From contig JAEZSO010000001.1 of NCBI GenBank assembly GCA_023421795.1, positions 202,556 to 266,555 on the forward strand: DNA of 64,000 bases. Direction: 5' to 3'. The translations under genes were made by a program, and so were the position numbers. This stretch comes from Cyanobacteria bacterium OH_PDB_230. Lineage in GTDB: Bacteria > Cyanobacteriota > Vampirovibrionia > Gastranaerophilales > Gastranaerophilaceae. The notes beneath the pieces are model-generated. The model did not search any database, had not been told where the DNA came from, and saw only the letters and a list, made by a program, of their open reading frames with translations. Below, piece after piece: positions 1-64,000 of this stretch (its first letter is position 1; every line of letters begins with the position of its first letter).

Positions 1-330
1 TCAGCTTCAAGAACTTTAAAAAATCACTCTCAGGAAGAAGTTGAGGCGATGATAGATAAACTAATTACCGAAAGACTTAATGACGGGCAACTGTCAGACA
101 GCCCTCTTACATTGAAGGATTTGAAGACCATATCCGCAACATTTAGCAGGATTCTGAGAGCCGCTCATCACCAAAGAATTAAATATCACGAAAATATTTT
201 AGACGAACTCGAAAACAAGGTAAAATCAAAGCCTCTTATCACAAGTAAACTTGCTGATACAGAGCTTGCAGAAAAAATTGAGAAAAAAATTCAGAAAAGA
301 CACCAAAAACACGGAAATGAAAACGCTTAA
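1..330 (+). CDS. C-terminal end of a 7TM-HD (HDIG) membrane phosphohydrolase, PgpH/YqfF-like; 5' end lies outside the window
   Basis: Frame 1 is open from base 1. The tail '...DGQLSDSPLTLKDLKTISATFSRILRAAHHQRIKYHE' resembles the conserved C-terminus of PgpH/YqfF proteins. It lies directly upstream of ybeY-dgkA, as in the classical yqfF-ybeY-dgkA arrangement. Confidence 0.6.
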   Translation, partial: SASRTLKNHSQEEVEAMIDKLITERLNDGQLSDSPLTLKDLKTISATFSRILRAAHHQRIKYHENILDELENKVKSKPLITSKLADTELAEKIEKKIQKRHQKHGNENA

Positions 331-820
331 CATATTTATTGAGAATATTTATCCCGATTTTAAAATAAACGAAGTTGAAGTATTGGATAATCTGAAAAAA
401 ATTACTTCATACTTTCTTGGGAAACAAGAAATCATGAATAATTCCTGTTTCATAGGTTATAAGTTCGAGACTTTGTGTTTTGATGTTGTGCTTTGCGATA
501 ACCATAAAATACACGAAATTAACAAGGATTATCGCCACAAAGACAGGCCTACAGATGTTATAAGTTTTGCGATATTTGCGGATTCTCCTGAGGAAGAGCG
601 TTTCATATTCGATGAAGAGATAAACCTGGGCGAGATTATTGTATCGCTTGACAAAGTCAAAGAACAGTCTGAAGAGCATAATCAGTCGTTTGAAGAAGAA
701 CTTTATTTTTTGCTTTCACATGGGGTTTTGCACCTTTTTGGTTTTGACCATTTAACAGATGAGGATTATAATTTTATGGTGAAGGCTCAAAATGAAGTTA
801 AGGCGGTATTAGGTGTCTAA
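317..820 (+). CDS. ybeY: Endoribonuclease YbeY (rRNA maturation factor)
   Basis: Zinc-binding motif 'HGVLHLFGFDH' and typical length. The ATG at 317 (MKTLNIF...) overlaps the end of the upstream gene; the ORF-track start at 251 is probably too early. Confidence 0.9.
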   Translation: MKTLNIFIENIYPDFKINEVEVLDNLKKITSYFLGKQEIMNNSCFIGYKFETLCFDVVLCDNHKIHEINKDYRHKDRPTDVISFAIFADSPEEERFIFDEEINLGEIIVSLDKVKEQSEEHNQSFEEELYFLLSHGVLHLFGFDHLTDEDYNFMVKAQNEVKAVLGV

Positions 821-1205
821 GTTCACATCAGAAAGTTTTAAAAAAAGTTTAGCTTATGCAACAAAAGGTATAAGAATCGCGTATAAATCTCAAAGAAATT
901 TCAGGATGCAGATTTTTATAGGCTCTTTCGCTCTTGTGTTGGCTATAGGCCTTAAATTTTCGATGGTGGAATTTTGCCTTTTGTTTTTTGTAATAGCTAT
1001 GGTTCTTATCTGTGAACTTATAAATTCAGTGATAGAATTCGTTCTTGATGCCACATACAGAAATAAATATTCAAAACTTGTTGAAATGGCAAAAGATATG
1101 TCCGCAGGAGCCGTTTTAATAGCTACTCTTTTAAGTATTATTATCGGGTGCCTTTTGTTTATAGGCAAAATCTATGAAATCACAGCCTGGAGGTTTCTCG
1201 CATGA
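813..1205 (+). CDS. dgkA: Diacylglycerol/undecaprenol kinase, DgkA family
   Basis: 130-aa, three-TM protein with the DgkA signature 'ELINSVIEFVLD'. The GTG start overlaps the ybeY stop. Confidence 0.85.
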   Translation: MSKFTSESFKKSLAYATKGIRIAYKSQRNFRMQIFIGSFALVLAIGLKFSMVEFCLLFFVIAMVLICELINSVIEFVLDATYRNKYSKLVEMAKDMSAGAVLIATLLSIIIGCLLFIGKIYEITAWRFLA

Positions 1206-1576
1206 ATATAGAATCACTGGGTGTTGGCATTGATATAGAAGATATAGCGCGCTTTGAGAAGTATTCCAAAGATAGAGAAAACTCTTTTCTTAAAAAAGTC
1301 TATACTCCCACCGAAATTGAGTATTGTTTTAAAAGCAAAAGCCCTGCTAAACATTTAGCTGCAAGATTTTGTGCAAAAGAAGCAGTATATAAGGCTTTTT
1401 GTTCTCTGGGTGTTTTCGGATTGGGTTTTCAAGATGTTGAAATAGTTAACGATTCAAGCAGGGTGCCGTCGGTTAAATTTCTTACGGAAAGGCTCAAAGA
1501 CTACTCTTGTAAAATAAGCCTCTCTCACAGTAAAGACAAGGCAGCGGCAAGTGTAATTGTTGTAAAGAACTCATAG
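1202..1576 (+). CDS. acpS: Holo-[acyl-carrier-protein] synthase
   Basis: 'GVGIDIEDIARFEK...AARFCAKEAVYKA...ISLSHSKDKAAASVIV' is the typical AcpS pattern. ATGA overlap with dgkA. Confidence 0.9.
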   Translation: MNIESLGVGIDIEDIARFEKYSKDRENSFLKKVYTPTEIEYCFKSKSPAKHLAARFCAKEAVYKAFCSLGVFGLGFQDVEIVNDSSRVPSVKFLTERLKDYSCKISLSHSKDKAAASVIVVKNS

Positions 1577-1649
1577 TATACAGAAGTTTTTTTATTTAAA
1601 CATTCTGGCTCACCTCGAAATTACTATTTAAAACTCTTTTTATTATCTA

Positions 1650-1814
1650 GGTTTTGTGCGGCTTCGTGATTACATTTTCTACGGCATATACTCCGCCATA
1701 GCTTATTAAGAAAAGAAGCACTCACTATTTACTTATTTAGAATTTATTTATACGATATTGGTTTTCTCGTGAGGACATTTTCTTTAGCTCGCCCTAGCTC
1801 GCTAAGAAAAGAAG
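1650..1814. repeat. Two diverged copies of a 55-70-nt module in the acpS-downstream intergenic region
   Basis: Unit 1 (1650-1718) and unit 2 (1760-1814) share 'ggtttt', 'c(t)tcgtga..acattttct', 'cgcc.tagct' and an identical 3' 12-mer 'taagaaaagaag' (1707-1718 and 1803-1814). Confidence 0.5.
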
Positions 1815-1816
1815 TC

Positions 1817-1841
1817 AAAAAAAAGACCGATAGAATCGGTC
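1817..1841 (-). terminator. Orphan intrinsic terminator oriented on the minus strand
   Basis: Hairpin gaccga-tagaa-tcggtc (1825-1841) is preceded on the plus strand by A8 (1817-1824), which gives hairpin+T8 on the minus strand. No annotated minus-strand gene ends here. Confidence 0.5.
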
Positions 1842-1923
1842 GGTTGAAAACAGTTTACGAGTGAGAGTGGAATATGTATAGATTAATATTACAAAATGAA
1901 ACCCTGTTTCGTATATTATCCAC

Positions 1924-4176
1924 TTGTATAAATATTTTTATTTATTAGGATTAGTTATATACAATTTATTAATTTGGAATCTAATTGTTATGATTTTATT
2001 TATTATATCTTTAATACTTATTTGTATATCTTCTTACTTTATAGCTTCAATCTTCGCCGAAAAAACCTCTAAAACCCTTAGTAGGCAGGTGCTTGGTTTT
2101 TTGTATTTTTTACTTTCTGCTTTTTCACAAATAATTTTATCTTTCGAGATTTTATCTTTATTTAGCCTGATAAACCCAAATAGCTTCATTTTACTTAACT
2201 TAATATTTTTTACAATTAGTTTCTGTTTTTGGCTTAAAAACGGAAAACCGCTGTACAGACCGACTTTCAGAAACGAGATAGAAAAGATAAAAAAGGCATT
2301 ACTTAAAGACAAGTCCTTGATTATACTTGCTCTTTCATTCCTGTTTTTTATTGTAATCACTCTGATTATTGGTGTGTTTGTATCTGCAAATTCTTATGAT
2401 GCTTTGGTATACCATATAGCCAGGGTTCCATTCTGGCTTTCTAACGGTAATTTAAACCATTTTGATTATCCTGACTTGAGAATGAATGTTATGCCGATAA
2501 ACTCAGAGCTTTTATATGCTTGGGTGCTTTTGTTTTTCAAAAAGGATTGGTTTGTAGGTTGTTTTTCTTTTGTGAGCTATTTGGCATCTGTTCTTGTATT
2601 GTATAATTTCTTGGGGGAACTCAAATTTTCTACAAGAAAAAAGCTCTGGACAGTTTTTATGTTTTCTTCAATGGCTTCAATTTTGGCTGAAGCATCGGGC
2701 ACAGAAACGGAAATCATTATAGGAGCTCTTGCTTTTACCAGCTTATATATGTGGTGTTTGGCCGTTAGAAACGAATCAAAAATTTTGATATATTTTTCTG
2801 CTCTTTCTTATGCTCTTGCAATAGGCACGAAAACGCCTTCTATAATTTCTTTTGTCCCCTGCTTAATATTTATGGCAATGATAGCTTGGACCTATAAAAA
2901 GAACCAAATCGTAAAGCCGTTTTTATACTTTTTCAGCTTTTTGATTATAAATTTTATAATTTTCTCTTCATTCAATTATGTATTAAATTTCATAACTTAT
3001 GCAAACCCTGTCGGATCAAGAAGCGCTATAGAAATACACGCTTTTTACGGTGGGTTCAAAGCATTTTTTGCTAATTTGGTAAGATATTTCTTTTTGATGA
3101 TTGATTTTTCAGGCTTTAATTATGCCGATAAGCTCGGTCCTTATGTAATTGCTTTGCAGAACAAGATTTTCGCATTTTTACATATTCCGAAAGACTGGGG
3201 GGTTTTGATTCCTGCAGGCGATAAAGTCAACAATTCTCTCTTGGATCCTCTGATGGGCCCGGGATTGCTTGGTTTTCTTGTGTTTTTGCCTTGCGTTTTT
3301 TATTCTCTGCTTTCCTTGTTCAAAATAAAACAGGGAAATGACTTCGTTAAGCACAAAAAAATGACCTTTATGATTTGCTGTGCAGGATTGTTCATTCTGA
3401 ATGTGATTGTACTTTCTTGCTCTCTTGGGTTTATGGTTTTTAGCGTAAGATTTTTAACCTATTTTATAATTATTTCGTCGCCGGTGCTGGTTCTTTCTTA
3501 TATAAGAAGCAACAAAAACATATTTAAATGGCTGTTAATTTTTTATTCTTTTTCTTATATGGTTGTAATTTCATCTCACCTTAGCGCGAGACCGTTTTTC
3601 AAACTTGCTAAAATTTACACAATGGAGAAGAGTTTAGATACTTTTAGAGAAAGGCTTACCTGTTCTGATACTTTTGGTTATACAAACGATATGCCTGTTT
3701 GCCTTTTAAAAAGAGAATTAGAAAGGTATAACAAGCCGAAAAACATCGCCGTTTTTATTGACCCTAATTTCAGGGCATATCCTTTAAAAATGAAGGAAAA
3801 AGACGGATGGAAAGTCGATTTCTTGCTTCTTGAAAACCTTAATCCCGATGATTTGGATAAATATAACTACATAGTGACAAATTATGTATTTCAAGATAGT
3901 GAGCTTGTTAAACATCCGGAAAGAACGCAAGATTACATTCTGACAAAAGATTATCTTAAATTCTTGAAAAAGCGCCCCGTTAACTGTTTCTACCTTGATC
4001 AATACAACGTTTTGATTGAAAAAGGAAGCAAATCAAAACCTATAGTTTCCCTGTGTTATATTCCTACTGAGCTTTTCAAGGCCAAGGGCTTCAGAGAAAT
4101 TATAAGAATAAAAGTTCACGGAAAAGACCAAACTCCTCAGGGTTACAAAGATATAATCGTGTATGAAAGAATGTGA
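1924..4176 (+). CDS. Large polytopic membrane protein, GT-C-fold (ArnT/PMT-like) glycosyltransferase candidate with a C-terminal soluble domain
   Basis: About 14 predicted hydrophobic helices, then a roughly 200-aa hydrophilic C-terminus. The first loop 'SYDALVYHIARVPFW' resembles GT-C family loops. The start is uncertain: TTG at 1924 or ATG at 1990. Confidence 0.4.
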   Translation: MYKYFYLLGLVIYNLLIWNLIVMILFIISLILICISSYFIASIFAEKTSKTLSRQVLGFLYFLLSAFSQIILSFEILSLFSLINPNSFILLNLIFFTISFCFWLKNGKPLYRPTFRNEIEKIKKALLKDKSLIILALSFLFFIVITLIIGVFVSANSYDALVYHIARVPFWLSNGNLNHFDYPDLRMNVMPINSELLYAWVLLFFKKDWFVGCFSFVSYLASVLVLYNFLGELKFSTRKKLWTVFMFSSMASILAEASGTETEIIIGALAFTSLYMWCLAVRNESKILIYFSALSYALAIGTKTPSIISFVPCLIFMAMIAWTYKKNQIVKPFLYFFSFLIINFIIFSSFNYVLNFITYANPVGSRSAIEIHAFYGGFKAFFANLVRYFFLMIDFSGFNYADKLGPYVIALQNKIFAFLHIPKDWGVLIPAGDKVNNSLLDPLMGPGLLGFLVFLPCVFYSLLSLFKIKQGNDFVKHKKMTFMICCAGLFILNVIVLSCSLGFMVFSVRFLTYFIIISSPVLVLSYIRSNKNIFKWLLIFYSFSYMVVISSHLSARPFFKLAKIYTMEKSLDTFRERLTCSDTFGYTNDMPVCLLKRELERYNKPKNIAVFIDPNFRAYPLKMKEKDGWKVDFLLLENLNPDDLDKYNYIVTNYVFQDSELVKHPERTQDYILTKDYLKFLKKRPVNCFYLDQYNVLIEKGSKSKPIVSLCYIPTELFKAKGFREIIRIKVHGKDQTPQGYKDIIVYERM

Positions 4177-4250
4177 GTTTCTTTTTGGAGTAAATGAAGA
4201 AGAACCTTTTCGCCTCTGTACGTGATATTTGATTGTGGTATAATTCGCAT

Positions 4251-4700
4251 ATGTCTAAAAAAACTATATCCGTTAACAGAAAAGCATTTCATGAGTATCA
4301 TATCTTCGACAAATTTACAGCAGGTATGGTGCTGACCGGTACTGAAATAAAATCCATTAGAAAAGGTGCTATAAATTTAAAAGACAGTTTTGCCAAAATC
4401 GAGGATTCTCAGGTCTTTTTGTATAATTGTCACATAAGCCCTTATGAACAGGGAAACAGGTACAACGTTAATCCTGAAAGGGTTAGAAAGCTCCTTTTAA
4501 ATAAAAAAGAGATAGAAAAAATGCTCGGTAAAATAAAAAAAGAAGGTTATACCATAGTTCCTACAGAAATTTTTATCCAAGACGGCTGGGCAAAACTAGA
4601 GATAGCTCTTGCAAAAGGTAAAAAACTTCACGACAAACGAGATGATATCGCAAAAAAAGACCAAAACAGAGATATCCAAAGAGCCTTAAAATCGCATTAA
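4251..4700 (+). CDS. smpB: SsrA-binding protein SmpB
   Basis: 'NRKAFHEYHI...GTEIKSIR...NLKDSFA...LLNKKEI...GYTIVP...WAKLEIALAKGKKLHDKR' is canonical SmpB. The ATG at 4251 is preferred over the TTG at 4233. Confidence 0.95.
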   Translation: MSKKTISVNRKAFHEYHIFDKFTAGMVLTGTEIKSIRKGAINLKDSFAKIEDSQVFLYNCHISPYEQGNRYNVNPERVRKLLLNKKEIEKMLGKIKKEGYTIVPTEIFIQDGWAKLEIALAKGKKLHDKRDDIAKKDQNRDIQRALKSH

Positions 4701-5462
4701 TATAAGTTCAAGTACGAGAGCGTATATCAAGCTAACTATTAATGGTACACTTACAAGTGGATACATTAATTTTGTTTTTGGTTTATACAAGCCAGGTGTT
4801 TGACCTGTTAATTCGTAATTATATACTATCTCTTGTAAATCTGCGCCATCTACACCATAGTCTTGTGAGAATCTTATCGGGACTATGCCTTTTAAGTTTT
4901 TATAGATTGACAAAAAACCTTCCCAAGAGGATATTTCGCTTGTTATCACATAGCCGTTGTTTAATATGATTCTTAATTTTAGTAATGACCAAAAATGCAT
5001 ATCCCCTTTTTGTCCAAAATCAGTATCTAGTGTTATTTCCTTTATATCACTGAAATTTAGGACCTGATAAATTGCGGTATTTGTAAATGAAACAAATCTT
5101 ATGGACAACTCCTGGAATTTTCTGTTTATTGTCATATAACGGACATATTCTTTGCTTAATTTACGGTGCAAGATAACGCCTAGAGATAATAACACTAGTA
5201 GTCCCATCGCGATATAATGGACAGATAATTCAAAAATTATTGGCAGAGGCTCACCGGCAAAGGTAAACGCTGAATGAGAGTGTCTGCTGAAACTGCTAAT
5301 AGCATATTCGCTTGTAAGCAATATGGGTAATAACGCCGATAAAATCGCTTGTTTTATAAGATATTTTGGATTTTTTCCAATCTCTATCGTGACGTTGTCT
5401 TCTAAATCGTCTTCTCCAATGACCGGAATGTCTTCAATTTGATCCATATATATTGCCTCCAA
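4686..5462 (-). CDS. Hypothetical membrane protein: acidic N-terminus, two or three TM helices, a soluble domain of about 120 aa and a C-terminal TM helix
   Basis: Long ORF with no family recognised. Its 3' end overlaps the smpB 3' end by 15 nt in convergent orientation. Confidence 0.5.
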   Translation of the reverse strand: MEAIYMDQIEDIPVIGEDDLEDNVTIEIGKNPKYLIKQAILSALLPILLTSEYAISSFSRHSHSAFTFAGEPLPIIFELSVHYIAMGLLVLLSLGVILHRKLSKEYVRYMTINRKFQELSIRFVSFTNTAIYQVLNFSDIKEITLDTDFGQKGDMHFWSLLKLRIILNNGYVITSEISSWEGFLSIYKNLKGIVPIRFSQDYGVDGADLQEIVYNYELTGQTPGLYKPKTKLMYPLVSVPLIVSLIYALVLELILMRF

Positions 5463-5490
5463 TTTTATTTTTATAATTTATGGAGCAGTT

Positions 5491-7317
5491 TTAATCGATG
5501 TATTTTCCATCAAACAGCTGCATTATCATTTTGGCTTGGTCTGAGTCATTGATTTTGAGAGTTTTTTCTTCTGGCTTTTTTAGAAGCTCCGAGTAATATT
5601 CATCTTCTTCTACTTGAGTATTTTGTTGTGGTTTAGGGGCTATTTCAGGTTTTTTTTTAGCAGTAGCTGTTGGTGCTGCTTGAATTTCTGCTTCATCAAT
5701 TAAGTTAACCTGGATGTTTATATCTTTCACGCAAAAGTATGATATGGCTGCATTTTTAAGAGGCAATTTCTTTGTATCTTCTTTTGCCTGTTTTACAAAA
5801 ATCTCTTTTGCAAAAGCTATTACAATCTTTTCTCGGGTAAGTTCTATCGGCTTAGCTAAGCTTAAATAAAATGCTCTTGACGGCATGCTTTCGATGTTTT
5901 GTATAAGAGAATGCCATATTGCAGATAAGTCGCTGTTTGGGGCATCTGAGAGAATCTGAGTTTCTTGTTTAACTTCTTGAATTGGTTCTGTTTTGGCAGG
6001 TTCTTCGATTTTGTTATCGATCTTGTGCGCTATAGGTTTTATTGGTTCTTTTTCAACTGAGTGGATAGGCTGAGTTACTTTTGTTTCGGTTTTCGGCGCA
6101 ATTACAGGCGCTTTAGGCTGGTAAGAAGCCGCCGTTTGAGAAATTGTACCCGAGCTTAGTTGAGATTCTAAAATATCTACTCTTTTCGCCAAATCCGTAA
6201 GTTTAGGGATGCTTTGGGTATTTGAAATATCAATGATACAAAGTTCAAGCCAAAGATACTTATTTGTTGTTTCTTTTATTTGGGTTGCGTAGTATGAAAG
6301 TTTATCTATAAGTGCAATTATTTGTTCTGTTTCAAAATTATCCGCCTGCGGTTTTATTTTCTCAAGATAACTCTCATTTAATTGTGTCATATTTAAGATT
6401 AATTCTTTGTCAGAGCAGTTTTTAAGTACAAGTATATCTCTTAAATACTGGATGAGGTTGTTTATTATCTGTATAGGTTCATTACCTTTGTTGTAAATCT
6501 TATCGATAATCATTATGGATTTGTCAGTGTCAGATTCAATTACGCACTGAGCTATTTCAAAAAGCATATCGTATGAAATTTTGCCTAAAAGTTCATTGAT
6601 ATCATCTACATCAATCTGTTTTGATTGGCCGAGAACGCTTATCTGATCTAACAATGCAAGAGCGTCTCTCATCCCGCCTGCTGAATTTTTCGCAATCGAA
6701 TAAAGAGCTTCTTTTGAGATATTTATATCTTCTTCTTTTGAAATGAATTCAAGCCTTTTGACGATATCTTCGGTTGTGATTCTTCTGAAATCAAATCTTT
6801 GACATCTTGAAATGATTGTCTCAAGGACCTTATGAGGTTCTGTTGTCGCTAGGATAAAGATAACATTTTCAGGAGGTTCTTCCAGTGTCTTTAAAAGAGC
6901 GTTAAATGCGTGATTTGAAAGCATATGGACTTCATCTATCACGTATATTTTGTATCTGCCGTTTACAGGAACATATTGTATTTTTTCTAAAATTGCCTGA
7001 GTGTCCTCTACAGAACGGTTGCTGGCAGCATCTATTTCTATTACGTCCACTGGGACTGAATTAATTATATCCAGGCAGCTGGGGCAGGTTCCGCAGGGTT
7101 TAAGAGTCGGCCCTTCCTTGCAGTTTAAAGATTTAGCCAAAATCCTTGCTGATGAAGTTTTTCCTGTCCCTCTAGGGCCACAAAGCAAATAGGCATGAGC
7201 GATTCTGTTAAGGTTAATCGCATTACTTAAAGCCTTAACTATATTTTCTTGGCCAATAAGATCATAAAAGTTCTGCGGTCTATATTTTCTGTATAGAGGA
7301 ATGTATTTATTTGTCAA
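5491..7317 (-). CDS. dnaX: DNA polymerase III subunit gamma/tau
   Basis: 'YRKYRPQNF.DLIGQE', Walker A 'GPRGTGKTS', zinc module 'CGTCPSC', 'VIDEVHML' and 'SRCQRF'. Confidence 0.95.
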   Translation of the reverse strand: MTNKYIPLYRKYRPQNFYDLIGQENIVKALSNAINLNRIAHAYLLCGPRGTGKTSSARILAKSLNCKEGPTLKPCGTCPSCLDIINSVPVDVIEIDAASNRSVEDTQAILEKIQYVPVNGRYKIYVIDEVHMLSNHAFNALLKTLEEPPENVIFILATTEPHKVLETIISRCQRFDFRRITTEDIVKRLEFISKEEDINISKEALYSIAKNSAGGMRDALALLDQISVLGQSKQIDVDDINELLGKISYDMLFEIAQCVIESDTDKSIMIIDKIYNKGNEPIQIINNLIQYLRDILVLKNCSDKELILNMTQLNESYLEKIKPQADNFETEQIIALIDKLSYYATQIKETTNKYLWLELCIIDISNTQSIPKLTDLAKRVDILESQLSSGTISQTAASYQPKAPVIAPKTETKVTQPIHSVEKEPIKPIAHKIDNKIEEPAKTEPIQEVKQETQILSDAPNSDLSAIWHSLIQNIESMPSRAFYLSLAKPIELTREKIVIAFAKEIFVKQAKEDTKKLPLKNAAISYFCVKDINIQVNLIDEAEIQAAPTATAKKKPEIAPKPQQNTQVEEDEYYSELLKKPEEKTLKINDSDQAKMIMQLFDGKYID

Positions 7318-7474
7318 TTATTTGCTCCACTCACAAAGGATTTTAATTTAAGGTCGTATTATGCCGATGGTTCTTCTCTTTCGCCATAATAGTTCGCTTT
7401 TTCATGATGTTACTAGCGAAAATCACTCGAACATAATATAATTATATACGAATTTATTATTTAAAAGAGCATTT

Positions 7475-8395
7475 ATGAACTTAATTAAACCTAAGAAATT
7501 AAAAACAGGTGATACAATAGGTCTTCTTTCCGTTTCGGGGGATATCAGAGAGCCGGAAAGAATAGAAAAAGCAAAGAAATATTTTGAAAATAAAGGTTTT
7601 AACACCGTAGTTTCGGATACGACCTATAAACAAAACAGGTATCTTGCGGGCACGGACGAAGAGAGGCTGAATGCGCTGCATGGGTTCTTCTTAGACAAAA
7701 ATATAAAGGCTATCGTATGCACCAGAGGCGGTTATGGAGTTATAAGGATTCTGGATTCCATAGATTATGATGTCATAGCTCAAAACCCAAAGATTTTAGT
7801 CGGTTATTCTGATATAACAGCTCTTTTGGCTATGGTATATAAAAAAACGGGTCTTGTTACGTTCCACGGGGCAATGGCTAACGGCGATTTTGGAGAAGAC
7901 AAAATAAGTGAATGTACCGAAAAAAGTTTCTTTGAAACGCTTCAAAATTATAAAAAAGGCTTTGAGATAAAATCAGAAGGAAACTTTAAAAGTTATTTTA
8001 AAGGAAAAGCGCAGGGGATATTGTGGGGAGGGAACCTGGCTACTCTCTCATCATTGGCGGGGCAGGATTTTGTGCCTGATGAAAAATTCATTTTGTTTTT
8101 AGAAGATATAAATGAACCCGCTTATAAAATAGATAGAATGCTCACTCAGCTTTTAAATTTATCTAAATTCAAGGAAAATCTCGCAGGGATGGCTCTTGGC
8201 AAATTCACCAATGTCGATAGAAAAGATTATCTGGAGGGATTTTTAAAAGAGTTTTCGAGTCAGTTACAAATACCTGTTTGTAACGGATTTTTGATTTCAC
8301 ATGAAAAAGATAAATTAACATTGCCGGTGGGCGCTCAGGTTGAATTTGATGCTGATAATGCCTGTATAAAAGCGTTAGAGGATATTTTTGCATAA
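7475..8395 (+). CDS. ldcA: LD-carboxypeptidase (muramoyltetrapeptide carboxypeptidase, peptidase S66)
   Basis: Nucleophile motif 'VGYSDITAL', 'CTRGGYG', and a C-terminal 'FLISHEKDKLTLPVG' carrying the catalytic His. Confidence 0.85.
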   Translation: MNLIKPKKLKTGDTIGLLSVSGDIREPERIEKAKKYFENKGFNTVVSDTTYKQNRYLAGTDEERLNALHGFFLDKNIKAIVCTRGGYGVIRILDSIDYDVIAQNPKILVGYSDITALLAMVYKKTGLVTFHGAMANGDFGEDKISECTEKSFFETLQNYKKGFEIKSEGNFKSYFKGKAQGILWGGNLATLSSLAGQDFVPDEKFILFLEDINEPAYKIDRMLTQLLNLSKFKENLAGMALGKFTNVDRKDYLEGFLKEFSSQLQIPVCNGFLISHEKDKLTLPVGAQVEFDADNACIKALEDIFA

Positions 8396-8464
8396 TAGAC
8401 TTATTCTTTATGCCGTCAAATATAAGACAAAAGTGGAGCTTTATTTTGCTCAAAATGGAGTATA

Positions 8465-9442
8465 ATGAATCCTATGCAAGAACTCGTAGATGTAAAAAAA
8501 TTAAATAAGTATTTCCCCGTTAACAAGGGTTTTATGGGTAAAGCGGAAGGCTGTGTTTACGCTTTAAATAATGTGGATTTACAGATTTACAAAAACGAGA
8601 TTCTGGGTCTTGTGGGAGAATCGGGCTGCGGGAAATCTACTCTCGGCAAATGCATTCTGAAATTGATTGAGCCTACTTGCGGCAAAGTCTGCTACAAAGG
8701 GCAGAATGTGCTTTGCAAGAAAGGAAAGGAGCTGAAAGAATTCAGAAAAAGCGCACAGCTTATCTTTCAAAATCCATATGCAAGCCTTGATCCTAAAATG
8801 ACAATCTTTGAAACCTTGGAAGAGCCCCTTATCATCCACGGGATAAAAAATAAAAATGAGATAAATCAAAAAATCAATAAAATAGCAGAGCTCGTAGGTA
8901 TTGAAAAATCAGCTCTCAACAGATATCCACATGAATTTTCCGGAGGGCAACGGCAAAGAATAGCTATCGCAAGAGCTATTATATTAAACCCAGAATTTAT
9001 TGTGGCGGACGAGCCTGTAAGTGCCTTGGATGTTAGTATTCAAGCTCAAATAATAAATTTGCTTTTGGAACTGAAAAAAGAATTAAATTTAACGATACTT
9101 TTTGTTTCTCACGATTTAAGCATTATTAAATACGTTTCAGACAGGGTTGCTGTTATGTATCTGGGAGAAATTGTAGAAATCGGAGAAAAATACGAAGTGT
9201 TTGATTCTCCAAAGCATCCTTATACAATGGCGCTTTTATCCGCCATACCTACAATAAAAAAAGAAGACAGAACTAAAAAAATATTGCTGTCGGGAGATTT
9301 GCCTTCTCCTCAAAATCCACCCAGCGGCTGTAAATTTCATACCAGATGTCCTTATGTAATGGAGGTGTGCAAAACCGTTCACCCCAAAGAATACTGTATA
9401 AGCCAGACACATTATGCAAAATGTCATTTACTTGATGTATAA
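8465..9442 (+). CDS. Oligopeptide/dipeptide ABC transporter ATP-binding protein (OppF/DppF type)
   Basis: Walker A 'GESGCGKST', signature 'FSGGQRQR', Walker B 'IVADEP', and the Opp/Dpp-specific C-terminal 'PKHPYT...[11 protein letters not shown]' motif. Confidence 0.85.
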
Positions 9443-9481
9443 AATTTAAAAAAATAGCCCAGAGCCCGCTTTTATTGTAAA

Positions 9482-10303
9482 ATGGGTTCTATGGGCAATT
9501 TGAGAATATATTTTAAACAGACGGCAACGTATCATCTTTCAAGATTGATTTACAAGCAAATGGAAGATTTCTTTGAAACCCTTGGTGAGATTGGATTGCG
9601 TTTTGTTGCTGTAATGAGATATGTTTTTTCTATGCAGTTTAGATGGAGTCAGGTGGTTGAACAGGCTTCAAGATTTTCTGTTGATTCTTTGCCTATAACG
9701 CTTTCTATTGTTTCAATGACGGCAATCATAGTATCTATGCAGGTCGCTCCAGAGATGGTTAAGCAAGGCGGAAAAGATTATATCGGAATGCTTGTATCAC
9801 TTGTTATGGTTAGAGAAGTAGGAGCTATAATGTCGGGATTCGCTATCATTTCAATGATAGGGTCTGCTATCGCTTCAGAAATAGCTACTATGAGGGTTAC
9901 GGAGCAGATAGACGCTTTGAGAGTTTTGAAAGTTGATCCTTTTAAATACCTGTTCGTTCCAAGAGTTATAGCCGGGACAATCATGATGCCATTTATAGTT
10001 GTTATTGCCTCTTTTGTAGGGGTTGTTGCCGGTGGTTACGCATCTACACTTGCCAGTCCTGAAGTCAGCGGGCTTTCTTTTATGAATTCTGTCTGGTACG
10101 GACTTTATATAAGAGATATAAAGATTTGTCTTTTAAAATCAGCTTTTTTCGGTATGGCAATCACTCTTGTCAGTGCCAGCTGCGGATATGATGCGAGCGG
10201 CGGTGCTAAAGGCGTTGGTATTGCTACAACGAAGGCCGTAGTCTGGTCGTTCGTTGCCATTGTAATAATAGATTACGTATTTGCTTTATTGTTTTACTTT
10301 TAA
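9482..10303 (+). CDS. mlaE: MlaE-family ABC permease (phospholipid/lipid asymmetry transporter)
   Basis: Typical MlaE/Ttg2B sequence: 'RE.GA.M......G SAI.SEI.TM.VTEQIDAL....DP'. Followed by the cognate ATPase and an MCE protein. Confidence 0.85.
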   Translation: MGSMGNLRIYFKQTATYHLSRLIYKQMEDFFETLGEIGLRFVAVMRYVFSMQFRWSQVVEQASRFSVDSLPITLSIVSMTAIIVSMQVAPEMVKQGGKDYIGMLVSLVMVREVGAIMSGFAIISMIGSAIASEIATMRVTEQIDALRVLKVDPFKYLFVPRVIAGTIMMPFIVVIASFVGVVAGGYASTLASPEVSGLSFMNSVWYGLYIRDIKICLLKSAFFGMAITLVSASCGYDASGGAKGVGIATTKAVVWSFVAIVIIDYVFALLFYF

Positions 10304-10313
10304 GAAGGTCAAT

Positions 10314-11042
10314 ATGAGTGTAAAAATAGAAAATTTAACAAAAATATTTGATGATAAAAAAGTTTTAGATAACATTTCTTTCGATGTCAAAACAGGTGAA
10401 GTGCTTGCGATAGTGGGATTCAGTGGCTCAGGAAAGAGCACCATATTGAAGCTTATCTGTGGGCTTATCAAGCCTGATTCAGGGAAAATTATAACGGGAG
10501 ATGCCGATATAGCTATGGTGTTTCAATATTCCGCCCTGTTTGATTCGTTAAATGTCTTTGATAATATTTCGTTTGCTTTGCATGAAAGAACAGAATTCAG
10601 AGGCAAATATAGTGAAAAACAAATAAAGGAAATTGTTTCTAAAAATCTTAAAACAGTAGGTTTGGAAGGGATTGAAGACAAGTTCCCCCATGAGCTTTCA
10701 GGTGGTATGCAGAAGAGAGTAAGCTTTGCAAGGGCCATAGTCACAGAACCAGACATTATTCTTTACGACGAACCTACAGCAGGTCTTGACCCTGTTGCCT
10801 CTACTATCATAGAGGACTATATGTTAAGGCTGAGAGACGAAACTAAAGCGACTTCAATTATAGTTACGCACCAGATGTCAACAATAACGAGGTGCGCAGA
10901 CAGAGTGATAATGTTATATGACGGAAAGATAGTGTTTGAAGGCACTCCACAAGAGATGTTAGCAAAGACCAACCCATATACAAAACAGTTTGTATCGGCA
11001 GAAATAGAGGGACCAATGAAAATTGCTTCTTCAAGTTTTTAA
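10314..11042 (+). CDS. mlaF: MlaF-family ABC ATPase
   Basis: Walker A 'GFSGSGKST', 'LSGGMQKRVSFARA' and 'ILYDEPTAGLDP'. The ATG at 10314 (MSVKIENL) is preferred. Confidence 0.85.
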   Translation: MSVKIENLTKIFDDKKVLDNISFDVKTGEVLAIVGFSGSGKSTILKLICGLIKPDSGKIITGDADIAMVFQYSALFDSLNVFDNISFALHERTEFRGKYSEKQIKEIVSKNLKTVGLEGIEDKFPHELSGGMQKRVSFARAIVTEPDIILYDEPTAGLDPVASTIIEDYMLRLRDETKATSIIVTHQMSTITRCADRVIMLYDGKIVFEGTPQEMLAKTNPYTKQFVSAEIEGPMKIASSSF

Positions 11043-11079
11043 GAATTTGTTGTAAAATTAACTAAGAAAAGGATTTATA

Positions 11080-12441
11080 ATGAGGTTTTCATCATCGTTT
11101 AAAGTAGGAATATTAACCCTTATATCTATAATAATACTGGTATTCACGGTTTTATGGGTGAAAGGAAGAGCCTTCTCAGGAGGGGAAAGAGTTACTGTTA
11201 TGTTTAAAGACATCAACGGTATGAGAGCCGGCTCAGGCGTCCAAATGATGGGTGTTAGAATCGGGCAGGTTGAAGAGCTTGTGCCTAAAATCGACGGTTC
11301 TGACAGCGGGGTTCTTGTTAAGTTTGTCATAACAGAGCCTAACATATCTATTCCCAAGGCTTCAACAATTTCTATCCAGCAATCCGGACTTATAGGAGAA
11401 CAGTTCTTAGAGATTACTCCTCCTCAGATCAAGAATATATATATTCCTGTAAGCCAGCAGTCTCTTATATTGCATGTTGATGATAAAGTTCAAATGCTCT
11501 TAAGTAAAAAGAAATATGATGTTGGCGTTATAAAGAAAATAGAAATCATCGATACTGATACACTTCCTTTGACGGTCAGGCAGAATTTAAAAACAAAACT
11601 TGCTTATAAAATAGGTTATGTAATAAACCTGCCAGGTCTTGTTCTCCCGGATGCAGTTGAGGGCAAAATCGTTATGGATAATTCTGCCGAGAAATTAAGG
11701 CTTTCACCGAAGAATAACGTTGAGATTCCTTACCCACAGACTGATTCGATTTATACGGTTGTAGAACCAATGAGGCTTTCTGATTTTATGGAGCTTCAAT
11801 ATAGAGCGGCAGATTCTCTGGCTGAGACAAATGAAAGAATATCTTTACTTCTCTCTGATGATGTAATTACGGACTTGAAGGAAAGTGCTAAAAATATGAA
11901 AGAGCTTACGGTAAGTGCCAACACGACTATCGAAAAAGCTCAAGTCCTTATTGATACATCTAAAGATGAACTTTTGGTATTGTCTGATAACGCCAACAAT
12001 CTGGCTGTGGACCTTAATGAACTGACAAACAATATCAATAAAATAGTATCTGATAAAGAATTTATGGCGAATATATCTAATACGTCAAAATCAGTAAACA
12101 GATTGTCCACTAATTTAAACAAGGTTCTTGAGGATCCTACAACAAAAGCTACTTTGGATAATTTAAACGCTACTTCCAAAAATGTTGCAGAACTTTCAAC
12201 TTTTGTTAATGATATGACAAAGGATGCTAAACTTAAAGCGGAAGTCGCTAATTCAGTCAACAAGCTTAATGCAGCACTTGATAAATTGACTGTCACTTTA
12301 GATACAGTCAATTATGCAACCGCAGGTGATAAAGATAAAATCAGATGTGCACTTAAAGATGTTTACAAAACATCTGAAAATGCAAGAAAATTCTCTGACA
12401 GGTTAAATAAAAGATTCTTATTATTCAGATTATTGTTCTAG
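11080..12441 (+). CDS. MCE/MlaD-family substrate-binding protein with a long C-terminal helical extension
   Basis: N-terminal TM anchor and MCE core ('VTVMFKDINGMRAGSGVQMMGVRIGQVEEL'), followed by about 250 aa of N/K/L/T-rich helical, coiled-coil-like sequence. Confidence 0.8.
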   Translation: MRFSSSFKVGILTLISIIILVFTVLWVKGRAFSGGERVTVMFKDINGMRAGSGVQMMGVRIGQVEELVPKIDGSDSGVLVKFVITEPNISIPKASTISIQQSGLIGEQFLEITPPQIKNIYIPVSQQSLILHVDDKVQMLLSKKKYDVGVIKKIEIIDTDTLPLTVRQNLKTKLAYKIGYVINLPGLVLPDAVEGKIVMDNSAEKLRLSPKNNVEIPYPQTDSIYTVVEPMRLSDFMELQYRAADSLAETNERISLLLSDDVITDLKESAKNMKELTVSANTTIEKAQVLIDTSKDELLVLSDNANNLAVDLNELTNNINKIVSDKEFMANISNTSKSVNRLSTNLNKVLEDPTTKATLDNLNATSKNVAELSTFVNDMTKDAKLKAEVANSVNKLNAALDKLTVTLDTVNYATAGDKDKIRCALKDVYKTSENARKFSDRLNKRFLLFRLLF

Positions 12442-12444
12442 AAC

Positions 12445-13509
12445 ATGAAATTATTTATATCAAAACTTCATTATAAAAAAGCAACAGGATTTTTAGAATT
12501 AATCGTTCTAAATTTTCTGTTGTTGTGTTCCGTTTTCTACAGAATAGCGGTATGGATCAGAAATTTCCTTTATGATTTTAAAATTATAAAACCTTATAGG
12601 CCGAAGGCTCTGGTTGTTTCTGTGGGTAATATCACGACGGGTGGGGTCGGCAAGACTCCTGTTGTCGCTGAATTAGCCAATTATTATACCCGTAAAGGCA
12701 AGAAAACAGTCATTTTGTCGAGAGGATACGGCGGAAAGCTTTCGGTCGTAACTCCTAACGTTATTTCAAACGGCAGCGAGGTTCTTTTTGATGCTGATAT
12801 GGCAGGGGATGAACCATTTTGGCTGGCTCAAAATTGTGTAAATGTCCCTGTTGTTACTTGTTCAAGCCGTGTTAAAGCCGCTAAATATTGTGAGGACAAG
12901 TTTAAGCCTGATGTTTTCATTTTAGATGACGGTTTTCAGCATAGAAAAATGGAAAGAGACCTAAACTTACTTCTGGTAGACAACAGCAATAGGTTCGGCA
13001 ATGAAAAAATATTGCCCGCGGGTCCATTGAGAGAGTCTCTTAAAAACATTAAAAGAGCGGATAAGATAGTGCTTGTCAATAAAAGTTATGATGACGAGAA
13101 GGCTATAGCTTACTGCACTGAGCTTGAAAGACGTTTCAATAAAAAAGTTTATTTGTGTAAGATGATCCCGGATGAGATTTATAACATCGTCACCAACGAA
13201 CCACTTCAAAAGCAAGAAAAAATCATTGCATTCTGCGCTATAGGGCAGCCCAGGGAGTTTTATGATTTTCTTAAAGATGATTATAATCTTGCTGTTACCG
13301 TTGATTTTGAAGACCACCATTCTTATGATGAAACAAACTTGAAAGAACTTATGGAAATTGCAAATAAAGAAGAGATAACGGATTTGGTAACCACAGAAAA
13401 AGACGCTGTGAAAATGAAAGAATTACTTATAAAATACAAGCCGAATCTCAACATTTATGCCTTAAAACTCAAGCCTTACCTGGATATTGAGGAAATTTGC
13501 AATGGTTAA
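12445..13509 (+). CDS. lpxK: Tetraacyldisaccharide 4'-kinase (lipid A biosynthesis)
   Basis: P-loop 'GNITTGGVGKTP', 'SRGYGG' and 'ILDDGFQH'. Confidence 0.9.
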   Translation: MKLFISKLHYKKATGFLELIVLNFLLLCSVFYRIAVWIRNFLYDFKIIKPYRPKALVVSVGNITTGGVGKTPVVAELANYYTRKGKKTVILSRGYGGKLSVVTPNVISNGSEVLFDADMAGDEPFWLAQNCVNVPVVTCSSRVKAAKYCEDKFKPDVFILDDGFQHRKMERDLNLLLVDNSNRFGNEKILPAGPLRESLKNIKRADKIVLVNKSYDDEKAIAYCTELERRFNKKVYLCKMIPDEIYNIVTNEPLQKQEKIIAFCAIGQPREFYDFLKDDYNLAVTVDFEDHHSYDETNLKELMEIANKEEITDLVTTEKDAVKMKELLIKYKPNLNIYALKLKPYLDIEEICNG

Positions 13510-14539
13510 AAAAATATTGGTAGTCAGATACCGCTTTATTGGCGATACTATTTTAACAATTCCTTTTCTTCGTAATTTAAGGGCAGCTTATCCTGATGCC
13601 CAAATAGATATGCTGGTCGCGCCAAAATCAGGAGAAGTTATTGAAAATTGCCCTTATGTCGATCATTTTATTTATTTTGACACAACGAGAAAACATAAGT
13701 ATGAGAATGTTAATGCTGAAAAGAAAAGTTTTTTTAGCTATGTTAAAAAATTAAAAGAAGAAAAATATGATAAGGCATATGTTTTAAAAAGATCGCTTTC
13801 AAGCGCTTTATTGGTGTTTTTTGCCCAAATAAAAGAAAGAATTGGTTTTGACACTGAGAAAAGAGGCTTTCTTTTGACCAAAAAAGTTGAATATGACAGC
13901 AATAAACATGAAGCAGAGTGTTTTCTGGATGTTTTAAGGGCTGATGGTATAGAGGTAAAAGATTCTTATCTGGAGAACTGGGTTTCAGAAGCAGCTTCTA
14001 TGAAGGTAGATGAAATTTTTGAAATGAATTCAATAATCAATCAGAAAAAAGTAATTGTGCACGCTACTGCCACAAATGAGGGCAAGTTATGGCCTTTAGA
14101 AAACTTTGCAGAAGTTGTAGAATATCTTTCAAACGAAAAAGAAGCGCAAGTTATATATGTCGGCACAGATTTTGATAAAACCACTTACGAAAAACTTGAA
14201 GGATTATTGAAAACAGAGCTCAAGATTAAGCCTCTTAACCTATGCGGCGAGCTGAATATCCAAGAAAGCCTGGCGTTGATTTCAAAAGCGGATTTGCTTG
14301 TTGGGAATGATTCCGGCAATCTCCATATGGCTGCATCTGTTGGGACTAAGGTCATAGGGATATATGGTCCGATGCCTTTCGATAAATGGTATGCGCTCGG
14401 GGAGGACAATATTTTGTTGAAAGCAGACCTCAATTGCATGCCTTGTTTACTTAAAAAACCTTGCCCAAGAGACAAAGAATGTTTAAGAGCCATACTGCCT
14501 GAAATGGTTATAGATGCAATTAATAAAAGTTTAAATTAA
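13502..14539 (+). CDS. Glycosyltransferase family 9 (LPS heptosyltransferase-like)
   Basis: 'RFIGDTILTIPFLRNL' and 'GNDSGNLHMAASVGTKVIGIYGP' are GT9 hallmarks. The ATG overlaps the lpxK stop. Confidence 0.8.
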   Translation: MVKKILVVRYRFIGDTILTIPFLRNLRAAYPDAQIDMLVAPKSGEVIENCPYVDHFIYFDTTRKHKYENVNAEKKSFFSYVKKLKEEKYDKAYVLKRSLSSALLVFFAQIKERIGFDTEKRGFLLTKKVEYDSNKHEAECFLDVLRADGIEVKDSYLENWVSEAASMKVDEIFEMNSIINQKKVIVHATATNEGKLWPLENFAEVVEYLSNEKEAQVIYVGTDFDKTTYEKLEGLLKTELKIKPLNLCGELNIQESLALISKADLLVGNDSGNLHMAASVGTKVIGIYGPMPFDKWYALGEDNILLKADLNCMPCLLKKPCPRDKECLRAILPEMVIDAINKSLN

Positions 14540-14711
14540 AAAACAGTTCGTTTTTGAAGGTATTTTAACTTTTCTGTTGAGTAAATTTTTGACTTGCATT
14601 GAAATAAAAATTCCTTCGTGTTATAAACTTAATACTGCGAGAAATTCCTTAACCAAGAGTTCTTGCTAGTTCAACGAATGGAAATCATATACTCTGAATA
14701 AGAATATTAAA

Positions 14712-15560
14712 TTGGCCAAACACGCTGGGTTCTGCTACGGTGTAAAAAGGGCGGTTGAGACAACAAAAAGATTAAAGAGCGAAAATGATTCTAATAAGAT
14801 TTGGGTATTAGGAGAACTTATACACAACTCTCAAGTAATTAAAGAATTGGAAGCGCTTGGAATAAAGACGGTGGATGTATTACCTGAGAATGAAACGGGC
14901 GTATGCATAATTAGAAGCCACGGAGCTTCGCCTGAAATTTTTGAAGACGTTAAAGAAAAAGGCTATGAAATAATCGATTTGACCTGTCCTGACGTTAAGA
15001 AAGTTCAGCAAAAAGCCATCCAGCTTGTTCAGGAAGGATTTTTGCTTATTATTCTTGGTAAACCGGAACATCCTGAGGTTTTGGCAATTAAAGCAAATGC
15101 GCAAAAGCACGGAGAAAACGTATACGTAATCCCGGATTTGGCAGCTTTAAAGGAAATAGAATCAAAAGTAAAAGAACACAATAAAATTGGGGTTGTTGTT
15201 CAAACAACACAAAGGATTGAGATACTTCAGGAAGTTGAAAATTATCTTATTCCGTTAGCAAAAGAACTTAAAATCTTTAATACAATTTGCGCTTCGACTT
15301 CCATGAGACAGGCAGAAGCCAAATCATTGGCTCAGGAATCTGATCTTATGATCGTTGTGGGCAGCAAAAAAAGCGCGAATACCACTCACTTGGCGGAAAT
15401 ACTGACAGGTATAACAACAACCGTCCATATCGAAACTGATGAGGAGCTGCTTGCGTATAAAGATTTGATTAAAACAGCAAAAAATATCGGAGTGACGGCA
15501 GGTGCTTCCACTCCTGAAGAGATAATCCAAAAAGTATTGGATGAAATTAACAGATATTAA
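14712..15560 (+). CDS. ispH: 4-hydroxy-3-methylbut-2-enyl diphosphate reductase
   Basis: 'GFCYGVKRAV', 'IRSHGASPE', 'DLTCPDVKKV' and 'VVGSKKSANT'. TTG start, because in-frame stops lie just upstream. Confidence 0.9.
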   Translation: MAKHAGFCYGVKRAVETTKRLKSENDSNKIWVLGELIHNSQVIKELEALGIKTVDVLPENETGVCIIRSHGASPEIFEDVKEKGYEIIDLTCPDVKKVQQKAIQLVQEGFLLIILGKPEHPEVLAIKANAQKHGENVYVIPDLAALKEIESKVKEHNKIGVVVQTTQRIEILQEVENYLIPLAKELKIFNTICASTSMRQAEAKSLAQESDLMIVVGSKKSANTTHLAEILTGITTTVHIETDEELLAYKDLIKTAKNIGVTAGASTPEEIIQKVLDEINRY

Positions 15561-15584
15561 AATAAACGAAAGGAAAACATATTA

Positions 15585-16667
15585 ATGGCAAACACAGTTG
15601 AAAAAACACAAACAGACGATTTCGTAAAACTTTTAGAAGAAAGCTATAATTATAAATATACAGTAGCTGACGTTGTAAAAGGTATTGTAGTAAAGCAGGA
15701 AAACGATGGCTTTTTAGTAGACATCGGAGCTAAAACAGAAGCTTTCTTGCCAAACAGAGAAATCTCGAATGCTCCTGAGAAAGATTATTCTGAAATCTTA
15801 AAAGCAGGTGAAGTAAAAGAATTTTACGTATTGAGAGAAGATTCTTCAGATGAAGACGTTAAAATCGTTTTATCATTGAAAAAATTGTCTTGCGCTAAAG
15901 CTTGGCAAGCACTTCAAGAAGCTAAACTTAACAATGAAACAGTCACTGCTAAAGTTGCGTCACTTGTTAGAGGCGGTGTAATTGTTGAAGTTATGGACTT
16001 GAGAGGATTTATCCCTGCAAGCCAATTGAGAACAGGCAGCCCATTTGACGGATTAGTCGGTCAAAATGTTGAGGCTAAAGTTCTAGAAGCTGATGCAAGA
16101 AGAAATAAATTAATTCTTTCTCAAAGACAAGCTATAGCTGAACAAAGAGAAGCTGTCGTAGATGATATCATTGCGCAACTTGAAGTTGATCAAGTTGTAA
16201 AAGGTGAAGTTGTCAGAATAGCTGACTTTGGTGCATTTATTGATGTTAACGGAGTAGACGGACTTCTTCCTATTTCTGAAATATCTTGGCAAAGAATCAA
16301 ACATCCTTCAGATATCATTACATTAGGCCAACAGGTTGAAGTTAAAGTATTGAAAATAGATACTGAACTAAAACGTATAAGCTTGAGCTTAAAGAGAATG
16401 GGCGACAATCCTTGGGAAGAAATCGAAAACCAATTCCAAGAAGGTCAGATTGTAAAAGGGACTGTTAATAAAGTAACTTCATTCGGTGCTTTTATAAACA
16501 TATTCCCTGGCGTTGAGGCTTTATTGCCATCTGCAGAAATGGATCCTGTAAATGCTAATCCATTTACTGTTTATAACATAGGTGATGAGGTTGAAGTTCT
16601 AATCAAGAAATTCACTCCTCAAGAACACAGAATAGCTTTAAGTGTTAGAGATATTCAAAAAGACTAA
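15585..16667 (+). CDS. rpsA: 30S ribosomal protein S1 (four S1 domains)
   Basis: Repeated S1 motifs, e.g. 'G.VV.....G..VD.G...GF.P.S' and 'VKGEVVRIADFGAFIDVNGVDGLLPISEISW'. An SD 'aaaggaaa' precedes the ATG. Confidence 0.9.
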   Translation: MANTVEKTQTDDFVKLLEESYNYKYTVADVVKGIVVKQENDGFLVDIGAKTEAFLPNREISNAPEKDYSEILKAGEVKEFYVLREDSSDEDVKIVLSLKKLSCAKAWQALQEAKLNNETVTAKVASLVRGGVIVEVMDLRGFIPASQLRTGSPFDGLVGQNVEAKVLEADARRNKLILSQRQAIAEQREAVVDDIIAQLEVDQVVKGEVVRIADFGAFIDVNGVDGLLPISEISWQRIKHPSDIITLGQQVEVKVLKIDTELKRISLSLKRMGDNPWEEIENQFQEGQIVKGTVNKVTSFGAFINIFPGVEALLPSAEMDPVNANPFTVYNIGDEVEVLIKKFTPQEHRIALSVRDIQKD

Positions 16668-16693
16668 AAATTTATAAAGTCAGATAATTAATA

Positions 16694-16731
16694 AAAGCCG
16701 CTTTAACTTCAGGTTTAAGGCGGCTTTTAGT
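16694..16731 (+). terminator. Intrinsic terminator after rpsA
   Basis: Hairpin agccgctttaa...ttaaggcggct followed by 'tttagttt'. Confidence 0.6.
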
Positions 16732-16858
16732 TTGGCTGCAAATTCCTTTTTGTCCGCCGAAATATTTTGATCTGTTGTTTAAGCCGTATTTTCCTATGAA
16801 AAATCTTCTCTAATCTCTTGTTTGGTCTTCGTAAGAGATTATATGTTAGTATATTGAT

Positions 16859-17068
16859 ATGTTTAAGAAAATTTTATTGTGCTTGATAAAAATATATCAA
16901 AAATTGTCCTCGTTAAAACCTCCTGTTTGTAGGTTTTACCCGACTTGTTCTCAATATATGAAAGAGGCAATAATAAAATACGGAGTAATAAAAGGTGTTT
17001 GGTTGGGTTTGAAAAGGATTATAAGATGTCATCCTTTCAATCCAGGAGGATATGACCCTGTGCCATAG
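16859..17068 (+). CDS. yidD: Membrane protein insertion efficiency factor YidD
   Basis: 69 aa with '[10 protein letters not shown]...[14 protein letters not shown]'. Confidence 0.9.
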
Positions 17069-17211
17069 TGCTGAACCTTCTGGTGGGTCAGTATTTACTG
17101 AATAATTTTATTCTGAAGCCGGTTATACAGCGAATTTATAATTATAAATTTTTAAGATACATTTTAAGCAATTGAACCTATAATAAAGAACAGTATAAAA
17201 ATTAACTTCCT

Positions 17212-18882
17212 TTATTTAACTTTTTCTTTGATTTCATTAAATGCTTGCTTTAGTATGTTTAAATCGTGTTCATATTGTTTAATTCTATCTTCATTTTGCT
17301 TGATAACTGACTCAAATTTATTGTTAATGTATTGATATATTTTATGCTGCTCTTCGTAATAAATTTGATCTTGCCTGGAAAATTTTATATTAGAAATATT
17401 AAGCAAGTCTTGATACTTAGAATCTATAAATTCATAGACTTTCTTTTGTTCCGTGAAATATTTTTCATCTGTTTCGGCAGCTTGTATTTCAAGAATAGCC
17501 AATAAATCTTTGCATTTAGAGTCAATGAATTCATAGACTTTTTTTTGTTCTGTGAAATATTTTTCGTCGGTTTCTGCTGTTTTTATTTCAGAAACAGCCA
17601 TTAAATCCTTGCATTTAGAGTCAATAAATTCATAGACTTTTTTTTGTTCAGCGAAATATTTTTCGTCTGTTTCTGCTGTTTTTATTTCGGAAACAGCCAT
17701 TAAGTCCTTGCATTTAGAGTCAATAAATTCATAGACTTTTCTTTGTTCAGCGAAATATTTTTCGTCTGTTTCCGCTGTTTTTATTTCGGAAATAGCCAAT
17801 AAATCCTTGCATTTAGAGTCAATAAATTCATAGACCTTTCTTTGTTCTGTGAAATATTTTTCGTCTGTTTCCGCTGTTTTTATTTCAGAAATAGCCAATA
17901 AATCCTTGTATTTATTTTCAACAAATTCATATATCTTTTTTTGCTCTGTAAAATATTTTTTATTTAATGCATGGATTTCATCATATATTTTTCTGGTTTC
18001 TTGCGCGATTTTGCCTTTATATATTTCTTTTTCAAGAATATATGATATTTGTTTGTATTTGCAGTTGTACATATTATCAAGCCAAGCTATTCTTATCAAG
18101 TAGGCATAATATAGTTCAAATGCAGGGCATCCATTGTAATTTAGCAAAGAGGGCTTATGACGACCTGAAAAATGCAGTATTTTGATGGTTTGGTACTCTT
18201 CATTTAAAACATCTGAATGGAGAGTATGGTCTATTTGGAAATTCCAAATATTTTCAAGGTCTAATATTTTTTCTTTAAAAACCAGATTAAACACATCTTG
18301 ATCTTGCCATAGGAGGGTATCTTCATTTTGTTTTGTAAATTTAAACAATTCCTGCTCTATGTTACACTCTCTCCATTTTTTAAGATTTATGAGCATGACT
18401 CCAGCATTGAAATAAGCAGATAAACTCAATCTCTTACTTTCTTTTTCATTATCTATGTCGCGGGTCATTGCAACGTAGTTATCGTTTAAATTCAATGTAT
18501 ACAGCTCTTTTAAAGAAGACAAGGCAATAATGTCGCAATCCATATACAAAACTTTATCTAATTCAGGCAAAAATGAGGATATTTTATATCTAAAGTAAGT
18601 CGGCTTAGTAACATGGTAGTTTGAATAAGCGCTATTTTTGTCCTTTAGCATAGGGCAATCAATGAATTCATCGTAATCTACACCAATAAAAGTAATATTA
18701 AAATCTTTAATCTTTTTTAACTTTAAGAATCTACTTTTATTATATTCTGATATTCCACCGTCCAAGATGTAGAAGTTAAAGGCTTCATCGCTTTCACTGT
18801 TTTCGATAATCGAAGCTATTGCCACTGCCAACTGCTCGCAATAAGCATTATCACAGCTGAAACATATATCATATACTAGCAT
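17212..18882 (-). CDS. Glycosyltransferase family 8 (LPS glycosyltransferase-like) with a C-terminal repeat/coiled-coil extension
   Basis: The N-terminal ~290 aa have GT8 features: 'FNFYILDGG', the DxD motif 'LYMDCDIIA', 'FNAGVMLINLKKWR' and 'ILHFSG..KP'. The C-terminal ~250 aa consist of 33-aa repeats. Confidence 0.8.
   Translation of the reverse strand: MLVYDICFSCDNAYCEQLAVAIASIIENSESDEAFNFYILDGGISEYNKSRFLKLKKIKDFNITFIGVDYDEFIDCPMLKDKNSAYSNYHVTKPTYFRYKISSFLPELDKVLYMDCDIIALSSLKELYTLNLNDNYVAMTRDIDNEKESKRLSLSAYFNAGVMLINLKKWRECNIEQELFKFTKQNEDTLLWQDQDVFNLVFKEKILDLENIWNFQIDHTLHSDVLNEEYQTIKILHFSGRHKPSLLNYNGCPAFELYYAYLIRIAWLDNMYNCKYKQISYILEKEIYKGKIAQETRKIYDEIHALNKKYFTEQKKIYEFVENKYKDLLAISEIKTAETDEKYFTEQRKVYEFIDSKCKDLLAISEIKTAETDEKYFAEQRKVYEFIDSKCKDLMAVSEIKTAETDEKYFAEQKKVYEFIDSKCKDLMAVSEIKTAETDEKYFTEQKKVYEFIDSKCKDLLAILEIQAAETDEKYFTEQKKVYEFIDSKYQDLLNISNIKFSRQDQIYYEEQHKIYQYINNKFESVIKQNEDRIKQYEHDLNILKQAFNEIKEKVK
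17365..17958 (-). repeat. Six in-frame tandem 99-bp repeats (33 aa each) inside the GT8 gene
   Basis: Protein units follow 'KYF(T/A)EQ(K/R)KVYEFIDSKCKDL(L/M)A(I/V)SEIKTAETDE'. The central four copies look roughly 90% identical at DNA level by eye. The flanking copies are more diverged, and a seventh degenerate copy follows. Confidence 0.9.
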
Positions 18883-19161
18883 TCTTAGTCCTTTTAAAGC
18901 TATTATTCATTAATCCATACAATTTATTGCTATTATACAATAGTTAAGTACATTAAAGGCAAAATTGTAATAATTTTTGTCAAATATGATAATTAACAGC
19001 TTGTATTCAAGTCTAATATTATATAGACTAAAGGTGTCCAAAGAATTTAGTGATCGCAAATATTAAGTTGAACCTTTGCAAAAAAGGTTTTCAAAATAAC
19101 ACAAATAGAAACGCGCGATAGACTACTATAATGGAATAGCTATAAAACGGATATGTAATAA

Positions 19162-20109
19162 ATGCCTGATATTTCTGTAATAATACCAATATATAAAGAG
19201 AAAAAAGAGTACTTTGAGCAGGCAATCGAATCTGTTCTCAACCAATCAATTAAAAATATAGAAATTCTATGCATAATAGATGGGGCAGCTCCTGAAATAA
19301 CACCTTTAATAGAGACTTTCTGTAAATCCGACAAAAGAATAAAGTTTTTTAAAAATAGTCACAAAGGCCCCGGGAAAACAAGAAATTTTGGGATAAAAAA
19401 AGCCAGAGGCAAATACATAGCATTTATGGATTCTGATGACTATTATCCTTCTCAAGATGTATTAGAGTCTTTATTCTCTGTTGCTGAAGAAACAAAGATA
19501 AAAGTAGTTGGCGGAAAAACGCTATTTGAAAGTCCAGCGGGATTAGAACCGCCACATTGGTTTTTCAAAAATTATGAAAAACTGTTTTCTGATAAGGCTG
19601 TACAATTAAAAGATTATCAATTATGTTGGGGGTATTGGTGCTTTATATATGAGAGAGAATTTATTCTGAAAAACAGAATTTATTTTCCCGATTATATGAG
19701 ATATCAGGATCCTCCGTGGTTTCTAAAAGCATTGAACAAAGCAGGTGTTTTTTATGCTATGGATAAAGTAACTTACATACATAGAGAACAAGAAGGCAGA
19801 AATTGGCTTAATTCTAACAGGAAAGTAAAAGACCACTTCAAGGGCATTTCTGACGTTCTGCAATATAGTGCGAAAAACCATCTGGATGACTTACATAATT
19901 TTATATACAAAAAATTTCTTACAAATGATGAAAATATACTAAAAAATATAAAGACAACTTTTTTTATATCAAAAGCCGGAATCATAAACCATATATTGAA
20001 ATCAATAGACCCTTCTATTATAAATAAGAGCGATGAGGAATTGCCTTATTTCAAAAATTATAAAGACTATAAAAATAGACGCTCTTTATACAACTTAATA
20101 GATCATTAG
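19162..20109 (+). CDS. Glycosyltransferase family 2
   Basis: 'ISVIIPIYKEKKEYFEQAIESVLNQS...IEILCIIDG' and the 'FMDSDDY' DxD motif. Confidence 0.8.
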   Translation: MPDISVIIPIYKEKKEYFEQAIESVLNQSIKNIEILCIIDGAAPEITPLIETFCKSDKRIKFFKNSHKGPGKTRNFGIKKARGKYIAFMDSDDYYPSQDVLESLFSVAEETKIKVVGGKTLFESPAGLEPPHWFFKNYEKLFSDKAVQLKDYQLCWGYWCFIYEREFILKNRIYFPDYMRYQDPPWFLKALNKAGVFYAMDKVTYIHREQEGRNWLNSNRKVKDHFKGISDVLQYSAKNHLDDLHNFIYKKFLTNDENILKNIKTTFFISKAGIINHILKSIDPSIINKSDEELPYFKNYKDYKNRRSLYNLIDH

Positions 20110-20309
20110 AATAAATAATTCTTATAAATTAATCGAAAGATCAAACCGTCAGTAGCAAACACTCAGGCTGAATGCTCAGCGCAATCGGAAATAAAAGGCA
20201 TTATCAATAATAAATGCTGAAGATTATGGCCTTACTTCTTTTTTGTTTAGTATTTTGATATACTAGAAATTAATTATTTTGGCGAATTTAGAGGGAGTTT
20301 AATACTAAT

Positions 20310-22082
20310 ATGAAAAAAGGTCTGTTTTTGTTAATTGCAGTAACAATTGCTGGTTCAAGTTGTTTTGCGGATAATCTTTATGATTCAGGAAAAGTCGTGC
20401 CTGCTATCACAAAAACACCAAAAATAATTCATACCATAGAAATCGACGAACTAAGAAAAAAATATTTTATAACACCTGATGATTTTAACTTGTCATTACA
20501 AATTGCCGCATTACTTTATAAAGATGACAAATACAATGAATCAATGAATCAACTCGACTCCGATTTAAGAATGGCCAAAGATAATCCTGACAAGTTAAAT
20601 GAATTTAAAGAAATTGTTTTTAAAAGAATAGAATCCGATCCTGAGTTTGAATTTAATTACATAGCATTGGGTAAGTTTTATAGACAACAAGGTGATCATG
20701 AGGCTTCTTTCATTCAATATCAAAAAGCCGCGAAACTAGCACCTTCAAATGTGATATTACAAATAGAAGTGGCAAAAAAGCATCAAAGAAATGGTGAATA
20801 TACAAAAGCTATAGCTATTTATGACAAGGTTTTAAGAAAAAACCCCTACTTCAAAGGAATTATAGCTTTTAGAGGAGATTGCTATTATGAATTAGGAGAG
20901 ATAGAAAAAGCTGAAGCTGACTACAGAGCAGGATTAGCAATGGAACCTGAATTCTCTAATTCTGCAATAGGTTTATATAAATGTTTAAAAAATAACAGAA
21001 GTGTATCCGCAATTTTCAAAGAAATTTACCCAATTTATAAAACAAAACCAATAACCTCACAAAATTATATTGATTTTGTAGCAGGTGCAAAATATTATGT
21101 GAATGTTTCAACAGATTATAAAGATGCTCGATTTGACGTAAAAGAAATAATTAGAATATATAATGAGGTGCTTAAAATAGACCCGTTGAACACCGTTGCA
21201 TATGGGGATTTGGAGTATTTTTATAAAGAACAAAATGATTACAAAAATATGAAAAATCTTCTTTATAAATGCATGACCCCGGTTAAAGATAAAAAGACAG
21301 GTGAATTAAAAACCGTTGATTATCCGTCTGTTCAAATTGCTTCAACATTGGCAAATATGTCTCCCAACCTTCTTATAGATGCACAAGAATTGATAAAAAC
21401 AAACCATAAAAAGGAAGCAGCAGAGCTACTTGACCGAATAAAAGAAGAGACTCCTGAAATATGCCTTTTGAAAGCCCAGGTATTTTCTGATTTAGAATAC
21501 CAAGATAATTCAATCTTCTGGCATAAAAAGGCTCTAGAATTTTCACCTAATAATACAGAATTGCTGTATTCAATCGCAAAAGAATACGAAAAGATGATGG
21601 AATATGATCCGGCTAAAGAATACATTAGACAGGCCTTAATAATCGATCCTAAAAATAAAAAATATACAAAATTACAGGAAAATATTATCATAGCTCAAAA
21701 TGATGAATTAATTAAAATGGCACATGATCATTTAGGCGATGAGGACAATCAAGTTTTGTCAGAAACGATTGATAAACTTTTTTCTAATCCTTATTTGAAT
21801 GCTGAAGCTTACATCATAGGGGGATTGGTAAAACAAAAATTCGGTGATGAAAATGAGGCACTTCTATATTTCGTGAAAGCAATCGAATTGGATTCTAAAA
21901 ACGTTTTAGCTCTTCGTTTAGCAGCGGAAAGATATGAAGCGCAAGATCAAAATCAGGCAGTAAAATATTATAAACAATGCGTATTAGCAGCAAAAGACCC
22001 CAATGATCCTGATGCTCAGTATGCTGCAAGCAAGTTGTTGGAGCTTAATCAGGTTGTGCCGGTTAACTATATAAAAAAATAG
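20310..22082 (+). CDS. Secreted, possibly lipidated, TPR-repeat protein
   Basis: Signal peptide 'MKKGLFLLIAVTIAGSSC' and multiple TPR-like units ('Y..LG..Y...G....A...Y.KA....P'). A strong SD 'gagggag' precedes the ATG. Confidence 0.7.
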   Translation: MKKGLFLLIAVTIAGSSCFADNLYDSGKVVPAITKTPKIIHTIEIDELRKKYFITPDDFNLSLQIAALLYKDDKYNESMNQLDSDLRMAKDNPDKLNEFKEIVFKRIESDPEFEFNYIALGKFYRQQGDHEASFIQYQKAAKLAPSNVILQIEVAKKHQRNGEYTKAIAIYDKVLRKNPYFKGIIAFRGDCYYELGEIEKAEADYRAGLAMEPEFSNSAIGLYKCLKNNRSVSAIFKEIYPIYKTKPITSQNYIDFVAGAKYYVNVSTDYKDARFDVKEIIRIYNEVLKIDPLNTVAYGDLEYFYKEQNDYKNMKNLLYKCMTPVKDKKTGELKTVDYPSVQIASTLANMSPNLLIDAQELIKTNHKKEAAELLDRIKEETPEICLLKAQVFSDLEYQDNSIFWHKKALEFSPNNTELLYSIAKEYEKMMEYDPAKEYIRQALIIDPKNKKYTKLQENIIIAQNDELIKMAHDHLGDEDNQVLSETIDKLFSNPYLNAEAYIIGGLVKQKFGDENEALLYFVKAIELDSKNVLALRLAAERYEAQDQNQAVKYYKQCVLAAKDPNDPDAQYAASKLLELNQVVPVNYIKK

Positions 22083-22188
22083 TTAAAACAAACTGCTGTA
22101 TAAAAGTCTATGGGGCAGTCAAATAAAGCGTTAATATACCTTTTTAGCTTTGTTTGAATATCTGCCATTTTCGTAAAACTAAGATATG

Positions 22189-23085
22189 TTAGTTTATATT
22201 AAGCATATTGCCGAGAAGTAGGTCATATTCGGATTTATTAAAAATCATAAATCCACTTGAGGGGGTAAATGTTAATTCGGCAAAGTAGAGTTTTTTATCT
22301 ACTTCATAAAAATCGACCCTTACGAACTTAAAGTCCTTAGCAAGTATTTCGGCTGTTTCTAACATTGAATCGAAATTATGCGGTTTTGGGATTTCTCCCT
22401 CGTAGATGTTTTTTGTATGCCCAAAATTTTGCTTTTCCCATTTTGTGTTATAAATAATAATCTTATCGTCAATTATTTGATCTTTGAAAAATGTAAATTT
22501 ATAATATTCTATAAAAACAGGCTTTCCGTTCATGCATAGAACTTTGTAGTCAGAGAGTCTTCCTTTTGTCTCTTCAAATAATTGTTCTTCAGCATATATT
22601 TTGGGCGAAATTCCATTATATTGAAGCTCAAATCCTGATACAAAGGCAAAATTTGTTTTTAGCCATTTATCAAAAATTTTAGAAACCTGTTTTTTTCCTT
22701 TTTTAAGGAAATTATCCTTGTTTTCAACTCTTATATTCATCGCGCAACCGTGGTTGGCCTTCAGAAAGAAATTTGATGGCAAAATGTCAAAATCGATTTC
22801 ATCAAAAGAGTTCCATACGCCATAGATATAGGGATAATTTAAGCTATTGACCTTTTCTTGGCACCATTTTCTGGCTTGTAATTTGTCTGTTAATCTTGTT
22901 TTTAAAGGTATATTGTCATATAACTTAAGCCACTGAATTTTTTCAGTGAATGTTTTTGGGTTTTTTAGGTTTAATTTTTTTCCGGTTTTTTGTTTATAAA
23001 TTTTTTCGAGAAACCAAGGATAGAAATGTTCTGGCAAGCTTTTGTATAATAAATAAGAAAAATATTCTAGTGTGTTTTTATACAT
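22189..23085 (-). CDS. ATP-grasp fold protein, TupA-like (teichuronopeptide-type amidoligase family)
   Basis: The N-terminal 'LNLKNPKTFTEKIQWLKLYD' and 'FFLKANHGCAMNI' match the TupA-like ATP-grasp family found in glycan clusters. Confidence 0.75.
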   Translation of the reverse strand: MYKNTLEYFSYLLYKSLPEHFYPWFLEKIYKQKTGKKLNLKNPKTFTEKIQWLKLYDNIPLKTRLTDKLQARKWCQEKVNSLNYPYIYGVWNSFDEIDFDILPSNFFLKANHGCAMNIRVENKDNFLKKGKKQVSKIFDKWLKTNFAFVSGFELQYNGISPKIYAEEQLFEETKGRLSDYKVLCMNGKPVFIEYYKFTFFKDQIIDDKIIIYNTKWEKQNFGHTKNIYEGEIPKPHNFDSMLETAEILAKDFKFVRVDFYEVDKKLYFAELTFTPSSGFMIFNKSEYDLLLGNMLNIN

Positions 23086-23119
23086 AAATCTAAAGATTAA
23101 TAATTTCTAAAAAGCAGAA

Positions 23120-23257
23120 TTACTTTGTTGCATAACCACTCCATGACGTATCAATTAGTTCGTCATAGAAGTTTTGTGTACTCATTAGGTCATGATCGCT
23201 TTGAGTTGTGTTATTTACATTAAATAAGTTTTTTAAAAAAGTTAAAAAATTATTCAA
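23120..23257 (-). CDS. Candidate 45-aa small ORF upstream of the ATP-grasp gene (unannotated)
   Basis: A perfect SD 'aaggagg' (23264-23270, minus strand) lies 6 nt before a TTG start. Translation: MNNFLTFLKNLFNVNNTTQSDHDLMSTQNFYDELIDTSWSGYATK*. The ORF ends 34 nt before the ATP-grasp ATG. Confidence 0.35.
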   Translation of the reverse strand: MNNFLTFLKNLFNVNNTTQSDHDLMSTQNFYDELIDTSWSGYATK

Positions 23258-23408
23258 AATAAACCTCCTTTAGTACATTGCGTGAAATTTATTATACAAT
23301 ATTCACTAAAACATTATATCAAATAATAACAAATTCTTCAATCCTCTTGCAATTTAATGCTTTTACCTCAATAATCTAATTAGGATAAAAAGGAATTCAT
23401 TATTAAAA

Positions 23409-25136
23409 ATGTGCGGCATATTTGGCATTAAAGGAATAAATGTAAACATAGAAACAGTGCGGCAAGAGCTAGAGCACAGAGGTCCTGATTTCTTTGCTTC
23501 AAAGACAGCCTCGGATTGGACTTTCGCTCATTCAAGGTTGTCAATAATCGATTTGTCTGAAAAAGGCAATCAACCAATTGAAATCGATGGAGATTTGTTG
23601 ATTTTCAATGGCGAAATCTATAATTACATTGAACTAAAACAAGAATATTTAAATAATGTTGAAACTTTTTCTTGTTCTGATGCCGAAATTTTGCTTCTTC
23701 TTTTGCAAAGATACGGTCTCAATATATTAAATAAATTAAATGGAATGTTTGCTTTTGCTTTTTTTGATAATAAAAACAAATCGGTGCATTTAGTAAGAGA
23801 CCGTTATGGGGTTAAGCCGCTGTATTATTGGGCAAAAGACGGTAAATTTGCTTTTTGCTCAGAAGACTCTGCTTTAATAAATATCTTAAAACTGCCTTAT
23901 ATCTTTAATGATGAATATAAGGATTTATTAATTGAAAAAGCTATTTCTGATTTTGATGAAAATACTTGCATAAGAGACATTTATCAGGTTTGCCCGGGAG
24001 AATATCTAAAAATCAATGATGATTGCAGCATTGAAAAGACAAAATGGTATAACTATTCGGATTATGATTGCGGTTGTGTTGACTATGAAAAAGATTCTGA
24101 AGTAATCGAACACTTTGAATACTTGTTGACAGATTCCATAAAGCTCAGACATAGATCAGATGTTCCTGTTGCCATAACATTGTCAGGTGGCTTGGATTCT
24201 TCTTTAATATATGTTTTGTCAAAAGAAAATCTAGGAACAGACTATGGGGTTTTTACCTATTCCAATAAAAATAAAAATTTAGATGAATTTGAAAAAGTGA
24301 AACGACTTACATCTGAATATGGCGATAGGGTTACGAGAATTGATTATGGTGATGAAACATTGGAAATATTTTCAAAATCCTTACAGGCACTGAATTCTCC
24401 TATTTGGACACCTGCACATACAGCTTATTACAGTGTCTATAAAAAAATAAACGAAAATAATTATAAAGTTGTAATAGAAGGCCACGGCTCAGATGAAATC
24501 CTTGGCGGATGGGCTTATACCTTCCCATTTGCCATAAAAGAATCTTTAGCTAATTTCAAATTTAAATTAAGTTATGATATTTATAAAGCTTATAAATATT
24601 GTGATTTGGCAGAAAAATCAAATTCGGGTTTGGATTTTTTTCAGTTGTTTAAATTTAATAAAAAAGATAAAAACTGTTTTGAAGGATTGTTGGAATACAT
24701 ATTTACAAAAAAAGTTTTGCCCATAAATCTAAGATGCTGGGACAGGCTGTCTATGGCGCATTCCGTGGAGTCCAGAAGTCCATTTTTGGATTTTAGGTTG
24801 GTTGAATTCACAAAAAAACTGCCTCTCAGGTATAAAATCAATAAAATCGGAAATAAAGCGATATTGAGGAAAATATTATACAAGTATGGCAAAAACTATA
24901 TTGCGGATAATAAGCTTAAACAGCCTTATCTTGCTTCAGAAGGGGATTTTTTATCAGAAAACTGCCGTTTTTTGCTGAAATATTATGATAATAATAAGTT
25001 TAATTATGACATTTTAAACTGGGAACAAGGCAATTTTTCTAATGGCTATGACCCCAGAATATATAGAGCTATTGCTTTTGAAATGTTAAGAGAACATTAT
25101 AGCAAGGAGTCTCTAAGTAATAGCTGTATTTTTTGA
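23409..25136 (+). CDS. Asparagine synthase (glutamine-hydrolysing) family amidotransferase
   Basis: N-terminal nucleophile 'MCGI', 'RGPD', 'NGEIYNY' and the PP-loop 'SGGLDSS'. Confidence 0.85.
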   Translation: MCGIFGIKGINVNIETVRQELEHRGPDFFASKTASDWTFAHSRLSIIDLSEKGNQPIEIDGDLLIFNGEIYNYIELKQEYLNNVETFSCSDAEILLLLLQRYGLNILNKLNGMFAFAFFDNKNKSVHLVRDRYGVKPLYYWAKDGKFAFCSEDSALINILKLPYIFNDEYKDLLIEKAISDFDENTCIRDIYQVCPGEYLKINDDCSIEKTKWYNYSDYDCGCVDYEKDSEVIEHFEYLLTDSIKLRHRSDVPVAITLSGGLDSSLIYVLSKENLGTDYGVFTYSNKNKNLDEFEKVKRLTSEYGDRVTRIDYGDETLEIFSKSLQALNSPIWTPAHTAYYSVYKKINENNYKVVIEGHGSDEILGGWAYTFPFAIKESLANFKFKLSYDIYKAYKYCDLAEKSNSGLDFFQLFKFNKKDKNCFEGLLEYIFTKKVLPINLRCWDRLSMAHSVESRSPFLDFRLVEFTKKLPLRYKINKIGNKAILRKILYKYGKNYIADNKLKQPYLASEGDFLSENCRFLLKYYDNNKFNYDILNWEQGNFSNGYDPRIYRAIAFEMLREHYSKESLSNSCIF

Positions 25137-27103
25137 AAAGGTATAATTTTTACTTTTTCTTTACTTTTTATGTAATTAACATTTTGTACACAATCCAATG
25201 AATCTTTTAAAAATTTTAATGATTGGCTTCTTGAATTTGATAAAATATTTTCTGCCATATCATAATTTATAGTGGAATTGTAGACTGCTGAGATATCAAC
25301 GTCAGCGAACGAGTTATAAATTCTATCTTGTAAGTTCAGCAAATTTAGTAGGTTTTTAGCTCTTGTTCCCCCAAGCTTGTTTATATAAATGAAATTTTTT
25401 CTGAAAATAACAGAAAAACAAACACCGTGAAAAGAATCTGTAACAACTATTGAAGCGTTTTTTATATAATTCAGCCATTTAGCTACTGAAGTGATTTTGA
25501 CAACCGGTTCCTCTATGAATGTTGATTTCTCTCTTGCGATGTTGATGAGAGGGATATTTAGTTTTTTTGAAAAATTTTCTAAACAGATTGTGTTTTCTGC
25601 TTCTTGTTTCAAATAATCGTTTGATAGCATATAAAACGCAATATAATCACCATTATTTTCTACAGGTTCTGTATCAATAATTTTTTGGTAGTGCTCTTTG
25701 GTTAAAAGCAATGTCGGATCAAGTGTTTCGGTGCAGTTGATATCATCACCGAATATATTATGGATGACTTCTTTGGCGCTACTTTCTCGAACCGAAATAA
25801 AATCAAATCTTTTTAATAACGTTCTGGCTTTCTTTATCGCCTTTTGGGTTCCAACAAAAGTCTCCATCCCAAAGCTTGCAGCATAGGCAATTATGCCTTT
25901 ATCTTCTTTTGCGAAGTCAAGGAAATATTGTGTAGAAAATTTTCTTGTGTTTATCGTGTTCCAAACCTGATCAGAGCCGACAACAAAAATTGAAAAATCC
26001 TTGTTCAATTCGTAAAATTGACTTGGTTTCCAGAGCCTTTCAGTAAGAGGAATAAATTGCTTTCTGAAATTCACGATTCCTGAGGTTATGTGTTGATACT
26101 TGGGGGATAAGTTGGTTTTTGTATTCAAATTTATGACAGTTGGGTTTAAGCCAAATTCTTTAATTATTTGGCACATCGCATAAGGGACCAAATTCGCGCC
26201 GAAATTTGTGTCGTCAGAAGCAAAACACAATATGCCTACATTTTTTGAAATATCTTTTGGGTTCGATTTTCCAAATTTTCCGAATATTTTCGAGAAGTAT
26301 TTGTGATACGCCTTGAGTACCTCAAGCTTTTTCTTCGAATTGTTTGCAGAAAGATACCAAAATCGTAAATCCTTTAGAAACACATTTTTTATAAGAGTTT
26401 TTGTCTTTTTATCCGCATTTATAAAATATTCTTGAGATTCTAAATATTGACAAGCTTTTATCATATTTTCAAACACAAATTTATAGTTTTTATGACTTAA
26501 ACTTTTCTCTCGGATCTGATAGTTATACAACACTTTATTTATAAATGATATTTTAGGCTTTTTTATAAATACATCAATACAAAAAACTCGATCTTCACTT
26601 ATTTCGAGAGTTTCACAAAATCTTATATTGTGCTCTTTCAAATATCCTGTCCTATAAGCTTTGTTCCATACAACCAGCTCTAAATTGAAAGGGTTGTTTT
26701 GCGGTTTTTTTGATATTTTATACGTTTTGCTCTTATCTTTGTGATGAAATTGAAAATTAAAAAAGATAATGTCAGAAGATTCCTCATCGGCTGTTTTTTG
26801 ATTAATAATTTCAATCATATTTTCTTCAAGCCAATCATCAGAGTCTAAAAATAATAAGTAATCTCCTGAAACTATTTCTAAAGCAGCATTTCTTGCCGAG
26901 GAAACTCCCTTTTTGTTTTGTTTTATGATTTTTATTCTTTCGTCATTATATTTTTTGAGTATTTCAGAAGATCCGTCAGTAGACCCATCGTCAACACAAA
27001 TGATTTCTATGTCTTGGAATGTTTGGTTAATTACACTGTCGAGACACCTTTGTAAGTATTTTTCCGTATTATAGACGGGAATAACTATGGATATTTTTGG
27101 CAT
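25097..27103 (-). CDS. Fusion protein: N-terminal family 2 glycosyltransferase and C-terminal polysaccharide pyruvyl transferase
   Basis: The N-terminus has 'ISIVIPVYNTEKYLQRCLDSVINQTFQDIEIICVDDGSTDGS...LDSDD'. The C-terminal half has 'NFGANL', 'VGSDQVWN' and 'VVTDSFHGVCFSVIF', typical of the PS_pyruv_trans family. Confidence 0.75.
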   Translation of the reverse strand: MPKISIVIPVYNTEKYLQRCLDSVINQTFQDIEIICVDDGSTDGSSEILKKYNDERIKIIKQNKKGVSSARNAALEIVSGDYLLFLDSDDWLEENMIEIINQKTADEESSDIIFFNFQFHHKDKSKTYKISKKPQNNPFNLELVVWNKAYRTGYLKEHNIRFCETLEISEDRVFCIDVFIKKPKISFINKVLYNYQIREKSLSHKNYKFVFENMIKACQYLESQEYFINADKKTKTLIKNVFLKDLRFWYLSANNSKKKLEVLKAYHKYFSKIFGKFGKSNPKDISKNVGILCFASDDTNFGANLVPYAMCQIIKEFGLNPTVINLNTKTNLSPKYQHITSGIVNFRKQFIPLTERLWKPSQFYELNKDFSIFVVGSDQVWNTINTRKFSTQYFLDFAKEDKGIIAYAASFGMETFVGTQKAIKKARTLLKRFDFISVRESSAKEVIHNIFGDDINCTETLDPTLLLTKEHYQKIIDTEPVENNGDYIAFYMLSNDYLKQEAENTICLENFSKKLNIPLINIAREKSTFIEEPVVKITSVAKWLNYIKNASIVVTDSFHGVCFSVIFRKNFIYINKLGGTRAKNLLNLLNLQDRIYNSFADVDISAVYNSTINYDMAENILSNSRSQSLKFLKDSLDCVQNVNYIKSKEKVKIIPFQKIQLLLRDSLL

Positions 27104-27117
27104 GATATAATCATTAT

Positions 27118-28089
27118 ATGATAAAAAATCTTTTGATATTAATTAACAGGAATATTGTTTTAATCGAAAATTACAGATTAAAAAGTGCTTTCAATATTAA
27201 ACATCACTTTATTGATTATATTTTTGCTTTTAACGAATTCACTCAAAAAATTTTTAGGATTTATTTTCGCCTGTTTTCCGTGTTCGGTTATCTTTTAAAT
27301 AAAAAAGTCTCGATAAGAAGTATGGATTTTAATTTGACTACCGAGTGTTCCTTAAAATGCAAAGAATGTGCTTCCATGATGCCTTTTTATGATAGAGAGC
27401 ACCAATATACAATAACGTTTGACCAGTTCAAATGTGACTTGGACAAGTTGATGCAAGGAGTAGACAAAATATATCGTCTTAAATTGATTGGTGGAGAGCC
27501 TCTTTTGGTTAATGATTTGGACAAAATGCTTGATTATACCTGCAAGAAAAAGAAAGTTGTTTCTGTCGAGATAATTACAAATGGTACTCTTATCCTCTCA
27601 GATACTCTATGCTCTGTTCTTGAAAAATATAAGCACAAAGCTCTGGTCGTAATTTCAGACTATACCGAAAATAAAGAACTTAAATCCATAAAAATCAATG
27701 AAATCATAGATAAGCTCAATGCATACGGAGCAAGCTGGCACATCTCAGACTACAGGTGGTTTGAAAAAGGCGATGTTTACAAAAGAAACAGAAGCGCTGA
27801 TGAGATAAAAAAAGTTTTTGAAAACTGTTGGCAAAAAGACTGTATTGCTCTAATGGACGGGAAATTTCACACTTGTACTCGTTCAGTTGCCATAGAGCGT
27901 TTGACTGATTATGAATTTTTAGAAGGTGAATTTATAAATATAAGGGCAGAATCTAATAAGGAATTAACGAAAAAAATGAGACAGTTCTTCGTTAGAGACT
28001 ATTTTAGCGTATGTGACTTCTGTATGTCCTGTTCTGACATAAGGCTTTCACCGGCTGTTCAAACTTCAGAAGTTTTAACAATTAAATAA
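27118..28089 (+). CDS. Radical SAM protein, small class with a C-terminal Cys cluster
   Basis: 'TECSLKCKEC' (Cx3Cx2C), 'LIGGEPLL' and a C-terminal 'CDFCMSC'. Paralogous to the ORFs at 52103 and 53013. The ATG lies only 14 nt from the divergent start at 27103. Confidence 0.7.
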   Translation: MIKNLLILINRNIVLIENYRLKSAFNIKHHFIDYIFAFNEFTQKIFRIYFRLFSVFGYLLNKKVSIRSMDFNLTTECSLKCKECASMMPFYDREHQYTITFDQFKCDLDKLMQGVDKIYRLKLIGGEPLLVNDLDKMLDYTCKKKKVVSVEIITNGTLILSDTLCSVLEKYKHKALVVISDYTENKELKSIKINEIIDKLNAYGASWHISDYRWFEKGDVYKRNRSADEIKKVFENCWQKDCIALMDGKFHTCTRSVAIERLTDYEFLEGEFINIRAESNKELTKKMRQFFVRDYFSVCDFCMSCSDIRLSPAVQTSEVLTIK

Positions 28090-29619
28090 CTTTTTAATGA
28101 TTGATTTAAACAGATACTTCAAAGAATTATATTTTTTCAATTCTTTTTTTAAATTTCTAACATCAACGATAAGGTTATTAAGATAAATTGAAGCGTAGTA
28201 CTCTGGAGCCACATATGCCGTGTAAAACCCGTCATTTTCAGCCAATGTGGGGATTAATCTCTCAATAGCGTGGGTTAATAGTCCATCCGAAGAAGCCAGC
28301 GGCTCTTGGGGAAAATCTTCAAAGCTAAGATTTGCAGATAAAAGAGTTGAAAAAGCCTTGCTTTTGAACCAGAACATCCCGCCAAAAGCCCCTATTGGGT
28401 TGTTGGTTTCAAGTTCAATATTTAAGTTCAATCTATTCTTAATGAACTTTTGGGCATTTTTGTAGTTATCCATCCATTCGTTGCCTATAACATGATAAGG
28501 CGAAATTGTTGGAGGGAAGGGAATTAATAAACCCAGTAATTCATTTTCTTCAAAAGTTGAAAGAATCTTTTCAACGTAGTTCTTGCTTGCAAGAAGTGAT
28601 TCAACGCAATGGTTTCTAAAGTCATCCCCTACTATATTTGTATTCATGTGGGAGCTTGTTTTGGAGTGTACAAAACAAATGTAGTCATATCTCTCTATTA
28701 CATCTTTGCAGGTTACAAGAAGAGCTGTGTTGTCGCGTCCTCTGTTCTCTTGAATTCGATATTCAATTCTGTTTTTATGGTTACAAAAAGCCAACCTGCA
28801 TTTTTCTTCGACACTGTTTGAGGTGGTAATAATATATATATCAGCGTTTTCAGGCATGAGATTTATGTACTTTGAAAAATATTCTATCAAATCTTGCTCA
28901 AATATATAAACAATGAGTGCTGTTTTTTTCCTGCTTGCTATCTTGGTCGTAGAATAATTAGACGGTAATATATAATTGAAATGCAGGTTATCATTTAAAA
29001 GGCTCGATTTGTTTTCTGAAATTAGATCCTTCAATATCAGATTAGTGTCATATGGCGTTTCGGTTTTTATATAGTCAAAAGCATATTTGATTCTGTAATT
29101 ATAGAATGTGAGATTTTCAATAAAGTTTCTCTTAGGTAAAAGCGGGCATTTCTTATGGATTATGTTGCTATCTATCTCAAGCTGATTATCCAGATATTTC
29201 CCATATTTAAAGCCTTTTCTTTCAAGAATTTTGATAAAATCATTCTTGTTAAATATTGATAAAAAATCTTTGAGCTTAAATACTTCTCTTTTAAAAACCA
29301 TCCAACATTTACTGTTGTCCAATGACCAAAAATCATATTCTGACATATGAGAAAATACCTTGTCAAAAGAGAAAAAAGGACCGTAGCAGGAATCATTTGT
29401 GAAAATTATTTCTTCATAATCCTCATAATCGATTGATGATAGTTGAGAATTTTCAATAATTTTTATATTGTTATCAAATTTACCCGATAGGTCTCTTCCA
29501 CTTATTATTACAATGTTAGAGGTTATATTCATCAGTTCTTTTATGGAATATAGAACATACTCAGGCACGTTCGCATCACCTGAATATGTATAAATAATAA
29601 GTCTTTTTATTGTTTCCAA
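28075..29619 (-). CDS. Rhamnan synthesis protein F (RgpF) family glycosyltransferase
   Basis: 'YDYICFVHSKTSSH' and 'GGMFWFKSKAF' resemble RgpF-family motifs, and the ~510-aa size fits. Confidence 0.7.
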   Translation of the reverse strand: METIKRLIIYTYSGDANVPEYVLYSIKELMNITSNIVIISGRDLSGKFDNNIKIIENSQLSSIDYEDYEEIIFTNDSCYGPFFSFDKVFSHMSEYDFWSLDNSKCWMVFKREVFKLKDFLSIFNKNDFIKILERKGFKYGKYLDNQLEIDSNIIHKKCPLLPKRNFIENLTFYNYRIKYAFDYIKTETPYDTNLILKDLISENKSSLLNDNLHFNYILPSNYSTTKIASRKKTALIVYIFEQDLIEYFSKYINLMPENADIYIITTSNSVEEKCRLAFCNHKNRIEYRIQENRGRDNTALLVTCKDVIERYDYICFVHSKTSSHMNTNIVGDDFRNHCVESLLASKNYVEKILSTFEENELLGLLIPFPPTISPYHVIGNEWMDNYKNAQKFIKNRLNLNIELETNNPIGAFGGMFWFKSKAFSTLLSANLSFEDFPQEPLASSDGLLTHAIERLIPTLAENDGFYTAYVAPEYYASIYLNNLIVDVRNLKKELKKYNSLKYLFKSIIKKLFNC

Positions 29620-30605
29620 TAGGAATAAATTCCTTTCTCTATTTCATAATTCATCATTTTAACTTCTCTTTTAGGCTGAGATAAAGCCCATTCAAACATT
29701 TCATTGACTGTGTTTTCAAGAATTGTATTGTCGACAAAACCCAATAATTCTTTTGCTTTTGCATGATTGCAATATGCGAATTGGGCTTCTTTTCTTTTTT
29801 CTAAATATTGAATGTCAGGATTAAATCCAAAATTATGAGCGCAGGTTTTTACAATTTCGGCGGCATTTTTTATTGTAATCGGATTATCAGATCCAATGTT
29901 AATAATTTCTTTGCTGCATTGATTCATTAGTTTTTCCATCGGCTGATTATAAGAACGGATGTCAGTAAATGCTCTTTTTTGAGAACCGTCACCGAATATT
30001 GTAATCGGCTTATTGTCTATGATTTGTCTAACCCAAATCCCTATAACATTTCTATATTTATCCCAGATATTTTGGTACTTTCCGATAACGTTATGGGGCC
30101 TTATGATTGTGTAATCAAGGTCAAAGTATGAATTTGCGGTTTTTAAATCAAGCTCTGTCGCGTATTTAGATATGCCATAAGGATCAATAGGGTTTGGCAA
30201 CATTTCTTCGGTGAAAGGAGGAGAATAAAAATCCCCATAAACAGCCATTGAAGAGGTAAAAATTATTTTTTTACATCCTGCATTAACGCAGGCAGAGATT
30301 ACATTTGTTGAAGCAAGAGTGTTGTTTTGATAGTTAAAATATCTGGCATGATGGCTCAAACCTTCCGCCGCATAAGCCGCAAAGTGGTAAACATAATCAG
30401 GTTTTATCCGGCAAAAAATATTATTGATTGTTTCTCGGTCTGTAAGATCGACATTTATGAAATCTACTCCATCAGGCAAGTTTTCCTTGTAGCCACCAGA
30501 AAAGTTATCTATACCAACTATATTATAGTTTTTTCCCAGTAAATATCTGGCAAAATTGTTTCCGAATAATCCTGCTATACCTGTAATTAAAATCGTGTAT
30601 CGCAC
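29607..30605 (-). CDS. NAD-dependent sugar-nucleotide epimerase/dehydratase (extended SDR)
   Basis: Rossmann motif 'ILITGIAGLFGNNFARYLL' and catalytic 'YGISKYATE' (YxxxK). Confidence 0.85.
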   Translation of the reverse strand: MRYTILITGIAGLFGNNFARYLLGKNYNIVGIDNFSGGYKENLPDGVDFINVDLTDRETINNIFCRIKPDYVYHFAAYAAEGLSHHARYFNYQNNTLASTNVISACVNAGCKKIIFTSSMAVYGDFYSPPFTEEMLPNPIDPYGISKYATELDLKTANSYFDLDYTIIRPHNVIGKYQNIWDKYRNVIGIWVRQIIDNKPITIFGDGSQKRAFTDIRSYNQPMEKLMNQCSKEIINIGSDNPITIKNAAEIVKTCAHNFGFNPDIQYLEKRKEAQFAYCNHAKAKELLGFVDNTILENTVNEMFEWALSQPKREVKMMNYEIEKGIYSYWKQ

Positions 30606-30672
30606 TGAATCCCTTTTGCTATTATTGATATACTTTTGCTGTATTATAACATTCTACAACCTTAAATAATAC

Positions 30673-32433
30673 TTATTTTGGTTTTTTTATACAATATTTA
30701 CTGCGAATTGAGTGAAATTTATTTATCAGTTTATATAAATTGTTTCCATATTTCAGAATATATAAGAAATCAATCTCTACAATCGGAAAATTATCATATA
30801 TAAGTTTCAGCCTTCTGTTTATTTCTTCTTCGCTAATATTTGTGCTTTTATATTCTTTGCAGAAAGAAAATTCTTCATTTATATTTTCTGTTATGCCAAA
30901 CTGCTCTTGCATGGTATATATTGCGCTGTGTGCTTGCAATCCGAACTTGCCTGCCCCATAAGAATCAATATATTTTCTGTTAGCTTCACAAAAATCATAT
31001 GTATGTCGGAAATCTTCTTCTGATTCCGACGGAAAACCGATTATAAGAGATGCATGGTTATAAATCCCTGCATCATGTGAATTTTTAAGAACTTGGGATG
31101 CATATTTAATGTCTATTCCTTTGTTCATCTGCTTTAAAATTCGTTCTGAACCTGATTCCAACCCCCAAAATATAAACCTAAGACCCGATTTGTATAATTT
31201 TTTCAGAAGCTTTTTGGTAAAGCCCTTGTCTAGTCTGCCAAATGAACTGTATTTGATATCAAGTTTCCTCTTTATTATTTCATCTGCTAATTTCTCGTAA
31301 AAAGCAGGAGGAATGCAATCATCGTGGAATCTAAAGAATTTTAATTTATGCTTTTTATTGAGTTCTTCAATCTCATCAATTATTTTATCAACTTTCTTAA
31401 TGCAATAAACCTGCCTGTCGTGCGGAAAACTGCAAAATATGCATTTTCCCCAAGGGCAGCCTTTTGAAAATATAATAGGCATAAGAATATCAGGAGTATA
31501 GTATTTGTCTAAATTTAAGCCATCCAAAGAAATATTGGCAATATTATCCATACTTGTTATTTGTTTTACAGGATTTTTTTTAATATCATCCTGTCCGGTT
31601 TTATAAATTAGCCCGGAAACATTTTCGATATCGGTTTTGTTTTCAATGTAATTTGCAAGTTCAACAATTGAAGATTCTCCGGCCCCTGTAAGTACGGAGT
31701 CACAAAAAATATCGAAGAACTCAGGATATTTTAATATAGCATCGCTATTGTATGAAATAGCTTGTCCACCTATTGTTATATGAGCATTCGTTTTTTCTTT
31801 TAATAATCTTGAGAGAGTCAGGGCTATAGGTATAAAACTGTCAAATGGCACCGATATTCCAATTAAATCAAGGTCGTTAGCGATAATTTCATCAATTTTC
31901 TTTTCAAAGTATTCGATGAAAATATTTTGATTTTTATCAAAACAATAATCTTTGATTTCTTTATAGTTAAGTTTAAAATTGTATGTAATAGGATCTGACG
32001 TGCATTTGCTTGGATAATAGGGCAGCGAGAGGAATATAACTACTTGGTTGATTATTTCGTGCGCGTTTCTCAACAGTTGTGGATTATAGAAATCCTTTTT
32101 GCTTTTCAAAGTTTTTACAGCAACATCAACCTGTGTAATTAACTTGTCTATATATTCAGGATGCTCAAGGTACTTTTTAATTATTTCCTGTTTTTGCAAA
32201 AAGCCATCAGGCATATCGTTATGATCGGTAATTTTTGCTATGTTTTCCATAAGAAGTTTTGTTTTAAGGATATATTCTTTGGAAAGGATGTCAGAATAAA
32301 ATTCAAGATTCAAATCTAATCCAGCCGCATCAAAACCTTTGTTTTTAAGCTGTCCTACCAGCAGGGGAATCGATAAATAAGGCCTGTTTGGCCTAATGCT
32401 TGGAGGAAATATTAAAAGAATCTTGCTGTTCAT
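30673..32433 (-). CDS. B12-binding-domain radical SAM protein (paralogue 1)
   Basis: An N-terminal Rossmann-like B12-type domain is followed by a radical-SAM core. The cluster motif is 'GCPWGKCIFC', with Cx4Cx2C spacing, and 'FWGLESGS' is present. Confidence 0.8.
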   Translation of the reverse strand: MNSKILLIFPPSIRPNRPYLSIPLLVGQLKNKGFDAAGLDLNLEFYSDILSKEYILKTKLLMENIAKITDHNDMPDGFLQKQEIIKKYLEHPEYIDKLITQVDVAVKTLKSKKDFYNPQLLRNAHEIINQVVIFLSLPYYPSKCTSDPITYNFKLNYKEIKDYCFDKNQNIFIEYFEKKIDEIIANDLDLIGISVPFDSFIPIALTLSRLLKEKTNAHITIGGQAISYNSDAILKYPEFFDIFCDSVLTGAGESSIVELANYIENKTDIENVSGLIYKTGQDDIKKNPVKQITSMDNIANISLDGLNLDKYYTPDILMPIIFSKGCPWGKCIFCSFPHDRQVYCIKKVDKIIDEIEELNKKHKLKFFRFHDDCIPPAFYEKLADEIIKRKLDIKYSSFGRLDKGFTKKLLKKLYKSGLRFIFWGLESGSERILKQMNKGIDIKYASQVLKNSHDAGIYNHASLIIGFPSESEEDFRHTYDFCEANRKYIDSYGAGKFGLQAHSAIYTMQEQFGITENINEEFSFCKEYKSTNISEEEINRRLKLIYDNFPIVEIDFLYILKYGNNLYKLINKFHSIRSKYCIKKPK

Positions 32434-32445
32434 CGATAAATTATA

Positions 32446-34194
32446 TCAAAAACTGCCTAGGTATTCAAACAGTTTCGCCTTGTTGATAGGAAGGGCTTTC
32501 TCTTCAAATGCCTTGAGTCTGGCTGTTTTTTCTTCATCAGTTAAATTTTGGTCTATAAAGCTTTGATATGCCATAAACTCGGCTGACATAGTGAGTTCTA
32601 AGCTGAATTCTTCTATTTTTGTATTTATTGGTGAATTTTTATAGAGTACAAATTTTTGATAAAGATATGAATGGATATAATCTTCACACTTCAAGCACAA
32701 ATCAACTGTTTTGTTGAAGTCATCTTCTGTCTCAGATGGAAATCCAAACATAACCGATATGACATTAGAGATACCTGCCTCATAAGAATCTTTAAGAATT
32801 GTGGGGACGTTGTTTGGATCTATTCCTTTATTCATAAGTTTTAAAATTCTATCTGAACCTGATTCTAGCCCCCAAAAGATTCTCCTTACACCTGATTCAT
32901 GCATTTTTTTTAAAAGTGTTTTGGTAAAGCCTGATTCCAGTCTGGCGTAAGAATTATACGTTATTTTTAGATTCCTCTTAATTATTTCATCTGATAACTT
33001 ATCGTAAAAATGAGGAGAAATAGCATAATCACAAAATGAAAATCGATTGATATTATATAGTTGTTGCAATTCTTGAATTTCAGAAACGATTTGTTCTACC
33101 GTTTTATCAATAGAATTGTAACTTTCAGTCTGTTTTCTGGGAAGGTCGCAGAACATGCATTGGCCATAATAGCATCCCTTTGAAAACGCAATTGGAGCTA
33201 CCATATCAGCTGTGAGGTAACTCGTTAAGTCCATACCGTCAAGAGATATTTTTGTTACGCTATCCATATTTAAGAGAGGTTTTACAGAATTTACTTTAAC
33301 CTTATTTTCATTATCTTTGTAGATAATCCCGGAAACATCCTCTAAGCCTGTTTTGTTTTCTATGCAATCCGCGAGTTCAAGGATTGAAGATTCCTCATTA
33401 TGAACCAGTATCGAATCACAAAAAATATCAAAAAACTCAGGATATTCACTAACAGAATCTTTATGATAGGTAAAAGCCTCACCATAAAGAACAATATGAG
33501 CGTTAGTTTTTTCTTTTAAAAGCCTTGCCAGCGTTAAAGTAGGGCAGATATTGCTGTGTTTAGTGCAGGCAATCCCGATTAAGTCAAAGTTTTTATCAAC
33601 AATTTTTGTTTCTATCTTTTCGTTGAAATAATCTATGAAAATATTTTGATTTTTGTCGAAGCAAAATCGTTTTATTTCATCGTAATTTAGACAATAATCA
33701 TACTCAATTCTTCTGTATTTAATTCGGGTCGGAAAATATGGCAATGATATAAACTTCATGGTTTCGTTTATTATATAAGAAGCTTTTTGTAATTCATTAA
33801 GTTCAATGTGCTTTTCTGATTTTATGCTTTTTACGGCTTTATCTATAAGAGTCAGAAGACTGTTTATTTTTTTAGAATCAGCCAAATTTTCTTTGATTGT
33901 TTGCAGCTTTTGTGAAGGGATATCAATAGGATTTTTAATCATCTTTTCAAGAATCTTTTTTGTTTTCAAAATATATTTTGAAGTAAGAACGTCATTATAA
34001 AATTCAATATTTAAATCTAATCCTGTTGCATCAAAGCCGTTATTTTGTAACTGCCCTACCAATACAGGTACCGGCAAATAAAAAGTTACAGGCAACATCA
34101 GAGGCGTTAAAACAAATAAACTTTTGATGCTTTTGTTCTGATTTTTTACAGGAAAGTTGTCTATTTGGTTATGTGTTGAATTAAACATTTTCAA
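32446..34194 (-). CDS. B12-binding-domain radical SAM protein (paralogue 2)
   Basis: Same architecture as paralogue 1, with motif 'GCYYGQCMFC' and 'FWGLESGS'. Long blocks are shared with paralogue 1 at protein and DNA level. Confidence 0.8.
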   Translation of the reverse strand: MKMFNSTHNQIDNFPVKNQNKSIKSLFVLTPLMLPVTFYLPVPVLVGQLQNNGFDATGLDLNIEFYNDVLTSKYILKTKKILEKMIKNPIDIPSQKLQTIKENLADSKKINSLLTLIDKAVKSIKSEKHIELNELQKASYIINETMKFISLPYFPTRIKYRRIEYDYCLNYDEIKRFCFDKNQNIFIDYFNEKIETKIVDKNFDLIGIACTKHSNICPTLTLARLLKEKTNAHIVLYGEAFTYHKDSVSEYPEFFDIFCDSILVHNEESSILELADCIENKTGLEDVSGIIYKDNENKVKVNSVKPLLNMDSVTKISLDGMDLTSYLTADMVAPIAFSKGCYYGQCMFCDLPRKQTESYNSIDKTVEQIVSEIQELQQLYNINRFSFCDYAISPHFYDKLSDEIIKRNLKITYNSYARLESGFTKTLLKKMHESGVRRIFWGLESGSDRILKLMNKGIDPNNVPTILKDSYEAGISNVISVMFGFPSETEDDFNKTVDLCLKCEDYIHSYLYQKFVLYKNSPINTKIEEFSLELTMSAEFMAYQSFIDQNLTDEEKTARLKAFEEKALPINKAKLFEYLGSF

Positions 34195-34513
34195 AATTTC
34201 ATAAATTTTTTTAGAACACTGTCTTTATAATACTATAAAAAACGGGGTTTAGGATATTGGATACAAGATGCCGGCTTGTTATAACTTATATTTTGGTTTT
34301 ATCAGATATCTTTTTTGTTGTTTTGTCGAAACGTTAGCGTTATTTTCTTATCAGCTTTTGTTGTGAAGCGCTTAAATTAATGTATAATAAGTAACTGTAA
34401 TGATTCGTAATACTCGAAATAAATGTAAGAAAAGAAGTAAGAAAACTGATTATATTTGTAAATCGTTTATGCCGAATCTTTTATATAAATTAAAAATCAG
34501 CTAGGAAAGAAGT

Positions 34514-35311
34514 TTGTTTGACGTATCAATAATTTTGGTGAATTACAACACAAAAGAAATAACCAAAAAATGTATTGAATCTATTTATGAAAAAACTCAA
34601 GATGTGAGTTTTGATGTCTGGGTTGTAGACAATGCCTCTCAGGATGGCTCTTGTGAAATGATTGAGGAATGTTTCCCCTGTATTAACCTGATAAAAAATG
34701 ACAGGAATTTGGGTTTTGGTGTTGCAAATAATATTGCGATTGAAAAAAGCAATTCAAAATATGTCTTTCTTTTAAATACAGATACCGTTTTGATAAATAA
34801 TGCCATAAAAATCATGTTGGACTTTATGAACTCCAACGAGGATGCTGCCGCTTGCGGCGGAAGCCTTTTTAATTTGGAAGGGGATTTTGTTTATTCTTTC
34901 GGGATGTTACCGAGGTTAAAAAGCTATACATTTAACAGATTGGGGTTGAGTTTTTTGAATAAACCCGAAAAAAAAGACCGTAAAAAGTCACAGCAGACAG
35001 AACATATAATAGGTGCAGACCTTATGCTCAGAAGATCCGTGCTTAATTCCGTGGGCTTGTTTGACCCTAGATTTTTTCTCTACAACGAAGAGTTAGAACT
35101 TCAATTCAGAATCAATCAGGCGGGTTTTAAGATATATTTTCTCCCTGAAGCCAAAATTATTCATCTAGTAGGACAATCCAGCAAAGATAAAACCCTAAGG
35201 CTGCAATATATGAGAAAAGGTGAATATTTATATTTTGAATTAACACAAAAAAATCTGCCAAAATTTCTTTTGAAAATTCTTTTTAAGTTTCTTGATTTAT
35301 TTGGGCTTTAA
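34514..35311 (+). CDS. Glycosyltransferase family 2
   Basis: 'VSIILVNYNTKEITKKCIESI...VVDNASQDGS...GFGVANN...LLNTD'. TTG start. Confidence 0.8.
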   Translation: MFDVSIILVNYNTKEITKKCIESIYEKTQDVSFDVWVVDNASQDGSCEMIEECFPCINLIKNDRNLGFGVANNIAIEKSNSKYVFLLNTDTVLINNAIKIMLDFMNSNEDAAACGGSLFNLEGDFVYSFGMLPRLKSYTFNRLGLSFLNKPEKKDRKKSQQTEHIIGADLMLRRSVLNSVGLFDPRFFLYNEELELQFRINQAGFKIYFLPEAKIIHLVGQSSKDKTLRLQYMRKGEYLYFELTQKNLPKFLLKILFKFLDLFGL

Positions 35312-35408
35312 TCGTGCTCTTTTTGCTTTTTATCGCTTTTGCGACTATAATTTGAATGGCGAGTTTTCAGGTTCTTAATTTACGATATAAGATTGTAAGC
35401 AGGTAAAT

Positions 35409-36329
35409 ATGAGTGGAAAAGGCAAAATTTCTTTTTACCCTAAAAACAGAGGGGATATAAAGTGGAAAGTGCCTTCATTATTTAATAATGATAATCTGGT
35501 TTTGACCCTTACCGATTATTGTAAGGAATTAGGCGTTAAGCAACCTGTAAATTCAGTCTATGGAGGCGTTAAGTCGGCCTGGAGCGGCGGCAGGGTTTCC
35601 CAGCTTGATGAAGTGGAGGAAACTAAGATATATGATATTCTTTCTGAATACAATCAAAGAGATATCTCTTGCGGTTTCACTTTCAGCAATTACAGAATAA
35701 AAGAAGAAGACCTGGAAGATAAATCAGCTAACTTGTTATTAAAAATAGCTTCCGATGTCTCTGATCAAAATTATGCTATTGTTTCTTCAGATATTCTGGC
35801 TGATTATATCAGGTCTAAATATCCCAGAATAAAGTTGATTTCTTCAATAATAAAACCAGTGTATGAACATAAAAATTACGACGAAACACCCGATTATTAT
35901 AATAAACTCTGCGAAAGATACGATAAAGTGGTTGTCAGACCTGAATTTTATTTTGAAAAAGGGTTTATGAAAAAACTAAAGCACAAAAAAAAGATTGAAA
36001 TAATGGCTAATTTAGGCTGCCTGCAAAGATGCCCTTTGGCCTCAAAACATTATGATCTCACTGTGGAATGGGATGCCGGCAGAGAAGCGCAATATACGAA
36101 ATTCTGCCATGTCGAGATGAATAATGTCCAATCTGTTTATAAAACTACAACGATTTGTAGTGAAGACATAGAGGACTTGATAAAATTAGGATTTGAAAAT
36201 TTTAAACTGAAAGGAAGAGGCATATCAGACATCCAGCTTATGGATTCTATAGGCAATTTTATATTTCATCCTACGGGTTATTTTTTGCATTTAGAGATTA
36301 TGGTTTTTAAAAAATTGGGCATTTATTAA
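35409..36329 (+). CDS. Hypothetical protein, possibly peptidase-U32-like
   Basis: Weak resemblance to U32-family layout: 'NSVYGGV...GGR', 'AIVSSDILADYIRSKYPRIKLISS', and Cys residues in 'GCLQRCP'. Assigned from memory only. Confidence 0.3.
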   Translation: MSGKGKISFYPKNRGDIKWKVPSLFNNDNLVLTLTDYCKELGVKQPVNSVYGGVKSAWSGGRVSQLDEVEETKIYDILSEYNQRDISCGFTFSNYRIKEEDLEDKSANLLLKIASDVSDQNYAIVSSDILADYIRSKYPRIKLISSIIKPVYEHKNYDETPDYYNKLCERYDKVVVRPEFYFEKGFMKKLKHKKKIEIMANLGCLQRCPLASKHYDLTVEWDAGREAQYTKFCHVEMNNVQSVYKTTTICSEDIEDLIKLGFENFKLKGRGISDIQLMDSIGNFIFHPTGYFLHLEIMVFKKLGIY

Positions 36330-36334
36330 AGTAT

Positions 36335-37414
36335 ATGAAAGAAAATAAAATCACCTCGTATAGAAAATATTTGGCACTCCTGATTCTGCCTTTATACCTT
36401 TTGATTAGCTGTGTTTGCTTTGATTTTAATCGGGCCAATGCGGAAATTTCGACAAGTATTGCTGCTAATCAGATAAAAAATACTATCGTTAAAGCTGAAA
36501 ACGATTATCTTTATGATGCTATAGGACCTTCAGGCAAGGTAGTACGCTGGTCCAAAAAACCTATAATAATTTATATTCCTCAAAATAATTACTCTAAAAC
36601 AATAGAATCGGCTTTTAAAGAATGGGAAAGGGCAAGCGGTGAAACCGTAACTTTCAAGAAAACCGATTTGAAATCCAAGGCCGATATCCAGATAATTTTT
36701 ACCGAGAAAATAGGCTCCAACTATGGAGGGCTTACAAAAACATATCACCAGAAAAATAATTTGATAAAAGCTGAAATATTCCTTACTGAAAAAAATAAAA
36801 ATCAAAAACCTATAGAAAAACCTAAAATGTACATACTTGCGCTCCATGAGATAGGGCATTCTCTAGGGATCGTAGGACACAGTTCTGACTTGAATGATGT
36901 AATGTCGTCAGAAGATATTATGCAGCTACAGTCACTGAGCGCAAATGATATTAACACATTGAGAATCATATATTCTGACGAGGCCGGCAAACTGGAAATG
37001 CAAAAAGATATATTTGCTAAAAAACTTATAGAACAAGAACAAAAAGTAAAAAATGACCCTGATAATAAAGTTCAGTTGTTGCTTTTGGCCGGCATGTACA
37101 AGAACATGAATCAGTATCCAGAGGCAATGGAAACGTATGAGAAAATAATAAAACTCGACCCTGATTTTGCCCAAGCGTATTATTCTCTTGGCTCTTGCTA
37201 TTATAAAAAGGGGGAGAAACAAAAGTCGCTTGAATTTTTTAAACAGGCTGTAGATAAAGAACCCGACAACTCCATTTTTTTAAAGGTATTAATTAAAGTC
37301 TCCTGCGAAACGAACAATAAAGAGATGGCTAAAAAATACCTTCTGGAATATGTTGCAAAGCACCCTGAAGCTAAAAATGATCCTGTGATAAAAGATTGTT
37401 TTAAAAAGTTTTAA
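36335..37414 (+). CDS. Lipoprotein-type metzincin (matrixin-like zinc protease) fused to TPR repeats
   Basis: Lipobox 'LLISC', zinc motif 'HEIGHSLGIVGHS' with a downstream 'VM' Met-turn, and C-terminal TPR units ('AYYSLGSCYYKKGE...A...F.QA....P'). Confidence 0.7.
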   Translation: MKENKITSYRKYLALLILPLYLLISCVCFDFNRANAEISTSIAANQIKNTIVKAENDYLYDAIGPSGKVVRWSKKPIIIYIPQNNYSKTIESAFKEWERASGETVTFKKTDLKSKADIQIIFTEKIGSNYGGLTKTYHQKNNLIKAEIFLTEKNKNQKPIEKPKMYILALHEIGHSLGIVGHSSDLNDVMSSEDIMQLQSLSANDINTLRIIYSDEAGKLEMQKDIFAKKLIEQEQKVKNDPDNKVQLLLLAGMYKNMNQYPEAMETYEKIIKLDPDFAQAYYSLGSCYYKKGEKQKSLEFFKQAVDKEPDNSIFLKVLIKVSCETNNKEMAKKYLLEYVAKHPEAKNDPVIKDCFKKF

Positions 37415-37429
37415 GTTTATATTTGTCTT

Positions 37430-38353
37430 TTATAAGACATCAAGGCCTTCAAACCTTTTATCGGTTTTAAACATTTCATAAACAGCGAGCACGCTTTTTT
37501 CTTTGTCTTTTGTTTCAAAAATTATATCAAAATCCAGGTGATAGAATTTAAGGAAAAATTCTGCAAAAGATTCTGTATCTATGGATTCAGAATGGCTGCC
37601 CGCTCTCGCATTCGGTTTTTGATTTGAATAATGTATGTCTGGAAGGCCTTTTTCTTTTTCCCAAGTCGAAAAAAACTTTTTTAAAATAGATTCAATATCT
37701 TTATCTTTTGCTTTATGGGTGTTCAGAACTTGATGATGGAGATTGTCAAAAACAAGTGGAATGCCTGTTGATTCATTTATTTTGATTAGATCCCAAACGT
37801 TGAATATTCTGTCGTCATTTTCCAGGGTCAGCCTGTTTTTGAACCCATCCGGCAGCTGATTATATACTTTTATAAATCTTTTTATTGCTTCAGGCTTGTT
37901 TCCATACGCTCCGCCCGCGTGGAACACAATTTTGTGAGAAGAATCCAAGTTCAAACAGTCAAGAAATTTTACGTGCCATTCTAATTCCTCTATAGAACGT
38001 CTCACGATGTCTGAATCAAGGGAGTTAAGATAAACGATAGGGTTAGGATGCATATATACCCTAATATTCTTATTTTGGATTGAACGCCCGATTTCATCAA
38101 GTTCTTCCCTGTAGTCTTCCCACCATTTAACCTTGTTCACAGGGTGAGAAGCAAACGGAATTGTGTCTGAGCTAATTCTAAAAAGCCTTATATTGTTATC
38201 TTTGTTCCATTCAAGAACTTCCTTTAAGCCGGAAAGGTTCGTCTGAATAAGCTCTCTTAGTTTTTCTTCGCTGGCATTAGCAAGTCTGCAAGTTTTGTTT
38301 AAGGGTGTGGCGGTTGTGAGATTTATGCAAGCATATCCAATTCTATGTTTCAT
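37430..38353 (-). CDS. uvsE: UV damage endonuclease UvdE
   Basis: 'IGYACINL', 'RLFRISSD.IPFASH', 'FHAGGAYGNK..A..RF' and 'LENDD' are typical of the UvdE family. Confidence 0.85.
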   Translation of the reverse strand: MKHRIGYACINLTTATPLNKTCRLANASEEKLRELIQTNLSGLKEVLEWNKDNNIRLFRISSDTIPFASHPVNKVKWWEDYREELDEIGRSIQNKNIRVYMHPNPIVYLNSLDSDIVRRSIEELEWHVKFLDCLNLDSSHKIVFHAGGAYGNKPEAIKRFIKVYNQLPDGFKNRLTLENDDRIFNVWDLIKINESTGIPLVFDNLHHQVLNTHKAKDKDIESILKKFFSTWEKEKGLPDIHYSNQKPNARAGSHSESIDTESFAEFFLKFYHLDFDIIFETKDKEKSVLAVYEMFKTDKRFEGLDVL

Positions 38354-38398
38354 TTGTTTTTTATAAAACCTCTCAATAATTTTGTAAATTGATACTGT

Positions 38399-38869
38399 CT
38401 ATCGATTAAGAATATACAAAGAAAAATTTAAAATTGATGCAAAGCTGACCCATAATAAGTACGGAATTAATAGATAAGCTGCATTTTTAGAAACATTAAA
38501 AAACTTTAATATAGATAAAAGTATGAATAACAACAAGAAAATTATTACGATAAATGCCAATAAAATATTATGTAAGCCGAAAAATACTATGGACCATAAG
38601 CCGTTCAAAACGAGTTGGATACCAAAAAATATTGTACCTTGAATTTTATCTTTGCTGTTTTCTGCTTTCAATACGAGAAATAAGGATACTCCCATCAATA
38701 TATAAAGCATTGTCCACACAGGAGAAAATACCCAGCTTGGAGGGCTGAAAAATGGTTTTTTCAGAAAACTAAACCACGGATAAATATTTTTCGCCGTTAT
38801 AAAACCGCCAATTATCCCAGGTAGGAAACAAACAAATATTGAACCAGTTAATTTGAAAAAGTTTTTCAT
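38399..38869 (-). CDS. tspO: TspO/MBR tryptophan-rich sensory protein
   Basis: 156 aa with five TM helices, 'KPFFSPPSWVFSPVWTMLYILMG' and 'NGLWS..FF'. Confidence 0.85.
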   Translation of the reverse strand: MKNFFKLTGSIFVCFLPGIIGGFITAKNIYPWFSFLKKPFFSPPSWVFSPVWTMLYILMGVSLFLVLKAENSKDKIQGTIFFGIQLVLNGLWSIVFFGLHNILLAFIVIIFLLLFILLSILKFFNVSKNAAYLLIPYLLWVSFASILNFSLYILNR

Positions 38870-39032
38870 AATCGCCCCTGAATGTGAGATTTTTATAAAG
38901 TTTATAACTTAAATGTATGTAAAACAAGTACCCGGAGGGGTTTGTATAAGACTTACTTTCTGATTGAAACCGGAATAATGCAAGATTTTTAGCAGATAAA
39001 AAAGTAAAATTGTTTATGATTTTGTAGAATGC

Positions 39033-39107
39033 ACTAAAAAAGCCCCTAATAGTGGGGCTTTTAAATGGTGCCGCGTCTCGGAATCGAACCAAGGACACAG
39101 GGATTTT
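39033..39107. repeat. Distal direct repeat: 3' 42 nt of tRNA-Phe plus its downstream terminator (att-like remnant)
   Basis: 74/75 identical to 41475-41549, with the single mismatch at 39048 versus 41490. The tRNA-derived part is 39066-39107 and stops inside the anticodon loop. Confidence 0.9.
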
Positions 39108-39332
39108 GTTTCTTGATTTCTCAAAACAGAATGCCAGGTTTTGAATTAATATGCAAAACAACCGAGAATAGAACTTTATCTATTCAATGGATTGAGATGA
39201 ATAATAAAATTTAACTAAATTAAGCCTTTCATTTCTTAACACGCCTTGAGAGCCCTTTTTAGATTAGAAAATTTATATAAGCAAATCCTTATATTCCATA
39301 AGGTACCAAACTAATTTACAAATAATGATAAT

Positions 39333-41147
39333 TTATACCATTAATGCTTGAGATTCATCAGCTAATAATGTATTCAATTCACTTGGTAATATTTCTTCAA
39401 TTCTTATTGCTAAGTTATTTAAAAATTCCTTACTAGTAATCAAGCTTCTCATTGCAACATCTCCGGCTTGTTGTTGATTTTTGATTCTTCTTACTTCGCT
39501 AATAACAAACCTTTCCACTTTCTCAAAATAGCTATTAAAGCTTTTTTCTTTATTTTGATGCACTTTTTCATTCAGGTAGTAACCTTTATCAACCATTTGT
39601 TTAAAAATACGAGATAACTGATCTTCGCTATATTTTATACTCATTAATTTGTTAACTCCCCATAGTATATGGTACTTAAAATAGTAAGGAATATAATCTT
39701 CTTTAGGCGTGGTTTTAATGACTCCTTTAATGTTCTTATCAATATAATTAAAAATATAATAGCTAGCAAAAAGTTTATAAAACTCTTGATCAGTTATTGA
39801 ATCAATTTTCTCTTCATTCATTCCGAAAACTTTATAATAAAAACCAGTTGGACTAATATCCCAAAGTTTTCGTGAGTTTAAATAAATATCATATGGATTA
39901 ACAAACATGCTGTAGTATGTTTTTGCAATATTTTCCATAGAAATTGTTTTAACTTTCGATTCATTTAGTCGTCGTTTTCGTTTATATGCTACTTGTTGGG
40001 AAACAGGATAGTCTAATGGATACTTTAATTTATAATCTTTAACTTTATTTTCAATTGAAACCTGTATAAAGTCATTACTTCTAAAATCTATTGATTTAAT
40101 TACATTTTGACTATTATTATTCTTAACTATATTTGCAGCTAAACTACTTTCTCTATCTCCACTTGTATATTTATCTGCTTTTACTATTTTTATTAAGACC
40201 TTGATTTGAGTTATATCTATACTATCAGGTTGCTTAGCTATAGTTGTTAACGTTTGAGCTCCATTGACAACTTGAAATTTATGACATGTTAATGTATTTG
40301 TTTTTTCATCCAGTATATAGTTTTCACAAATAGCAGTGATACCATTGTTATAATAAAAGAACTTATTTGGTTCATTTTCAATAGTTTCAATCATTCCTCT
40401 ATTGACTGAATTTTTTCCTAACCACTGCCTAATATTTAAGTTAAATAATCTTTCTCTACATTCTGGCTTTTGATATAATGACCTTATTTTTGAACCCTTT
40501 TGCGTTACAACAATAGTTTCATTTGGTTCTATAGATAGCCGCATATAATCTTCTTGCCCCAAATTAAAAATGACTGTGTCTGGGGGATTATCACCCATCG
40601 TCTTTACTGTCTCGTATTCTATGCGCAATTTAGAAAAGTCTATTATTGAAAACTGGACATTATTTGATTTTGCTTTGTCTTCATAGTGTTTTTGTTCATC
40701 TTCTACAACTCTTTCAGTTGTTACGTATAACAAATTATATTCAGGGTTTTTAATATGCTGTATGTCTTTAATGAAAGCTCTTAATTCCGCATTAGCAGTA
40801 TTTTTATATAAATCAGTCTTCAGATTTTGTGGTAAGTTTATAAAATCTTCAAGCTGTTTAACATCCTTAGTGCCATATTTTGTTTGAATAATATATATCT
40901 TTTCTTCATCGATAGCTATAAAATCAATGCCTTTATCACCCGCATTATCTATCATGCCTTGTTCTATGATATCAGAATCAATTCTGTAGTAATGTTTAAA
41001 AATTTTATCCAAATAAAATTTTAAAAAAGCTCTTCCTTTTGCTTTTGTATCAAGATTATTGATGTCATTAGGATTTTTTAGTGCTGCAAACCCAAGCTCT
41101 TCTGTAAGTATTTTAAACATCTCTTCAAGCATACTTTGTTTAAACAC
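39333..41147 (-). CDS. AIPR-family (abortive infection phage resistance-type) protein with an N-terminal Mrr-like nuclease motif
   Basis: 604 aa. The N-terminus has 'GDKGIDFIAIDEEKIYIIQTKYG' (a D...QxK pattern, as in Mrr-type PD-(D/E)xK folds). The central region 'FNLNIRQWLG...VN..M..T......FFYYNNGITAIC......VVNGAQT' matches the AIPR domain as I recall it. The first in-frame start is a GTG with no SD. Confidence 0.7.
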   Translation of the reverse strand: MFKQSMLEEMFKILTEELGFAALKNPNDINNLDTKAKGRAFLKFYLDKIFKHYYRIDSDIIEQGMIDNAGDKGIDFIAIDEEKIYIIQTKYGTKDVKQLEDFINLPQNLKTDLYKNTANAELRAFIKDIQHIKNPEYNLLYVTTERVVEDEQKHYEDKAKSNNVQFSIIDFSKLRIEYETVKTMGDNPPDTVIFNLGQEDYMRLSIEPNETIVVTQKGSKIRSLYQKPECRERLFNLNIRQWLGKNSVNRGMIETIENEPNKFFYYNNGITAICENYILDEKTNTLTCHKFQVVNGAQTLTTIAKQPDSIDITQIKVLIKIVKADKYTSGDRESSLAANIVKNNNSQNVIKSIDFRSNDFIQVSIENKVKDYKLKYPLDYPVSQQVAYKRKRRLNESKVKTISMENIAKTYYSMFVNPYDIYLNSRKLWDISPTGFYYKVFGMNEEKIDSITDQEFYKLFASYYIFNYIDKNIKGVIKTTPKEDYIPYYFKYHILWGVNKLMSIKYSEDQLSRIFKQMVDKGYYLNEKVHQNKEKSFNSYFEKVERFVISEVRRIKNQQQAGDVAMRSLITSKEFLNNLAIRIEEILPSELNTLLADESQALMV

Positions 41148-41474
41148 ATCTTTTTTAAGTCAGTCTTAGCCATAAAGTTATTCTTCCTTCCCTCTTGTTT
41201 TCAAACTACCTATCATAATAGCATTTTTATTATTAAAACGGGTTAATTTTATACTTTTGTTACCAAAAATGCCGAAGCAGATAATAAAGAATTTTTTATC
41301 ATTAACAAAACTTATTCACAATTTGAAACAGCCTCTGTCAGTTTTTCTTAATATTCCAGCCTGGAGAAAAATACAAATCGAAATTGTATATCAGTTAATA
41401 ATTATTTTTTACATCTTACTCCGACAATTCTACGACAATTTTTAAAAACAAGAATTTTTGCAAAATTGTAAAGT

Positions 41475-41549
41475 ACTAAAAAAGCCCCTCATAGTGGGGC
41501 TTTTAAATGGTGCCGCGTCTCGGAATCGAACCAAGGACACAGGGATTTT
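41475..41549. repeat. Proximal direct repeat, inside and downstream of the intact tRNA-Phe
   Basis: Partner of 39033-39107. Confidence 0.9.
41478..41504 (-). terminator. Intrinsic terminator following tRNA-Phe
   Basis: The minus strand reads gcccc-actatgag-ggggc followed by T6. Confidence 0.6.
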
Positions 41550-41583
41550 CAGTCCCTTGCTCTACCAACTGAGCTAACGCGGC
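41508..41583 (-). tRNA. tRNA-Phe (anticodon GAA), CCA encoded
   Basis: The reverse complement 'gccgcgttagctcagttggtagagcaagggactgaaaatccctgtgtccttggttcgattccgagacgcggcacca' folds as a cloverleaf. Acceptor stem is gccgcgt/acgcggc, the anticodon loop is cuGAAaa, and the T-loop is ggttcgattcc. Confidence 0.9.
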
Positions 41584-41767
41584 AAAGTGTTTACGCTCTC
41601 ATAAGCTAGTTTGTATTACTATAATATCAACTAAAAACTTTTAGTCAATAATTTTCTGGGAATAATAGTAAATTAACACTTATGTCTCGTAGAACAATAA
41701 ATATGGATGTGGTTTTGCCTGTGCACTATGAAGCGCTTGTTGTGAAGATTGAAGGCTTGACTGGGCC

Positions 41768-42979
41768 TTACTTTATTGAATCGTTTCTTGAGTCTAAGAA
41801 TTCTGAAAGGCTTAAAACATCTACATTAGAGGCTTTAGCTAATAAACCTGCTTTAATTCCTATTTTACAGGAGTGACATGATGTGATAACTATGTCCGGA
41901 TTGTTTTTTATAATTTCTTTTGCTGATTTTTTAGAAATTTCTTCAGCTATTTCATTGTACTTGAGAGATAAAGCACTTGAAAATCCGCAACAATTAGTAT
42001 TTTCAATGAGGCAACCTATGTTTTTTAGACTTTTTAATAAAGAAAGATGATTGTCGTCAGAATTGCAGGGCTTATGATAAATTATATTTGTTTTCTTGCT
42101 TGAAGCTATCTCAAATTCATTTTCTTTTAAAAGCTTACTTAAACTTGTTATTTTGAAGCTAATTTTATGCTCAGAGTTTAAGAAATCATCATAAAGTTTA
42201 AGTGCTGAGGAGCAGCTGTCGCAGTCAGACGTTATATAATCTATGTCTTCAGGGATTTTTTTAAAATTTGATTCGGCATTTTTCTCGAAATCATCGAAGT
42301 ATCCGGAGTAATAACTGTGCACTCCGCAGCAGTTTGTTTTTTTCTTTATTACTTCATAGCCTAACTCTTCTAATAAGTTAAGCGATGCGTTTTTGGATCC
42401 AGGGTTAATATATTTACTGTAACAGCTTTCAAAAAAGAGTATCTTTCCTTTTGGTGGATTTGTTTTTTTAAGCTTTCTGTATTTCGATTTTTCTTCTATT
42501 AAATAATTGAACAAAAGAATAAAGTTGCTAACTTTGCTCTTGGATTCTGTTTTTTTAAGTAAGCCGTTTGTGAGTTTATCCAGCCGCAAGAATTTGTACA
42601 CGAAGATTAATATAGATATGGATTTCAATTTAAATTCGTGTAATTTAACTGAGTTTATAAATTTTATCGCATTTTTTTGTTTGTTGTATTCATTTTTAGC
42701 GCAGGCAAAAATTTCTCTGGAATTTATATCGCTTGGACAAAAATCTCTGCAAGCATTGCAATTTAAGCATGAATTTAGATTATTTATGATTGAATTGTTA
42801 AGTTTTAATTCATTTTGTATAATTCCATTCAGCAAAATAAATTTGCCTCTTGAGACTGAACTTTCATTTTTCGTGGTTTCGTAAACAGGGCAAACTGATT
42901 GGCATAAGCCGCATTTTGAACATTTATATATTTCTTCTTTGTAGTCATTTAAACTTTTCATAATATAATTATGCATCAA
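41768..42979 (-). CDS. (Fe-S)-binding protein with two 4Fe-4S ferredoxin motifs and two CCG domains (GlcF / heterodisulfide-reductase-like)
   Basis: 'CSKCGLCQSVCPVY' and 'CLNCNACRDFCPS', then two Cys-rich 'CCG' segments ('TNCCGVHS', 'TNCCGFSS'). No GlcD/E-type partner is adjacent. Confidence 0.7.
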   Translation of the reverse strand: MMHNYIMKSLNDYKEEIYKCSKCGLCQSVCPVYETTKNESSVSRGKFILLNGIIQNELKLNNSIINNLNSCLNCNACRDFCPSDINSREIFACAKNEYNKQKNAIKFINSVKLHEFKLKSISILIFVYKFLRLDKLTNGLLKKTESKSKVSNFILLFNYLIEEKSKYRKLKKTNPPKGKILFFESCYSKYINPGSKNASLNLLEELGYEVIKKKTNCCGVHSYYSGYFDDFEKNAESNFKKIPEDIDYITSDCDSCSSALKLYDDFLNSEHKISFKITSLSKLLKENEFEIASSKKTNIIYHKPCNSDDNHLSLLKSLKNIGCLIENTNCCGFSSALSLKYNEIAEEISKKSAKEIIKNNPDIVITSCHSCKIGIKAGLLAKASNVDVLSLSEFLDSRNDSIK

Positions 42980-43054
42980 AAATAATGTATTTAATAATCT
43001 TGGAATTGCCCTGAATTTTATCTGATTATATAATTAGATTGGAACTTACGCCCG

Positions 43055-43816
43055 ATGAAAAAACATTATAATAATACTATTAATCATGATTCTTACGCTT
43101 TCACCTTATCAGAGGTTCTTATAACGCTAGTTATAATCGGTATAATTGCCGCTTTAACAGTCCCAACCTTGCTTGACAGGTTTCATAAAGATGCGATGGG
43201 TATTGCTCTTTCAAAGGCATATTCTACAATCAATCAGACACTTTTAAGGATGGCAAGAGAAAACGATGTTAACGGAAATTTCGCTAGAACAACACTTTTT
43301 AATAGCACGGACGTTGTTTTAGGGGATGAATTGGTTAAGTATATAAAAGTATCGAAAAATTGCAAAATGAGCAGCGGCTGTTTTACGACCCAGATGGGGA
43401 CCGAGTTTCCGTCTCTATCCTCGAAAGTTTCTACTAGCGGGGTTATAGGCAATCATTATTCGTTTGTCGGAAACGACAGCGTCTCATATATGGTTCAATC
43501 AACAGGTTCAGGCTGTATCCCTTCATTTAATGGAGCATCTTCCACTATGTTTTCCGGACAGATGAAGCAAATTTGCGGTCTTATCTGGATGGATTTAAAC
43601 GGTTTTAAAGAACCGAACACATGGGGTAATGATATTTTTCTCTTTTATATAACAAACGGTACAAACCCAATGTTGTATCCCGCCGGTGGAAGAGATGACA
43701 GCAGAATGCAATGGTCCAGTGACGGTGTGACGCCTATAAATTGTACAAAATCAAACCCCAACGGATACGCCTGTTCTGGTAGAATTGTGGAACAAAGTTG
43801 GCAAGTTAACTATTAG
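43055..43816 (+). CDS. Prepilin-type N-terminal cleavage/methylation domain protein (pseudopilin-like)
   Basis: 'AFTLSEVLITLVIIGIIAALTVPTLL' is the class III signal/pilin N-terminal helix. The C-terminal globular part contains several Cys. Confidence 0.7.
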   Translation: MKKHYNNTINHDSYAFTLSEVLITLVIIGIIAALTVPTLLDRFHKDAMGIALSKAYSTINQTLLRMARENDVNGNFARTTLFNSTDVVLGDELVKYIKVSKNCKMSSGCFTTQMGTEFPSLSSKVSTSGVIGNHYSFVGNDSVSYMVQSTGSGCIPSFNGASSTMFSGQMKQICGLIWMDLNGFKEPNTWGNDIFLFYITNGTNPMLYPAGGRDDSRMQWSSDGVTPINCTKSNPNGYACSGRIVEQSWQVNY

Positions 43817-43862
43817 TCTGTCAAATTTAACATTTTTATGATAATATTTCAATAAAAACGCT

Positions 43863-44438
43863 ATGAAAAAAAGAAATATCGGATATATAATTGTTTTTGT
43901 TGTAATTCTTGGAGCTTGCTTGTGGGCTTTTATTTCTGCCGGAATAATTACCAAAAATTTTAAAAATAAGATTAAAAACGACGACATGTCCAAAAAAGAA
44001 GTGGATATAGAAAACCTTTTGGTAACAGAAACAAAGAATGGCCAAAAACTTTGGGAACTTTTTGCCGAAAACGGGCATTACGACAATAAAAACAATGTTG
44101 TAATACTGAATAATATTATAGGAAATTTCTATGACGATCAGAGCGTAGTTGCCAGTTTTAAATCTGCCCAGGGAACATATAACGCCGAGTCAAAAAAAAT
44201 TGTATTATACAATGACACGGTTATTGTTTATAAAGACGGATCAAATGTAAGAGCTAACAGGATTGTTTGGGCCGGCCGTGATGAAGATATTATGGCTCAG
44301 GGAAAAATTAGACTTGAAAAGCCAAATCAAGCTATTATATATGGTACAAGCGCCCGTTTAAAGCATGACTTGTCAGATTTTGAAATACAAGGAAGAACTC
44401 GTACCGAACTTTATGGTGAAGGGAAAATGATATTATGA
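43863..44438 (+). CDS. lptC: LPS export system protein LptC-like
   Basis: Single N-terminal TM anchor, a beta-rich ~160-aa domain, and position immediately upstream of and overlapping an OstA/LptA-like gene. Confidence 0.6.
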   Translation: MKKRNIGYIIVFVVILGACLWAFISAGIITKNFKNKIKNDDMSKKEVDIENLLVTETKNGQKLWELFAENGHYDNKNNVVILNNIIGNFYDDQSVVASFKSAQGTYNAESKKIVLYNDTVIVYKDGSNVRANRIVWAGRDEDIMAQGKIRLEKPNQAIIYGTSARLKHDLSDFEIQGRTRTELYGEGKMIL

Positions 44439-45382
44439 AAAAGCTTATTACTTTAATTCTTATTATATTTGGTTTTGCAAATATTTGTTATGCTGCAAAT
44501 TTAACTATAGAGTCTAATAAGCAATCTTTCAGCGACCAACAGAATAAAATATTGCTTGATGGTAATGTCAGAGTTCAAATGGATGATATCCATGTTACAA
44601 GCCCTAAAGCTGAAGTGAATTTAGACCCGGATACTAAGCAAATCAAGGATGTGAATTTTCTGGACAGCGCGTATTCTTATCAGGTCAAAGGAAACAAAAA
44701 ACATGAAATTAAAGCTAACATACTAAGGATGTCCCTTTTAAATAAAGTTATTACCGCAGAAGGTAATGCGCAATCTTCAGTTACAGAGAAGAAAAAGCCA
44801 TTGATAGTTATCACGGCTGATAGACAAGAATATAACAATAATACCAATGTTGTGAAAGCTGATGGCTCTGTTATTGTTTATTATAAAGATGTGGAAACAT
44901 TCTCAAACAATGCAATTGTTGATTTGACAAAGAAAAACGAGATAAAACGCATCCAGCTTATCGGAAATGGTGTAATCAAACAGAAAAACAGCGTAATCAA
45001 AGCAAACAAATTCAGTTATGATACGTTAAGACAAGAAGCTGTTGGGACAGGCAATGTATTTACTGATGTAAATACAGAAACAACAGCTATAAAAGTCTGG
45101 TCAAATTATCAGATGTATGATCAAAAACATAATGTTTTGGTTGCAAGCGGCGACACCATAATAAAGTATAAAGATTATACAGCCACAGGACCCAAAGCAA
45201 CAGTATTCCCAGATAAAAAGACAAATAAACTGAATGAAGTCGTTTTCCTCGGAAGATCAAAAATTGAAGAAATGGGACGAACAATCGAGGCTGACAGGAT
45301 AAGAATGACTTTGAGCCCAAAAGATTTTTCAGCTGAGGGTAACGTAAAAACGTTTATTCCTAATGTAAAAGATGTTCAATAG
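44435..45382 (+). CDS. lptA: OstA/LptA-family periplasmic LPS transport protein (extended, about twice the usual length)
   Basis: Signal peptide 'MKKLITLILIIFGFANICYA' and repeated OstA-like beta-jellyroll strands ('LLDGNVRVQMDD', 'ADGSVIVYYKD', 'AEGNVKTF'). Confidence 0.65.
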   Translation: MKKLITLILIIFGFANICYAANLTIESNKQSFSDQQNKILLDGNVRVQMDDIHVTSPKAEVNLDPDTKQIKDVNFLDSAYSYQVKGNKKHEIKANILRMSLLNKVITAEGNAQSSVTEKKKPLIVITADRQEYNNNTNVVKADGSVIVYYKDVETFSNNAIVDLTKKNEIKRIQLIGNGVIKQKNSVIKANKFSYDTLRQEAVGTGNVFTDVNTETTAIKVWSNYQMYDQKHNVLVASGDTIIKYKDYTATGPKATVFPDKKTNKLNEVVFLGRSKIEEMGRTIEADRIRMTLSPKDFSAEGNVKTFIPNVKDVQ

Positions 45383-45437
45383 CATATAAAAACACTTTAA
45401 TCCCTTTGCTACAGCTATACCTGAGTGAATCGTTAAA

Positions 45438-45466
45438 TTGACAATGAAATTTACAAAAGCTATAAT
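45438..45466 (+). promoter_or_regulatory. Consensus sigma70-type promoter
   Basis: TTGACA (45438-45443), a 17-nt spacer, then TATAAT (45461-45466). It lies upstream of the 45550 ORF. Confidence 0.6.
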
Positions 45467-45549
45467 TTAGTATGTTTATGTCGAGTTAGGGTTCAGTACT
45501 GAAAATCAAAGTTTATAAGAAGTTAAAAATTATATTTATTAATTTCTTT

Positions 45550-46458
45550 TTGTTTTTAATATTTGTTGGGCTTCTGGAAATTATTGCTTATGGGGTCTTG
45601 ATAAAATCTTATTGGTTTGCTTTTGAAGCAGCCGCCGCAAACAATCAAAAAATTGTAGATCTCTTTAAAGTCGAGCATTTTGATAAAAAAAATTACAATA
45701 AATATTTTCGCACTCCAACAATAAAAAAAGACAGCAAAAAAGGCGATATCCTTGTATTCGGCTGTTCATATGCTGAAGGCCATGGGCTGAAAAATGAAGA
45801 GACATTCGAGTATAAGCTGGCAAATTACACAAACAGAACGGTATACAATAGAGGTCTTGGCGGGCAAGGGCCTCAATTAATGCTTTATCAGCTGAGAGAT
45901 CCAAATTTCAAAAATGTAGTTCCAAATGCTGATTATATAATTTATATCTTTATAGAAGACCATTTCAATAGACTTTATAAACATAGAAATTGGCCATTTC
46001 TGAATTTGGTTTCTGTTAAATATGATCTTGTTGGCGATAAATTAATTGAGAATGAGTTAAATTATCCTTGGGGTTATTCCGCGATAATCAGATTCTATGA
46101 AGAACAAAGGACTAATAACTATTCTCAAGAAGAAAAAGAGGAATTGTTGCTAAAAATACTTGAAGAATCCCATAAAAAATCCAAAGAGTTATACCCTAAT
46201 TCTAAGTTTTTTATTCTGAACTATCCTCAAGGAGTGTTTATCACAGACAAAACTTCCCCCGTGAGGCATCAGTACATGTTTTCAGAAAACTTTAAAACGG
46301 GGATAAATAAGATAGGAATAAAAACAATAAATGCAGATGAATTAACAAGCGGAAAAATCATAGACAAAAAATATCAAATATCCGGTTATGACGATCATCC
46401 TAATTCGCAAGCCTGGGATCTTATTGTGCCGTTGATAGCCAAGAAGATAAATTTGTAG
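45550..46458 (+). CDS. Membrane-anchored hypothetical protein, possibly SGNH/GDSL-like hydrolase
   Basis: N-terminal hydrophobic anchor, and 'ILVFGCSYAEGHGL' resembles SGNH block I. The frame is open back to 45490 with no ATG or GTG, so the start is uncertain (TTG 45550 or CTG 45499). Confidence 0.4.
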   Translation: MFLIFVGLLEIIAYGVLIKSYWFAFEAAAANNQKIVDLFKVEHFDKKNYNKYFRTPTIKKDSKKGDILVFGCSYAEGHGLKNEETFEYKLANYTNRTVYNRGLGGQGPQLMLYQLRDPNFKNVVPNADYIIYIFIEDHFNRLYKHRNWPFLNLVSVKYDLVGDKLIENELNYPWGYSAIIRFYEEQRTNNYSQEEKEELLLKILEESHKKSKELYPNSKFFILNYPQGVFITDKTSPVRHQYMFSENFKTGINKIGIKTINADELTSGKIIDKKYQISGYDDHPNSQAWDLIVPLIAKKINL

Positions 46459-46484
46459 GGGTTACGCTCAGAGATTAAAAAAAC

Positions 46485-46515
46485 GCCGGACTTTAAATCC
46501 GGCATTTCTTTTTTA
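46485..46515. terminator. Bidirectional intrinsic terminator between convergent genes
   Basis: Hairpin gccgga-ctttaaa-tccggc flanked by an A-run upstream and a T-rich run downstream. Confidence 0.6.
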
Positions 46516-46524
46516 TTATTGTGT

Positions 46525-49065
46525 TTATTCAACGTCTGTTAATTTTGTTTGGGAAGCATTTTCAATCGCTTCTTCTATATGAGCATCGATATTAACTTCG
46601 CATTCATCATCAGGAACAACGATTTTGTTTACTGCCATTACACAGTCATTATCCATTAGATTTTGGATTTTAACGCCTGTAGCCGGTCTTCCTTGTCTTG
46701 AAATATCGCCTGCTTTGATTCTTGAAACGATTCCATTTGCCGTAACAACCATAATCTCATCACATTCATTTACGATAGTTAAAGCCACCAATCTTGATGC
46801 TGCTGTCTTGAATTTGGTTGCAATTAATCCGATACCGCCTCTATTTTGTGGTCTGAATTCAGATAATTTAGAGCGTTTACCGAATCCGTCAGAAGTAACA
46901 ACAAGAAGGTCTGCGTCGTAGTCTCTTGGAACAATGTCTGAACCTATGATTGTATCACCGGTTCTCAGTTTCATTGAGTTAACGCCTCTTGCGCTTCTTC
47001 CCAAAGGTCTTAGGTCACTTACGCCGAATCTTATTGCCATACCGCAGCTTGTTCCGATGAGGATTTCATCGTTATCTTCTGCTTGATTAACCCAGTTTAG
47101 AGTGTCTCCATCTTCAAGACCTATAGCGATAATACCGTTTCTTCTTATGTGAGCGAAGTTATCAAGGGCTATTCTCTTGATGTAACCGCCTTTTGTAAGC
47201 ATAATCAGGTTTGAATTTTTAGAAAAATCGCTTACAGGAACAACAGCGGTTATTTGTTCATCCTGCTCTATAGGAAGGACGTTTACGATAGGTAATCCTT
47301 TTGCCTGTCTTGAGCCTTCCGGGAAGTCATAAACGTTTAAGCTGTATACCGTACCTCTGTTCGAGAAGAACAATACCTTGTCATGCATCATTGCCGTAAA
47401 GAAGTGTCCGACATCATCATCCTCTTTGGTCTTGATTCCGCCTTTGCCTCTTGTTGCTCTGTTTTGACGCTCAAAAGTGTCTAAAGAAATACGCTTGATA
47501 TAGCCTTGACGAGTAATGAATACTGCCATCGGGATGTTTGGAGTCAAGTCTTCAATAGTCATTTCGTCCATTTGAGGAAGAATTTGAGTTCTTCTTTCAT
47601 CGCCGTATTTTTCTTTGTCTTCTAAAAGTTCTTCTTTGATTATATTTAATACTTTTTGTCTGTCAGCTAAAATTGCTTCGTATTCAGCTATTTTTAGCTT
47701 TAAGTCATCATATTCTGCTTTAATTTTGTCTTGTTCTAAGCCTGTCAATCTTCTTAATTGCATTTCAAGAATTGCGTTAGCTTGATCCGCGTCTAGCCCG
47801 AATCTGGACATCAAGCCGTTTCTTGCTTCTTCGGTTGTAGATGATTTTTTGATAAGTTCAATAACTTCATCCAAGCTTCCAAGAGCAATCAACAAGCCTG
47901 CTAAAATATGAGCTCTCATTTTTGCTTTTTTCAAGAAGAAAACAGTTCTTCTTGTTATTATTTCAACCCTGTGCTCTACGAATTCACTTAAAACTTCAAG
48001 TAAATTCATAAGTCTTGGCTGTTTTCCTACAAGTGCCAGCATATTTACACCAAATGAAGTTGCTAATTGGGTCTGTTTATAGAGATTATTTTTTACAACT
48101 TCAGGCTTGGCGTCACGCTTGAGTTCTATAACTACACGCATGCCGTCTCTGTCGGATTCATCTCTTATATCTGAAATACCTTCGATTTTTTTATCTCTTA
48201 CAAGTTCTGCTATTTTTTCAATAAGCATTGCTTTGTTTACTTGATAAGGGAGTTCGGTTATAACAATGGCTGTTCTTGCCTGACGTCCTGCTCCTCCAGG
48301 GATTTCTTCAAAGGTAGAAATCGCTGACATTTTTATAGAACCTCTACCGGTTAAGTATGCCTGTCTTATTTCTGAAACACCGATAATACTTGCCGCAGTT
48401 GGGAAATCCGGCCCTTTTATGTATTGCATCAAGCCTTCAACCGTTATTTGAGGGTTATCAATAAGAGCTATTGTTCCATCAACTATTTCGCATAAGTTAT
48501 GAGGCGGAATATTTGTCGCCATACCTACTGCGATACCGCTAACGCCGTTTAATAGCATCATCGGCAGTCTTACAGGAAGAACGGAAGGTTCATCTAAAGA
48601 TCCGTCAAAGTTAGGTACAAAATCAACGGTTTCACAATCGATATCAGAAAGCATAGAAGTCGTAATCTTATGCATTCTTGCCTCTGTATAACGCATTGCA
48701 GCTGCTGAGTCTCCGTCAACAGAACCGAAGTTTCCGTGCCCATCTATCGTTTGATATCTTGTTGAAAAGTCTTGCGCCATTCTCACCAAAGATTCGTACA
48801 CGGCACTGTCTCCGTGAGGGTGATATTTACCCAGTACTTCCCCGACTATTCTTGCGCATTTTTTGTAAGGCTTGTCAGGCGTCATTCCCAGTTCGTTCAT
48901 AGCAAAAAGTATTCTTCTGTGAACCGGTTTTAGCCCGTCTCTTACATCAGGAAGCGCTCTACCAACGATTACTGACATCGCGTAGTCAATGTATGAGCGT
49001 TTCATTTCATCTCTTATATTAATAGGAACTATTTTCCCGTCTTCGAACAAATTTTGTTGACTCAA
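46525..49065 (-). CDS. gyrA: DNA gyrase subunit A
   Basis: '[26 protein letters not shown]', 'HPHGDSAVY', the active-site 'AAMRYTE' region, and C-terminal beta-pinwheel repeats. Confidence 0.97.
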
Positions 49066-49268
49066 AATCCTACCCCTCTTCTAAACTGTTTAGACATTCC
49101 ATGTCCTAATTATATTGTAGCACAAACCGCGACAAGGGCAAGAATTAGTTGGCTTTGTTACTTTCTGAACCGAATGTGAATTAATGTAACAAAAAAACTC
49201 TCTTTTGAAATAATATACATCGTATATACTTTATATATATGTAAGTATTAGATAAGGTGATCGAAAAG

Positions 49269-49436
49269 ATGGGCGCTCAAGCGTGTGTTAACTTAGATAA
49301 AAAATTAACTGAGATTTACTCAGAAAAAGTTACCGTAAATCTTGATCAAAAGTCAACAATATCACCTGACGATTTCTGGAAAACAATGCAGGTAATAGCA
49401 GTCAACAACAGAGCGATACTAAACATAGCGAAATAA
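49269..49436 (+). CDS. Candidate 55-aa small protein (unannotated)
   Basis: SD 'aaggtga' lies 8 nt before the ATG. Translation: MGAQACVNLDKKLTEIYSEKVTVNLDQKSTISPDDFWKTMQVIAVNNRAILNIAK*. It has its own downstream terminator. Confidence 0.4.
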   Translation: MGAQACVNLDKKLTEIYSEKVTVNLDQKSTISPDDFWKTMQVIAVNNRAILNIAK

Positions 49437-49512
49437 TAAAAATTTTATAAACAAACGGAGTCAACGGAGTTTAAAACTTTCCCCCCTTCACCCCCTATTT
49501 TAATCAAAAGTG

Positions 49513-49539
49513 CCTAAGATAAAACTTAGGTTTTTTTTT
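49513..49539 (+). terminator. Intrinsic terminator
   Basis: Hairpin cctaag-ataaaa-cttagg followed by T9. Confidence 0.65.
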
Positions 49540-49572
49540 GCTTTTTTTTCTTGACTAAATTATCCTAATAGT

Positions 49573-50427
49573 ATGAGAAGACTTCCGCAATATTTGAAAA
49601 GAGGAATAATCGACACAGACGCTACAAAAGCAGTAAGGGGTGTTCTAAAGGACAAATGCCTTAATACTGTTTGCGAATCTGCAAGATGCCCTAATAAAAA
49701 TGAATGTTATACAAGAAATACCGCTACATTTTTGATTATGGGAACAGTCTGTACAAGAAATTGCCGGTTCTGTAATATTTCTGCCGGCAAGCCGTCTTCG
49801 TTGGATCCGGAAGAACCTAAAAACATCTCAAAAGCAGTAAAAGAATTGGGGTTGAGATATGTGGTCATCACTTCTGTGACCAGAGATGACTTAAAAGATC
49901 AGGGAGCTTCGCATTTTTCTAATGTCATTTCTGAAATCAGAAAATCTTCGCCCAATGTAAGGATAGAGGTTTTGACCCCTGATTTTCAAGGAAATAAAGA
50001 GCTTATAGATATTGTTGCGGAAGCCTTGCCGGATGTATTTAATCATAACATCGAAACTGTACCTTCATTGTATAAAAAAGCAAGACCGCAGGCTATTTAT
50101 CAAAGGTCATTGGACTTTCTTGAGCATATTAAAAAAAACAACCCTAAAATATTGACCAAGACGGGTTTAATGGTTGGGCTTGGCGAAACGAAAGAAGAGC
50201 TTATTGAAGTTTTCAAGGATTTAAAAGCTGTAAATTGCGATATTGTTACGATAGGGCAATATATCCAGCCAAGCAAAAATCATCTTGAAGTCGAAAGATA
50301 TTATGAGCCGATTGAGTATGATGAACTTACTTCTATTGCGAAAGAAATCGGCATAAAATATACATTCTTTTCACCGCTTACAAGAAGTTCTTATAAGGCT
50401 CTTGAAGTCTTTGAAGCCGAAGTTTAA
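49573..50427 (+). CDS. lipA: Lipoyl synthase
   Basis: Auxiliary cluster 'CESARCPNKNEC' and radical-SAM motif 'CTRNCRFC'. Confidence 0.95.
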   Translation: MRRLPQYLKRGIIDTDATKAVRGVLKDKCLNTVCESARCPNKNECYTRNTATFLIMGTVCTRNCRFCNISAGKPSSLDPEEPKNISKAVKELGLRYVVITSVTRDDLKDQGASHFSNVISEIRKSSPNVRIEVLTPDFQGNKELIDIVAEALPDVFNHNIETVPSLYKKARPQAIYQRSLDFLEHIKKNNPKILTKTGLMVGLGETKEELIEVFKDLKAVNCDIVTIGQYIQPSKNHLEVERYYEPIEYDELTSIAKEIGIKYTFFSPLTRSSYKALEVFEAEV

Positions 50428-50432
50428 ATTTA

Positions 50433-50903
50433 CTAAAGATCTTCACCCATAAGGTCATCATATAGCTTTTTTGCTTCCTCATGGCTTATGGTTTCGCCCG
50501 ATTCGTCATCTTCTTCAACAAAGAAGGAATCGACGTCATCAAGGTTGAAAAACTTATCTGCTTTAAGATTTTCTATTTCTTCTGAATAAGTTTCAGGCAG
50601 AGTGCTTAAGATGTGTTCTTTGTTTTTGGAAAATTCTTCTTCAGTACAACTGAGCTTTTCTCCTACTTCAAACTTTGTGCAATACAAATATCTTAAAAGC
50701 TCCGGATCTGGCTGATGAATATAAGTTTCAGGTACCTTTTTTGCCAGCTCTTCATCTTTGCCAGTGATATCTTCGTTTTTAAAAGGGTGGTAAACGTATG
50801 AAACATCCCAGACATATCCAAGACCCGCAACGTTCATGTCAGTATTTTTGACTTCCCATAGGCCTTTAAAATTTGGCGATGTATGTATAGGCATAACTCT
50901 CAT
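50433..50903 (-). CDS. Hypothetical protein with an acidic C-terminus
   Basis: 156-aa ORF with no recognisable family. Confidence 0.45.
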   Translation of the reverse strand: MRVMPIHTSPNFKGLWEVKNTDMNVAGLGYVWDVSYVYHPFKNEDITGKDEELAKKVPETYIHQPDPELLRYLYCTKFEVGEKLSCTEEEFSKNKEHILSTLPETYSEEIENLKADKFFNLDDVDSFFVEEDDESGETISHEEAKKLYDDLMGEDL

Positions 50904-50956
50904 GATACTCTCCTTTACTTATGGATAAAATAAGAAAAAGAGGCAAAAAGCCTCTT

Positions 50957-51184
50957 TTATATTTGTTTTTCTCTTCTGTAGTTTTCAGTATAAACTTTTA
51001 ACTTGTCGTGGAATATTGCGAAAAATATCCCAACACCTGTTAGTAATATTAAATTTAATAGCATAAATTGTGCCATTTTGTCGTTTGCAATAATTTTTAT
51101 CAAGCTTACTTGTGATGTAAAAATGGTCAACGTCAAAGTAAGTAATAACAATATTACTGCAAATACTGTTGCATATTTCCTCAT
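50957..51184 (-). CDS. Small two-TM membrane protein (hypothetical)
   Basis: 75 aa with two hydrophobic helices. The hairpin aagaggc-aaaaa-gcctctt lies at its 3' end. Confidence 0.4.
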   Translation of the reverse strand: MRKYATVFAVILLLLTLTLTIFTSQVSLIKIIANDKMAQFMLLNLILLTGVGIFFAIFHDKLKVYTENYRREKQI

Positions 51185-51361
51185 GCAAAAACCTGCCTTT
51201 TCTCTTTTAAAACATAGTAATCTGTTACCTAAAGTGTTGAACTCACTTCAGGTGTCAGATGAAAAAGAATTTATGCATGTTAATAATATTTTTATCATGT
51301 TTCTATGATAACATATTTATGTTGATATTTAAACCCCCGGTTTTAGAAGTAGGTGGATTTT

Positions 51362-52018
51362 ATGAAAAATATAAAAAAACTTGTTTCAATATTTACTATA
51401 ATAGCAGCTCTAAGTACAGCAGCGTTTGCTCACTCGGAGCCTAATCTTAGCGCCAATCAGGCTATAAAAAAGTTGAAAGAAGGAAATAATCGTTTTGTTT
51501 CTTCAAAAATGGTTCATCCTGATGAAACAGTTCAAAGAAGAAAAGAACTTCAGTCTGGCCAACATCCTTTTGTTGCTATACTTTCCTGCTCTGATTCAAG
51601 GGTTCCTCCGGAAATAATTTTCGATCAGGGATTGGGAGATCTTTTTGAAATAAGAAACGCCGGCAATGTCCTGGACGATCATGTTATCGGAAGCATTGAG
51701 TATGCCGTGGTCCACGCAGGAGTCAATCTTGTTGTGGTAATGGGGCATGAAGATTGTGGAGCCGTCAAAGCAACGATAGCAAATGCGCATGACTCTGTTT
51801 TTATAGAAAGTTTGGTACAATCTATAGAGCCTGCTTTGAAAGTATCTTGCGGGAACGGGAAAGAATTAATTGATAATGTGGTTAAAAACCATGTAGAAAT
51901 GACCGTAAAAAAGATTGTCAGTTCGGACCCTATTATCGCTGATGCTGTCAAAAACAAAGGTCTGAAGGTGATTCCTGCGATTTATCATTTAGGTAGCGGC
52001 AAGGTCGAGTTTTTATAA
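51362..52018 (+). CDS. Beta-class carbonic anhydrase with signal peptide
   Basis: 'CSDSRVPPE' and 'HEDCGAV' are the zinc-ligand motifs. The N-terminal 'MKNIKKLVSIFTIIAALSTAAFA' is a signal peptide. An alternative GTG start lies at 51353. Confidence 0.9.
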   Translation: MKNIKKLVSIFTIIAALSTAAFAHSEPNLSANQAIKKLKEGNNRFVSSKMVHPDETVQRRKELQSGQHPFVAILSCSDSRVPPEIIFDQGLGDLFEIRNAGNVLDDHVIGSIEYAVVHAGVNLVVVMGHEDCGAVKATIANAHDSVFIESLVQSIEPALKVSCGNGKELIDNVVKNHVEMTVKKIVSSDPIIADAVKNKGLKVIPAIYHLGSGKVEFL

Positions 52019-52102
52019 TTTTAAACATATACAATAATGCAGATTATAATTTCGTATTTACTGCCTTTGAAGGTTAAAATATTTGGTATGTTATAATTTT
52101 GT

Positions 52103-53002
52103 ATGATGAGTCAGATTTTTAAAAATAATAAAAATTTCTTAGGTAAGTTAAAACAGTTTTTGAAAGTAAGAAAAAGAAAACCTGTCTTACATTATTTGGA
52201 AACCCATGTTGTGGATCATTGCAATTTGAACTGCAAAGCCTGCTCGCATTTCAGCCCTCTTGCCAATGAGAATTTTGTTGATATTGAAAAATACAAAAAA
52301 AATATAATAGAGCTTTCAGGAAAGTTAAGATTCAAGAATATCAGGCTTCTTGGAGGAGAACCATTGTTGCATCCTGATATTGTTAAATTTATACAAACTA
52401 CTAAAAATGCATTCCCAAAAGCACATCTGTCAATCGTTACAAATGGAAGCTTGCTTTTTAATATGAGCGATGATTTCTGGGATGCGTGCAGAAAAAATAA
52501 TGTTGCGATAGATGTATCAAAATATCCCCCGTTAAAAGATAAATTTAAAGAAATGCTGACGCTTATTAAATCAAAAGAGGTTGAGGTGGGCGATGTCCAC
52601 GATTGCAACGAGATGTATATCTTTCACAATCCTAACGGCGATTCTGACATCGATATTTCCTATAAATATTGCGCCATAAAACGTTATAAGATATTAAAAG
52701 AGGACAAACTCTACGCTTGCCCCAAGTCAGCATATATTCATCTTTTTGATACGTATTACAATTTAAAAAGCCAAAAAGATACAGGTGTTAAAATCAAATC
52801 AGCTTCGTCAAAGAAACTTGTAAATGCTATAAATAAACCTATTTGTACTTGTGGATTCTGCTCTTATGCCCCCAGAATGATTGATTGGGAACTGTCTCAA
52901 AAAAACAAATCTGACTGGGATGTGATTGAAGATCCCAGTAAAATAAAGCAGTTTAATAACTTTGTTTTAAAAGAGATGGAAAAGAACAGTAAAAACAGGT
53001 AA
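52103..53002 (+). CDS. Radical SAM protein, small class with a C-terminal Cys cluster
   Basis: 'DHCNLNCKAC' (Cx3Cx2C), 'LLGGEPLLHPD', the mid-protein cysteines 'YKYCA...YACP', and C-terminal 'CTCGFCSY'. Confidence 0.7.
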   Translation: MMSQIFKNNKNFLGKLKQFLKVRKRKPVLHYLETHVVDHCNLNCKACSHFSPLANENFVDIEKYKKNIIELSGKLRFKNIRLLGGEPLLHPDIVKFIQTTKNAFPKAHLSIVTNGSLLFNMSDDFWDACRKNNVAIDVSKYPPLKDKFKEMLTLIKSKEVEVGDVHDCNEMYIFHNPNGDSDIDISYKYCAIKRYKILKEDKLYACPKSAYIHLFDTYYNLKSQKDTGVKIKSASSKKLVNAINKPICTCGFCSYAPRMIDWELSQKNKSDWDVIEDPSKIKQFNNFVLKEMEKNSKNR

Positions 53003-53012
53003 CCGCCTGGGA

Positions 53013-53891
53013 TTAGGTCCATTCACTTATGTCTTTTTTAGAAAGTTCCCAAGGGTTGTTGATTGTTCTTTTATCTATGTCGCAGTATTTGCAAAAAGGA
53101 ATCGGTTTGGATATAAAATCAAGGATTTCCTTCCCGCTTTTTGCTTTATAAATATCGATACTGTCTTTTTCAGTTATTTCCATATTTATGTTGAAGTATT
53201 CACTAAAATTTTTTGAATTTGGGGCAACAGTGCAGGGATAAAAATTACCTTCTCTTAGGAAGTAGCATCCTTGGAGCCTATTTTTGCAGTTTGAAAATGA
53301 ATATTCGATATTTTGCTTGCCTTCTATATCAAAGACTTGTTTGTGGAAAGTAGCCATAACAGCATTAGTACCGCTGGAAAAGTCGATTTTAACTCCTTTT
53401 TCTTTGGCCAATTCTTCGATTTTTTTAAAGTCCAAATCTATAGGGTATTTTGTGAGGTTTATTATTATTTTGTTTTCTTTACAGGTTTCCCAAAATTCTT
53501 GAGATTGTTTCTCCAGCAAGATGCCGTTGGTGAATATTACGATGTGGCTTTCGGTGAAAATACTTCTCGTAATTCTCAGGAATTCTGATAAACCGCGGTG
53601 TAGCAAGGGCTCTCCGCCCATAAGTCCTATAACCTTCACCCTATTGAAAAGTTCAGACATTCTTTTAATATCTTTTTCAAAAATATTTATGTCGGTGAAT
53701 CCGGTTTTTGCGAGCGGCACACAGTGATCACAGCCTTTGCAGTTGAGATTACAGTGTTCGACAAGATGCACCGCAAAAAAAGATAAATCAGGTTTTTGCT
53801 CTTTTTTGTTCTTTTTTATCTCGAATTTAAAAAGATTCAAAATGTTTCTTTTAAAGCCTTTTTCAATTTCTTCTTTTTTAACTATTTTCAA
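53013..53891 (-). CDS. Radical SAM protein, paralogue of 52103-53002
   Basis: 'EHCNLNCKGC', 'LMGGEPLLHRG', 'FSNCK....GCYF....FYPC', and C-terminal 'FCKYCD'. Convergent with its paralogue across a 10-nt gap. Confidence 0.7.
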   Translation of the reverse strand: MKIVKKEEIEKGFKRNILNLFKFEIKKNKKEQKPDLSFFAVHLVEHCNLNCKGCDHCVPLAKTGFTDINIFEKDIKRMSELFNRVKVIGLMGGEPLLHRGLSEFLRITRSIFTESHIVIFTNGILLEKQSQEFWETCKENKIIINLTKYPIDLDFKKIEELAKEKGVKIDFSSGTNAVMATFHKQVFDIEGKQNIEYSFSNCKNRLQGCYFLREGNFYPCTVAPNSKNFSEYFNINMEITEKDSIDIYKAKSGKEILDFISKPIPFCKYCDIDKRTINNPWELSKKDISEWT

Positions 53892-53989
53892 AAAGGAATC
53901 CTCTGATTATAATTCATTAAAAAAGCAATCTCTACTTGAATAAAGGGATGTCTTTTTACAATTTGAGATTACTTTTTTAATGTTAAAAG

Positions 53990-56467
53990 TTATTTTTTGC
54001 TTTCTGCAGAGTCTTGCTCTGTTTTCACATTTTCGCTTACAAAGATAATTTTTTTATCTTCAAGTTTCAATATGATTTTCTGGCCGGCAGAGTATTGTCC
54101 GGCAAGAATTTCTTCTGCAAGACCATCTTCGATTTTCTTTTGGATAAGCCTTCTTAAAGGTCTTGCACCGTAAGCTTCAGAATATCCGTCTTCTGCAAGG
54201 TAGTCTTTAACCTCATCGGTGACTTCTATCTGTAGGTTTTGTGCTTCAAGACGCTTAAATAAATCGTTAAACATCAAGTCAACAATCTCTCTGATTTCAG
54301 GCTTGCTCAAGTGTGCAAATACTATGATATCGTCTATTCTGTTTAAGAATTCCGGACGGAATGCTTTTTTCATTTCTTCCATAACGGTATCTTTTAATTT
54401 TTCGTATTTGTCTTTTGCAGCATCATCAGCAACCGTGAAGCCAAGTTTTGATGTACTTGTAATCATACTTGCACCGACGTTACTTGTCATAATGATGATA
54501 GTATTTTTGAAGTTAATGTGTCTTCCTTTAGAGTCTGTCAACCTACCGTCATCAAGTATTTGAAGCATTATGTTAAATACGTCAGGGTGTGCTTTTTCGA
54601 TTTCATCGAAAAGGATTACTGAATATGGTTTCTTTCTGATAATTTCAGTTAAATGTCCGCCTTCATCGTAACCAACGTATCCCGGAGGAGAGCCGATTAA
54701 TTTAGAAGTAGAGTGTTTTTCCATAAATTCAGACATATCAACACGAACCATGTTTTCTTCTGAACCGAAAACCGCTTCAGCCAGAGCTTTTGCAAGTTCT
54801 GTTTTACCAACCCCTGTAGGACCTGAGAAGATAAAACTTCCGATAGGTCTGTTAGGACTTTTTAAGCCTACTCTGGCACGTCTTATTGCTTTTGAAATCG
54901 CAACTACCGCCTGATCTTGTCCTATTACTCTTGCATGAAGTGTTTCTTCTAATTTAAGTAATCTTTGACCTTCGCCTTCAGTTATTTTTGTAGTCGGTAT
55001 GCCTGTCATAACACTTACCACCTGGGCAACGTTTTCTGACGTTACAACAGGTTTATTTGCATCGTTCTCATCTCTCCATTTTTGAGAAAGTTCACGAATT
55101 TTTTCTTTTAGTTCCGCTTCTTCATCTCTTAAATTTGATGCGTGCTCAAATTCTTGATTTCTGATGGCGTCTTCTTTTTGTTTGATGACCGTTTTTAAGT
55201 CTTTTTCAAGGTCTTTTCCTTCCGGAGGAAGTGCGCTTGTTTGAATTCTTACTTTAGAACTTGCTTCATCGATGATATCGATAGCTTTATCCGGCAAGAA
55301 TCTGTCAGTTATATACTTGTAAGAAAGTTCTGTAGCTGAAACAATCGCGTCGTCAGATATTTTTAGTTTGTGATGCTCTTCATATTTTGGTCTTAAACCT
55401 TTGATGATTTCGATAGTATCATCGACAGAAGGCTCTTCTATGATTATCGGTTGGAACCTTCTTTCAAGAGCAGAATCTTTTTCAACGTGTTTTCTGTATT
55501 CATCAAGCGTTGTGGCACCTATAACCTGGATTTCGCCTCTTGATAAAGCCGGTTTTAATATATTTGCAGCATCGATTGCACCTTCTGCTGCTCCAGCACC
55601 TATCAAGGTGTGCATTTCATCGATTATAAGAATTACGTTTCCTGCTTGACGGATTTCGTCCATTATTTTCTTTAAACGTTCTTCAAATTCACCTCTGTAT
55701 TTAGTACCTGCAACGAGTAAACCCATATCCAGCTGGATTACTTTTTTGCCTTCTAAAATATCTGGAACTTCAGAATTTACTATTCTGATAGCTAAACCTT
55801 CTGCCACCGCTGTTTTACCAACACCGGGTTCACCGATTAAAACAGGGTTATTTTTTGTTCTTCTTGCCAAAATTTGGATTACACGTTCGATTTCTTTTTC
55901 TCTTCCAACGACTGGATCAAGACGCTGTTCTTGCGCTGCTAAAGTTAAATCTGTACCAAATTCATCAAGGCTAGGTGTTTTCGTTTTCCCACCTGATGAA
56001 GAGGTTGAAGATGATTGTGTTTGAGCTGGTTTTGTTTCTCCAAGCATCTTAACAACGTTACTTCTTACTTTGTTTAAGTCAACGCCAAGGTTTTCAAGAA
56101 CTCTTGCCGCAACGCCTTCACCTTCTCTGATTAAGCCTAAAAGAAGATGTTCCGTGCCTATATAGTTATGTCCAAGCTGTCTTGCTTCATCCCAAGATAG
56201 TTCTAATACTCTTTTTGCTCTTGGGGTAAAGGGTATTTCTACCGCGACAAAACCTGAGCCGCGTCCAATTATTTTTTCAACTTCTGCTCTGGCATCTTTT
56301 AAAGTTACGCCCATTGATTTAAGTGTTTTAGCTGCAACTCCCGTTCCTTCCCCGATAAGGCCAAGCAGAACCTGTTCCGTTCCGACAAAATTATGTCCAA
56401 GTCTTCTTGCTTCTTCTTGCGCAAGCATAATGACTTTTATTGCTTTTTCCGTAAAACGTTCGAACAT
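53990..56467 (-). CDS. clpC: ATP-dependent Clp protease ATP-binding subunit ClpC
   Basis: Double Clp_N repeat ('[34 protein letters not shown]' and '[15 protein letters not shown]'), two AAA+ modules ('GEPGVGKTA', 'GPTGVGKTE') and a short middle domain with a UVR-like segment. Confidence 0.95.
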
Positions 56468-56541
56468 TTAGTATCTCTCCTAATAAGATTTTTTATATTA
56501 TATATATATATATTACAACAGAATGACGATTATACCAATAA

Positions 56542-57216
56542 CTATTTTATTTTTAGCAGAAGATTTCTCGCAGGAAAATAATCCTCATTTACTTCGATAG
56601 CGGTCTCAAGCGCCTTTTTTGCTTCTTTAGGCTCATTTTTCTCTAAATGTATTTTAGCAAGCAAAAAGTGAGTTTCGGGATCCTTGTAGTATATATCTTT
56701 GCTCTGCTCCAGAAAATTTTTGGATATATCATAATAGCTGTGATTGAATAGGACTCTGGCCATATATTTGTACGATTCAGAGTTTATCTGGGCGAGTACG
56801 TCTATGGAATTGATTAGATTTTCTGCATACGAAGTCAGGTTTGCAGTCAAAAGGGCGTCTAAATCCTGTTCCAGAAAATTTCTTATTTGAAAATAGGTAG
56901 GGAGCTGCTCCGGTTTTTTTTCAATGAACCCAAGCAATGATTTTCCCCAAAGGTATATTGGCTTTGAATCATCCAATTTGTCCCAAAGTCTTTTTGTGTT
57001 GAATAAATCACCTTGCATAAGAAGACAATAGCCGGATTCATAGAACATTTTCATATGATAAAAAAGTTTGGCCGCATCTGTATATTTTTGCTCATTGAAA
57101 AATACTTTTGCAAGTATATTTTTGTGCCAGCTGTCTTCGTGCTTTGAGCATATTTTTTTTAATTTTGAATAGTCCTTGGATACGTATAGAAGTTTTAATA
57201 TTTCATTTTTCTTCAT
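56542..57216 (-). CDS. TPR-like hypothetical protein
   Basis: 224-aa helical-repeat protein. Its start overlaps the csrA stop by 14 nt. Confidence 0.5.
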   Translation of the reverse strand: MKKNEILKLLYVSKDYSKLKKICSKHEDSWHKNILAKVFFNEQKYTDAAKLFYHMKMFYESGYCLLMQGDLFNTKRLWDKLDDSKPIYLWGKSLLGFIEKKPEQLPTYFQIRNFLEQDLDALLTANLTSYAENLINSIDVLAQINSESYKYMARVLFNHSYYDISKNFLEQSKDIYYKDPETHFLLAKIHLEKNEPKEAKKALETAIEVNEDYFPARNLLLKIK

Positions 57217-57490
57217 TTTTGATAATTTTTACGCTCAATGATTTCAATTTGTTGTCTATTTGCATTATTGGAAGTTCTTTGTTGAAATCACTTAGAGAAT
57301 TTATTTGAGTTTCTTGACTGTCCAGGTTTGCTTTTTTAAGTTCTTTATATATCTCTTCTCTATAAATTCCAATGCTTTTGGGCGCATTTACTCCTAATTT
57401 TACTACACCATTATCAGAGTCGATGACTACAACTTCAATATTATCATTGATAATAAGTTTTTGTCCTTTTTTTCTGGAAAGAATTAGCAT
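57203..57490 (-). CDS. csrA: Carbon storage regulator CsrA (translational regulator) with an extended C-terminus
   Basis: 'MLILSRKKGQKLIINDNIEVVVIDSDNGVVKLGVNAPKSIGIYREEIY' is canonical CsrA. A further ~45 aa follow. Confidence 0.9.
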   Translation of the reverse strand: MLILSRKKGQKLIINDNIEVVVIDSDNGVVKLGVNAPKSIGIYREEIYKELKKANLDSQETQINSLSDFNKELPIMQIDNKLKSLSVKIIKNEEK

Positions 57491-57493
57491 AAA

Positions 57494-57952
57494 TTAATCT
57501 TCCTTTGCTGGTTTTTCTGAAGGCTGTTGGACAAAAATCGGATGTTTGATTTTTAATTTGTCATCCTGCAATATAATTTGCATAGATTTTAATGTTTTTG
57601 CATTGGTTATAATAGGAGCTTTAAGATTGATAGTTGTATTTTTAGGGTTTCCGGTCGGAATCGACGCAATATTTAATACAAGAAGATCTTCTGTGCTTTT
57701 AATTCCTAAAGTCTCTGCTTCTTCGTCTTGTATTTCAAAACTGTAGTCTATTCCAAAGTATGCCGTCGAAGTGACGGGGAATGCTATTTCAGGGTCTTCA
57801 ATAGATTGAAGCCATTTAAAACATGAATTTTCATCATGTTCTATAAGCATATATTTTTTAAGTTCGTTAAATCCGATAATTGGGCTTTCAAAGTCGAAAA
57901 CCAATTCCTCAATTACCTCTACTTCTCCAAATCTAGTTGTGTTAATTTTCAT
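57494..57952 (-). CDS. fliW: Flagellar assembly factor FliW
   Basis: 'TRFGEVEV.EE.VF.FE.PIIGF' matches the FliW (DUF180) N-terminus. The gene sits immediately upstream of csrA, as in Bacillus and spirochaetes. Confidence 0.85.
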   Translation of the reverse strand: MKINTTRFGEVEVIEELVFDFESPIIGFNELKKYMLIEHDENSCFKWLQSIEDPEIAFPVTSTAYFGIDYSFEIQDEEAETLGIKSTEDLLVLNIASIPTGNPKNTTINLKAPIITNAKTLKSMQIILQDDKLKIKHPIFVQQPSEKPAKED

Positions 57953-57968
57953 TTTTATTTCCTATGTA

Positions 57969-58922
57969 CTAGTTTTTATCGTTATTGCTGAAATTGAAAT
58001 CAGGCATCATTTGAGACATCATCATCGCCTGAACCATTTCTGAATTTACCCTTTGATTACCGTTTTGTTGTACCAAAAAAGGAAGCATATTCATAAAATT
58101 GTTTTGTTGATTGTTTTGATTATTGCCAAGCATTGACGATAGGTAAGCATATTCATTGTTGTTTTGGCCGAAGTTTCCGTATGGCGAAATCATCGGGCTT
58201 TGTTGGATAGGGTTTATTCCTGCCCTTGCTAAAACTTTTACGGCATTGGCAATTTCGTCATTTGTCGGGCCTTCTAATTTTGGATTTTCTGCACTTGCAA
58301 TTCTGTTTTCGTCTGAAGCTTCTGATTTGAATTTTTCAGCATTGACGTTCATATCGTGTTTTTCTTGTTTTAGAAGAGTGTCAATGATTATTCTGTTCGC
58401 TTGAGGATGGATACTTGAATTGTATCTTCCTTTTATTAATCTTTCTATTTCAACATTATCAGGCGTCATCCCGCTTTGTCTTTCAGCTTTTACCTTGCCT
58501 AAGTAGTTTTCAGGATCTTTAACCAGTTCTTGAACCTGATCGTCGTTTAATTTTATGTATTCGCATTTGTCAGTGCCGTTCATACAGCTTTTTGCCTGGA
58601 TTGCGTAAGATGTCAACGATGGAACCGAATTTAGAGCGATTACTTTATCGAATTGAGCGATAGCTTTATTTTTATCGCCGATTTTCATATAAGCACTTCC
58701 CATATAATAATAGGCAACAACATTGGAAGGATCTTTTTTGACAACCAGCGTCATATCTTGGATACAGCCAACGTAATTCTTTATTTTGTATTTGTTTATC
58801 GCAGCCTTCACCTGAGTAGTGTTGTTTTTGGCGTATTGTGCTGAAGGTATCGCGATTGAAGGCAAGCTATACAAACCTAATAAGCAAAAAATCATTATAA
58901 AACTAAATAGTCTTTTTTTCAT
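57969..58922 (-). CDS. Secreted TPR protein with a Q/N/M-rich C-terminal tail
   Basis: Signal peptide 'MKKRLFSFIMIFCLLGLYSLPSIA', TPR unit 'AYYYMGSAYMKIGDKNKAIAQFDKVIALN', and a low-complexity 'NNQNNQQNNFMNM...MMMSQMM' tail. Confidence 0.6.
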   Translation of the reverse strand: MKKRLFSFIMIFCLLGLYSLPSIAIPSAQYAKNNTTQVKAAINKYKIKNYVGCIQDMTLVVKKDPSNVVAYYYMGSAYMKIGDKNKAIAQFDKVIALNSVPSLTSYAIQAKSCMNGTDKCEYIKLNDDQVQELVKDPENYLGKVKAERQSGMTPDNVEIERLIKGRYNSSIHPQANRIIIDTLLKQEKHDMNVNAEKFKSEASDENRIASAENPKLEGPTNDEIANAVKVLARAGINPIQQSPMISPYGNFGQNNNEYAYLSSMLGNNQNNQQNNFMNMLPFLVQQNGNQRVNSEMVQAMMMSQMMPDFNFSNNDKN

Positions 58923-59257
58923 ACCAGATACTTTCCCGTTACTTTTAATATAATAAGATAACTAAAAAAATCAATTATCTCCTTACTTATTATAAACAAA
59001 TTTGTATAAAATTTCTCTAATTTAAATAGATTATAAAAGGGTTTTGTTGTAAGCCATTTGATGGATAGATTGAAATGTTTTTCTTAATAATTTCCAGTTT
59101 ATCAAAATATATTAATATTTTTAATTTATTCTTCTAAAAAATACTCATTCAAAAGAATGAAAATTCCGTGTGGTTAGTATATTAATTTATATTACACATG
59201 TATAATGATATATGTGATTGTTGAGTAATTTATTTGTTAACGAGGAATTTATAAATT

Positions 59258-59488
59258 ATGAAAATCAAAATCAAAGACGCAGTAAGGAAATTTAAAGGTT
59301 GGAGCTTGTATAAACTCGCGAAAGTTTTACAACTGCCTCAACAAACCATTTATTCATGGGCAAGCGGAAGAACTCAGCCTTCCTATGAAAACATGGACAG
59401 ACTATGTGAAGTTCTTGGCTGTAATGTTGAAGATTTATTTGAAGCAGAACCTGTTCAACATAAATTAAACCTGATAGTTAATAAGTAA
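59258..59488 (+). CDS. XRE-family helix-turn-helix transcriptional regulator
   Basis: 76 aa; 'WSLYKLAKVLQLPQQTIYSWASGRTQPSYENMDRLCEVLGCNVEDLF' is a Cro/C1-type HTH. Confidence 0.75.
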   Translation: MKIKIKDAVRKFKGWSLYKLAKVLQLPQQTIYSWASGRTQPSYENMDRLCEVLGCNVEDLFEAEPVQHKLNLIVNK

Positions 59489-60499
59489 CTATTGTTTTAA
59501 TTCGTATTGTTCTTCTTTCTTAAGTTTTCTGTTCATTAGTTTGTCTAAAACCTGGTCTGGTGTTATATCCGTATAAACTGCTTCATAAATGGCGCTTGAA
59601 ACAGGGACTTCCAATCCCAATTTTTCAGCCAGTTCGCATACTGCTTTTGACGTTTTTACACCTTCTGCAACCGAACCCAATTCGCTCAGGATATCATTTA
59701 TTTTCTTTCCTTGTCCAAGCATAGAGCCTACTGTGTAGTTTCTGCTCATAGGGCTTGAGCAAGTCGCGATTAAGTCACCCATTCCGGATAAACCGTATAA
59801 TGTTGATGGGTTAGCGCCAAGAGCCATACTTACTCTTACTATTTCAGCCATTCCTCTTGTTAAAAGAGCGCCCCTGCAGTTGTCGCCAAGTTTCATGGCA
59901 TCTGCAAACCCGGAGGCTATTGCTATTACGTTCTTTAAACTTCCGCCGAGTTCCACACCTATCATATCAGGATTAGTGTATAGTCTGAATTTACTTGGTA
60001 CGGTTAATTTTTCTTGGACAAGTTCTCCAACTTGCGCGTCGTCACTTGCGACAGAAGCTGCAGTCGGCAAGCCCATAAGAACCTCTTTAGCCAAGGTTGG
60101 GCCTGATAATACGGCAAGTTTAGATTCAGGCAGCTCTTCTTTTATTACTTCGGACATTCTCATAAGAGAAGGTAATTCGAGACCTTTTGATGTGTTAACA
60201 ATGATTTGCTCGTTTTTGAGTCCTGCTTCTTTTAATCTGATACAAACATCTCTTATGCCTGATGTTGCTATTACAATAAGTATTATGTCAGCATCTTTGA
60301 TTGCAAGGTTTAGGTCAGAAGTTATTTGAACCTTATCTTGAAGCTGAACTTCTAAAGGCCTGGTCGCCCTCTTGTTGTTTTTTAATTCATCAGAGATGTC
60401 TTGGTCTCTTCCCCAAACGCATACTTCGTCAAAATTATCTGTTAATAACCATGCTAAAGTAAGTCCCCAGCAACCTGCTCCTAAAACCGTTAATTTCAT
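59489..60499 (-). CDS. gpsA: NAD(P)H-dependent glycerol-3-phosphate dehydrogenase
   Basis: 'KLTVLGAGCWG', 'GPTLAKEV', 'GGSLKNVIAIASG' and 'SRNYTVG'. Confidence 0.93.
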   Translation of the reverse strand: MKLTVLGAGCWGLTLAWLLTDNFDEVCVWGRDQDISDELKNNKRATRPLEVQLQDKVQITSDLNLAIKDADIILIVIATSGIRDVCIRLKEAGLKNEQIIVNTSKGLELPSLMRMSEVIKEELPESKLAVLSGPTLAKEVLMGLPTAASVASDDAQVGELVQEKLTVPSKFRLYTNPDMIGVELGGSLKNVIAIASGFADAMKLGDNCRGALLTRGMAEIVRVSMALGANPSTLYGLSGMGDLIATCSSPMSRNYTVGSMLGQGKKINDILSELGSVAEGVKTSKAVCELAEKLGLEVPVSSAIYEAVYTDITPDQVLDKLMNRKLKKEEQYELKQ

Positions 60500-60545
60500 A
60501 ATAACTCCTTTGTCCCAACAATAATCGTTGCAATATAATTATAGT

Positions 60546-62015
60546 CTATACAGCGCTATTTGCAAAAACTTTTCTTGCTTCTTCCCTATCATCAAAATGT
60601 ATGGTTGCATCTTTGAGAATTTGGTAATCTTCGTGGCCTTTTCCTGCAAGGACTATGACATCATTCTTGTTGGCAATTGTTTTTGTAAATTTTATCGCTT
60701 CACTTCTGTCAGATTCTACAAAAATTCTTTGCGTATTTACAGATTTAATCCCTGTCATTATGTCAGATATTATGAGTTGAGGATCTTCACTTCTTGGGTT
60801 GTCTGAAGTTACTATTATTTTGTCTGCAAATTCATCTGCAATTTTGCCCATTTTTGGCCTTTTTGTCGCATCCCTGTCCCCGCCGCAACCGAATAAGCAA
60901 ATCAGATTACTGCCTTCCGGGGTAATTTCTCTTGCCGCTTTAAGAACGTTTTCAAGCCCGTCGGGTGTGTGGGCGTAATCTACTATTACAAGAGGTTCTT
61001 TATTTACTATTTCAAACCTTCCTGCAACACTTGGAGTTCTTTCAAGAGCAACTATACAGATTTCAGGGTTTATATCCATCGCAAGTCCTGTTGCAAAAGC
61101 AGCTAATGCGTTGTAGATGCTGAACATCCCGTTTAATTGAAGTTCAATCGGCTTTTCTTGATTTTTAAATGTAAAAGTACATTTTGCACCGTGGATAGAA
61201 AAATTAATATTTTTTGCCATAACATCTGAATCGTTTTTAACGCCGTAGGTGAATATTTTTACGCCTTCTGGAACAGTTTCGATAAATCTTTGGGCGTATT
61301 CATCATCCGCATTTATTACGGCAAAGTCGCCTTTTTTGAGGTTTCTGAAAAGCATCGCTTTGGATTCAAAATAATTGTTCATTGTTATGTGATAGTCCAA
61401 ATGGTCTTGGGTTAAGTTAGTGAATACTGCGCCATTAAATTCGCAGCCTCCGACTCTGTTCTGTTCAAGCGCATGAGAGCTTACTTCCATGACTATATTT
61501 GCTATAGAATTGTTTGCCATCATTCTTAAAGCCGCTTGCAGTTCAGGCGCCTGAGGCGTTGTGTGTTTTGCCTCTTTATATTCACTGTTGCTGTCTGTTT
61601 TATAACCCAATGTTCCTATAAGAGCACATTTTTGCCCGTTTTCTTCAATTATTCTTTGAACAAGGTGGGTGACGGTAGTTTTCCCGTTTGTCCCTGTTAT
61701 ACCTATTAAATTAATCTCTTTTGATGGGTAAGAATAAAATGCAGCAGCAACATCTGCGATTGTTGTTCTTGATGATTCTACAATTACCTGAGGAATTTTT
61801 ATGTCCAGTTCTTTTTCGCATAAAAGAGCTTTAGCCCCTTTTTCTACGGCCATTTTCGCGAATTGATGCCCGTCAGAATGCTCCCCTTTTAAACAAATAA
61901 ATAAATCGGAATCCTTTGTCGTTTTAGAATTGTAAGATAATCCTAAAATTTCCACATCTTCAAAATTCACTGTTTTATAGTTTGTTAACCCTTTTAGAAT
62001 CTCACTCAATAACAT
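60546..62015 (-). CDS. murE: UDP-N-acetylmuramoyl-L-alanyl-D-glutamate--2,6-diaminopimelate ligase
   Basis: 'GITGTNGKTT', 'MEVSSHAL', 'VVDYAHTPDG' and 'TSDNPRSEDP' (the DNPR motif indicates meso-DAP specificity). Confidence 0.93.
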   Translation of the reverse strand: MLLSEILKGLTNYKTVNFEDVEILGLSYNSKTTKDSDLFICLKGEHSDGHQFAKMAVEKGAKALLCEKELDIKIPQVIVESSRTTIADVAAAFYSYPSKEINLIGITGTNGKTTVTHLVQRIIEENGQKCALIGTLGYKTDSNSEYKEAKHTTPQAPELQAALRMMANNSIANIVMEVSSHALEQNRVGGCEFNGAVFTNLTQDHLDYHITMNNYFESKAMLFRNLKKGDFAVINADDEYAQRFIETVPEGVKIFTYGVKNDSDVMAKNINFSIHGAKCTFTFKNQEKPIELQLNGMFSIYNALAAFATGLAMDINPEICIVALERTPSVAGRFEIVNKEPLVIVDYAHTPDGLENVLKAAREITPEGSNLICLFGCGGDRDATKRPKMGKIADEFADKIIVTSDNPRSEDPQLIISDIMTGIKSVNTQRIFVESDRSEAIKFTKTIANKNDVIVLAGKGHEDYQILKDATIHFDDREEARKVFANSAV

Positions 62016-62019
62016 AAAT

Positions 62020-63756
62020 TTATCCCTTTTTTTCTTTTATTTTTATAGGCGCTTTTTTATCCGGTGTAATGTTTAAAATTCTTGCTGTCTGAAGTGCAAC
62101 TTCTCTAAAAATAGGAGCTGCAATTGTGCTTCCCCATACATCATATCCTGAAGCTGAGTCAACCACTACGTAAATAAGCACTTGAGGATTAGACGCCGGG
62201 AAAAAGCCGACTACAGATGTATATAATTTATTTGTATAGCCGATGCCGTTTTCCATTGTTTTTCTGGATGTCCCTGTTTTTGCGGCTACTGTGTAGTTAT
62301 CAAGTTTTACAGGCGACTTTGATGATTCAATACTTTGTGTCATCAATTTTGTTAAAGCCTGAGCCTTGTCTATTGAAATAACAGGAGTGGTTTTTATTTT
62401 TTCTAAAGCTTCTTCCTCTGAATATTTGATTACGTGAGGAGTCACCCTGTTGCCGTTATTTGCGAGGGCTGATACCGCTGAAGCCATTTGCATCACTGTA
62501 ACTGATGCGCCGTATCCATAGCCCATGGTTGCTTTTCTTGATTTGTCCCAAGTTTTTGGAGGCGGTAAAATACCGACAGATTCTCCAGGCAGATCTATTC
62601 CTGTTTTTTCACCGATACCGAACTTTTTCAATGTGTTATAATATTCGGTCGCAGTCATTGTCATTGCTACTTTTAAGCTTCCTACGTTACTTGAATGTTC
62701 CAGCAGATATTGTAAGTCAATCCAGCCAGGGAACGGTTTTTTGGCGTAATCGTAGTTTTTGATTTCCCAATTGTCTATTTTGATTTTACCGGTATCTAAA
62801 ATCTTGGATTCAGGCGTTATTCTGTTATTTTCTAGCGCTGATGCAACAGTCAAAACTTTAAATGTAGAACCAGGAGGGAATACATCGGTCAATGTCCAGT
62901 TTTTAATTTGGAGTGGGCTTGCTTCCTTGTATTTATTTGGGTTGTACGTAGGGTATACAGCATAGCCTAAGATTTCCCCGTTTCTGGGGTTCATCACTAC
63001 AACAGCGCCTCTAAGCGCTTTTTTCTCCCTGATTACTTTTAAAAGTTCTGATTCGCAAGAATGTTGAATCGCCGAATCGATTGTGAGCGTTACGGTCTTG
63101 CCTTTTAGTGGCGATGTTGTCATTGCAGGATCCGTCATGACATCATAGATAATGTCGCCGCTTGGTGTTTTTTCAAAATTTATGTCTTTTTCAACCTGTT
63201 CCAGCTTGTCTTTTGCAACCAACTCGACGCCTGCTGCAGTGTCGGCATCAGGGTTATAATACCCTAAAATATGAGCCGCCATGCTTTCCTGGGGATAAAC
63301 TCTTTCATTTTTCTTATCTAAGCTTATTTCTCTTAATCCAATCCCTTGGATTTTTTCAGCAGTTACTCTGTCTATATCTTTTTTCAACAAGATAATGCTT
63401 TGGTTTTTGGAAATGGTTTTTTCCAGGGTTTTAGCATTTATTTTAAGGTAAGGGGCAAGCAGTTCCGCCAATTCTTTTGGGGTATGGTCAAAATATTCTT
63501 TGTGCGCATAGATATTGTAAGAGGTTTGATCAGAAGCCAATTTTATGCCGTTTCGGTCAAGAATCGCGCCTCTCATAACAAAACTCTTGGCGCTTCTTTG
63601 TCTTTTGGCTTTCTTGCGATAGTGTTTTATGTCTACAACTTGTATTAGAAATAGGTGAGCTATAAGTAAAAAGGATAGAAATACGCAAAATGCTTGCCAT
63701 CCCCTTAATCTTCTGTCAAATTCCTTAAATTTCTCTTTTTCTGCGTCGCTTTTCAT
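62020..63756 (-). CDS. ftsI: Penicillin-binding protein (class B transpeptidase, FtsI/PBP2-like)
   Basis: N-terminal TM anchor with the SxxK motif 'GSTFKV', SxN 'HSSNVG' and KTG 'AKTGTS'. Position is upstream of murE in a dcw cluster. Confidence 0.9.
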   Translation of the reverse strand: MKSDAEKEKFKEFDRRLRGWQAFCVFLSFLLIAHLFLIQVVDIKHYRKKAKRQRSAKSFVMRGAILDRNGIKLASDQTSYNIYAHKEYFDHTPKELAELLAPYLKINAKTLEKTISKNQSIILLKKDIDRVTAEKIQGIGLREISLDKKNERVYPQESMAAHILGYYNPDADTAAGVELVAKDKLEQVEKDINFEKTPSGDIIYDVMTDPAMTTSPLKGKTVTLTIDSAIQHSCESELLKVIREKKALRGAVVVMNPRNGEILGYAVYPTYNPNKYKEASPLQIKNWTLTDVFPPGSTFKVLTVASALENNRITPESKILDTGKIKIDNWEIKNYDYAKKPFPGWIDLQYLLEHSSNVGSLKVAMTMTATEYYNTLKKFGIGEKTGIDLPGESVGILPPPKTWDKSRKATMGYGYGASVTVMQMASAVSALANNGNRVTPHVIKYSEEEALEKIKTTPVISIDKAQALTKLMTQSIESSKSPVKLDNYTVAAKTGTSRKTMENGIGYTNKLYTSVVGFFPASNPQVLIYVVVDSASGYDVWGSTIAAPIFREVALQTARILNITPDKKAPIKIKEKKG

Positions 63757-63840
63757 TATTTAAATTACTTCCGTATGTATAAAGAATAGCACAAGAAAAA
63801 TGTGAAATAAATTATGTAATCATTCTTAAAAAGATACTAA

Positions 63841-64000
63841 TTAATAACCGATAGACCACTTGTATGGAAGGTCGTTGTTGTTTGATATCAGTGTTTTTGA
63901 ATCTTTGATTGTTGATGTGGCCGCAGGAACTTCAATAACTTGTTTGGCTGTGTTTAAAAGGTTGCTTCTTCTTACAGCAAGATCAACATTATTATATGAA
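63841..64000 (-). CDS. 3' end of a small cell-division-type ORF (FtsL-like by position); 5' end lies outside the window
   Basis: The minus frame is open to the window edge and reads '...NVDLAVRRSNLLNTAKQVIEVPAATSTIKDSKTLISNNNDLPYKWSIGY*'. It sits just upstream of ftsI, where ftsL normally lies. Confidence 0.35.
   Translation of the reverse strand, partial: SYNNVDLAVRRSNLLNTAKQVIEVPAATSTIKDSKTLISNNNDLPYKWSIGY

Follow-up and report, generated by a model that had tools for sequence, protein, structure and literature searches.

Tandem Cx4Cx2C B12-type radical-SAM paralogues and a conserved small-peptide gene in a gene island of a non-photosynthetic cyanobacterial relative

The window analysed here, a 64,000-nucleotide stretch of DNA from Cyanobacteria bacterium OH_PDB_230, harbors two adjacent class-B radical-SAM paralogues (A and B) and, 7.4 kb from them in a separate transcription unit, a previously uncalled 45-aa peptide gene paired with a gene for a TupA-like ATP-grasp enzyme. 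The peptide gene belongs to a conserved family under coding constraint, which co-occurs with enzymes of the A/B type in related islands. Since the relatives of A and B are linked less to the kinds of sugar gene that adjoin A and B than to the peptide gene and its ligase, A and B may decorate a peptide or a glycopeptide rather than a free sugar. On this reading, which we prefer tentatively and to which we give somewhat less than an even chance, both would be B12-dependent enzymes that tailor a peptide-centred product, probably a glycosylated one, and probably do so by C-methylation.

The Paralogue Pair and Its Operon

Paralogue A (586 aa, 30673..32433) and paralogue B (a 582-aa ORF, 32446..34194) are both encoded on the minus strand and were recognized as B12-type radical-SAM proteins by Pfam and, in the case of A, also by an AlphaFold model. 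The public gene call of B is two codons shorter at the start (580 aa, from 34188). Both proteins shared 267 of 545 aligned residues in BLASTP (49%, E 2e-174), and the protein blocks named in a preliminary description of this DNA were found in A (FIFWGLESGSERILKQMNKGID and LSRLLKEKTNAHI) and in B (RIFWGLESGSDRILKLMNKGID and LARLLKEKTNAHI). At the DNA level, a shared block occurred in exactly two copies (31145-31170 and 32852-32877), with 0 matches in 100 shuffles, and three more direct repeats of 41-80 nt and 71-80% identity were observed in register, ~1716-1719 nt apart. The two genes are thus paralogous neighbours, as had been proposed.

On the minus strand, B is followed after 12 bp by A and, after a further 67 bp, by the gene of an SDR enzyme of the NDP-sugar epimerase type (29607..30605; PF01370, 167 bits), whose best solved relatives are UDP-glucose 4-epimerases. 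The SDR gene overlaps by 13 bp that of an RgpF-family glycosyltransferase (28075..29619, minus strand; PF05045, 300.7 bits), in agreement with the co-directional and tightly spaced arrangement described earlier.

Enzyme Class and the Cx4Cx2C Cluster Loop

The Pfam Radical_SAM domain (PF04055) was matched by A with 73.4 bits and by B with 68.6 bits (gathering cut-off 29.5), while the B12-binding domain (PF02310) gave sub-threshold scores of 24.4 and 20.7 bits, respectively, against a cut-off of 32.1; the latter family was matched by 30 of 38 longer relatives. The AlphaFold (AF2) model of A (pLDDT 93) superposed on radical-SAM structures, as expected of a partial TIM barrel, and matched OxsB, TsrM, MgmA, CysS and TokK among PDB structures, with both domains matching in OxsB, TsrM, TokK and CysS. 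OxsB was the best fold match to this model as well as the best match of the family profile in the PDB (E 4.5e-26). Cobalamin domains of this class are marked by a Gly-Gly motif on beta-4 and a Gly-Glu motif at alpha-5 (PMC9204698). Both motifs are invariant or near-invariant across the family and intact in A, in which G222-G223 (GGQA, DNA 31759-31770) ends the strand 218-222 and G252-E253 (GAGES, DNA 31672-31686) starts the helix 252-263. Judging from sequence and model, both proteins fall into class B of the radical-SAM enzymes (cobalamin plus [4Fe-4S]/SAM), with predicted cobalamin use, and the original class assignment stands.

Among NCBIfam models, the best match of A and B was TIGR03975 (rSAM_ocin_1, "RiPP maturation radical SAM C-methyltransferase"), whose scores of 138.9 bits (A) and 111.9 bits (B), aligned over model positions 105-461 only, were about half of the 281.85 cut-off, which weighs against a peptide substrate. 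The same model was the best match for 42 of 42 aligned family members, which speaks for a peptide link, the best E value being 6.7e-45, apparently also below the cut-off. Secondary matches, of 85-121 bits, included PhpK, HpnJ, BchE and the ladderane-lipid B12 radical-SAM model.

The cluster motif reads CPWGKCIFC in A (residues 326-334, DNA 31432-31458) and CYYGQCMFC in B (residues 341-349, DNA 33148-33174), that is, Cx4Cx2C in both. This spacing, for which a comparison with orthologues had been suggested, proved to be family-wide and not the canonical Cx3Cx2C, being found in 118 of 120 and in 130 of 138 relatives. It is not a sequence error, because about 250 relatives carry it as CYWGKCxFC, and the three cluster cysteines were invariant in the 42 aligned relatives. 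The OxsB motif aligned in the same register (SRGCDYSRCTFC versus SKGCYWGKCTFC). The spacing is not new either, since it has been documented for OxsB, of which a crystal structure exists, and for GenD1/GenK (PMC9204698, PMC4340712). A and B belong to a large, uncharacterised subfamily defined by the CYWGKCxFC loop.

Divergence of Paralogue B and the Question of Methylation

In its sequence, B has lost half of both cobalamin-binding glycine motifs, namely the first glycine of each: YG replaces Gly-Gly (33475-33486) and EE replaces Gly-Glu within HNEES (33388-33402), a state found in B as the sole case among the 42 aligned members. In addition, its Cys loop carries Y and Q at the positions of the conserved W and K. 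These substitutions bear on an alternative that concerns the chemistry and not the substrate, in which the pair would perform no methylation but a cobalamin-using radical rearrangement or cyclisation, as OxsB, HpnJ and BchE do, or in which B would be cobalamin-free or non-catalytic. OxsB, the closest solved relative, is a ring-contracting enzyme, and AprD4, found among the fold matches of the A model, offers the precedent of a B12-like domain in a cobalamin-independent enzyme. However, methylation is what the majority of characterised class-B enzymes perform, and TIGR03975 and PhpK, which gave the best two HMM matches, are both methyltransferases. B retains 47 of the 54 family-conserved positions, including all three cysteines. 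We consider this alternative possible, although not probable.

The Peptide Gene and Its ATP-Grasp Partner

The 45-aa peptide gene (MNNFLTFLKNLFNVNNTTQSDHDLMSTQNFYDELIDTSWSGYATK; 23120..23257, minus strand) starts with TTG and presents a strong ribosome-binding site (AAAGGAGG) 7 nt 5′ of this codon. Upstream of it, a promoter-like site (23313..23341, minus strand), recognized by consensus match only, comprises TTGAAG, a 17-nt spacer, and TATAAT with a TG extension. The gene for the TupA-like ATP-grasp amidoligase (22189..23085, minus strand; PF14305) lies 34 nt downstream. Eight homologues of the window ORF were found, the lengths in the family being 45-60 aa, and they share an N-terminal MxFxxFKxFF motif and an acidic DxDFYD..W segment followed by a short, variable C-terminal tail. 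Purifying selection acts on these ORFs (dN/dS 0.11 and 0.22). The 45-aa ORF thus has the properties of a short precursor, conserved in a leader-like part, variable in a core-like one, and located in a cluster that contains modifying enzymes.

The surrounding island is rich in putative glycan genes. It includes a GT8 domain (residues 6-244) followed by ~300 aa without assigned function (17212..18882, minus strand), homologous to the GT8 genes located 3′ of the peptide gene in loci L020 and L073; a GT2 glycosyltransferase (19162..20109, plus strand); a glutamine-dependent amidotransferase of the asparagine-synthase (AsnB) type (23409..25136, plus strand; TIGR01536, 329 bits, above cut-off); a GT2 glycosyltransferase fused to a polysaccharide pyruvyl transferase (25097..27103, minus strand); and a third GT2 enzyme, divergently oriented from B (34514..35311, plus strand), the GT2 assignments being from Pfam. 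A small radical-SAM protein with a canonical CSLKCKEC motif (27118..28089, plus strand) falls in the same cluster (c12) as genes of L004, L016 and L026. A 306-aa protein without Pfam match (35409..36329, plus strand) is a distant relative of the U32-like proteins of related islands (29% identity over 175 aa, pairwise E 2e-9). Next to it, an M10 peptidase-TPR protein (36335-37414) is the sole protease candidate for the island.

Linkage Across Related Loci

Among Melainabacteria-type relatives, seven islands contained both the radical-SAM family and a TupA-like ATP-grasp (the window, L002/L084, L003, L004 with two copies, L020, L073 and L083), and in all seven a peptide gene of 45-60 aa directly adjoined the ATP-grasp gene; the L020 peptide was recovered by an HMM built without it (E 2e-6). 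In 80 other TupA-like ATP-grasp loci, the radical-SAM family was found in none and a related peptide in one, L150, which has peptide and ATP-grasp without a radical-SAM gene. Expressed by peptide, the family was present in 7 of 8 peptide loci versus 0 of 79 peptide-less ATP-grasp loci, counts that are not phylogenetically independent, the peptide loci all being from a single bacterial lineage. The eight ATP-grasps of the module were placed in one clade of 10 in a tree of 87 tips. Conversely, P0004, P0010 and P0014 (41% identity) and L064, which are equally close relatives, had no peptide or ATP-grasp within 10 kb. The linkage is therefore frequent, not obligatory, and both kinds of exception, like the restriction to one lineage, count against a peptide substrate.

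Gene order and accessory genes of these islands also count towards a peptide link. In L073, ATP-grasp, peptide, a GT8-radical-SAM-SPASM fusion and the B12 radical-SAM gene form one co-directional run; L020 brings together ATP-grasp, peptide, GT8 and radical-SAM/SPASM genes, and L083 has a YcaO in addition. GT8, small radical-SAM and U32-like genes recur, and the window has the same accessory set. Moreover, at least 17 of the 38 longer representatives of the family have a C-terminal PqqD-type peptide-recognition domain, as do L015 and L031. However, these fused members lie farther from A and B within the family (27-34% identity, rank 126 or lower of 243), and no match to the PqqD-like domain (PF05402) was found in A, B or their neighbours.

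The preliminary description had read the pair as part of a rhamnan-type glycan operon performing a radical tailoring of a sugar, and had made this depend on a conserved linkage to the epimerase and RgpF genes. That linkage did not hold: RgpF occurred in 0 of 79 related loci and the SDR in 1 of 79. "Rhamnan-type" reduces to the RgpF gene, because the window lacks rhamnose-synthesis genes and a polysaccharide exporter: its Pfam lists contain no rml genes (rmlA/rmlC), the SDR resembling a GalE-type 4-epimerase and not RmlB/RmlD, and no ABC exporter or Wzx/Wzy. In its present form, the sugar proposal states that A and B modify a cell-surface glycan sugar, at the NDP-sugar, lipid-linked or polymer stage, by C-methylation or rearrangement, in concert with the SDR and RgpF that are transcribed along with them, and that the pair of peptide and ATP-grasp genes is an unrelated or merely glycan-decorating neighbour. 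It draws on the tight B-A-SDR-RgpF operon and on the island's three GT2, GT8, pyruvyl transferase and AsnB-type genes. When 75 operon partners of close relatives were sorted by Pfam family, GT2 also came first (6 matches), and a GT2-like gene was always present in the clostridial arrays of the family. In addition, the known Cx4Cx2C B12 enzymes act on sugar moieties, OxsB on deoxyribose and GenD1/GenK on aminoglycoside sugars (PMC9204698, PMC4340712), and it is OxsB that gave the best match by both profile and fold. In C. jejuni, moreover, the glucuronate of the capsule is amidated by a TupA-like domain (PMC11800379). Nevertheless, the top 25 families of these 75 partners included no NDP-sugar pathway enzymes (nucleotidyltransferase, dehydratase, aminotransferase), many relatives of A and B are solitary or lie beside non-glycan genes, and the proposal leaves the specific peptide association and the PqqD fusions unexplained. 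The absence of RgpF/SDR linkage, of rhamnose genes and of an exporter, the recurrent peptide partner of the nearest clade, TIGR03975 as the nearest curated model and the PqqD fusions mean that sugar tailoring is no longer the best-supported reading, and we now regard it as unlikely.

More doubtful still is that A and B act on another substrate (a lipid, a cofactor, a small metabolite, or a larger flagellar or surface protein) with an incidental position in the island, as might be argued from the heterogeneous contexts of the family (FliD-adjacent loci in the Gastranaerophilales L016 and L026, a HAD hydrolase with a 114-aa helical protein in L001 and L167, a nitroreductase in L168, and 8-9-gene arrays in Clostridia) and from the secondary NCBIfam matches, but the operon coupling in the window and the co-occurrence in seven loci speak against coincidence, and no lipid or cofactor pathway genes adjoin A and B.

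A Possible Peptide-Centred Pathway

Returning to the peptide-centred reading, the island would span ~17.2-36.3 kb, with the 45-aa peptide and the TupA-like ATP-grasp as its core. The MxFxxFKxFF and DxDFYD..W segments may serve as recognition elements, while the ATP-grasp and, here, the AsnB-type amidotransferase would make amide bonds at carboxylates. GT8, the GT2 enzymes and RgpF would glycosylate the product, for which the SDR could provide an epimerised sugar. By SAM cleavage and methylcobalamin, A would introduce one or more C-methyl groups at unactivated carbons, either in the peptide tail or in a sugar attached to it, and B may be a diverged second-site enzyme or a partner of A. In this scheme, we infer the peptide or glycopeptide substrate, the methylation, and the action of the glycosyltransferases on the same product. 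Against it stand the tight coupling of A and B to SDR and RgpF, at a distance from the peptide's own transcription unit, the sugar substrates of OxsB and GenD1, the polysaccharide glucuronate of the sole biochemically defined TupA-like domain (PMC11800379), and the fact that the island yielded no identifiable leader protease and no exporter.

It is conceivable, albeit improbable on present evidence, that the window carries a ribosomal-peptide pathway of a class not yet described, belonging to non-photosynthetic relatives of the cyanobacteria. In it, an acidic peptide of ~45 aa would be amidated by the TupA-like ATP-grasp, glycosylated by the GT8, GT2 and RgpF enzymes, and C-methylated by radical-SAM enzymes of the Cx4Cx2C B12 type. 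If so, the pathway would yield either a glycosylated RiPP of a new kind or a gene-encoded peptide bound covalently to a glycan of the cell surface, the second being a "teichuronopeptide"-like conjugate with a ribosomal peptide part.

Comparison with Known Systems

OxsB, from oxetanocin A biosynthesis (PDB 5UL2-5UL4), resembles A in combining a cobalamin Rossmann domain with a radical-SAM barrel and in its Gly-Gly and Gly-Glu motifs (PMC9204698). The identity is only 16-18%, and the extra N-terminal domain of OxsB is absent here, as the alignment covers OxsB residues 167-513 only; in the A model, by contrast, a helical insertion of ~140 residues splits the Rossmann domain. OxsB contracts the deoxyribose ring of dAMP/dADP/dATP, in neither a glycan nor a peptide context, and its partner, the OxsA-type HD phosphohydrolase, has no counterpart among the annotated neighbours of A and B.

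GenD1 and GenK, compared here by description and not by sequence, are class-B enzymes that C-methylate sugar carbons in gentamicin biosynthesis (PMC4340712) and are the precedent for sugar tailoring. Their genes form part of an aminoglycoside cluster of actinomycetes and their substrate is a pseudo-oligosaccharide antibiotic, whereas the window has no aminoglycoside genes. The TIGR03975 enzymes, B12-type like A and B, act on ribosomal peptides, but A and B score well below the cut-off of this model and the peptide found here is of a different, undescribed family.

The window ATP-grasp shares its family (PF14305) with the TupA-like amidoligases Cj1438 (C-terminal domain), WemR and CfmP. Enzymes of this family convert carboxylates of surface polymers to amides (PMC11800379), and the modification of a fimbrial protein has been tied to one of them (PMC13419641). 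The window enzyme differs from 79 of the 80 other sampled homologues, which lack such a peptide. We know of no described TupA-like member that has a small peptide gene of its own as a partner.

Finally, the glycocin and mycofactocin systems, the latter with the glycosyltransferase MftF, unite a small ribosomal peptide, radical-SAM/SPASM enzymes and glycosyltransferases in one cluster. No SunS-type or MftA-F signature reached the cut-off in the NCBIfam search and the enzyme families differ, so that the window island compares with these systems by analogy, in bringing together the same kinds of component.

Tandem radical-SAM paralogues and their operon

The adjacent minus-strand genes A (30673-32433) and B (32446-34194) encode B12-type radical-SAM proteins of 586 and 582 aa, the latter called as 580 aa in the public annotation. 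The two proteins share 49% identity (E 2e-174), and the DNA block quoted in the preliminary description occurred in exactly two copies, at 31145 and 32852, and in none of 100 shuffles, which bears out the two paralogous ORFs described there. Three more in-register repeats were observed between the genes, at a spacing of ~1716-1719 nt. Both proteins passed the Pfam Radical_SAM model, and their matches to the B12-binding model were sub-threshold. In the AlphaFold model of A (pLDDT 93, pTM 0.92), the Rossmann domain is predicted to be interrupted by a helical insertion of ~140 residues (residues ~41-185) and to be followed by a radical-SAM barrel and then a C-terminal helical region.

On the minus strand, B is separated by 12 bp from A, and A by 67 bp from an epimerase-type SDR gene (29607-30605), which in turn overlaps by 13 bp the gene of an RgpF-type glycosyltransferase (28075-29619). 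Because of this tight arrangement, the 28075-34194 block is very probably a single transcript, supporting the operon that had been proposed. In a rough neighbour-joining tree, A and B were mutual closest relatives, and their orthology with the two copies found in the related loci L002, L003 and L004 was therefore rejected; the same rough tree points to a lineage-specific duplication.

It was previously reported that OxsB, TsrM and TokK have in common a Gly-Gly motif on beta-4 and, where alpha-5 begins, a Gly-Glu motif (PMC9204698). In our alignment of 42 members of the A/B family, Gly-Gly was invariant and Gly-Glu nearly so. A keeps both, as G222-G223 after strand 218-222 and as G252-E253 at the opening of helix 252-263. 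B presents YG for Gly-Gly and EE for Gly-Glu, and the conserved W and K of its Cys loop are replaced by Y and Q, a combination seen only in B among the 42 aligned members; 47 of the 54 conserved positions are retained. Because of these substitutions, B is a diverged copy, and its cobalamin handling may be altered.

Gene neighbourhoods of the relatives

The neighbourhoods of the family were compared in 79 genome loci with 10-kb flanks, in which ORFs were called and then clustered. Tandem copies were common (129 family genes across 74 loci), reaching eight or nine in a row in Clostridia. RgpF homologues were found in none of the 79 loci and SDR homologues in a single one, which rules out a conserved linkage of the family to either gene. 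The preliminary description was confirmed as an observation; its interpretation, in which A and B tailor a sugar within a rhamnan-type glycan operon, stands in part and loses the conserved epimerase/RgpF linkage, whose absence had been named there as something that would refute it. The 75 operon partners found for the closer relatives belonged most often to the Pfam families GT2 (6), TupA-like ATP-grasp (4) and Radical_SAM (3), and the top 25 families included no nucleotide-sugar pathway enzyme. In the window, rml genes and a polysaccharide exporter were looked for and not found; the SDR resembles GalE-type 4-epimerases. Pure glycan tailoring by A and B is consequently regarded as unlikely. 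A sugar target is nonetheless kept in consideration because of the tight operon with SDR and RgpF and because OxsB and GenD1, which offer precedents, act on sugars.

Other arrangements were observed. Six clostridial loci (L008, L085, L006, L011, L018, L063) carry 4-9 tandem family paralogues and one GT2-like gene of ~250 aa, and an obvious precursor peptide was not seen in them. In two Gastranaerophilales loci (L016, L026), a single family member is flanked on one side by an unannotated Ser-rich protein and on the other by a small helical protein, after which comes fliD, the flagellar cap gene; a GT2 and a small radical-SAM gene are nearby. A Clostridium MAG locus (L061) joins peptide, glycosyltransferase and B12 radical-SAM genes in yet another way: a 66-aa ORF (455-655, plus strand) is followed by a GT2, an 835-aa protein and a PIG-L deacetylase and, further downstream, by three family radical-SAM genes and two ABC transporters.

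A small peptide gene beside a TupA-like ATP-grasp

The window has several related loci of Melainabacteria type, one of which (L002) also has flanking housekeeping genes in common with it. In these loci, the radical-SAM genes adjoin a TupA-like ATP-grasp amidoligase gene (PF14305), directly beside which an ORF of 45-60 aa is found. The ATP-grasp of the window is encoded at 22189-23085 (minus strand), and 34 nt upstream lies a 45-aa ORF missed by the public gene caller (23120-23257, minus strand; MNNFLTFLKNLFNVNNTTQSDHDLMSTQNFYDELIDTSWSGYATK). Its TTG start codon is preceded, at a distance of 7 nt, by a strong Shine-Dalgarno sequence, AAAGGAGG, and a predicted extended -10 promoter-like site lies upstream. 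Promoter and terminator scans were uninformative on the operon limits, since their counts equalled those of shuffled sequence, the only exception being the strong site before this peptide gene.

Common to eight homologous peptides are an MxFxxFKxFF segment at the N-terminus, an acidic linker whose end is formed by a DxDFYD..W segment, and a short variable tail with a hydrophobic-Ala-Thr/Lys motif. The L020 peptide was recovered with an HMM built without it (E 2e-6), and two pairs gave dN/dS values of 0.11 and 0.22. Judged from their sequences, these ORFs are real genes.

In all seven islands where the ATP-grasp occurs together with the radical-SAM family, the peptide was present as well. For comparison, 80 other TupA-like ATP-grasp loci were taken from metagenomes (35-49% identical to the ATP-grasp of the window); none contained the radical-SAM family, and the peptide HMM (E<=1) returned no peptide from them, a divergent copy in one locus (L150) being found by later inspection. 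The peptide was therefore rejected as a general companion of TupA-like ATP-grasps. In a tree of 87 tips, the eight ATP-grasps of the peptide module fell within one clade of 10. L150, one of the two extra clade members, encodes a 49-aa peptide (10844-10993, plus strand) beside its ATP-grasp, and neither a B12 radical-SAM gene nor a glycosyltransferase was found within 10 kb, which indicates that peptide and ATP-grasp together make up the minimal unit. Overall, the radical-SAM family was nearby in 7/8 peptide loci, all of one lineage, versus 0/79 peptide-less ATP-grasp loci. Around relatives equally close to A as the peptide-linked ones (P0004, P0010, P0014 (41% identity) and L064), no peptide or ATP-grasp was found within 10 kb. 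The linkage between peptide and radical-SAM genes is specific and repeated, yet neither universal nor phylogenetically independent.

Helical proteins of 100-147 aa accompanying single radical-SAM genes in other Melainabacteria (c26, c46) were rejected as longer homologues of the peptide because neither the full nor the N-terminal peptide HMM gave support. A large protein index searched with the peptide family returned only loci already known, and no description of the module (small peptide, TupA-like ATP-grasp, GT8, radical-SAM/SPASM and Cx4Cx2C B12 radical-SAM) emerged from the literature searched.

Architecture of the island

In L073, the ATP-grasp, the peptide, a GT8-radical-SAM-SPASM fusion and a B12 radical-SAM gene form one co-directional run, the fusion being a single protein of 656 aa (8018-9988, plus strand) encoded immediately after the small peptide gene. 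L020 contains the ATP-grasp, the peptide, a GT8 and a radical-SAM/SPASM gene, and U32-like proteins accompanied by small radical-SAM genes appear repeatedly, in L004, L020 and L073. L083 adds YcaO, PMT_2, GT8, GT2s and two more B12 radical-SAM genes. The window holds a 556-aa ORF (17212-18882, minus strand) with an N-terminal GT8 followed by ~300 aa of unknown function, annotated publicly over its C-terminal 228 aa only; a small radical-SAM gene (27118-28089, plus strand); and a 306-aa protein without Pfam hit (35409-36329, plus strand), distant kin (29% over 175 aa) of the U32-peptidase-like proteins encoded alongside small radical-SAM genes in the related islands. Anaerobic hydroxylases are among the members of the U32 family. 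Because of these GT8, small radical-SAM and U32-like counterparts, the region from 17.2 to 36.3 kb looks like one island; its GC content is 0.315 versus 0.35 in the flanks. RgpF, SDR, an AsnB-type amidotransferase and a GT2-pyruvyl transferase are lineage-specific additions to it.

The divergent genes for the GT2-pyruvyl transferase (27103, minus strand) and the small radical-SAM protein (27118, plus strand) have their start codons only 14 bp apart, leaving no space for separate promoters unless the true starts differ. The window has six radical-SAM genes in all, three of them small and outside the island (49573-50427 and 52103-53002, plus strand; 53013-53891, minus strand). An AIPR abortive-infection-type gene (39333-41147, minus strand) lies just beyond the island. 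A FliW-CsrA pair (57494-58240, minus strand), together with LpxK, LptC, Mla and GT9 genes, indicates a flagellated, LPS-bearing organism.

Candidate substrates and significance

We tentatively favour A and B as tailoring enzymes of a peptide-centred pathway, a reading that we hold to be quite possible, if somewhat short of probable. In such a pathway, the ATP-grasp (and AsnB) would form amides, the glycosyltransferases would attach one or more sugars, and A and B would most probably C-methylate a carbon placed either on the peptide tail or on the attached sugar. Action on an unrelated substrate is considered improbable, and under any of these readings the chemistry could possibly be other than methylation.

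Some of the most difficult C-H functionalisations known are carried out by class-B radical-SAM enzymes and, to our knowledge, most of their sequences, which number in the tens of thousands, lack an assigned substrate. The architecture of the island leads to a directly testable substrate hypothesis for A and B, and the large Cx4Cx2C subfamily gains a concrete candidate, a short peptide amenable to synthesis or co-expression. Should the peptide link hold true, B12-dependent tailoring of peptides would reach a new lineage (gut and environmental Melainabacteria), TupA-like ligases would acquire a role on peptides, and enzymes of the glycan and RiPP types would be seen to act in a single pathway. 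Should it fail, with sugars as the substrate, cell-surface glycan synthesis would have its first assigned B12 radical-SAM step.

The Cx4Cx2C family and known B12 radical-SAM enzymes

No NCBIfam model reached its cut-off for A or B. The best was TIGR03975 ('RiPP maturation radical SAM C-methyltransferase'), with 139 (A) and 112 (B) bits against a cut-off of 282, followed by PhpK, HpnJ, BchE and others, and all 42 aligned relatives behaved in the same way. Membership in the class-B families tried (TIGR03975, PhpK, HpnJ, BchE, MgmA, ladderane, ApyD, HpnR, ArsL, BzaD and others) was rejected, all scores being far under the cut-offs. An exhaustive search returned 16,896 representatives at E<=1e-30, a count that presumably reaches well past the A/B subfamily into related B12-type enzymes; the best 150 of them all exceeded 500 bits, most over nearly the full profile length. 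In at least 130 clusters (50% identity), Cx4Cx2C is present and the match to the family profile extends over most of the profile. The A/B family is large, unnamed and uncharacterised, and its members occur in Melainabacteria-type MAGs, Clostridia, Nitrospinota, Scalindua, Dehalococcoidia, Myxococcota and other groups.

C-terminal PqqD-type peptide-recognition domains were found in L015 (36% identical to A) and L031, and in at least 17 of the 38 longer family representatives. These domains add some support for peptides as substrates, a support limited by the place of their carriers in the more distant half of the family (27-34% identity, rank 126 or lower of 243). Six proteins of 1,800-2,300 aa (P0128, P0129, P0133, P0151, P0164, P0169) match the profile in 6-8 stretches, which suggests three or four fused B12 radical-SAM units per chain.

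The cluster motif reads CPWGKCIFC in A and CYYGQCMFC in B. The same Cx4Cx2C spacing, mostly as CYWGKCxFC, was present in 118/120 homologues from a word-indexed search and in 130/138 representatives from the exhaustive one, so that a sequencing or alignment error is ruled out and the unusual spacing first noted in A and B proved genuine. Across these sequences, it is a hallmark of the family. The motif has been described in the OxsB crystal structure (reviewed in PMC9204698) and reported for GenD1, 'like GenK' (PMC4340712), and radical-SAM clusters with variant spacings are listed in PMC9477430. OxsB is matched by our family profile at E 4.5e-26, with SRGCDYSRCTFC aligned to SKGCYWGKCTFC. Since the motif was already known, A and B constitute a new subfamily within a known enzyme class.

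Follow-up and report, generated by a model that had tools for sequence, protein, structure and literature searches.

The DNA analysed here is a 64-kb stretch (hereafter, the window) in which a 2.4-kb islet lies between a tRNA-Phe gene and a TspO/MBR gene, bounded by two copies of the 3′ part of that tRNA gene together with its terminator. The features of the locus are as follows.

38399-38869, minus strand: TspO/MBR gene (Pfam, E 7.7e-47), chromosomal flank on the far side of the islet
39033-39107, minus strand: distal repeat copy (attR-type), made up of tRNA-Phe positions 35-76 (the displaced 3′ fragment) and a second terminator
39038-39062, minus strand: second copy of the terminator hairpin, its loop one base different (39048)
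39108-39332, minus strand: non-coding arm, 225 nt, from the AIPR stop codon to the displaced tRNA fragment
39333-41173, minus strand: AIPR/AbiU1-family gene (Pfam PF10592), with the ancestral ATG at 41173 and the main ORF, 39333-41147, in the -1 frame
41150-41156, minus strand: frameshift site A_AAA_AAG, with a run of six A (seven in the closest homologue, L008; L009 and L015 are in frame)
41174-41474, minus strand: second non-coding arm, about 300 nt, separating attL from the ancestral start codon of the AIPR gene; no recombinase remnant was detected in it
41475-41549, minus strand: proximal repeat copy (attL-type core), running from the anticodon loop to the tRNA 3′ end and on for another 33 nt
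41480-41504, minus strand: terminator hairpin 3′ of tRNA-Phe (9-bp stem, 7-nt loop, U-run; from folding)
41508-41583, minus strand: intact tRNA-Phe(GAA) gene (ARAGORN; Rfam RF00005, 69.8 bits)
41621-41648, minus strand: promoter-like site 5′ of tRNA-Phe (TTGACT-16-TATTAT with TG; consensus scan, 10/12 matches)
41768-42979, minus strand: CCG/4Fe-4S protein gene (Pfam), conserved chromosomal flank 5′ of tRNA-Phe

The tRNA-Phe(GAA) gene was recovered by both ARAGORN and Rfam at the position and on the strand given in a preliminary description of this DNA, and the tRNA was the sole match of the Rfam scan. The gyrA-lptA-lptC-pilin-CCG-tRNA-Phe order is common to the islet genome and two relatives (L023 and L024, GyrA 89% identical), each of which carries one tRNA-Phe gene at the corresponding position behind the CCG gene and lacks a tRNA fragment; the genes downstream of tRNA-Phe in these relatives differ from those of the islet genome. 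A block resembling the promoter-like site (TTGACTAAAAGTTTTTA...) is also present 5′ of tRNA-Phe in both, and the site at 41621-41648 is a putative promoter. An argument that the AIPR protein is more conserved than core genes, and hence was transferred horizontally, was dropped, as the CCG protein used for the comparison is simply fast-evolving, GyrA of these relatives being 89% identical.

Alignment of the two repeat copies (39033-39107 and 41475-41549) upheld the 75-bp length and the 74/75 identity reported earlier. The sole mismatch (39048 A / 41490 C) does fall, as had been described, in the 7-nt loop of the 9-bp terminator hairpin, for which folding of the two copies gave -15.4 and -13.6 kcal/mol (z about -3.7), and an exact 59-nt stretch of the repeat occurs twice in the window versus 0 occurrences expected from 100 shuffles. 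Both copies have the same orientation, their starts are 2,442 bp apart, and the distal fragment lies downstream of the gene and reaches the tRNA 3′ end. The distal copy was said to break off inside the anticodon loop, and it indeed begins at tRNA position 35, within the 7-nt loop (positions 35-76 correspond to 41508-41549 in the proximal copy), with no similarity found beyond that position. The weaker similarity noted for a further ~20 nt outside the repeats was not significant, 204 of 1000 shuffles scoring at least as well. A complete tDNA accompanied by a displaced 3′ fragment is the signature of site-specific integration into a tRNA 3′ half, in support of the earlier reading of the repeats as an integration scar. 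Because the near-identity over 75 nt takes in a lineage-specific terminator, the attP of the integrating element must stem from the same lineage.

With a G+C content of 27.8%, compared with 33.9% for the window as a whole, the interior of the islet (39108-41474; 2,367 bp) is poorer in G+C than any other segment of that length in the 64 kb, so that the AT-richness earlier judged by eye was borne out. Only one interior ORF exceeds 62 aa (39333-41147, minus strand); the remaining listed ORFs, of 41-62 aa, look spurious. No integrase, resolvase, primase or remnant of these was found in the interior. Searches by tblastn with proteins of related islands (three integrases, a resolvase, a primase, Fic and HTH proteins) gave no match in the islet or the window, and a regular expression for tyrosine-recombinase boxes found no motif in any ORF of the 64-kb window. 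ORF content, tblastn and motif search thus agree with the claim that no integrase lies between the repeats.

These features also bear on a reading without integration, in which a tandem tRNA-Phe duplication decayed and the AIPR gene was inserted by illegitimate recombination, with loss of the second copy's 5′ half. In favour of such a duplication, tRNA genes often occur in tandem and the same terminator follows both copies; nevertheless, L023 and L024 have a single tRNA-Phe gene, nothing remains of a second 5′ half, and the intervening DNA is a compositional outlier. Moreover, the break falls exactly in the 7-nt anticodon loop, as it does in tRNA-Met and tRNA-Arg fragments beside homologous AIPR genes (below), and no further tRNA-Phe fragments were found in the window. 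We consider a decayed duplication hardly probable at all.

The gene described as a single 604-aa AIPR ORF does belong to the AIPR family and is the sole gene of the islet, but its 5′ end is frameshifted and the 604-codon ORF represents the -1 frame. Its product matches PF10592 with E 3.6e-38 (132.4 bits versus a gathering cut-off of 25) and the PADLOC AbiU profile with E 1.2e-27, and its homologues reach 81% identity. DNA similarity between the islet gene and L008 extends to 41176. Relative to all homologues, one A has been lost from the A-run at codons 7-8 (41151-41156), so that a ribosome starting at the ATG at 41173 meets a stop codon after 31 codons (41078) and the reading frame from the conserved N-terminus of the family is not intact; an independent Logan contig has the identical sequence at this site. 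Only slippage of the ribosome into the -1 frame at A_AAA_AAG, or initiation at an internal codon, would now yield the full-length protein, which makes it probable that the gene is inactive or only weakly expressed. Such damage to a cargo gene is consistent with decay.

The protein appears to combine an N-terminal PD-(D/E)xK-like nuclease domain with the central AIPR domain. D71, D75 and K90 are invariant and Q88 nearly so, and the best matches in a fold search were almost all PD-(D/E)xK nucleases; since these matches were weak (FokI, probability 0.98, E 0.08) and a PDB sequence search gave no match, the nuclease assignment is tentative and nuclease activity is at most suggested. A HEPN domain has been suggested for the C-terminus of AIPR proteins (PMC3506569). 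Restriction-modification, Mrr, GmrSD, AbiH and Fic genes neighbour the homologues, and from its family and this neighbourhood the cargo is predicted to be a phage-defence (abortive infection) gene. Identity with MzaE was rejected, the match being partial (64.8 bits versus a cut-off of 1050) and the islet lacking the partner genes MzaA-D.

The closest AIPR homologues with available context are 64-68% identical to the islet protein and lie as edge cargo in larger islands, roughly 7 to more than 11 kb in size, in most of which an integrase is visible. At the four loci that were checked, representing three islands, the AIPR gene is followed after about 300 nt (in one case 1.5 kb) by the 3′ fragment of a tRNA-Met or tRNA-Arg gene, likewise displaced and likewise beginning at the anticodon loop; the islet has the same layout. 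The arrangements are these:

L009, L010 and L027: AIPR gene, about 300 nt, tRNA-Met 3′ fragment from the anticodon loop, terminator
L025: AIPR gene, Fic gene, arm, tRNA-Arg(TCT) fragment about 1.5 kb past the AIPR stop codon
L015-L018 and L029-L031: AIPR gene at the tRNA-Met end of an island with resolvase and integrase

In addition, L015 and L017 contain gene-less, att-flanked leftovers with an internal 76-nt repeat ending in a 9-nt anticodon-loop core. Comparison of the islet arms with the arms of these related islands revealed no detectable similarity and no arm-type repeats.

Other copies of the locus were sought more widely. Exact-protein look-ups with TspO, AIPR and the CCG protein returned the same sample only, and because the species was found in a single sample, no empty site, parent element or helper integrase came to light. 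The nearest TspO homologues lie at unrelated loci without a tRNA. A scan of genome contigs gave one match, to an unrelated Ginsengibacter sequence; exact-pattern scans with the tRNA 3′ end plus terminator and with both island arms found nothing in viral contigs, and the tRNA-plus-terminator pattern found nothing in metagenome contigs. Copies of the 2.4-kb unit or of its arm sequences were not found elsewhere. The Logan assembly is split into three contigs exactly where the 59-nt exact repeat and k=31 predict, so its breaks are uninformative on polymorphism.

Taken together, these results are best explained, with a probability of roughly 0.6, by the islet being the decayed remnant of a genomic island that was put into the anticodon loop of tRNA-Phe by a tyrosine integrase. 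The attP of the element would have borne tRNA-Phe positions 35-76 plus the terminator, and insertion would for this reason have restored a complete tRNA gene (41508-41583), with the native 3′ part ending up 2.44 kb further downstream (39033-39107). The integrase and the other island genes would subsequently have been deleted, so that the islet now consists of the two attachment-site copies, non-coding arms totalling about 525 nt, and a single cargo gene from the end of the island. The tDNA and fragment point to an integrase-mediated origin; the deletion is a step that we infer, since searches for a parent element with a tRNA-Phe attP, an empty site or an integrase fragment found none. Two further points weigh against this reading, namely that no similarity was detected between the islet arms and those of the related islands and that the attP must stem from the same lineage. 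Of the three options offered in the preliminary description, the remnant of a larger island is better supported than a parked cassette or an element mobilised in trans, because the close AIPR homologues are terminal cargo of larger islands with the same layout beside a displaced tRNA fragment, while independent mobility of the 2.4-kb unit found no support.

The islet might instead have arrived already decayed, by homologous recombination after transformation or other transfer from a conspecific donor, integration and decay having taken place in another strain. Near-identical repeats that span the lineage-specific terminator, and hence att sequences from the same lineage, fit this history, but one genome cannot separate it from decay in situ and the nature of the structure would be unchanged; we regard it as unlikely. 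Another possibility of low probability is that attL, the AIPR gene and attR form a functional minimal cassette, still excised and integrated by a tyrosine integrase whose gene lies in another part of the genome or on an element entering the cell. The islet would then be a defence element of one gene that moves in trans or in cis. The 74/75 identity of the att copies suggests a recent event or maintenance, AIPR homologues are found repeatedly at att ends beside variable gene slots, and helper elements that insert alongside CIMEs are known to mobilise them (PMC5704250). Against such a cassette, however, the unit and its arms occur nowhere else among the sequences searched, the 64 kb has no integrase, arm-type repeats were not found, the cargo gene is frameshifted, and in the homologue loci examined the gene is part of a larger island (L009-L031; no island structure was seen at L008). 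A bolder version, which we think very unlikely, is a working recombinase-less defence cassette that travels from one tRNA site to another, or enters and leaves larger islands, by means of integrases acting in trans. The in-phase A_AAA_AAG would then serve as a switch, dependent on frameshifting or on phase variation, that controls a toxic abortive-infection nuclease. An integrase may sit elsewhere in the genome beyond the 64 kb, and the element might then still be mobilisable.

As a remnant, the islet is a clean, precisely bounded case of an integrative element that left a defence-type gene in the chromosome after its mobility genes were lost, and it comes from uncultured gut Melainabacteria-like bacteria, a lineage whose mobile elements have hardly been studied. 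Island finders that require an integrase will miss such remnants, and the 'intact' AIPR ORF reported by gene finders is really a frameshifted gene. Nevertheless, the islet is an ordinary decayed genomic island and leaves the understanding of such elements unchanged.

Several known systems resemble the islet in part. Like members of the AbiU1/AIPR family (PF10592; lactococcal AbiU; MzaE of the MZA system), the islet gene encodes an AIPR domain far above the Pfam threshold and has homologues with defence-gene neighbours, but it stands alone, its 5′ end is frameshifted, and its product shares no more than 29% identity with any plasmid- or phage-borne copy. AIPR is among the domains listed for the defence hotspots at the edges of P2/P4 prophages and satellites (Rousset et al. 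2022, PMC9122126), where defence-type genes are likewise variable cargo of integrative elements, whereas in the islet the mobile backbone is gone. The islands of the Islander survey (Hudson, Lau and Williams 2015, PMC4383910) share with the islet a regenerated tDNA, a displaced 3′ fragment, a crossover in the anticodon loop (the commoner of two site classes, 2083 of 3919 islands), a length above 2 kb and foreign composition. The islet has an intact tDNA with a cognate 3′ fragment downstream on the same replicon and in the same orientation, the fragment being terminal and starting from a recognised crossover position, and a length (2,442 bp) within the 2-200 kb range; lacking the tyrosine integrase that such islands contain, it would be rejected by the Islander integrase filter. 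A structural parallel comes from the literature on streptococcal ICEs and IMEs (PMC5704250), in which CIMEs are defined as elements that have lost their integration and transfer genes and kept attL and attR. In the islet, two att-type copies of 75 nt persist at a tRNA 3′ end, genes for integration and transfer are absent and the cargo is small; among its relatives, att copies occur in tandem or as leftovers, a pattern of accretion and decay. It differs in residing in an uncultured Gastranaerophilales bacterium, in having one gene and only 2.4 kb, and in occupying a site without a known parent element. Judged from its sequence, the islet resembles a CIME (cis-mobilizable element), and it may be a product of the decay of a larger island.

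The sole tRNA gene that ARAGORN identified in the 64-kb window is a tRNA-Phe(GAA), confirmed by Rfam (69.8 bits), and its 3' end recurs downstream in an 80-nt direct repeat (39028-39107 versus 41470-41549, 96% identity by a repeat finder). The repeat includes an exact 59-nt stretch that occurs twice in the window versus 0 expected in 100 shuffles, and a sensitive blastn search with the tRNA region as query returned no more tRNA-Phe fragments in the window. The features of the locus are as follows.

41508-41583, minus strand: tRNA-Phe(GAA)
41475-41549: proximal copy of the 75-nt repeat core (attL-type), tRNA-Phe 3' part plus 33 nt beyond it
39033-39107: distal copy of the repeat core (attR-type)
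39333-41147, minus strand: AIPR-type ORF of 604 codons
41150-41173, minus strand: start of the ancestral AIPR gene, with the frameshift
41682-41876, plus strand: 64-aa ORF, probably not a gene

The repeat spans tRNA positions 35-76 plus the 33 nt 3' of the tRNA, which comprise a hairpin (9-bp stem, 7-nt loop) and then a U-run; hairpin folding is seen in both copies (z about -3.7). Recomputation agreed with the preliminary description that the two core copies are identical at 74 of 75 positions with the single mismatch in the hairpin loop, and that the distal copy breaks off within the anticodon loop, since identity ends sharply at tRNA position 35. The weaker similarity claimed outside the repeats was not significant, its score being equalled or bettered in 204 of 1000 shuffles.

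Only one ORF of the 2,367-bp insert between the repeats is longer than 62 aa, and its match to Pfam AIPR (E 3.6e-38, residues 235-517) bears out the earlier assignment of an AIPR-type ORF as the lone cargo. This ORF also matches the PADLOC AbiU profile (E 1.2e-27) and, in part only, the NCBIfam model MzaE (64.8 bits versus a cut-off of 1050); the remaining listed ORFs of the insert (41-62 aa) look spurious. As had been proposed for the islet, neither genes nor remnants of an integrase or excisionase-type HTH protein, nor of a resolvase or primase, were found there or in the whole window. The impression that the insert is more AT-rich than its flanks was likewise correct: its G+C content of 27.8% is the lowest among all 2,367-bp windows of the 64 kb (mean 33.9%, sd 2.6). 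TspO and UvdE border the islet at one end, a CCG/4Fe-4S protein at the opposite end; the 64-aa ORF, which is without a family match, sits between the tRNA-Phe promoter and the CCG gene, whose 3' end it overlaps.

The islet had been described as carrying a single AIPR defence gene, which holds for the family and for its being the sole gene but not for the reading frame, because the 604-codon ORF is the -1 frame of the ancestral gene. AIPR homologues all start MAKT(E/D)LKKD(I/V)FKQ, and the equivalent ATG in the window, at 41173, has a good ribosome-binding site. The window then reads TTA AAA AAG ATG, with six A where the closest homologue (locus L008) has seven and the other homologues read through the A-run in frame; the missing A falls in codons 7-8, which places the 604-codon ORF in the -1 frame with a stop after 31 codons, and translation from the ancestral ATG yields only a 31-aa peptide. 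The 599-aa product of the gene callers begins at an internal ATG. Logan assembled the same run independently and gives an identical sequence at this site, so the frameshift is not one assembler's error. The site is an in-phase A_AAA_AAG, the classical bacterial -1 slippery heptamer of the dnaX type, and a -1 slip there would give back exactly the ancestral AIPR N-terminus and protein. We regard the frameshift as a recent 1-nt deletion at which the heptamer arose by coincidence; a regulatory role of the site is unproven.

Exact-protein look-ups matched a 699-kb scaffold from a single metagenome sample (ENA ERZ28599070) and no other source. Homologues of the flank protein that carry names suggest that the lineage is Gastranaerophilales. 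The Logan contigs of this run break at 39078 and 41520, as predicted from the 59-nt exact repeat and k=31, and thus carry no information on polymorphism. Two related contigs (L023 and L024, GyrA 89% identical to that of the window) share with it the gene order gyrA-lptA-lptC-pilin-CCG-tRNA-Phe, and each has one tRNA-Phe without a displaced fragment, followed by genes that differ from the window's; in L024 a terminator hairpin of different sequence also follows the tRNA. By this comparison, tRNA-Phe and its terminator are ancestral features of the chromosome, and the DNA downstream is variable. The entire stretch 3' of tRNA-Phe differs (window 34500-41500 versus L023 9700-12300 and L024 9587-10800), so that the tRNA marks a synteny break larger than the islet; in the window this stretch carries TspO, UvdE, an M10/TPR protein, a 306-aa protein and a GT2 glycosyltransferase. 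TspO homologues (77-78% identity) lie in unrelated loci with no tRNA near, and an empty site, with tRNA-Phe directly beside TspO, was not found among relatives reached via the CCG protein or TspO.

Homologues of the islet AIPR protein, with identity, loci and gene context

P0124, 67%: L009-L014; integrase, HTH_17, AEP/AAA_25 primase, more genes, Fic, AIPR last
Another homologue, 67%: L027; helicase, Mrr, Fic, AIPR
P0123, 68%: L025; primase, HTH, AbiH, helicase, Mrr, AIPR, Fic
P0128, 65%: L015-L022, with 63-65% homologues in L029-L031; AIPR, variable slot, HTH, more genes, resolvase, integrase (shorter contigs show part)
P0122, 81%: L008; AIPR adjoins two methyltransferases, DpnII and GmrSD

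An island of >11 kb is present, complete or in part, in loci L009-L014; L027 differs in gene order and has no integrase match within 21.8 kb. In the three loci that were sequence-checked (L009, L010 and L027), a tRNA-Met 3' fragment (CTCATAACCCGAAGG...CCGCAACCA) and then a terminator hairpin lie about 300 nt past the AIPR stop, and since the bases just 5' of the fragment are unable to form an anticodon stem, it starts at the anticodon loop. The arm 5' of the fragment contains repeated TTCTGATAA motifs (about 11950-12160 in L009 and L010, about 12094 in L027) that are likely arm-type integrase sites. An arm with these motifs (13190-13440) also follows Fic in L025, and then a tRNA-Arg(TCT) 3' fragment, about 1.5 kb past the AIPR stop, and a terminator; similar arms seem to serve different tRNA targets, Met(CAT) in L009, L010 and L027 but Arg(TCT) in L025. 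The tRNA-Arg 3' end occurs once more in L025 as a short copy (GCGCGGCAGGCGTAAAT, 13608-13625) about 230 nt past the first fragment, which an earlier integration may have left. L009 also has a 31-nt direct repeat over the 5' start of tRNA-Pro(CGG) (19003-19033 and 19139-19169, 136 nt apart), which could reflect duplication of a promoter or of the 5' end.

In L015 and L017 both ends of the island carry a 46-nt repeat from the 5' half of tRNA-Met(CAT) (9552-9925 and 16586-16698 in L015, and the same in L017), this 5'-fragment configuration being the rarer one. A further 76-nt repeat between tRNA-Met and AIPR, ending in a 9-nt anticodon-loop core, appears to mark an att-flanked remnant without genes from an earlier event. 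The same tRNA-Met gene is present in L016, L018, L029 and L030; the slot after AIPR (11822-13400 in L015-L017) is empty or holds a 455-aa protein or an Mrr-type nuclease in otherwise identical islands, and 5' of the tRNA are Mu-like transposition genes (L015, L016, L018) and a GmrSD gene (L016). Defence and mobile genes have a local hotspot at this tRNA-Met locus.

Together, these contexts indicate that the AIPR clade is edge cargo beside an attachment site in three island types. The window has the layout of the first two (AIPR, arm, tRNA 3' fragment from the anticodon loop, terminator), differing from them in the tRNA and in lacking all DNA from attL up to the AIPR promoter region. That the repeat is a decayed tandem duplication of the tRNA is very improbable, given the single tRNA-Phe of the relatives and an anticodon-loop break common to the tRNA-Met and tRNA-Arg fragments of the homologues' islands.

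In an alignment of 59 homologues, D71, D75 and K90 are invariant and Q88 nearly so, all within a strand-turn-strand motif (GIDFIAID...IIQTK); N238, R240, N267-N268, N295, G296, Q298, T299, N345 and Q347 are invariant in the AIPR domain. The AlphaFold model is confident (mean pLDDT 87.8), and a PDB sequence search matched no entry. The best fold matches were weak and almost all to PD-(D/E)xK nucleases (FokI, E 0.08, probability 0.98; Nt.BspD6I; the Shedu nuclease domain; EcoT38I; Avs4), and a query of the N-terminal region begun at the ancestral ATG gave a marginal Pfam NERD match (E 0.017, residues 45-101). The motif and these matches make an N-terminal nuclease-like effector fused to the AIPR domain plausible but not proven. 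Plasmid and phage copies are at most 29% identical to the islet protein. AbiU1/AIPR is a DndB-related abortive-infection family that often occurs in association with restriction-modification systems (PMC3506569), and AIPR-domain genes are included in a listing of P4 hotspot cargo (PMC9122126).

A regenerated tDNA with a displaced terminal fragment downstream in the same orientation supports the proposal that the tRNA 3' repeat is an integration scar, and tyrosine-integrase islands are mapped by the same principle. With the fit to the Islander survey of tRNA islands, this signature makes a decayed tRNA-Phe island, in which one cargo gene survives but is now frameshifted, our reading of the locus (probability roughly 0.6). 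Among the three origins first offered, the remnant of a larger island best fits the layout of the homologues' islands, and a parked cassette or an element mobilized in trans is less favored. That the cassette is still mobilizable by an integrase elsewhere is unlikely, as no second copy, helper integrase or arm repeats were found, the integrase search having covered the 64 kb. Equally doubtful is that decay took place in a conspecific donor, from which the locus was then imported by homologous recombination; this reading describes the same structure. Of the two crossover-site classes tallied by Islander, the anticodon-loop class is the commoner, with 2083 of 3919 islands (PMC4383910), and the islet passes all of the Islander filters save the integrase filter. 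It resembles a CIME, a cis-mobilizable element that has decayed and keeps attL and attR, and would belong to an already known kind of element as a decayed tRNA island with AIPR/AbiU1-type cargo.
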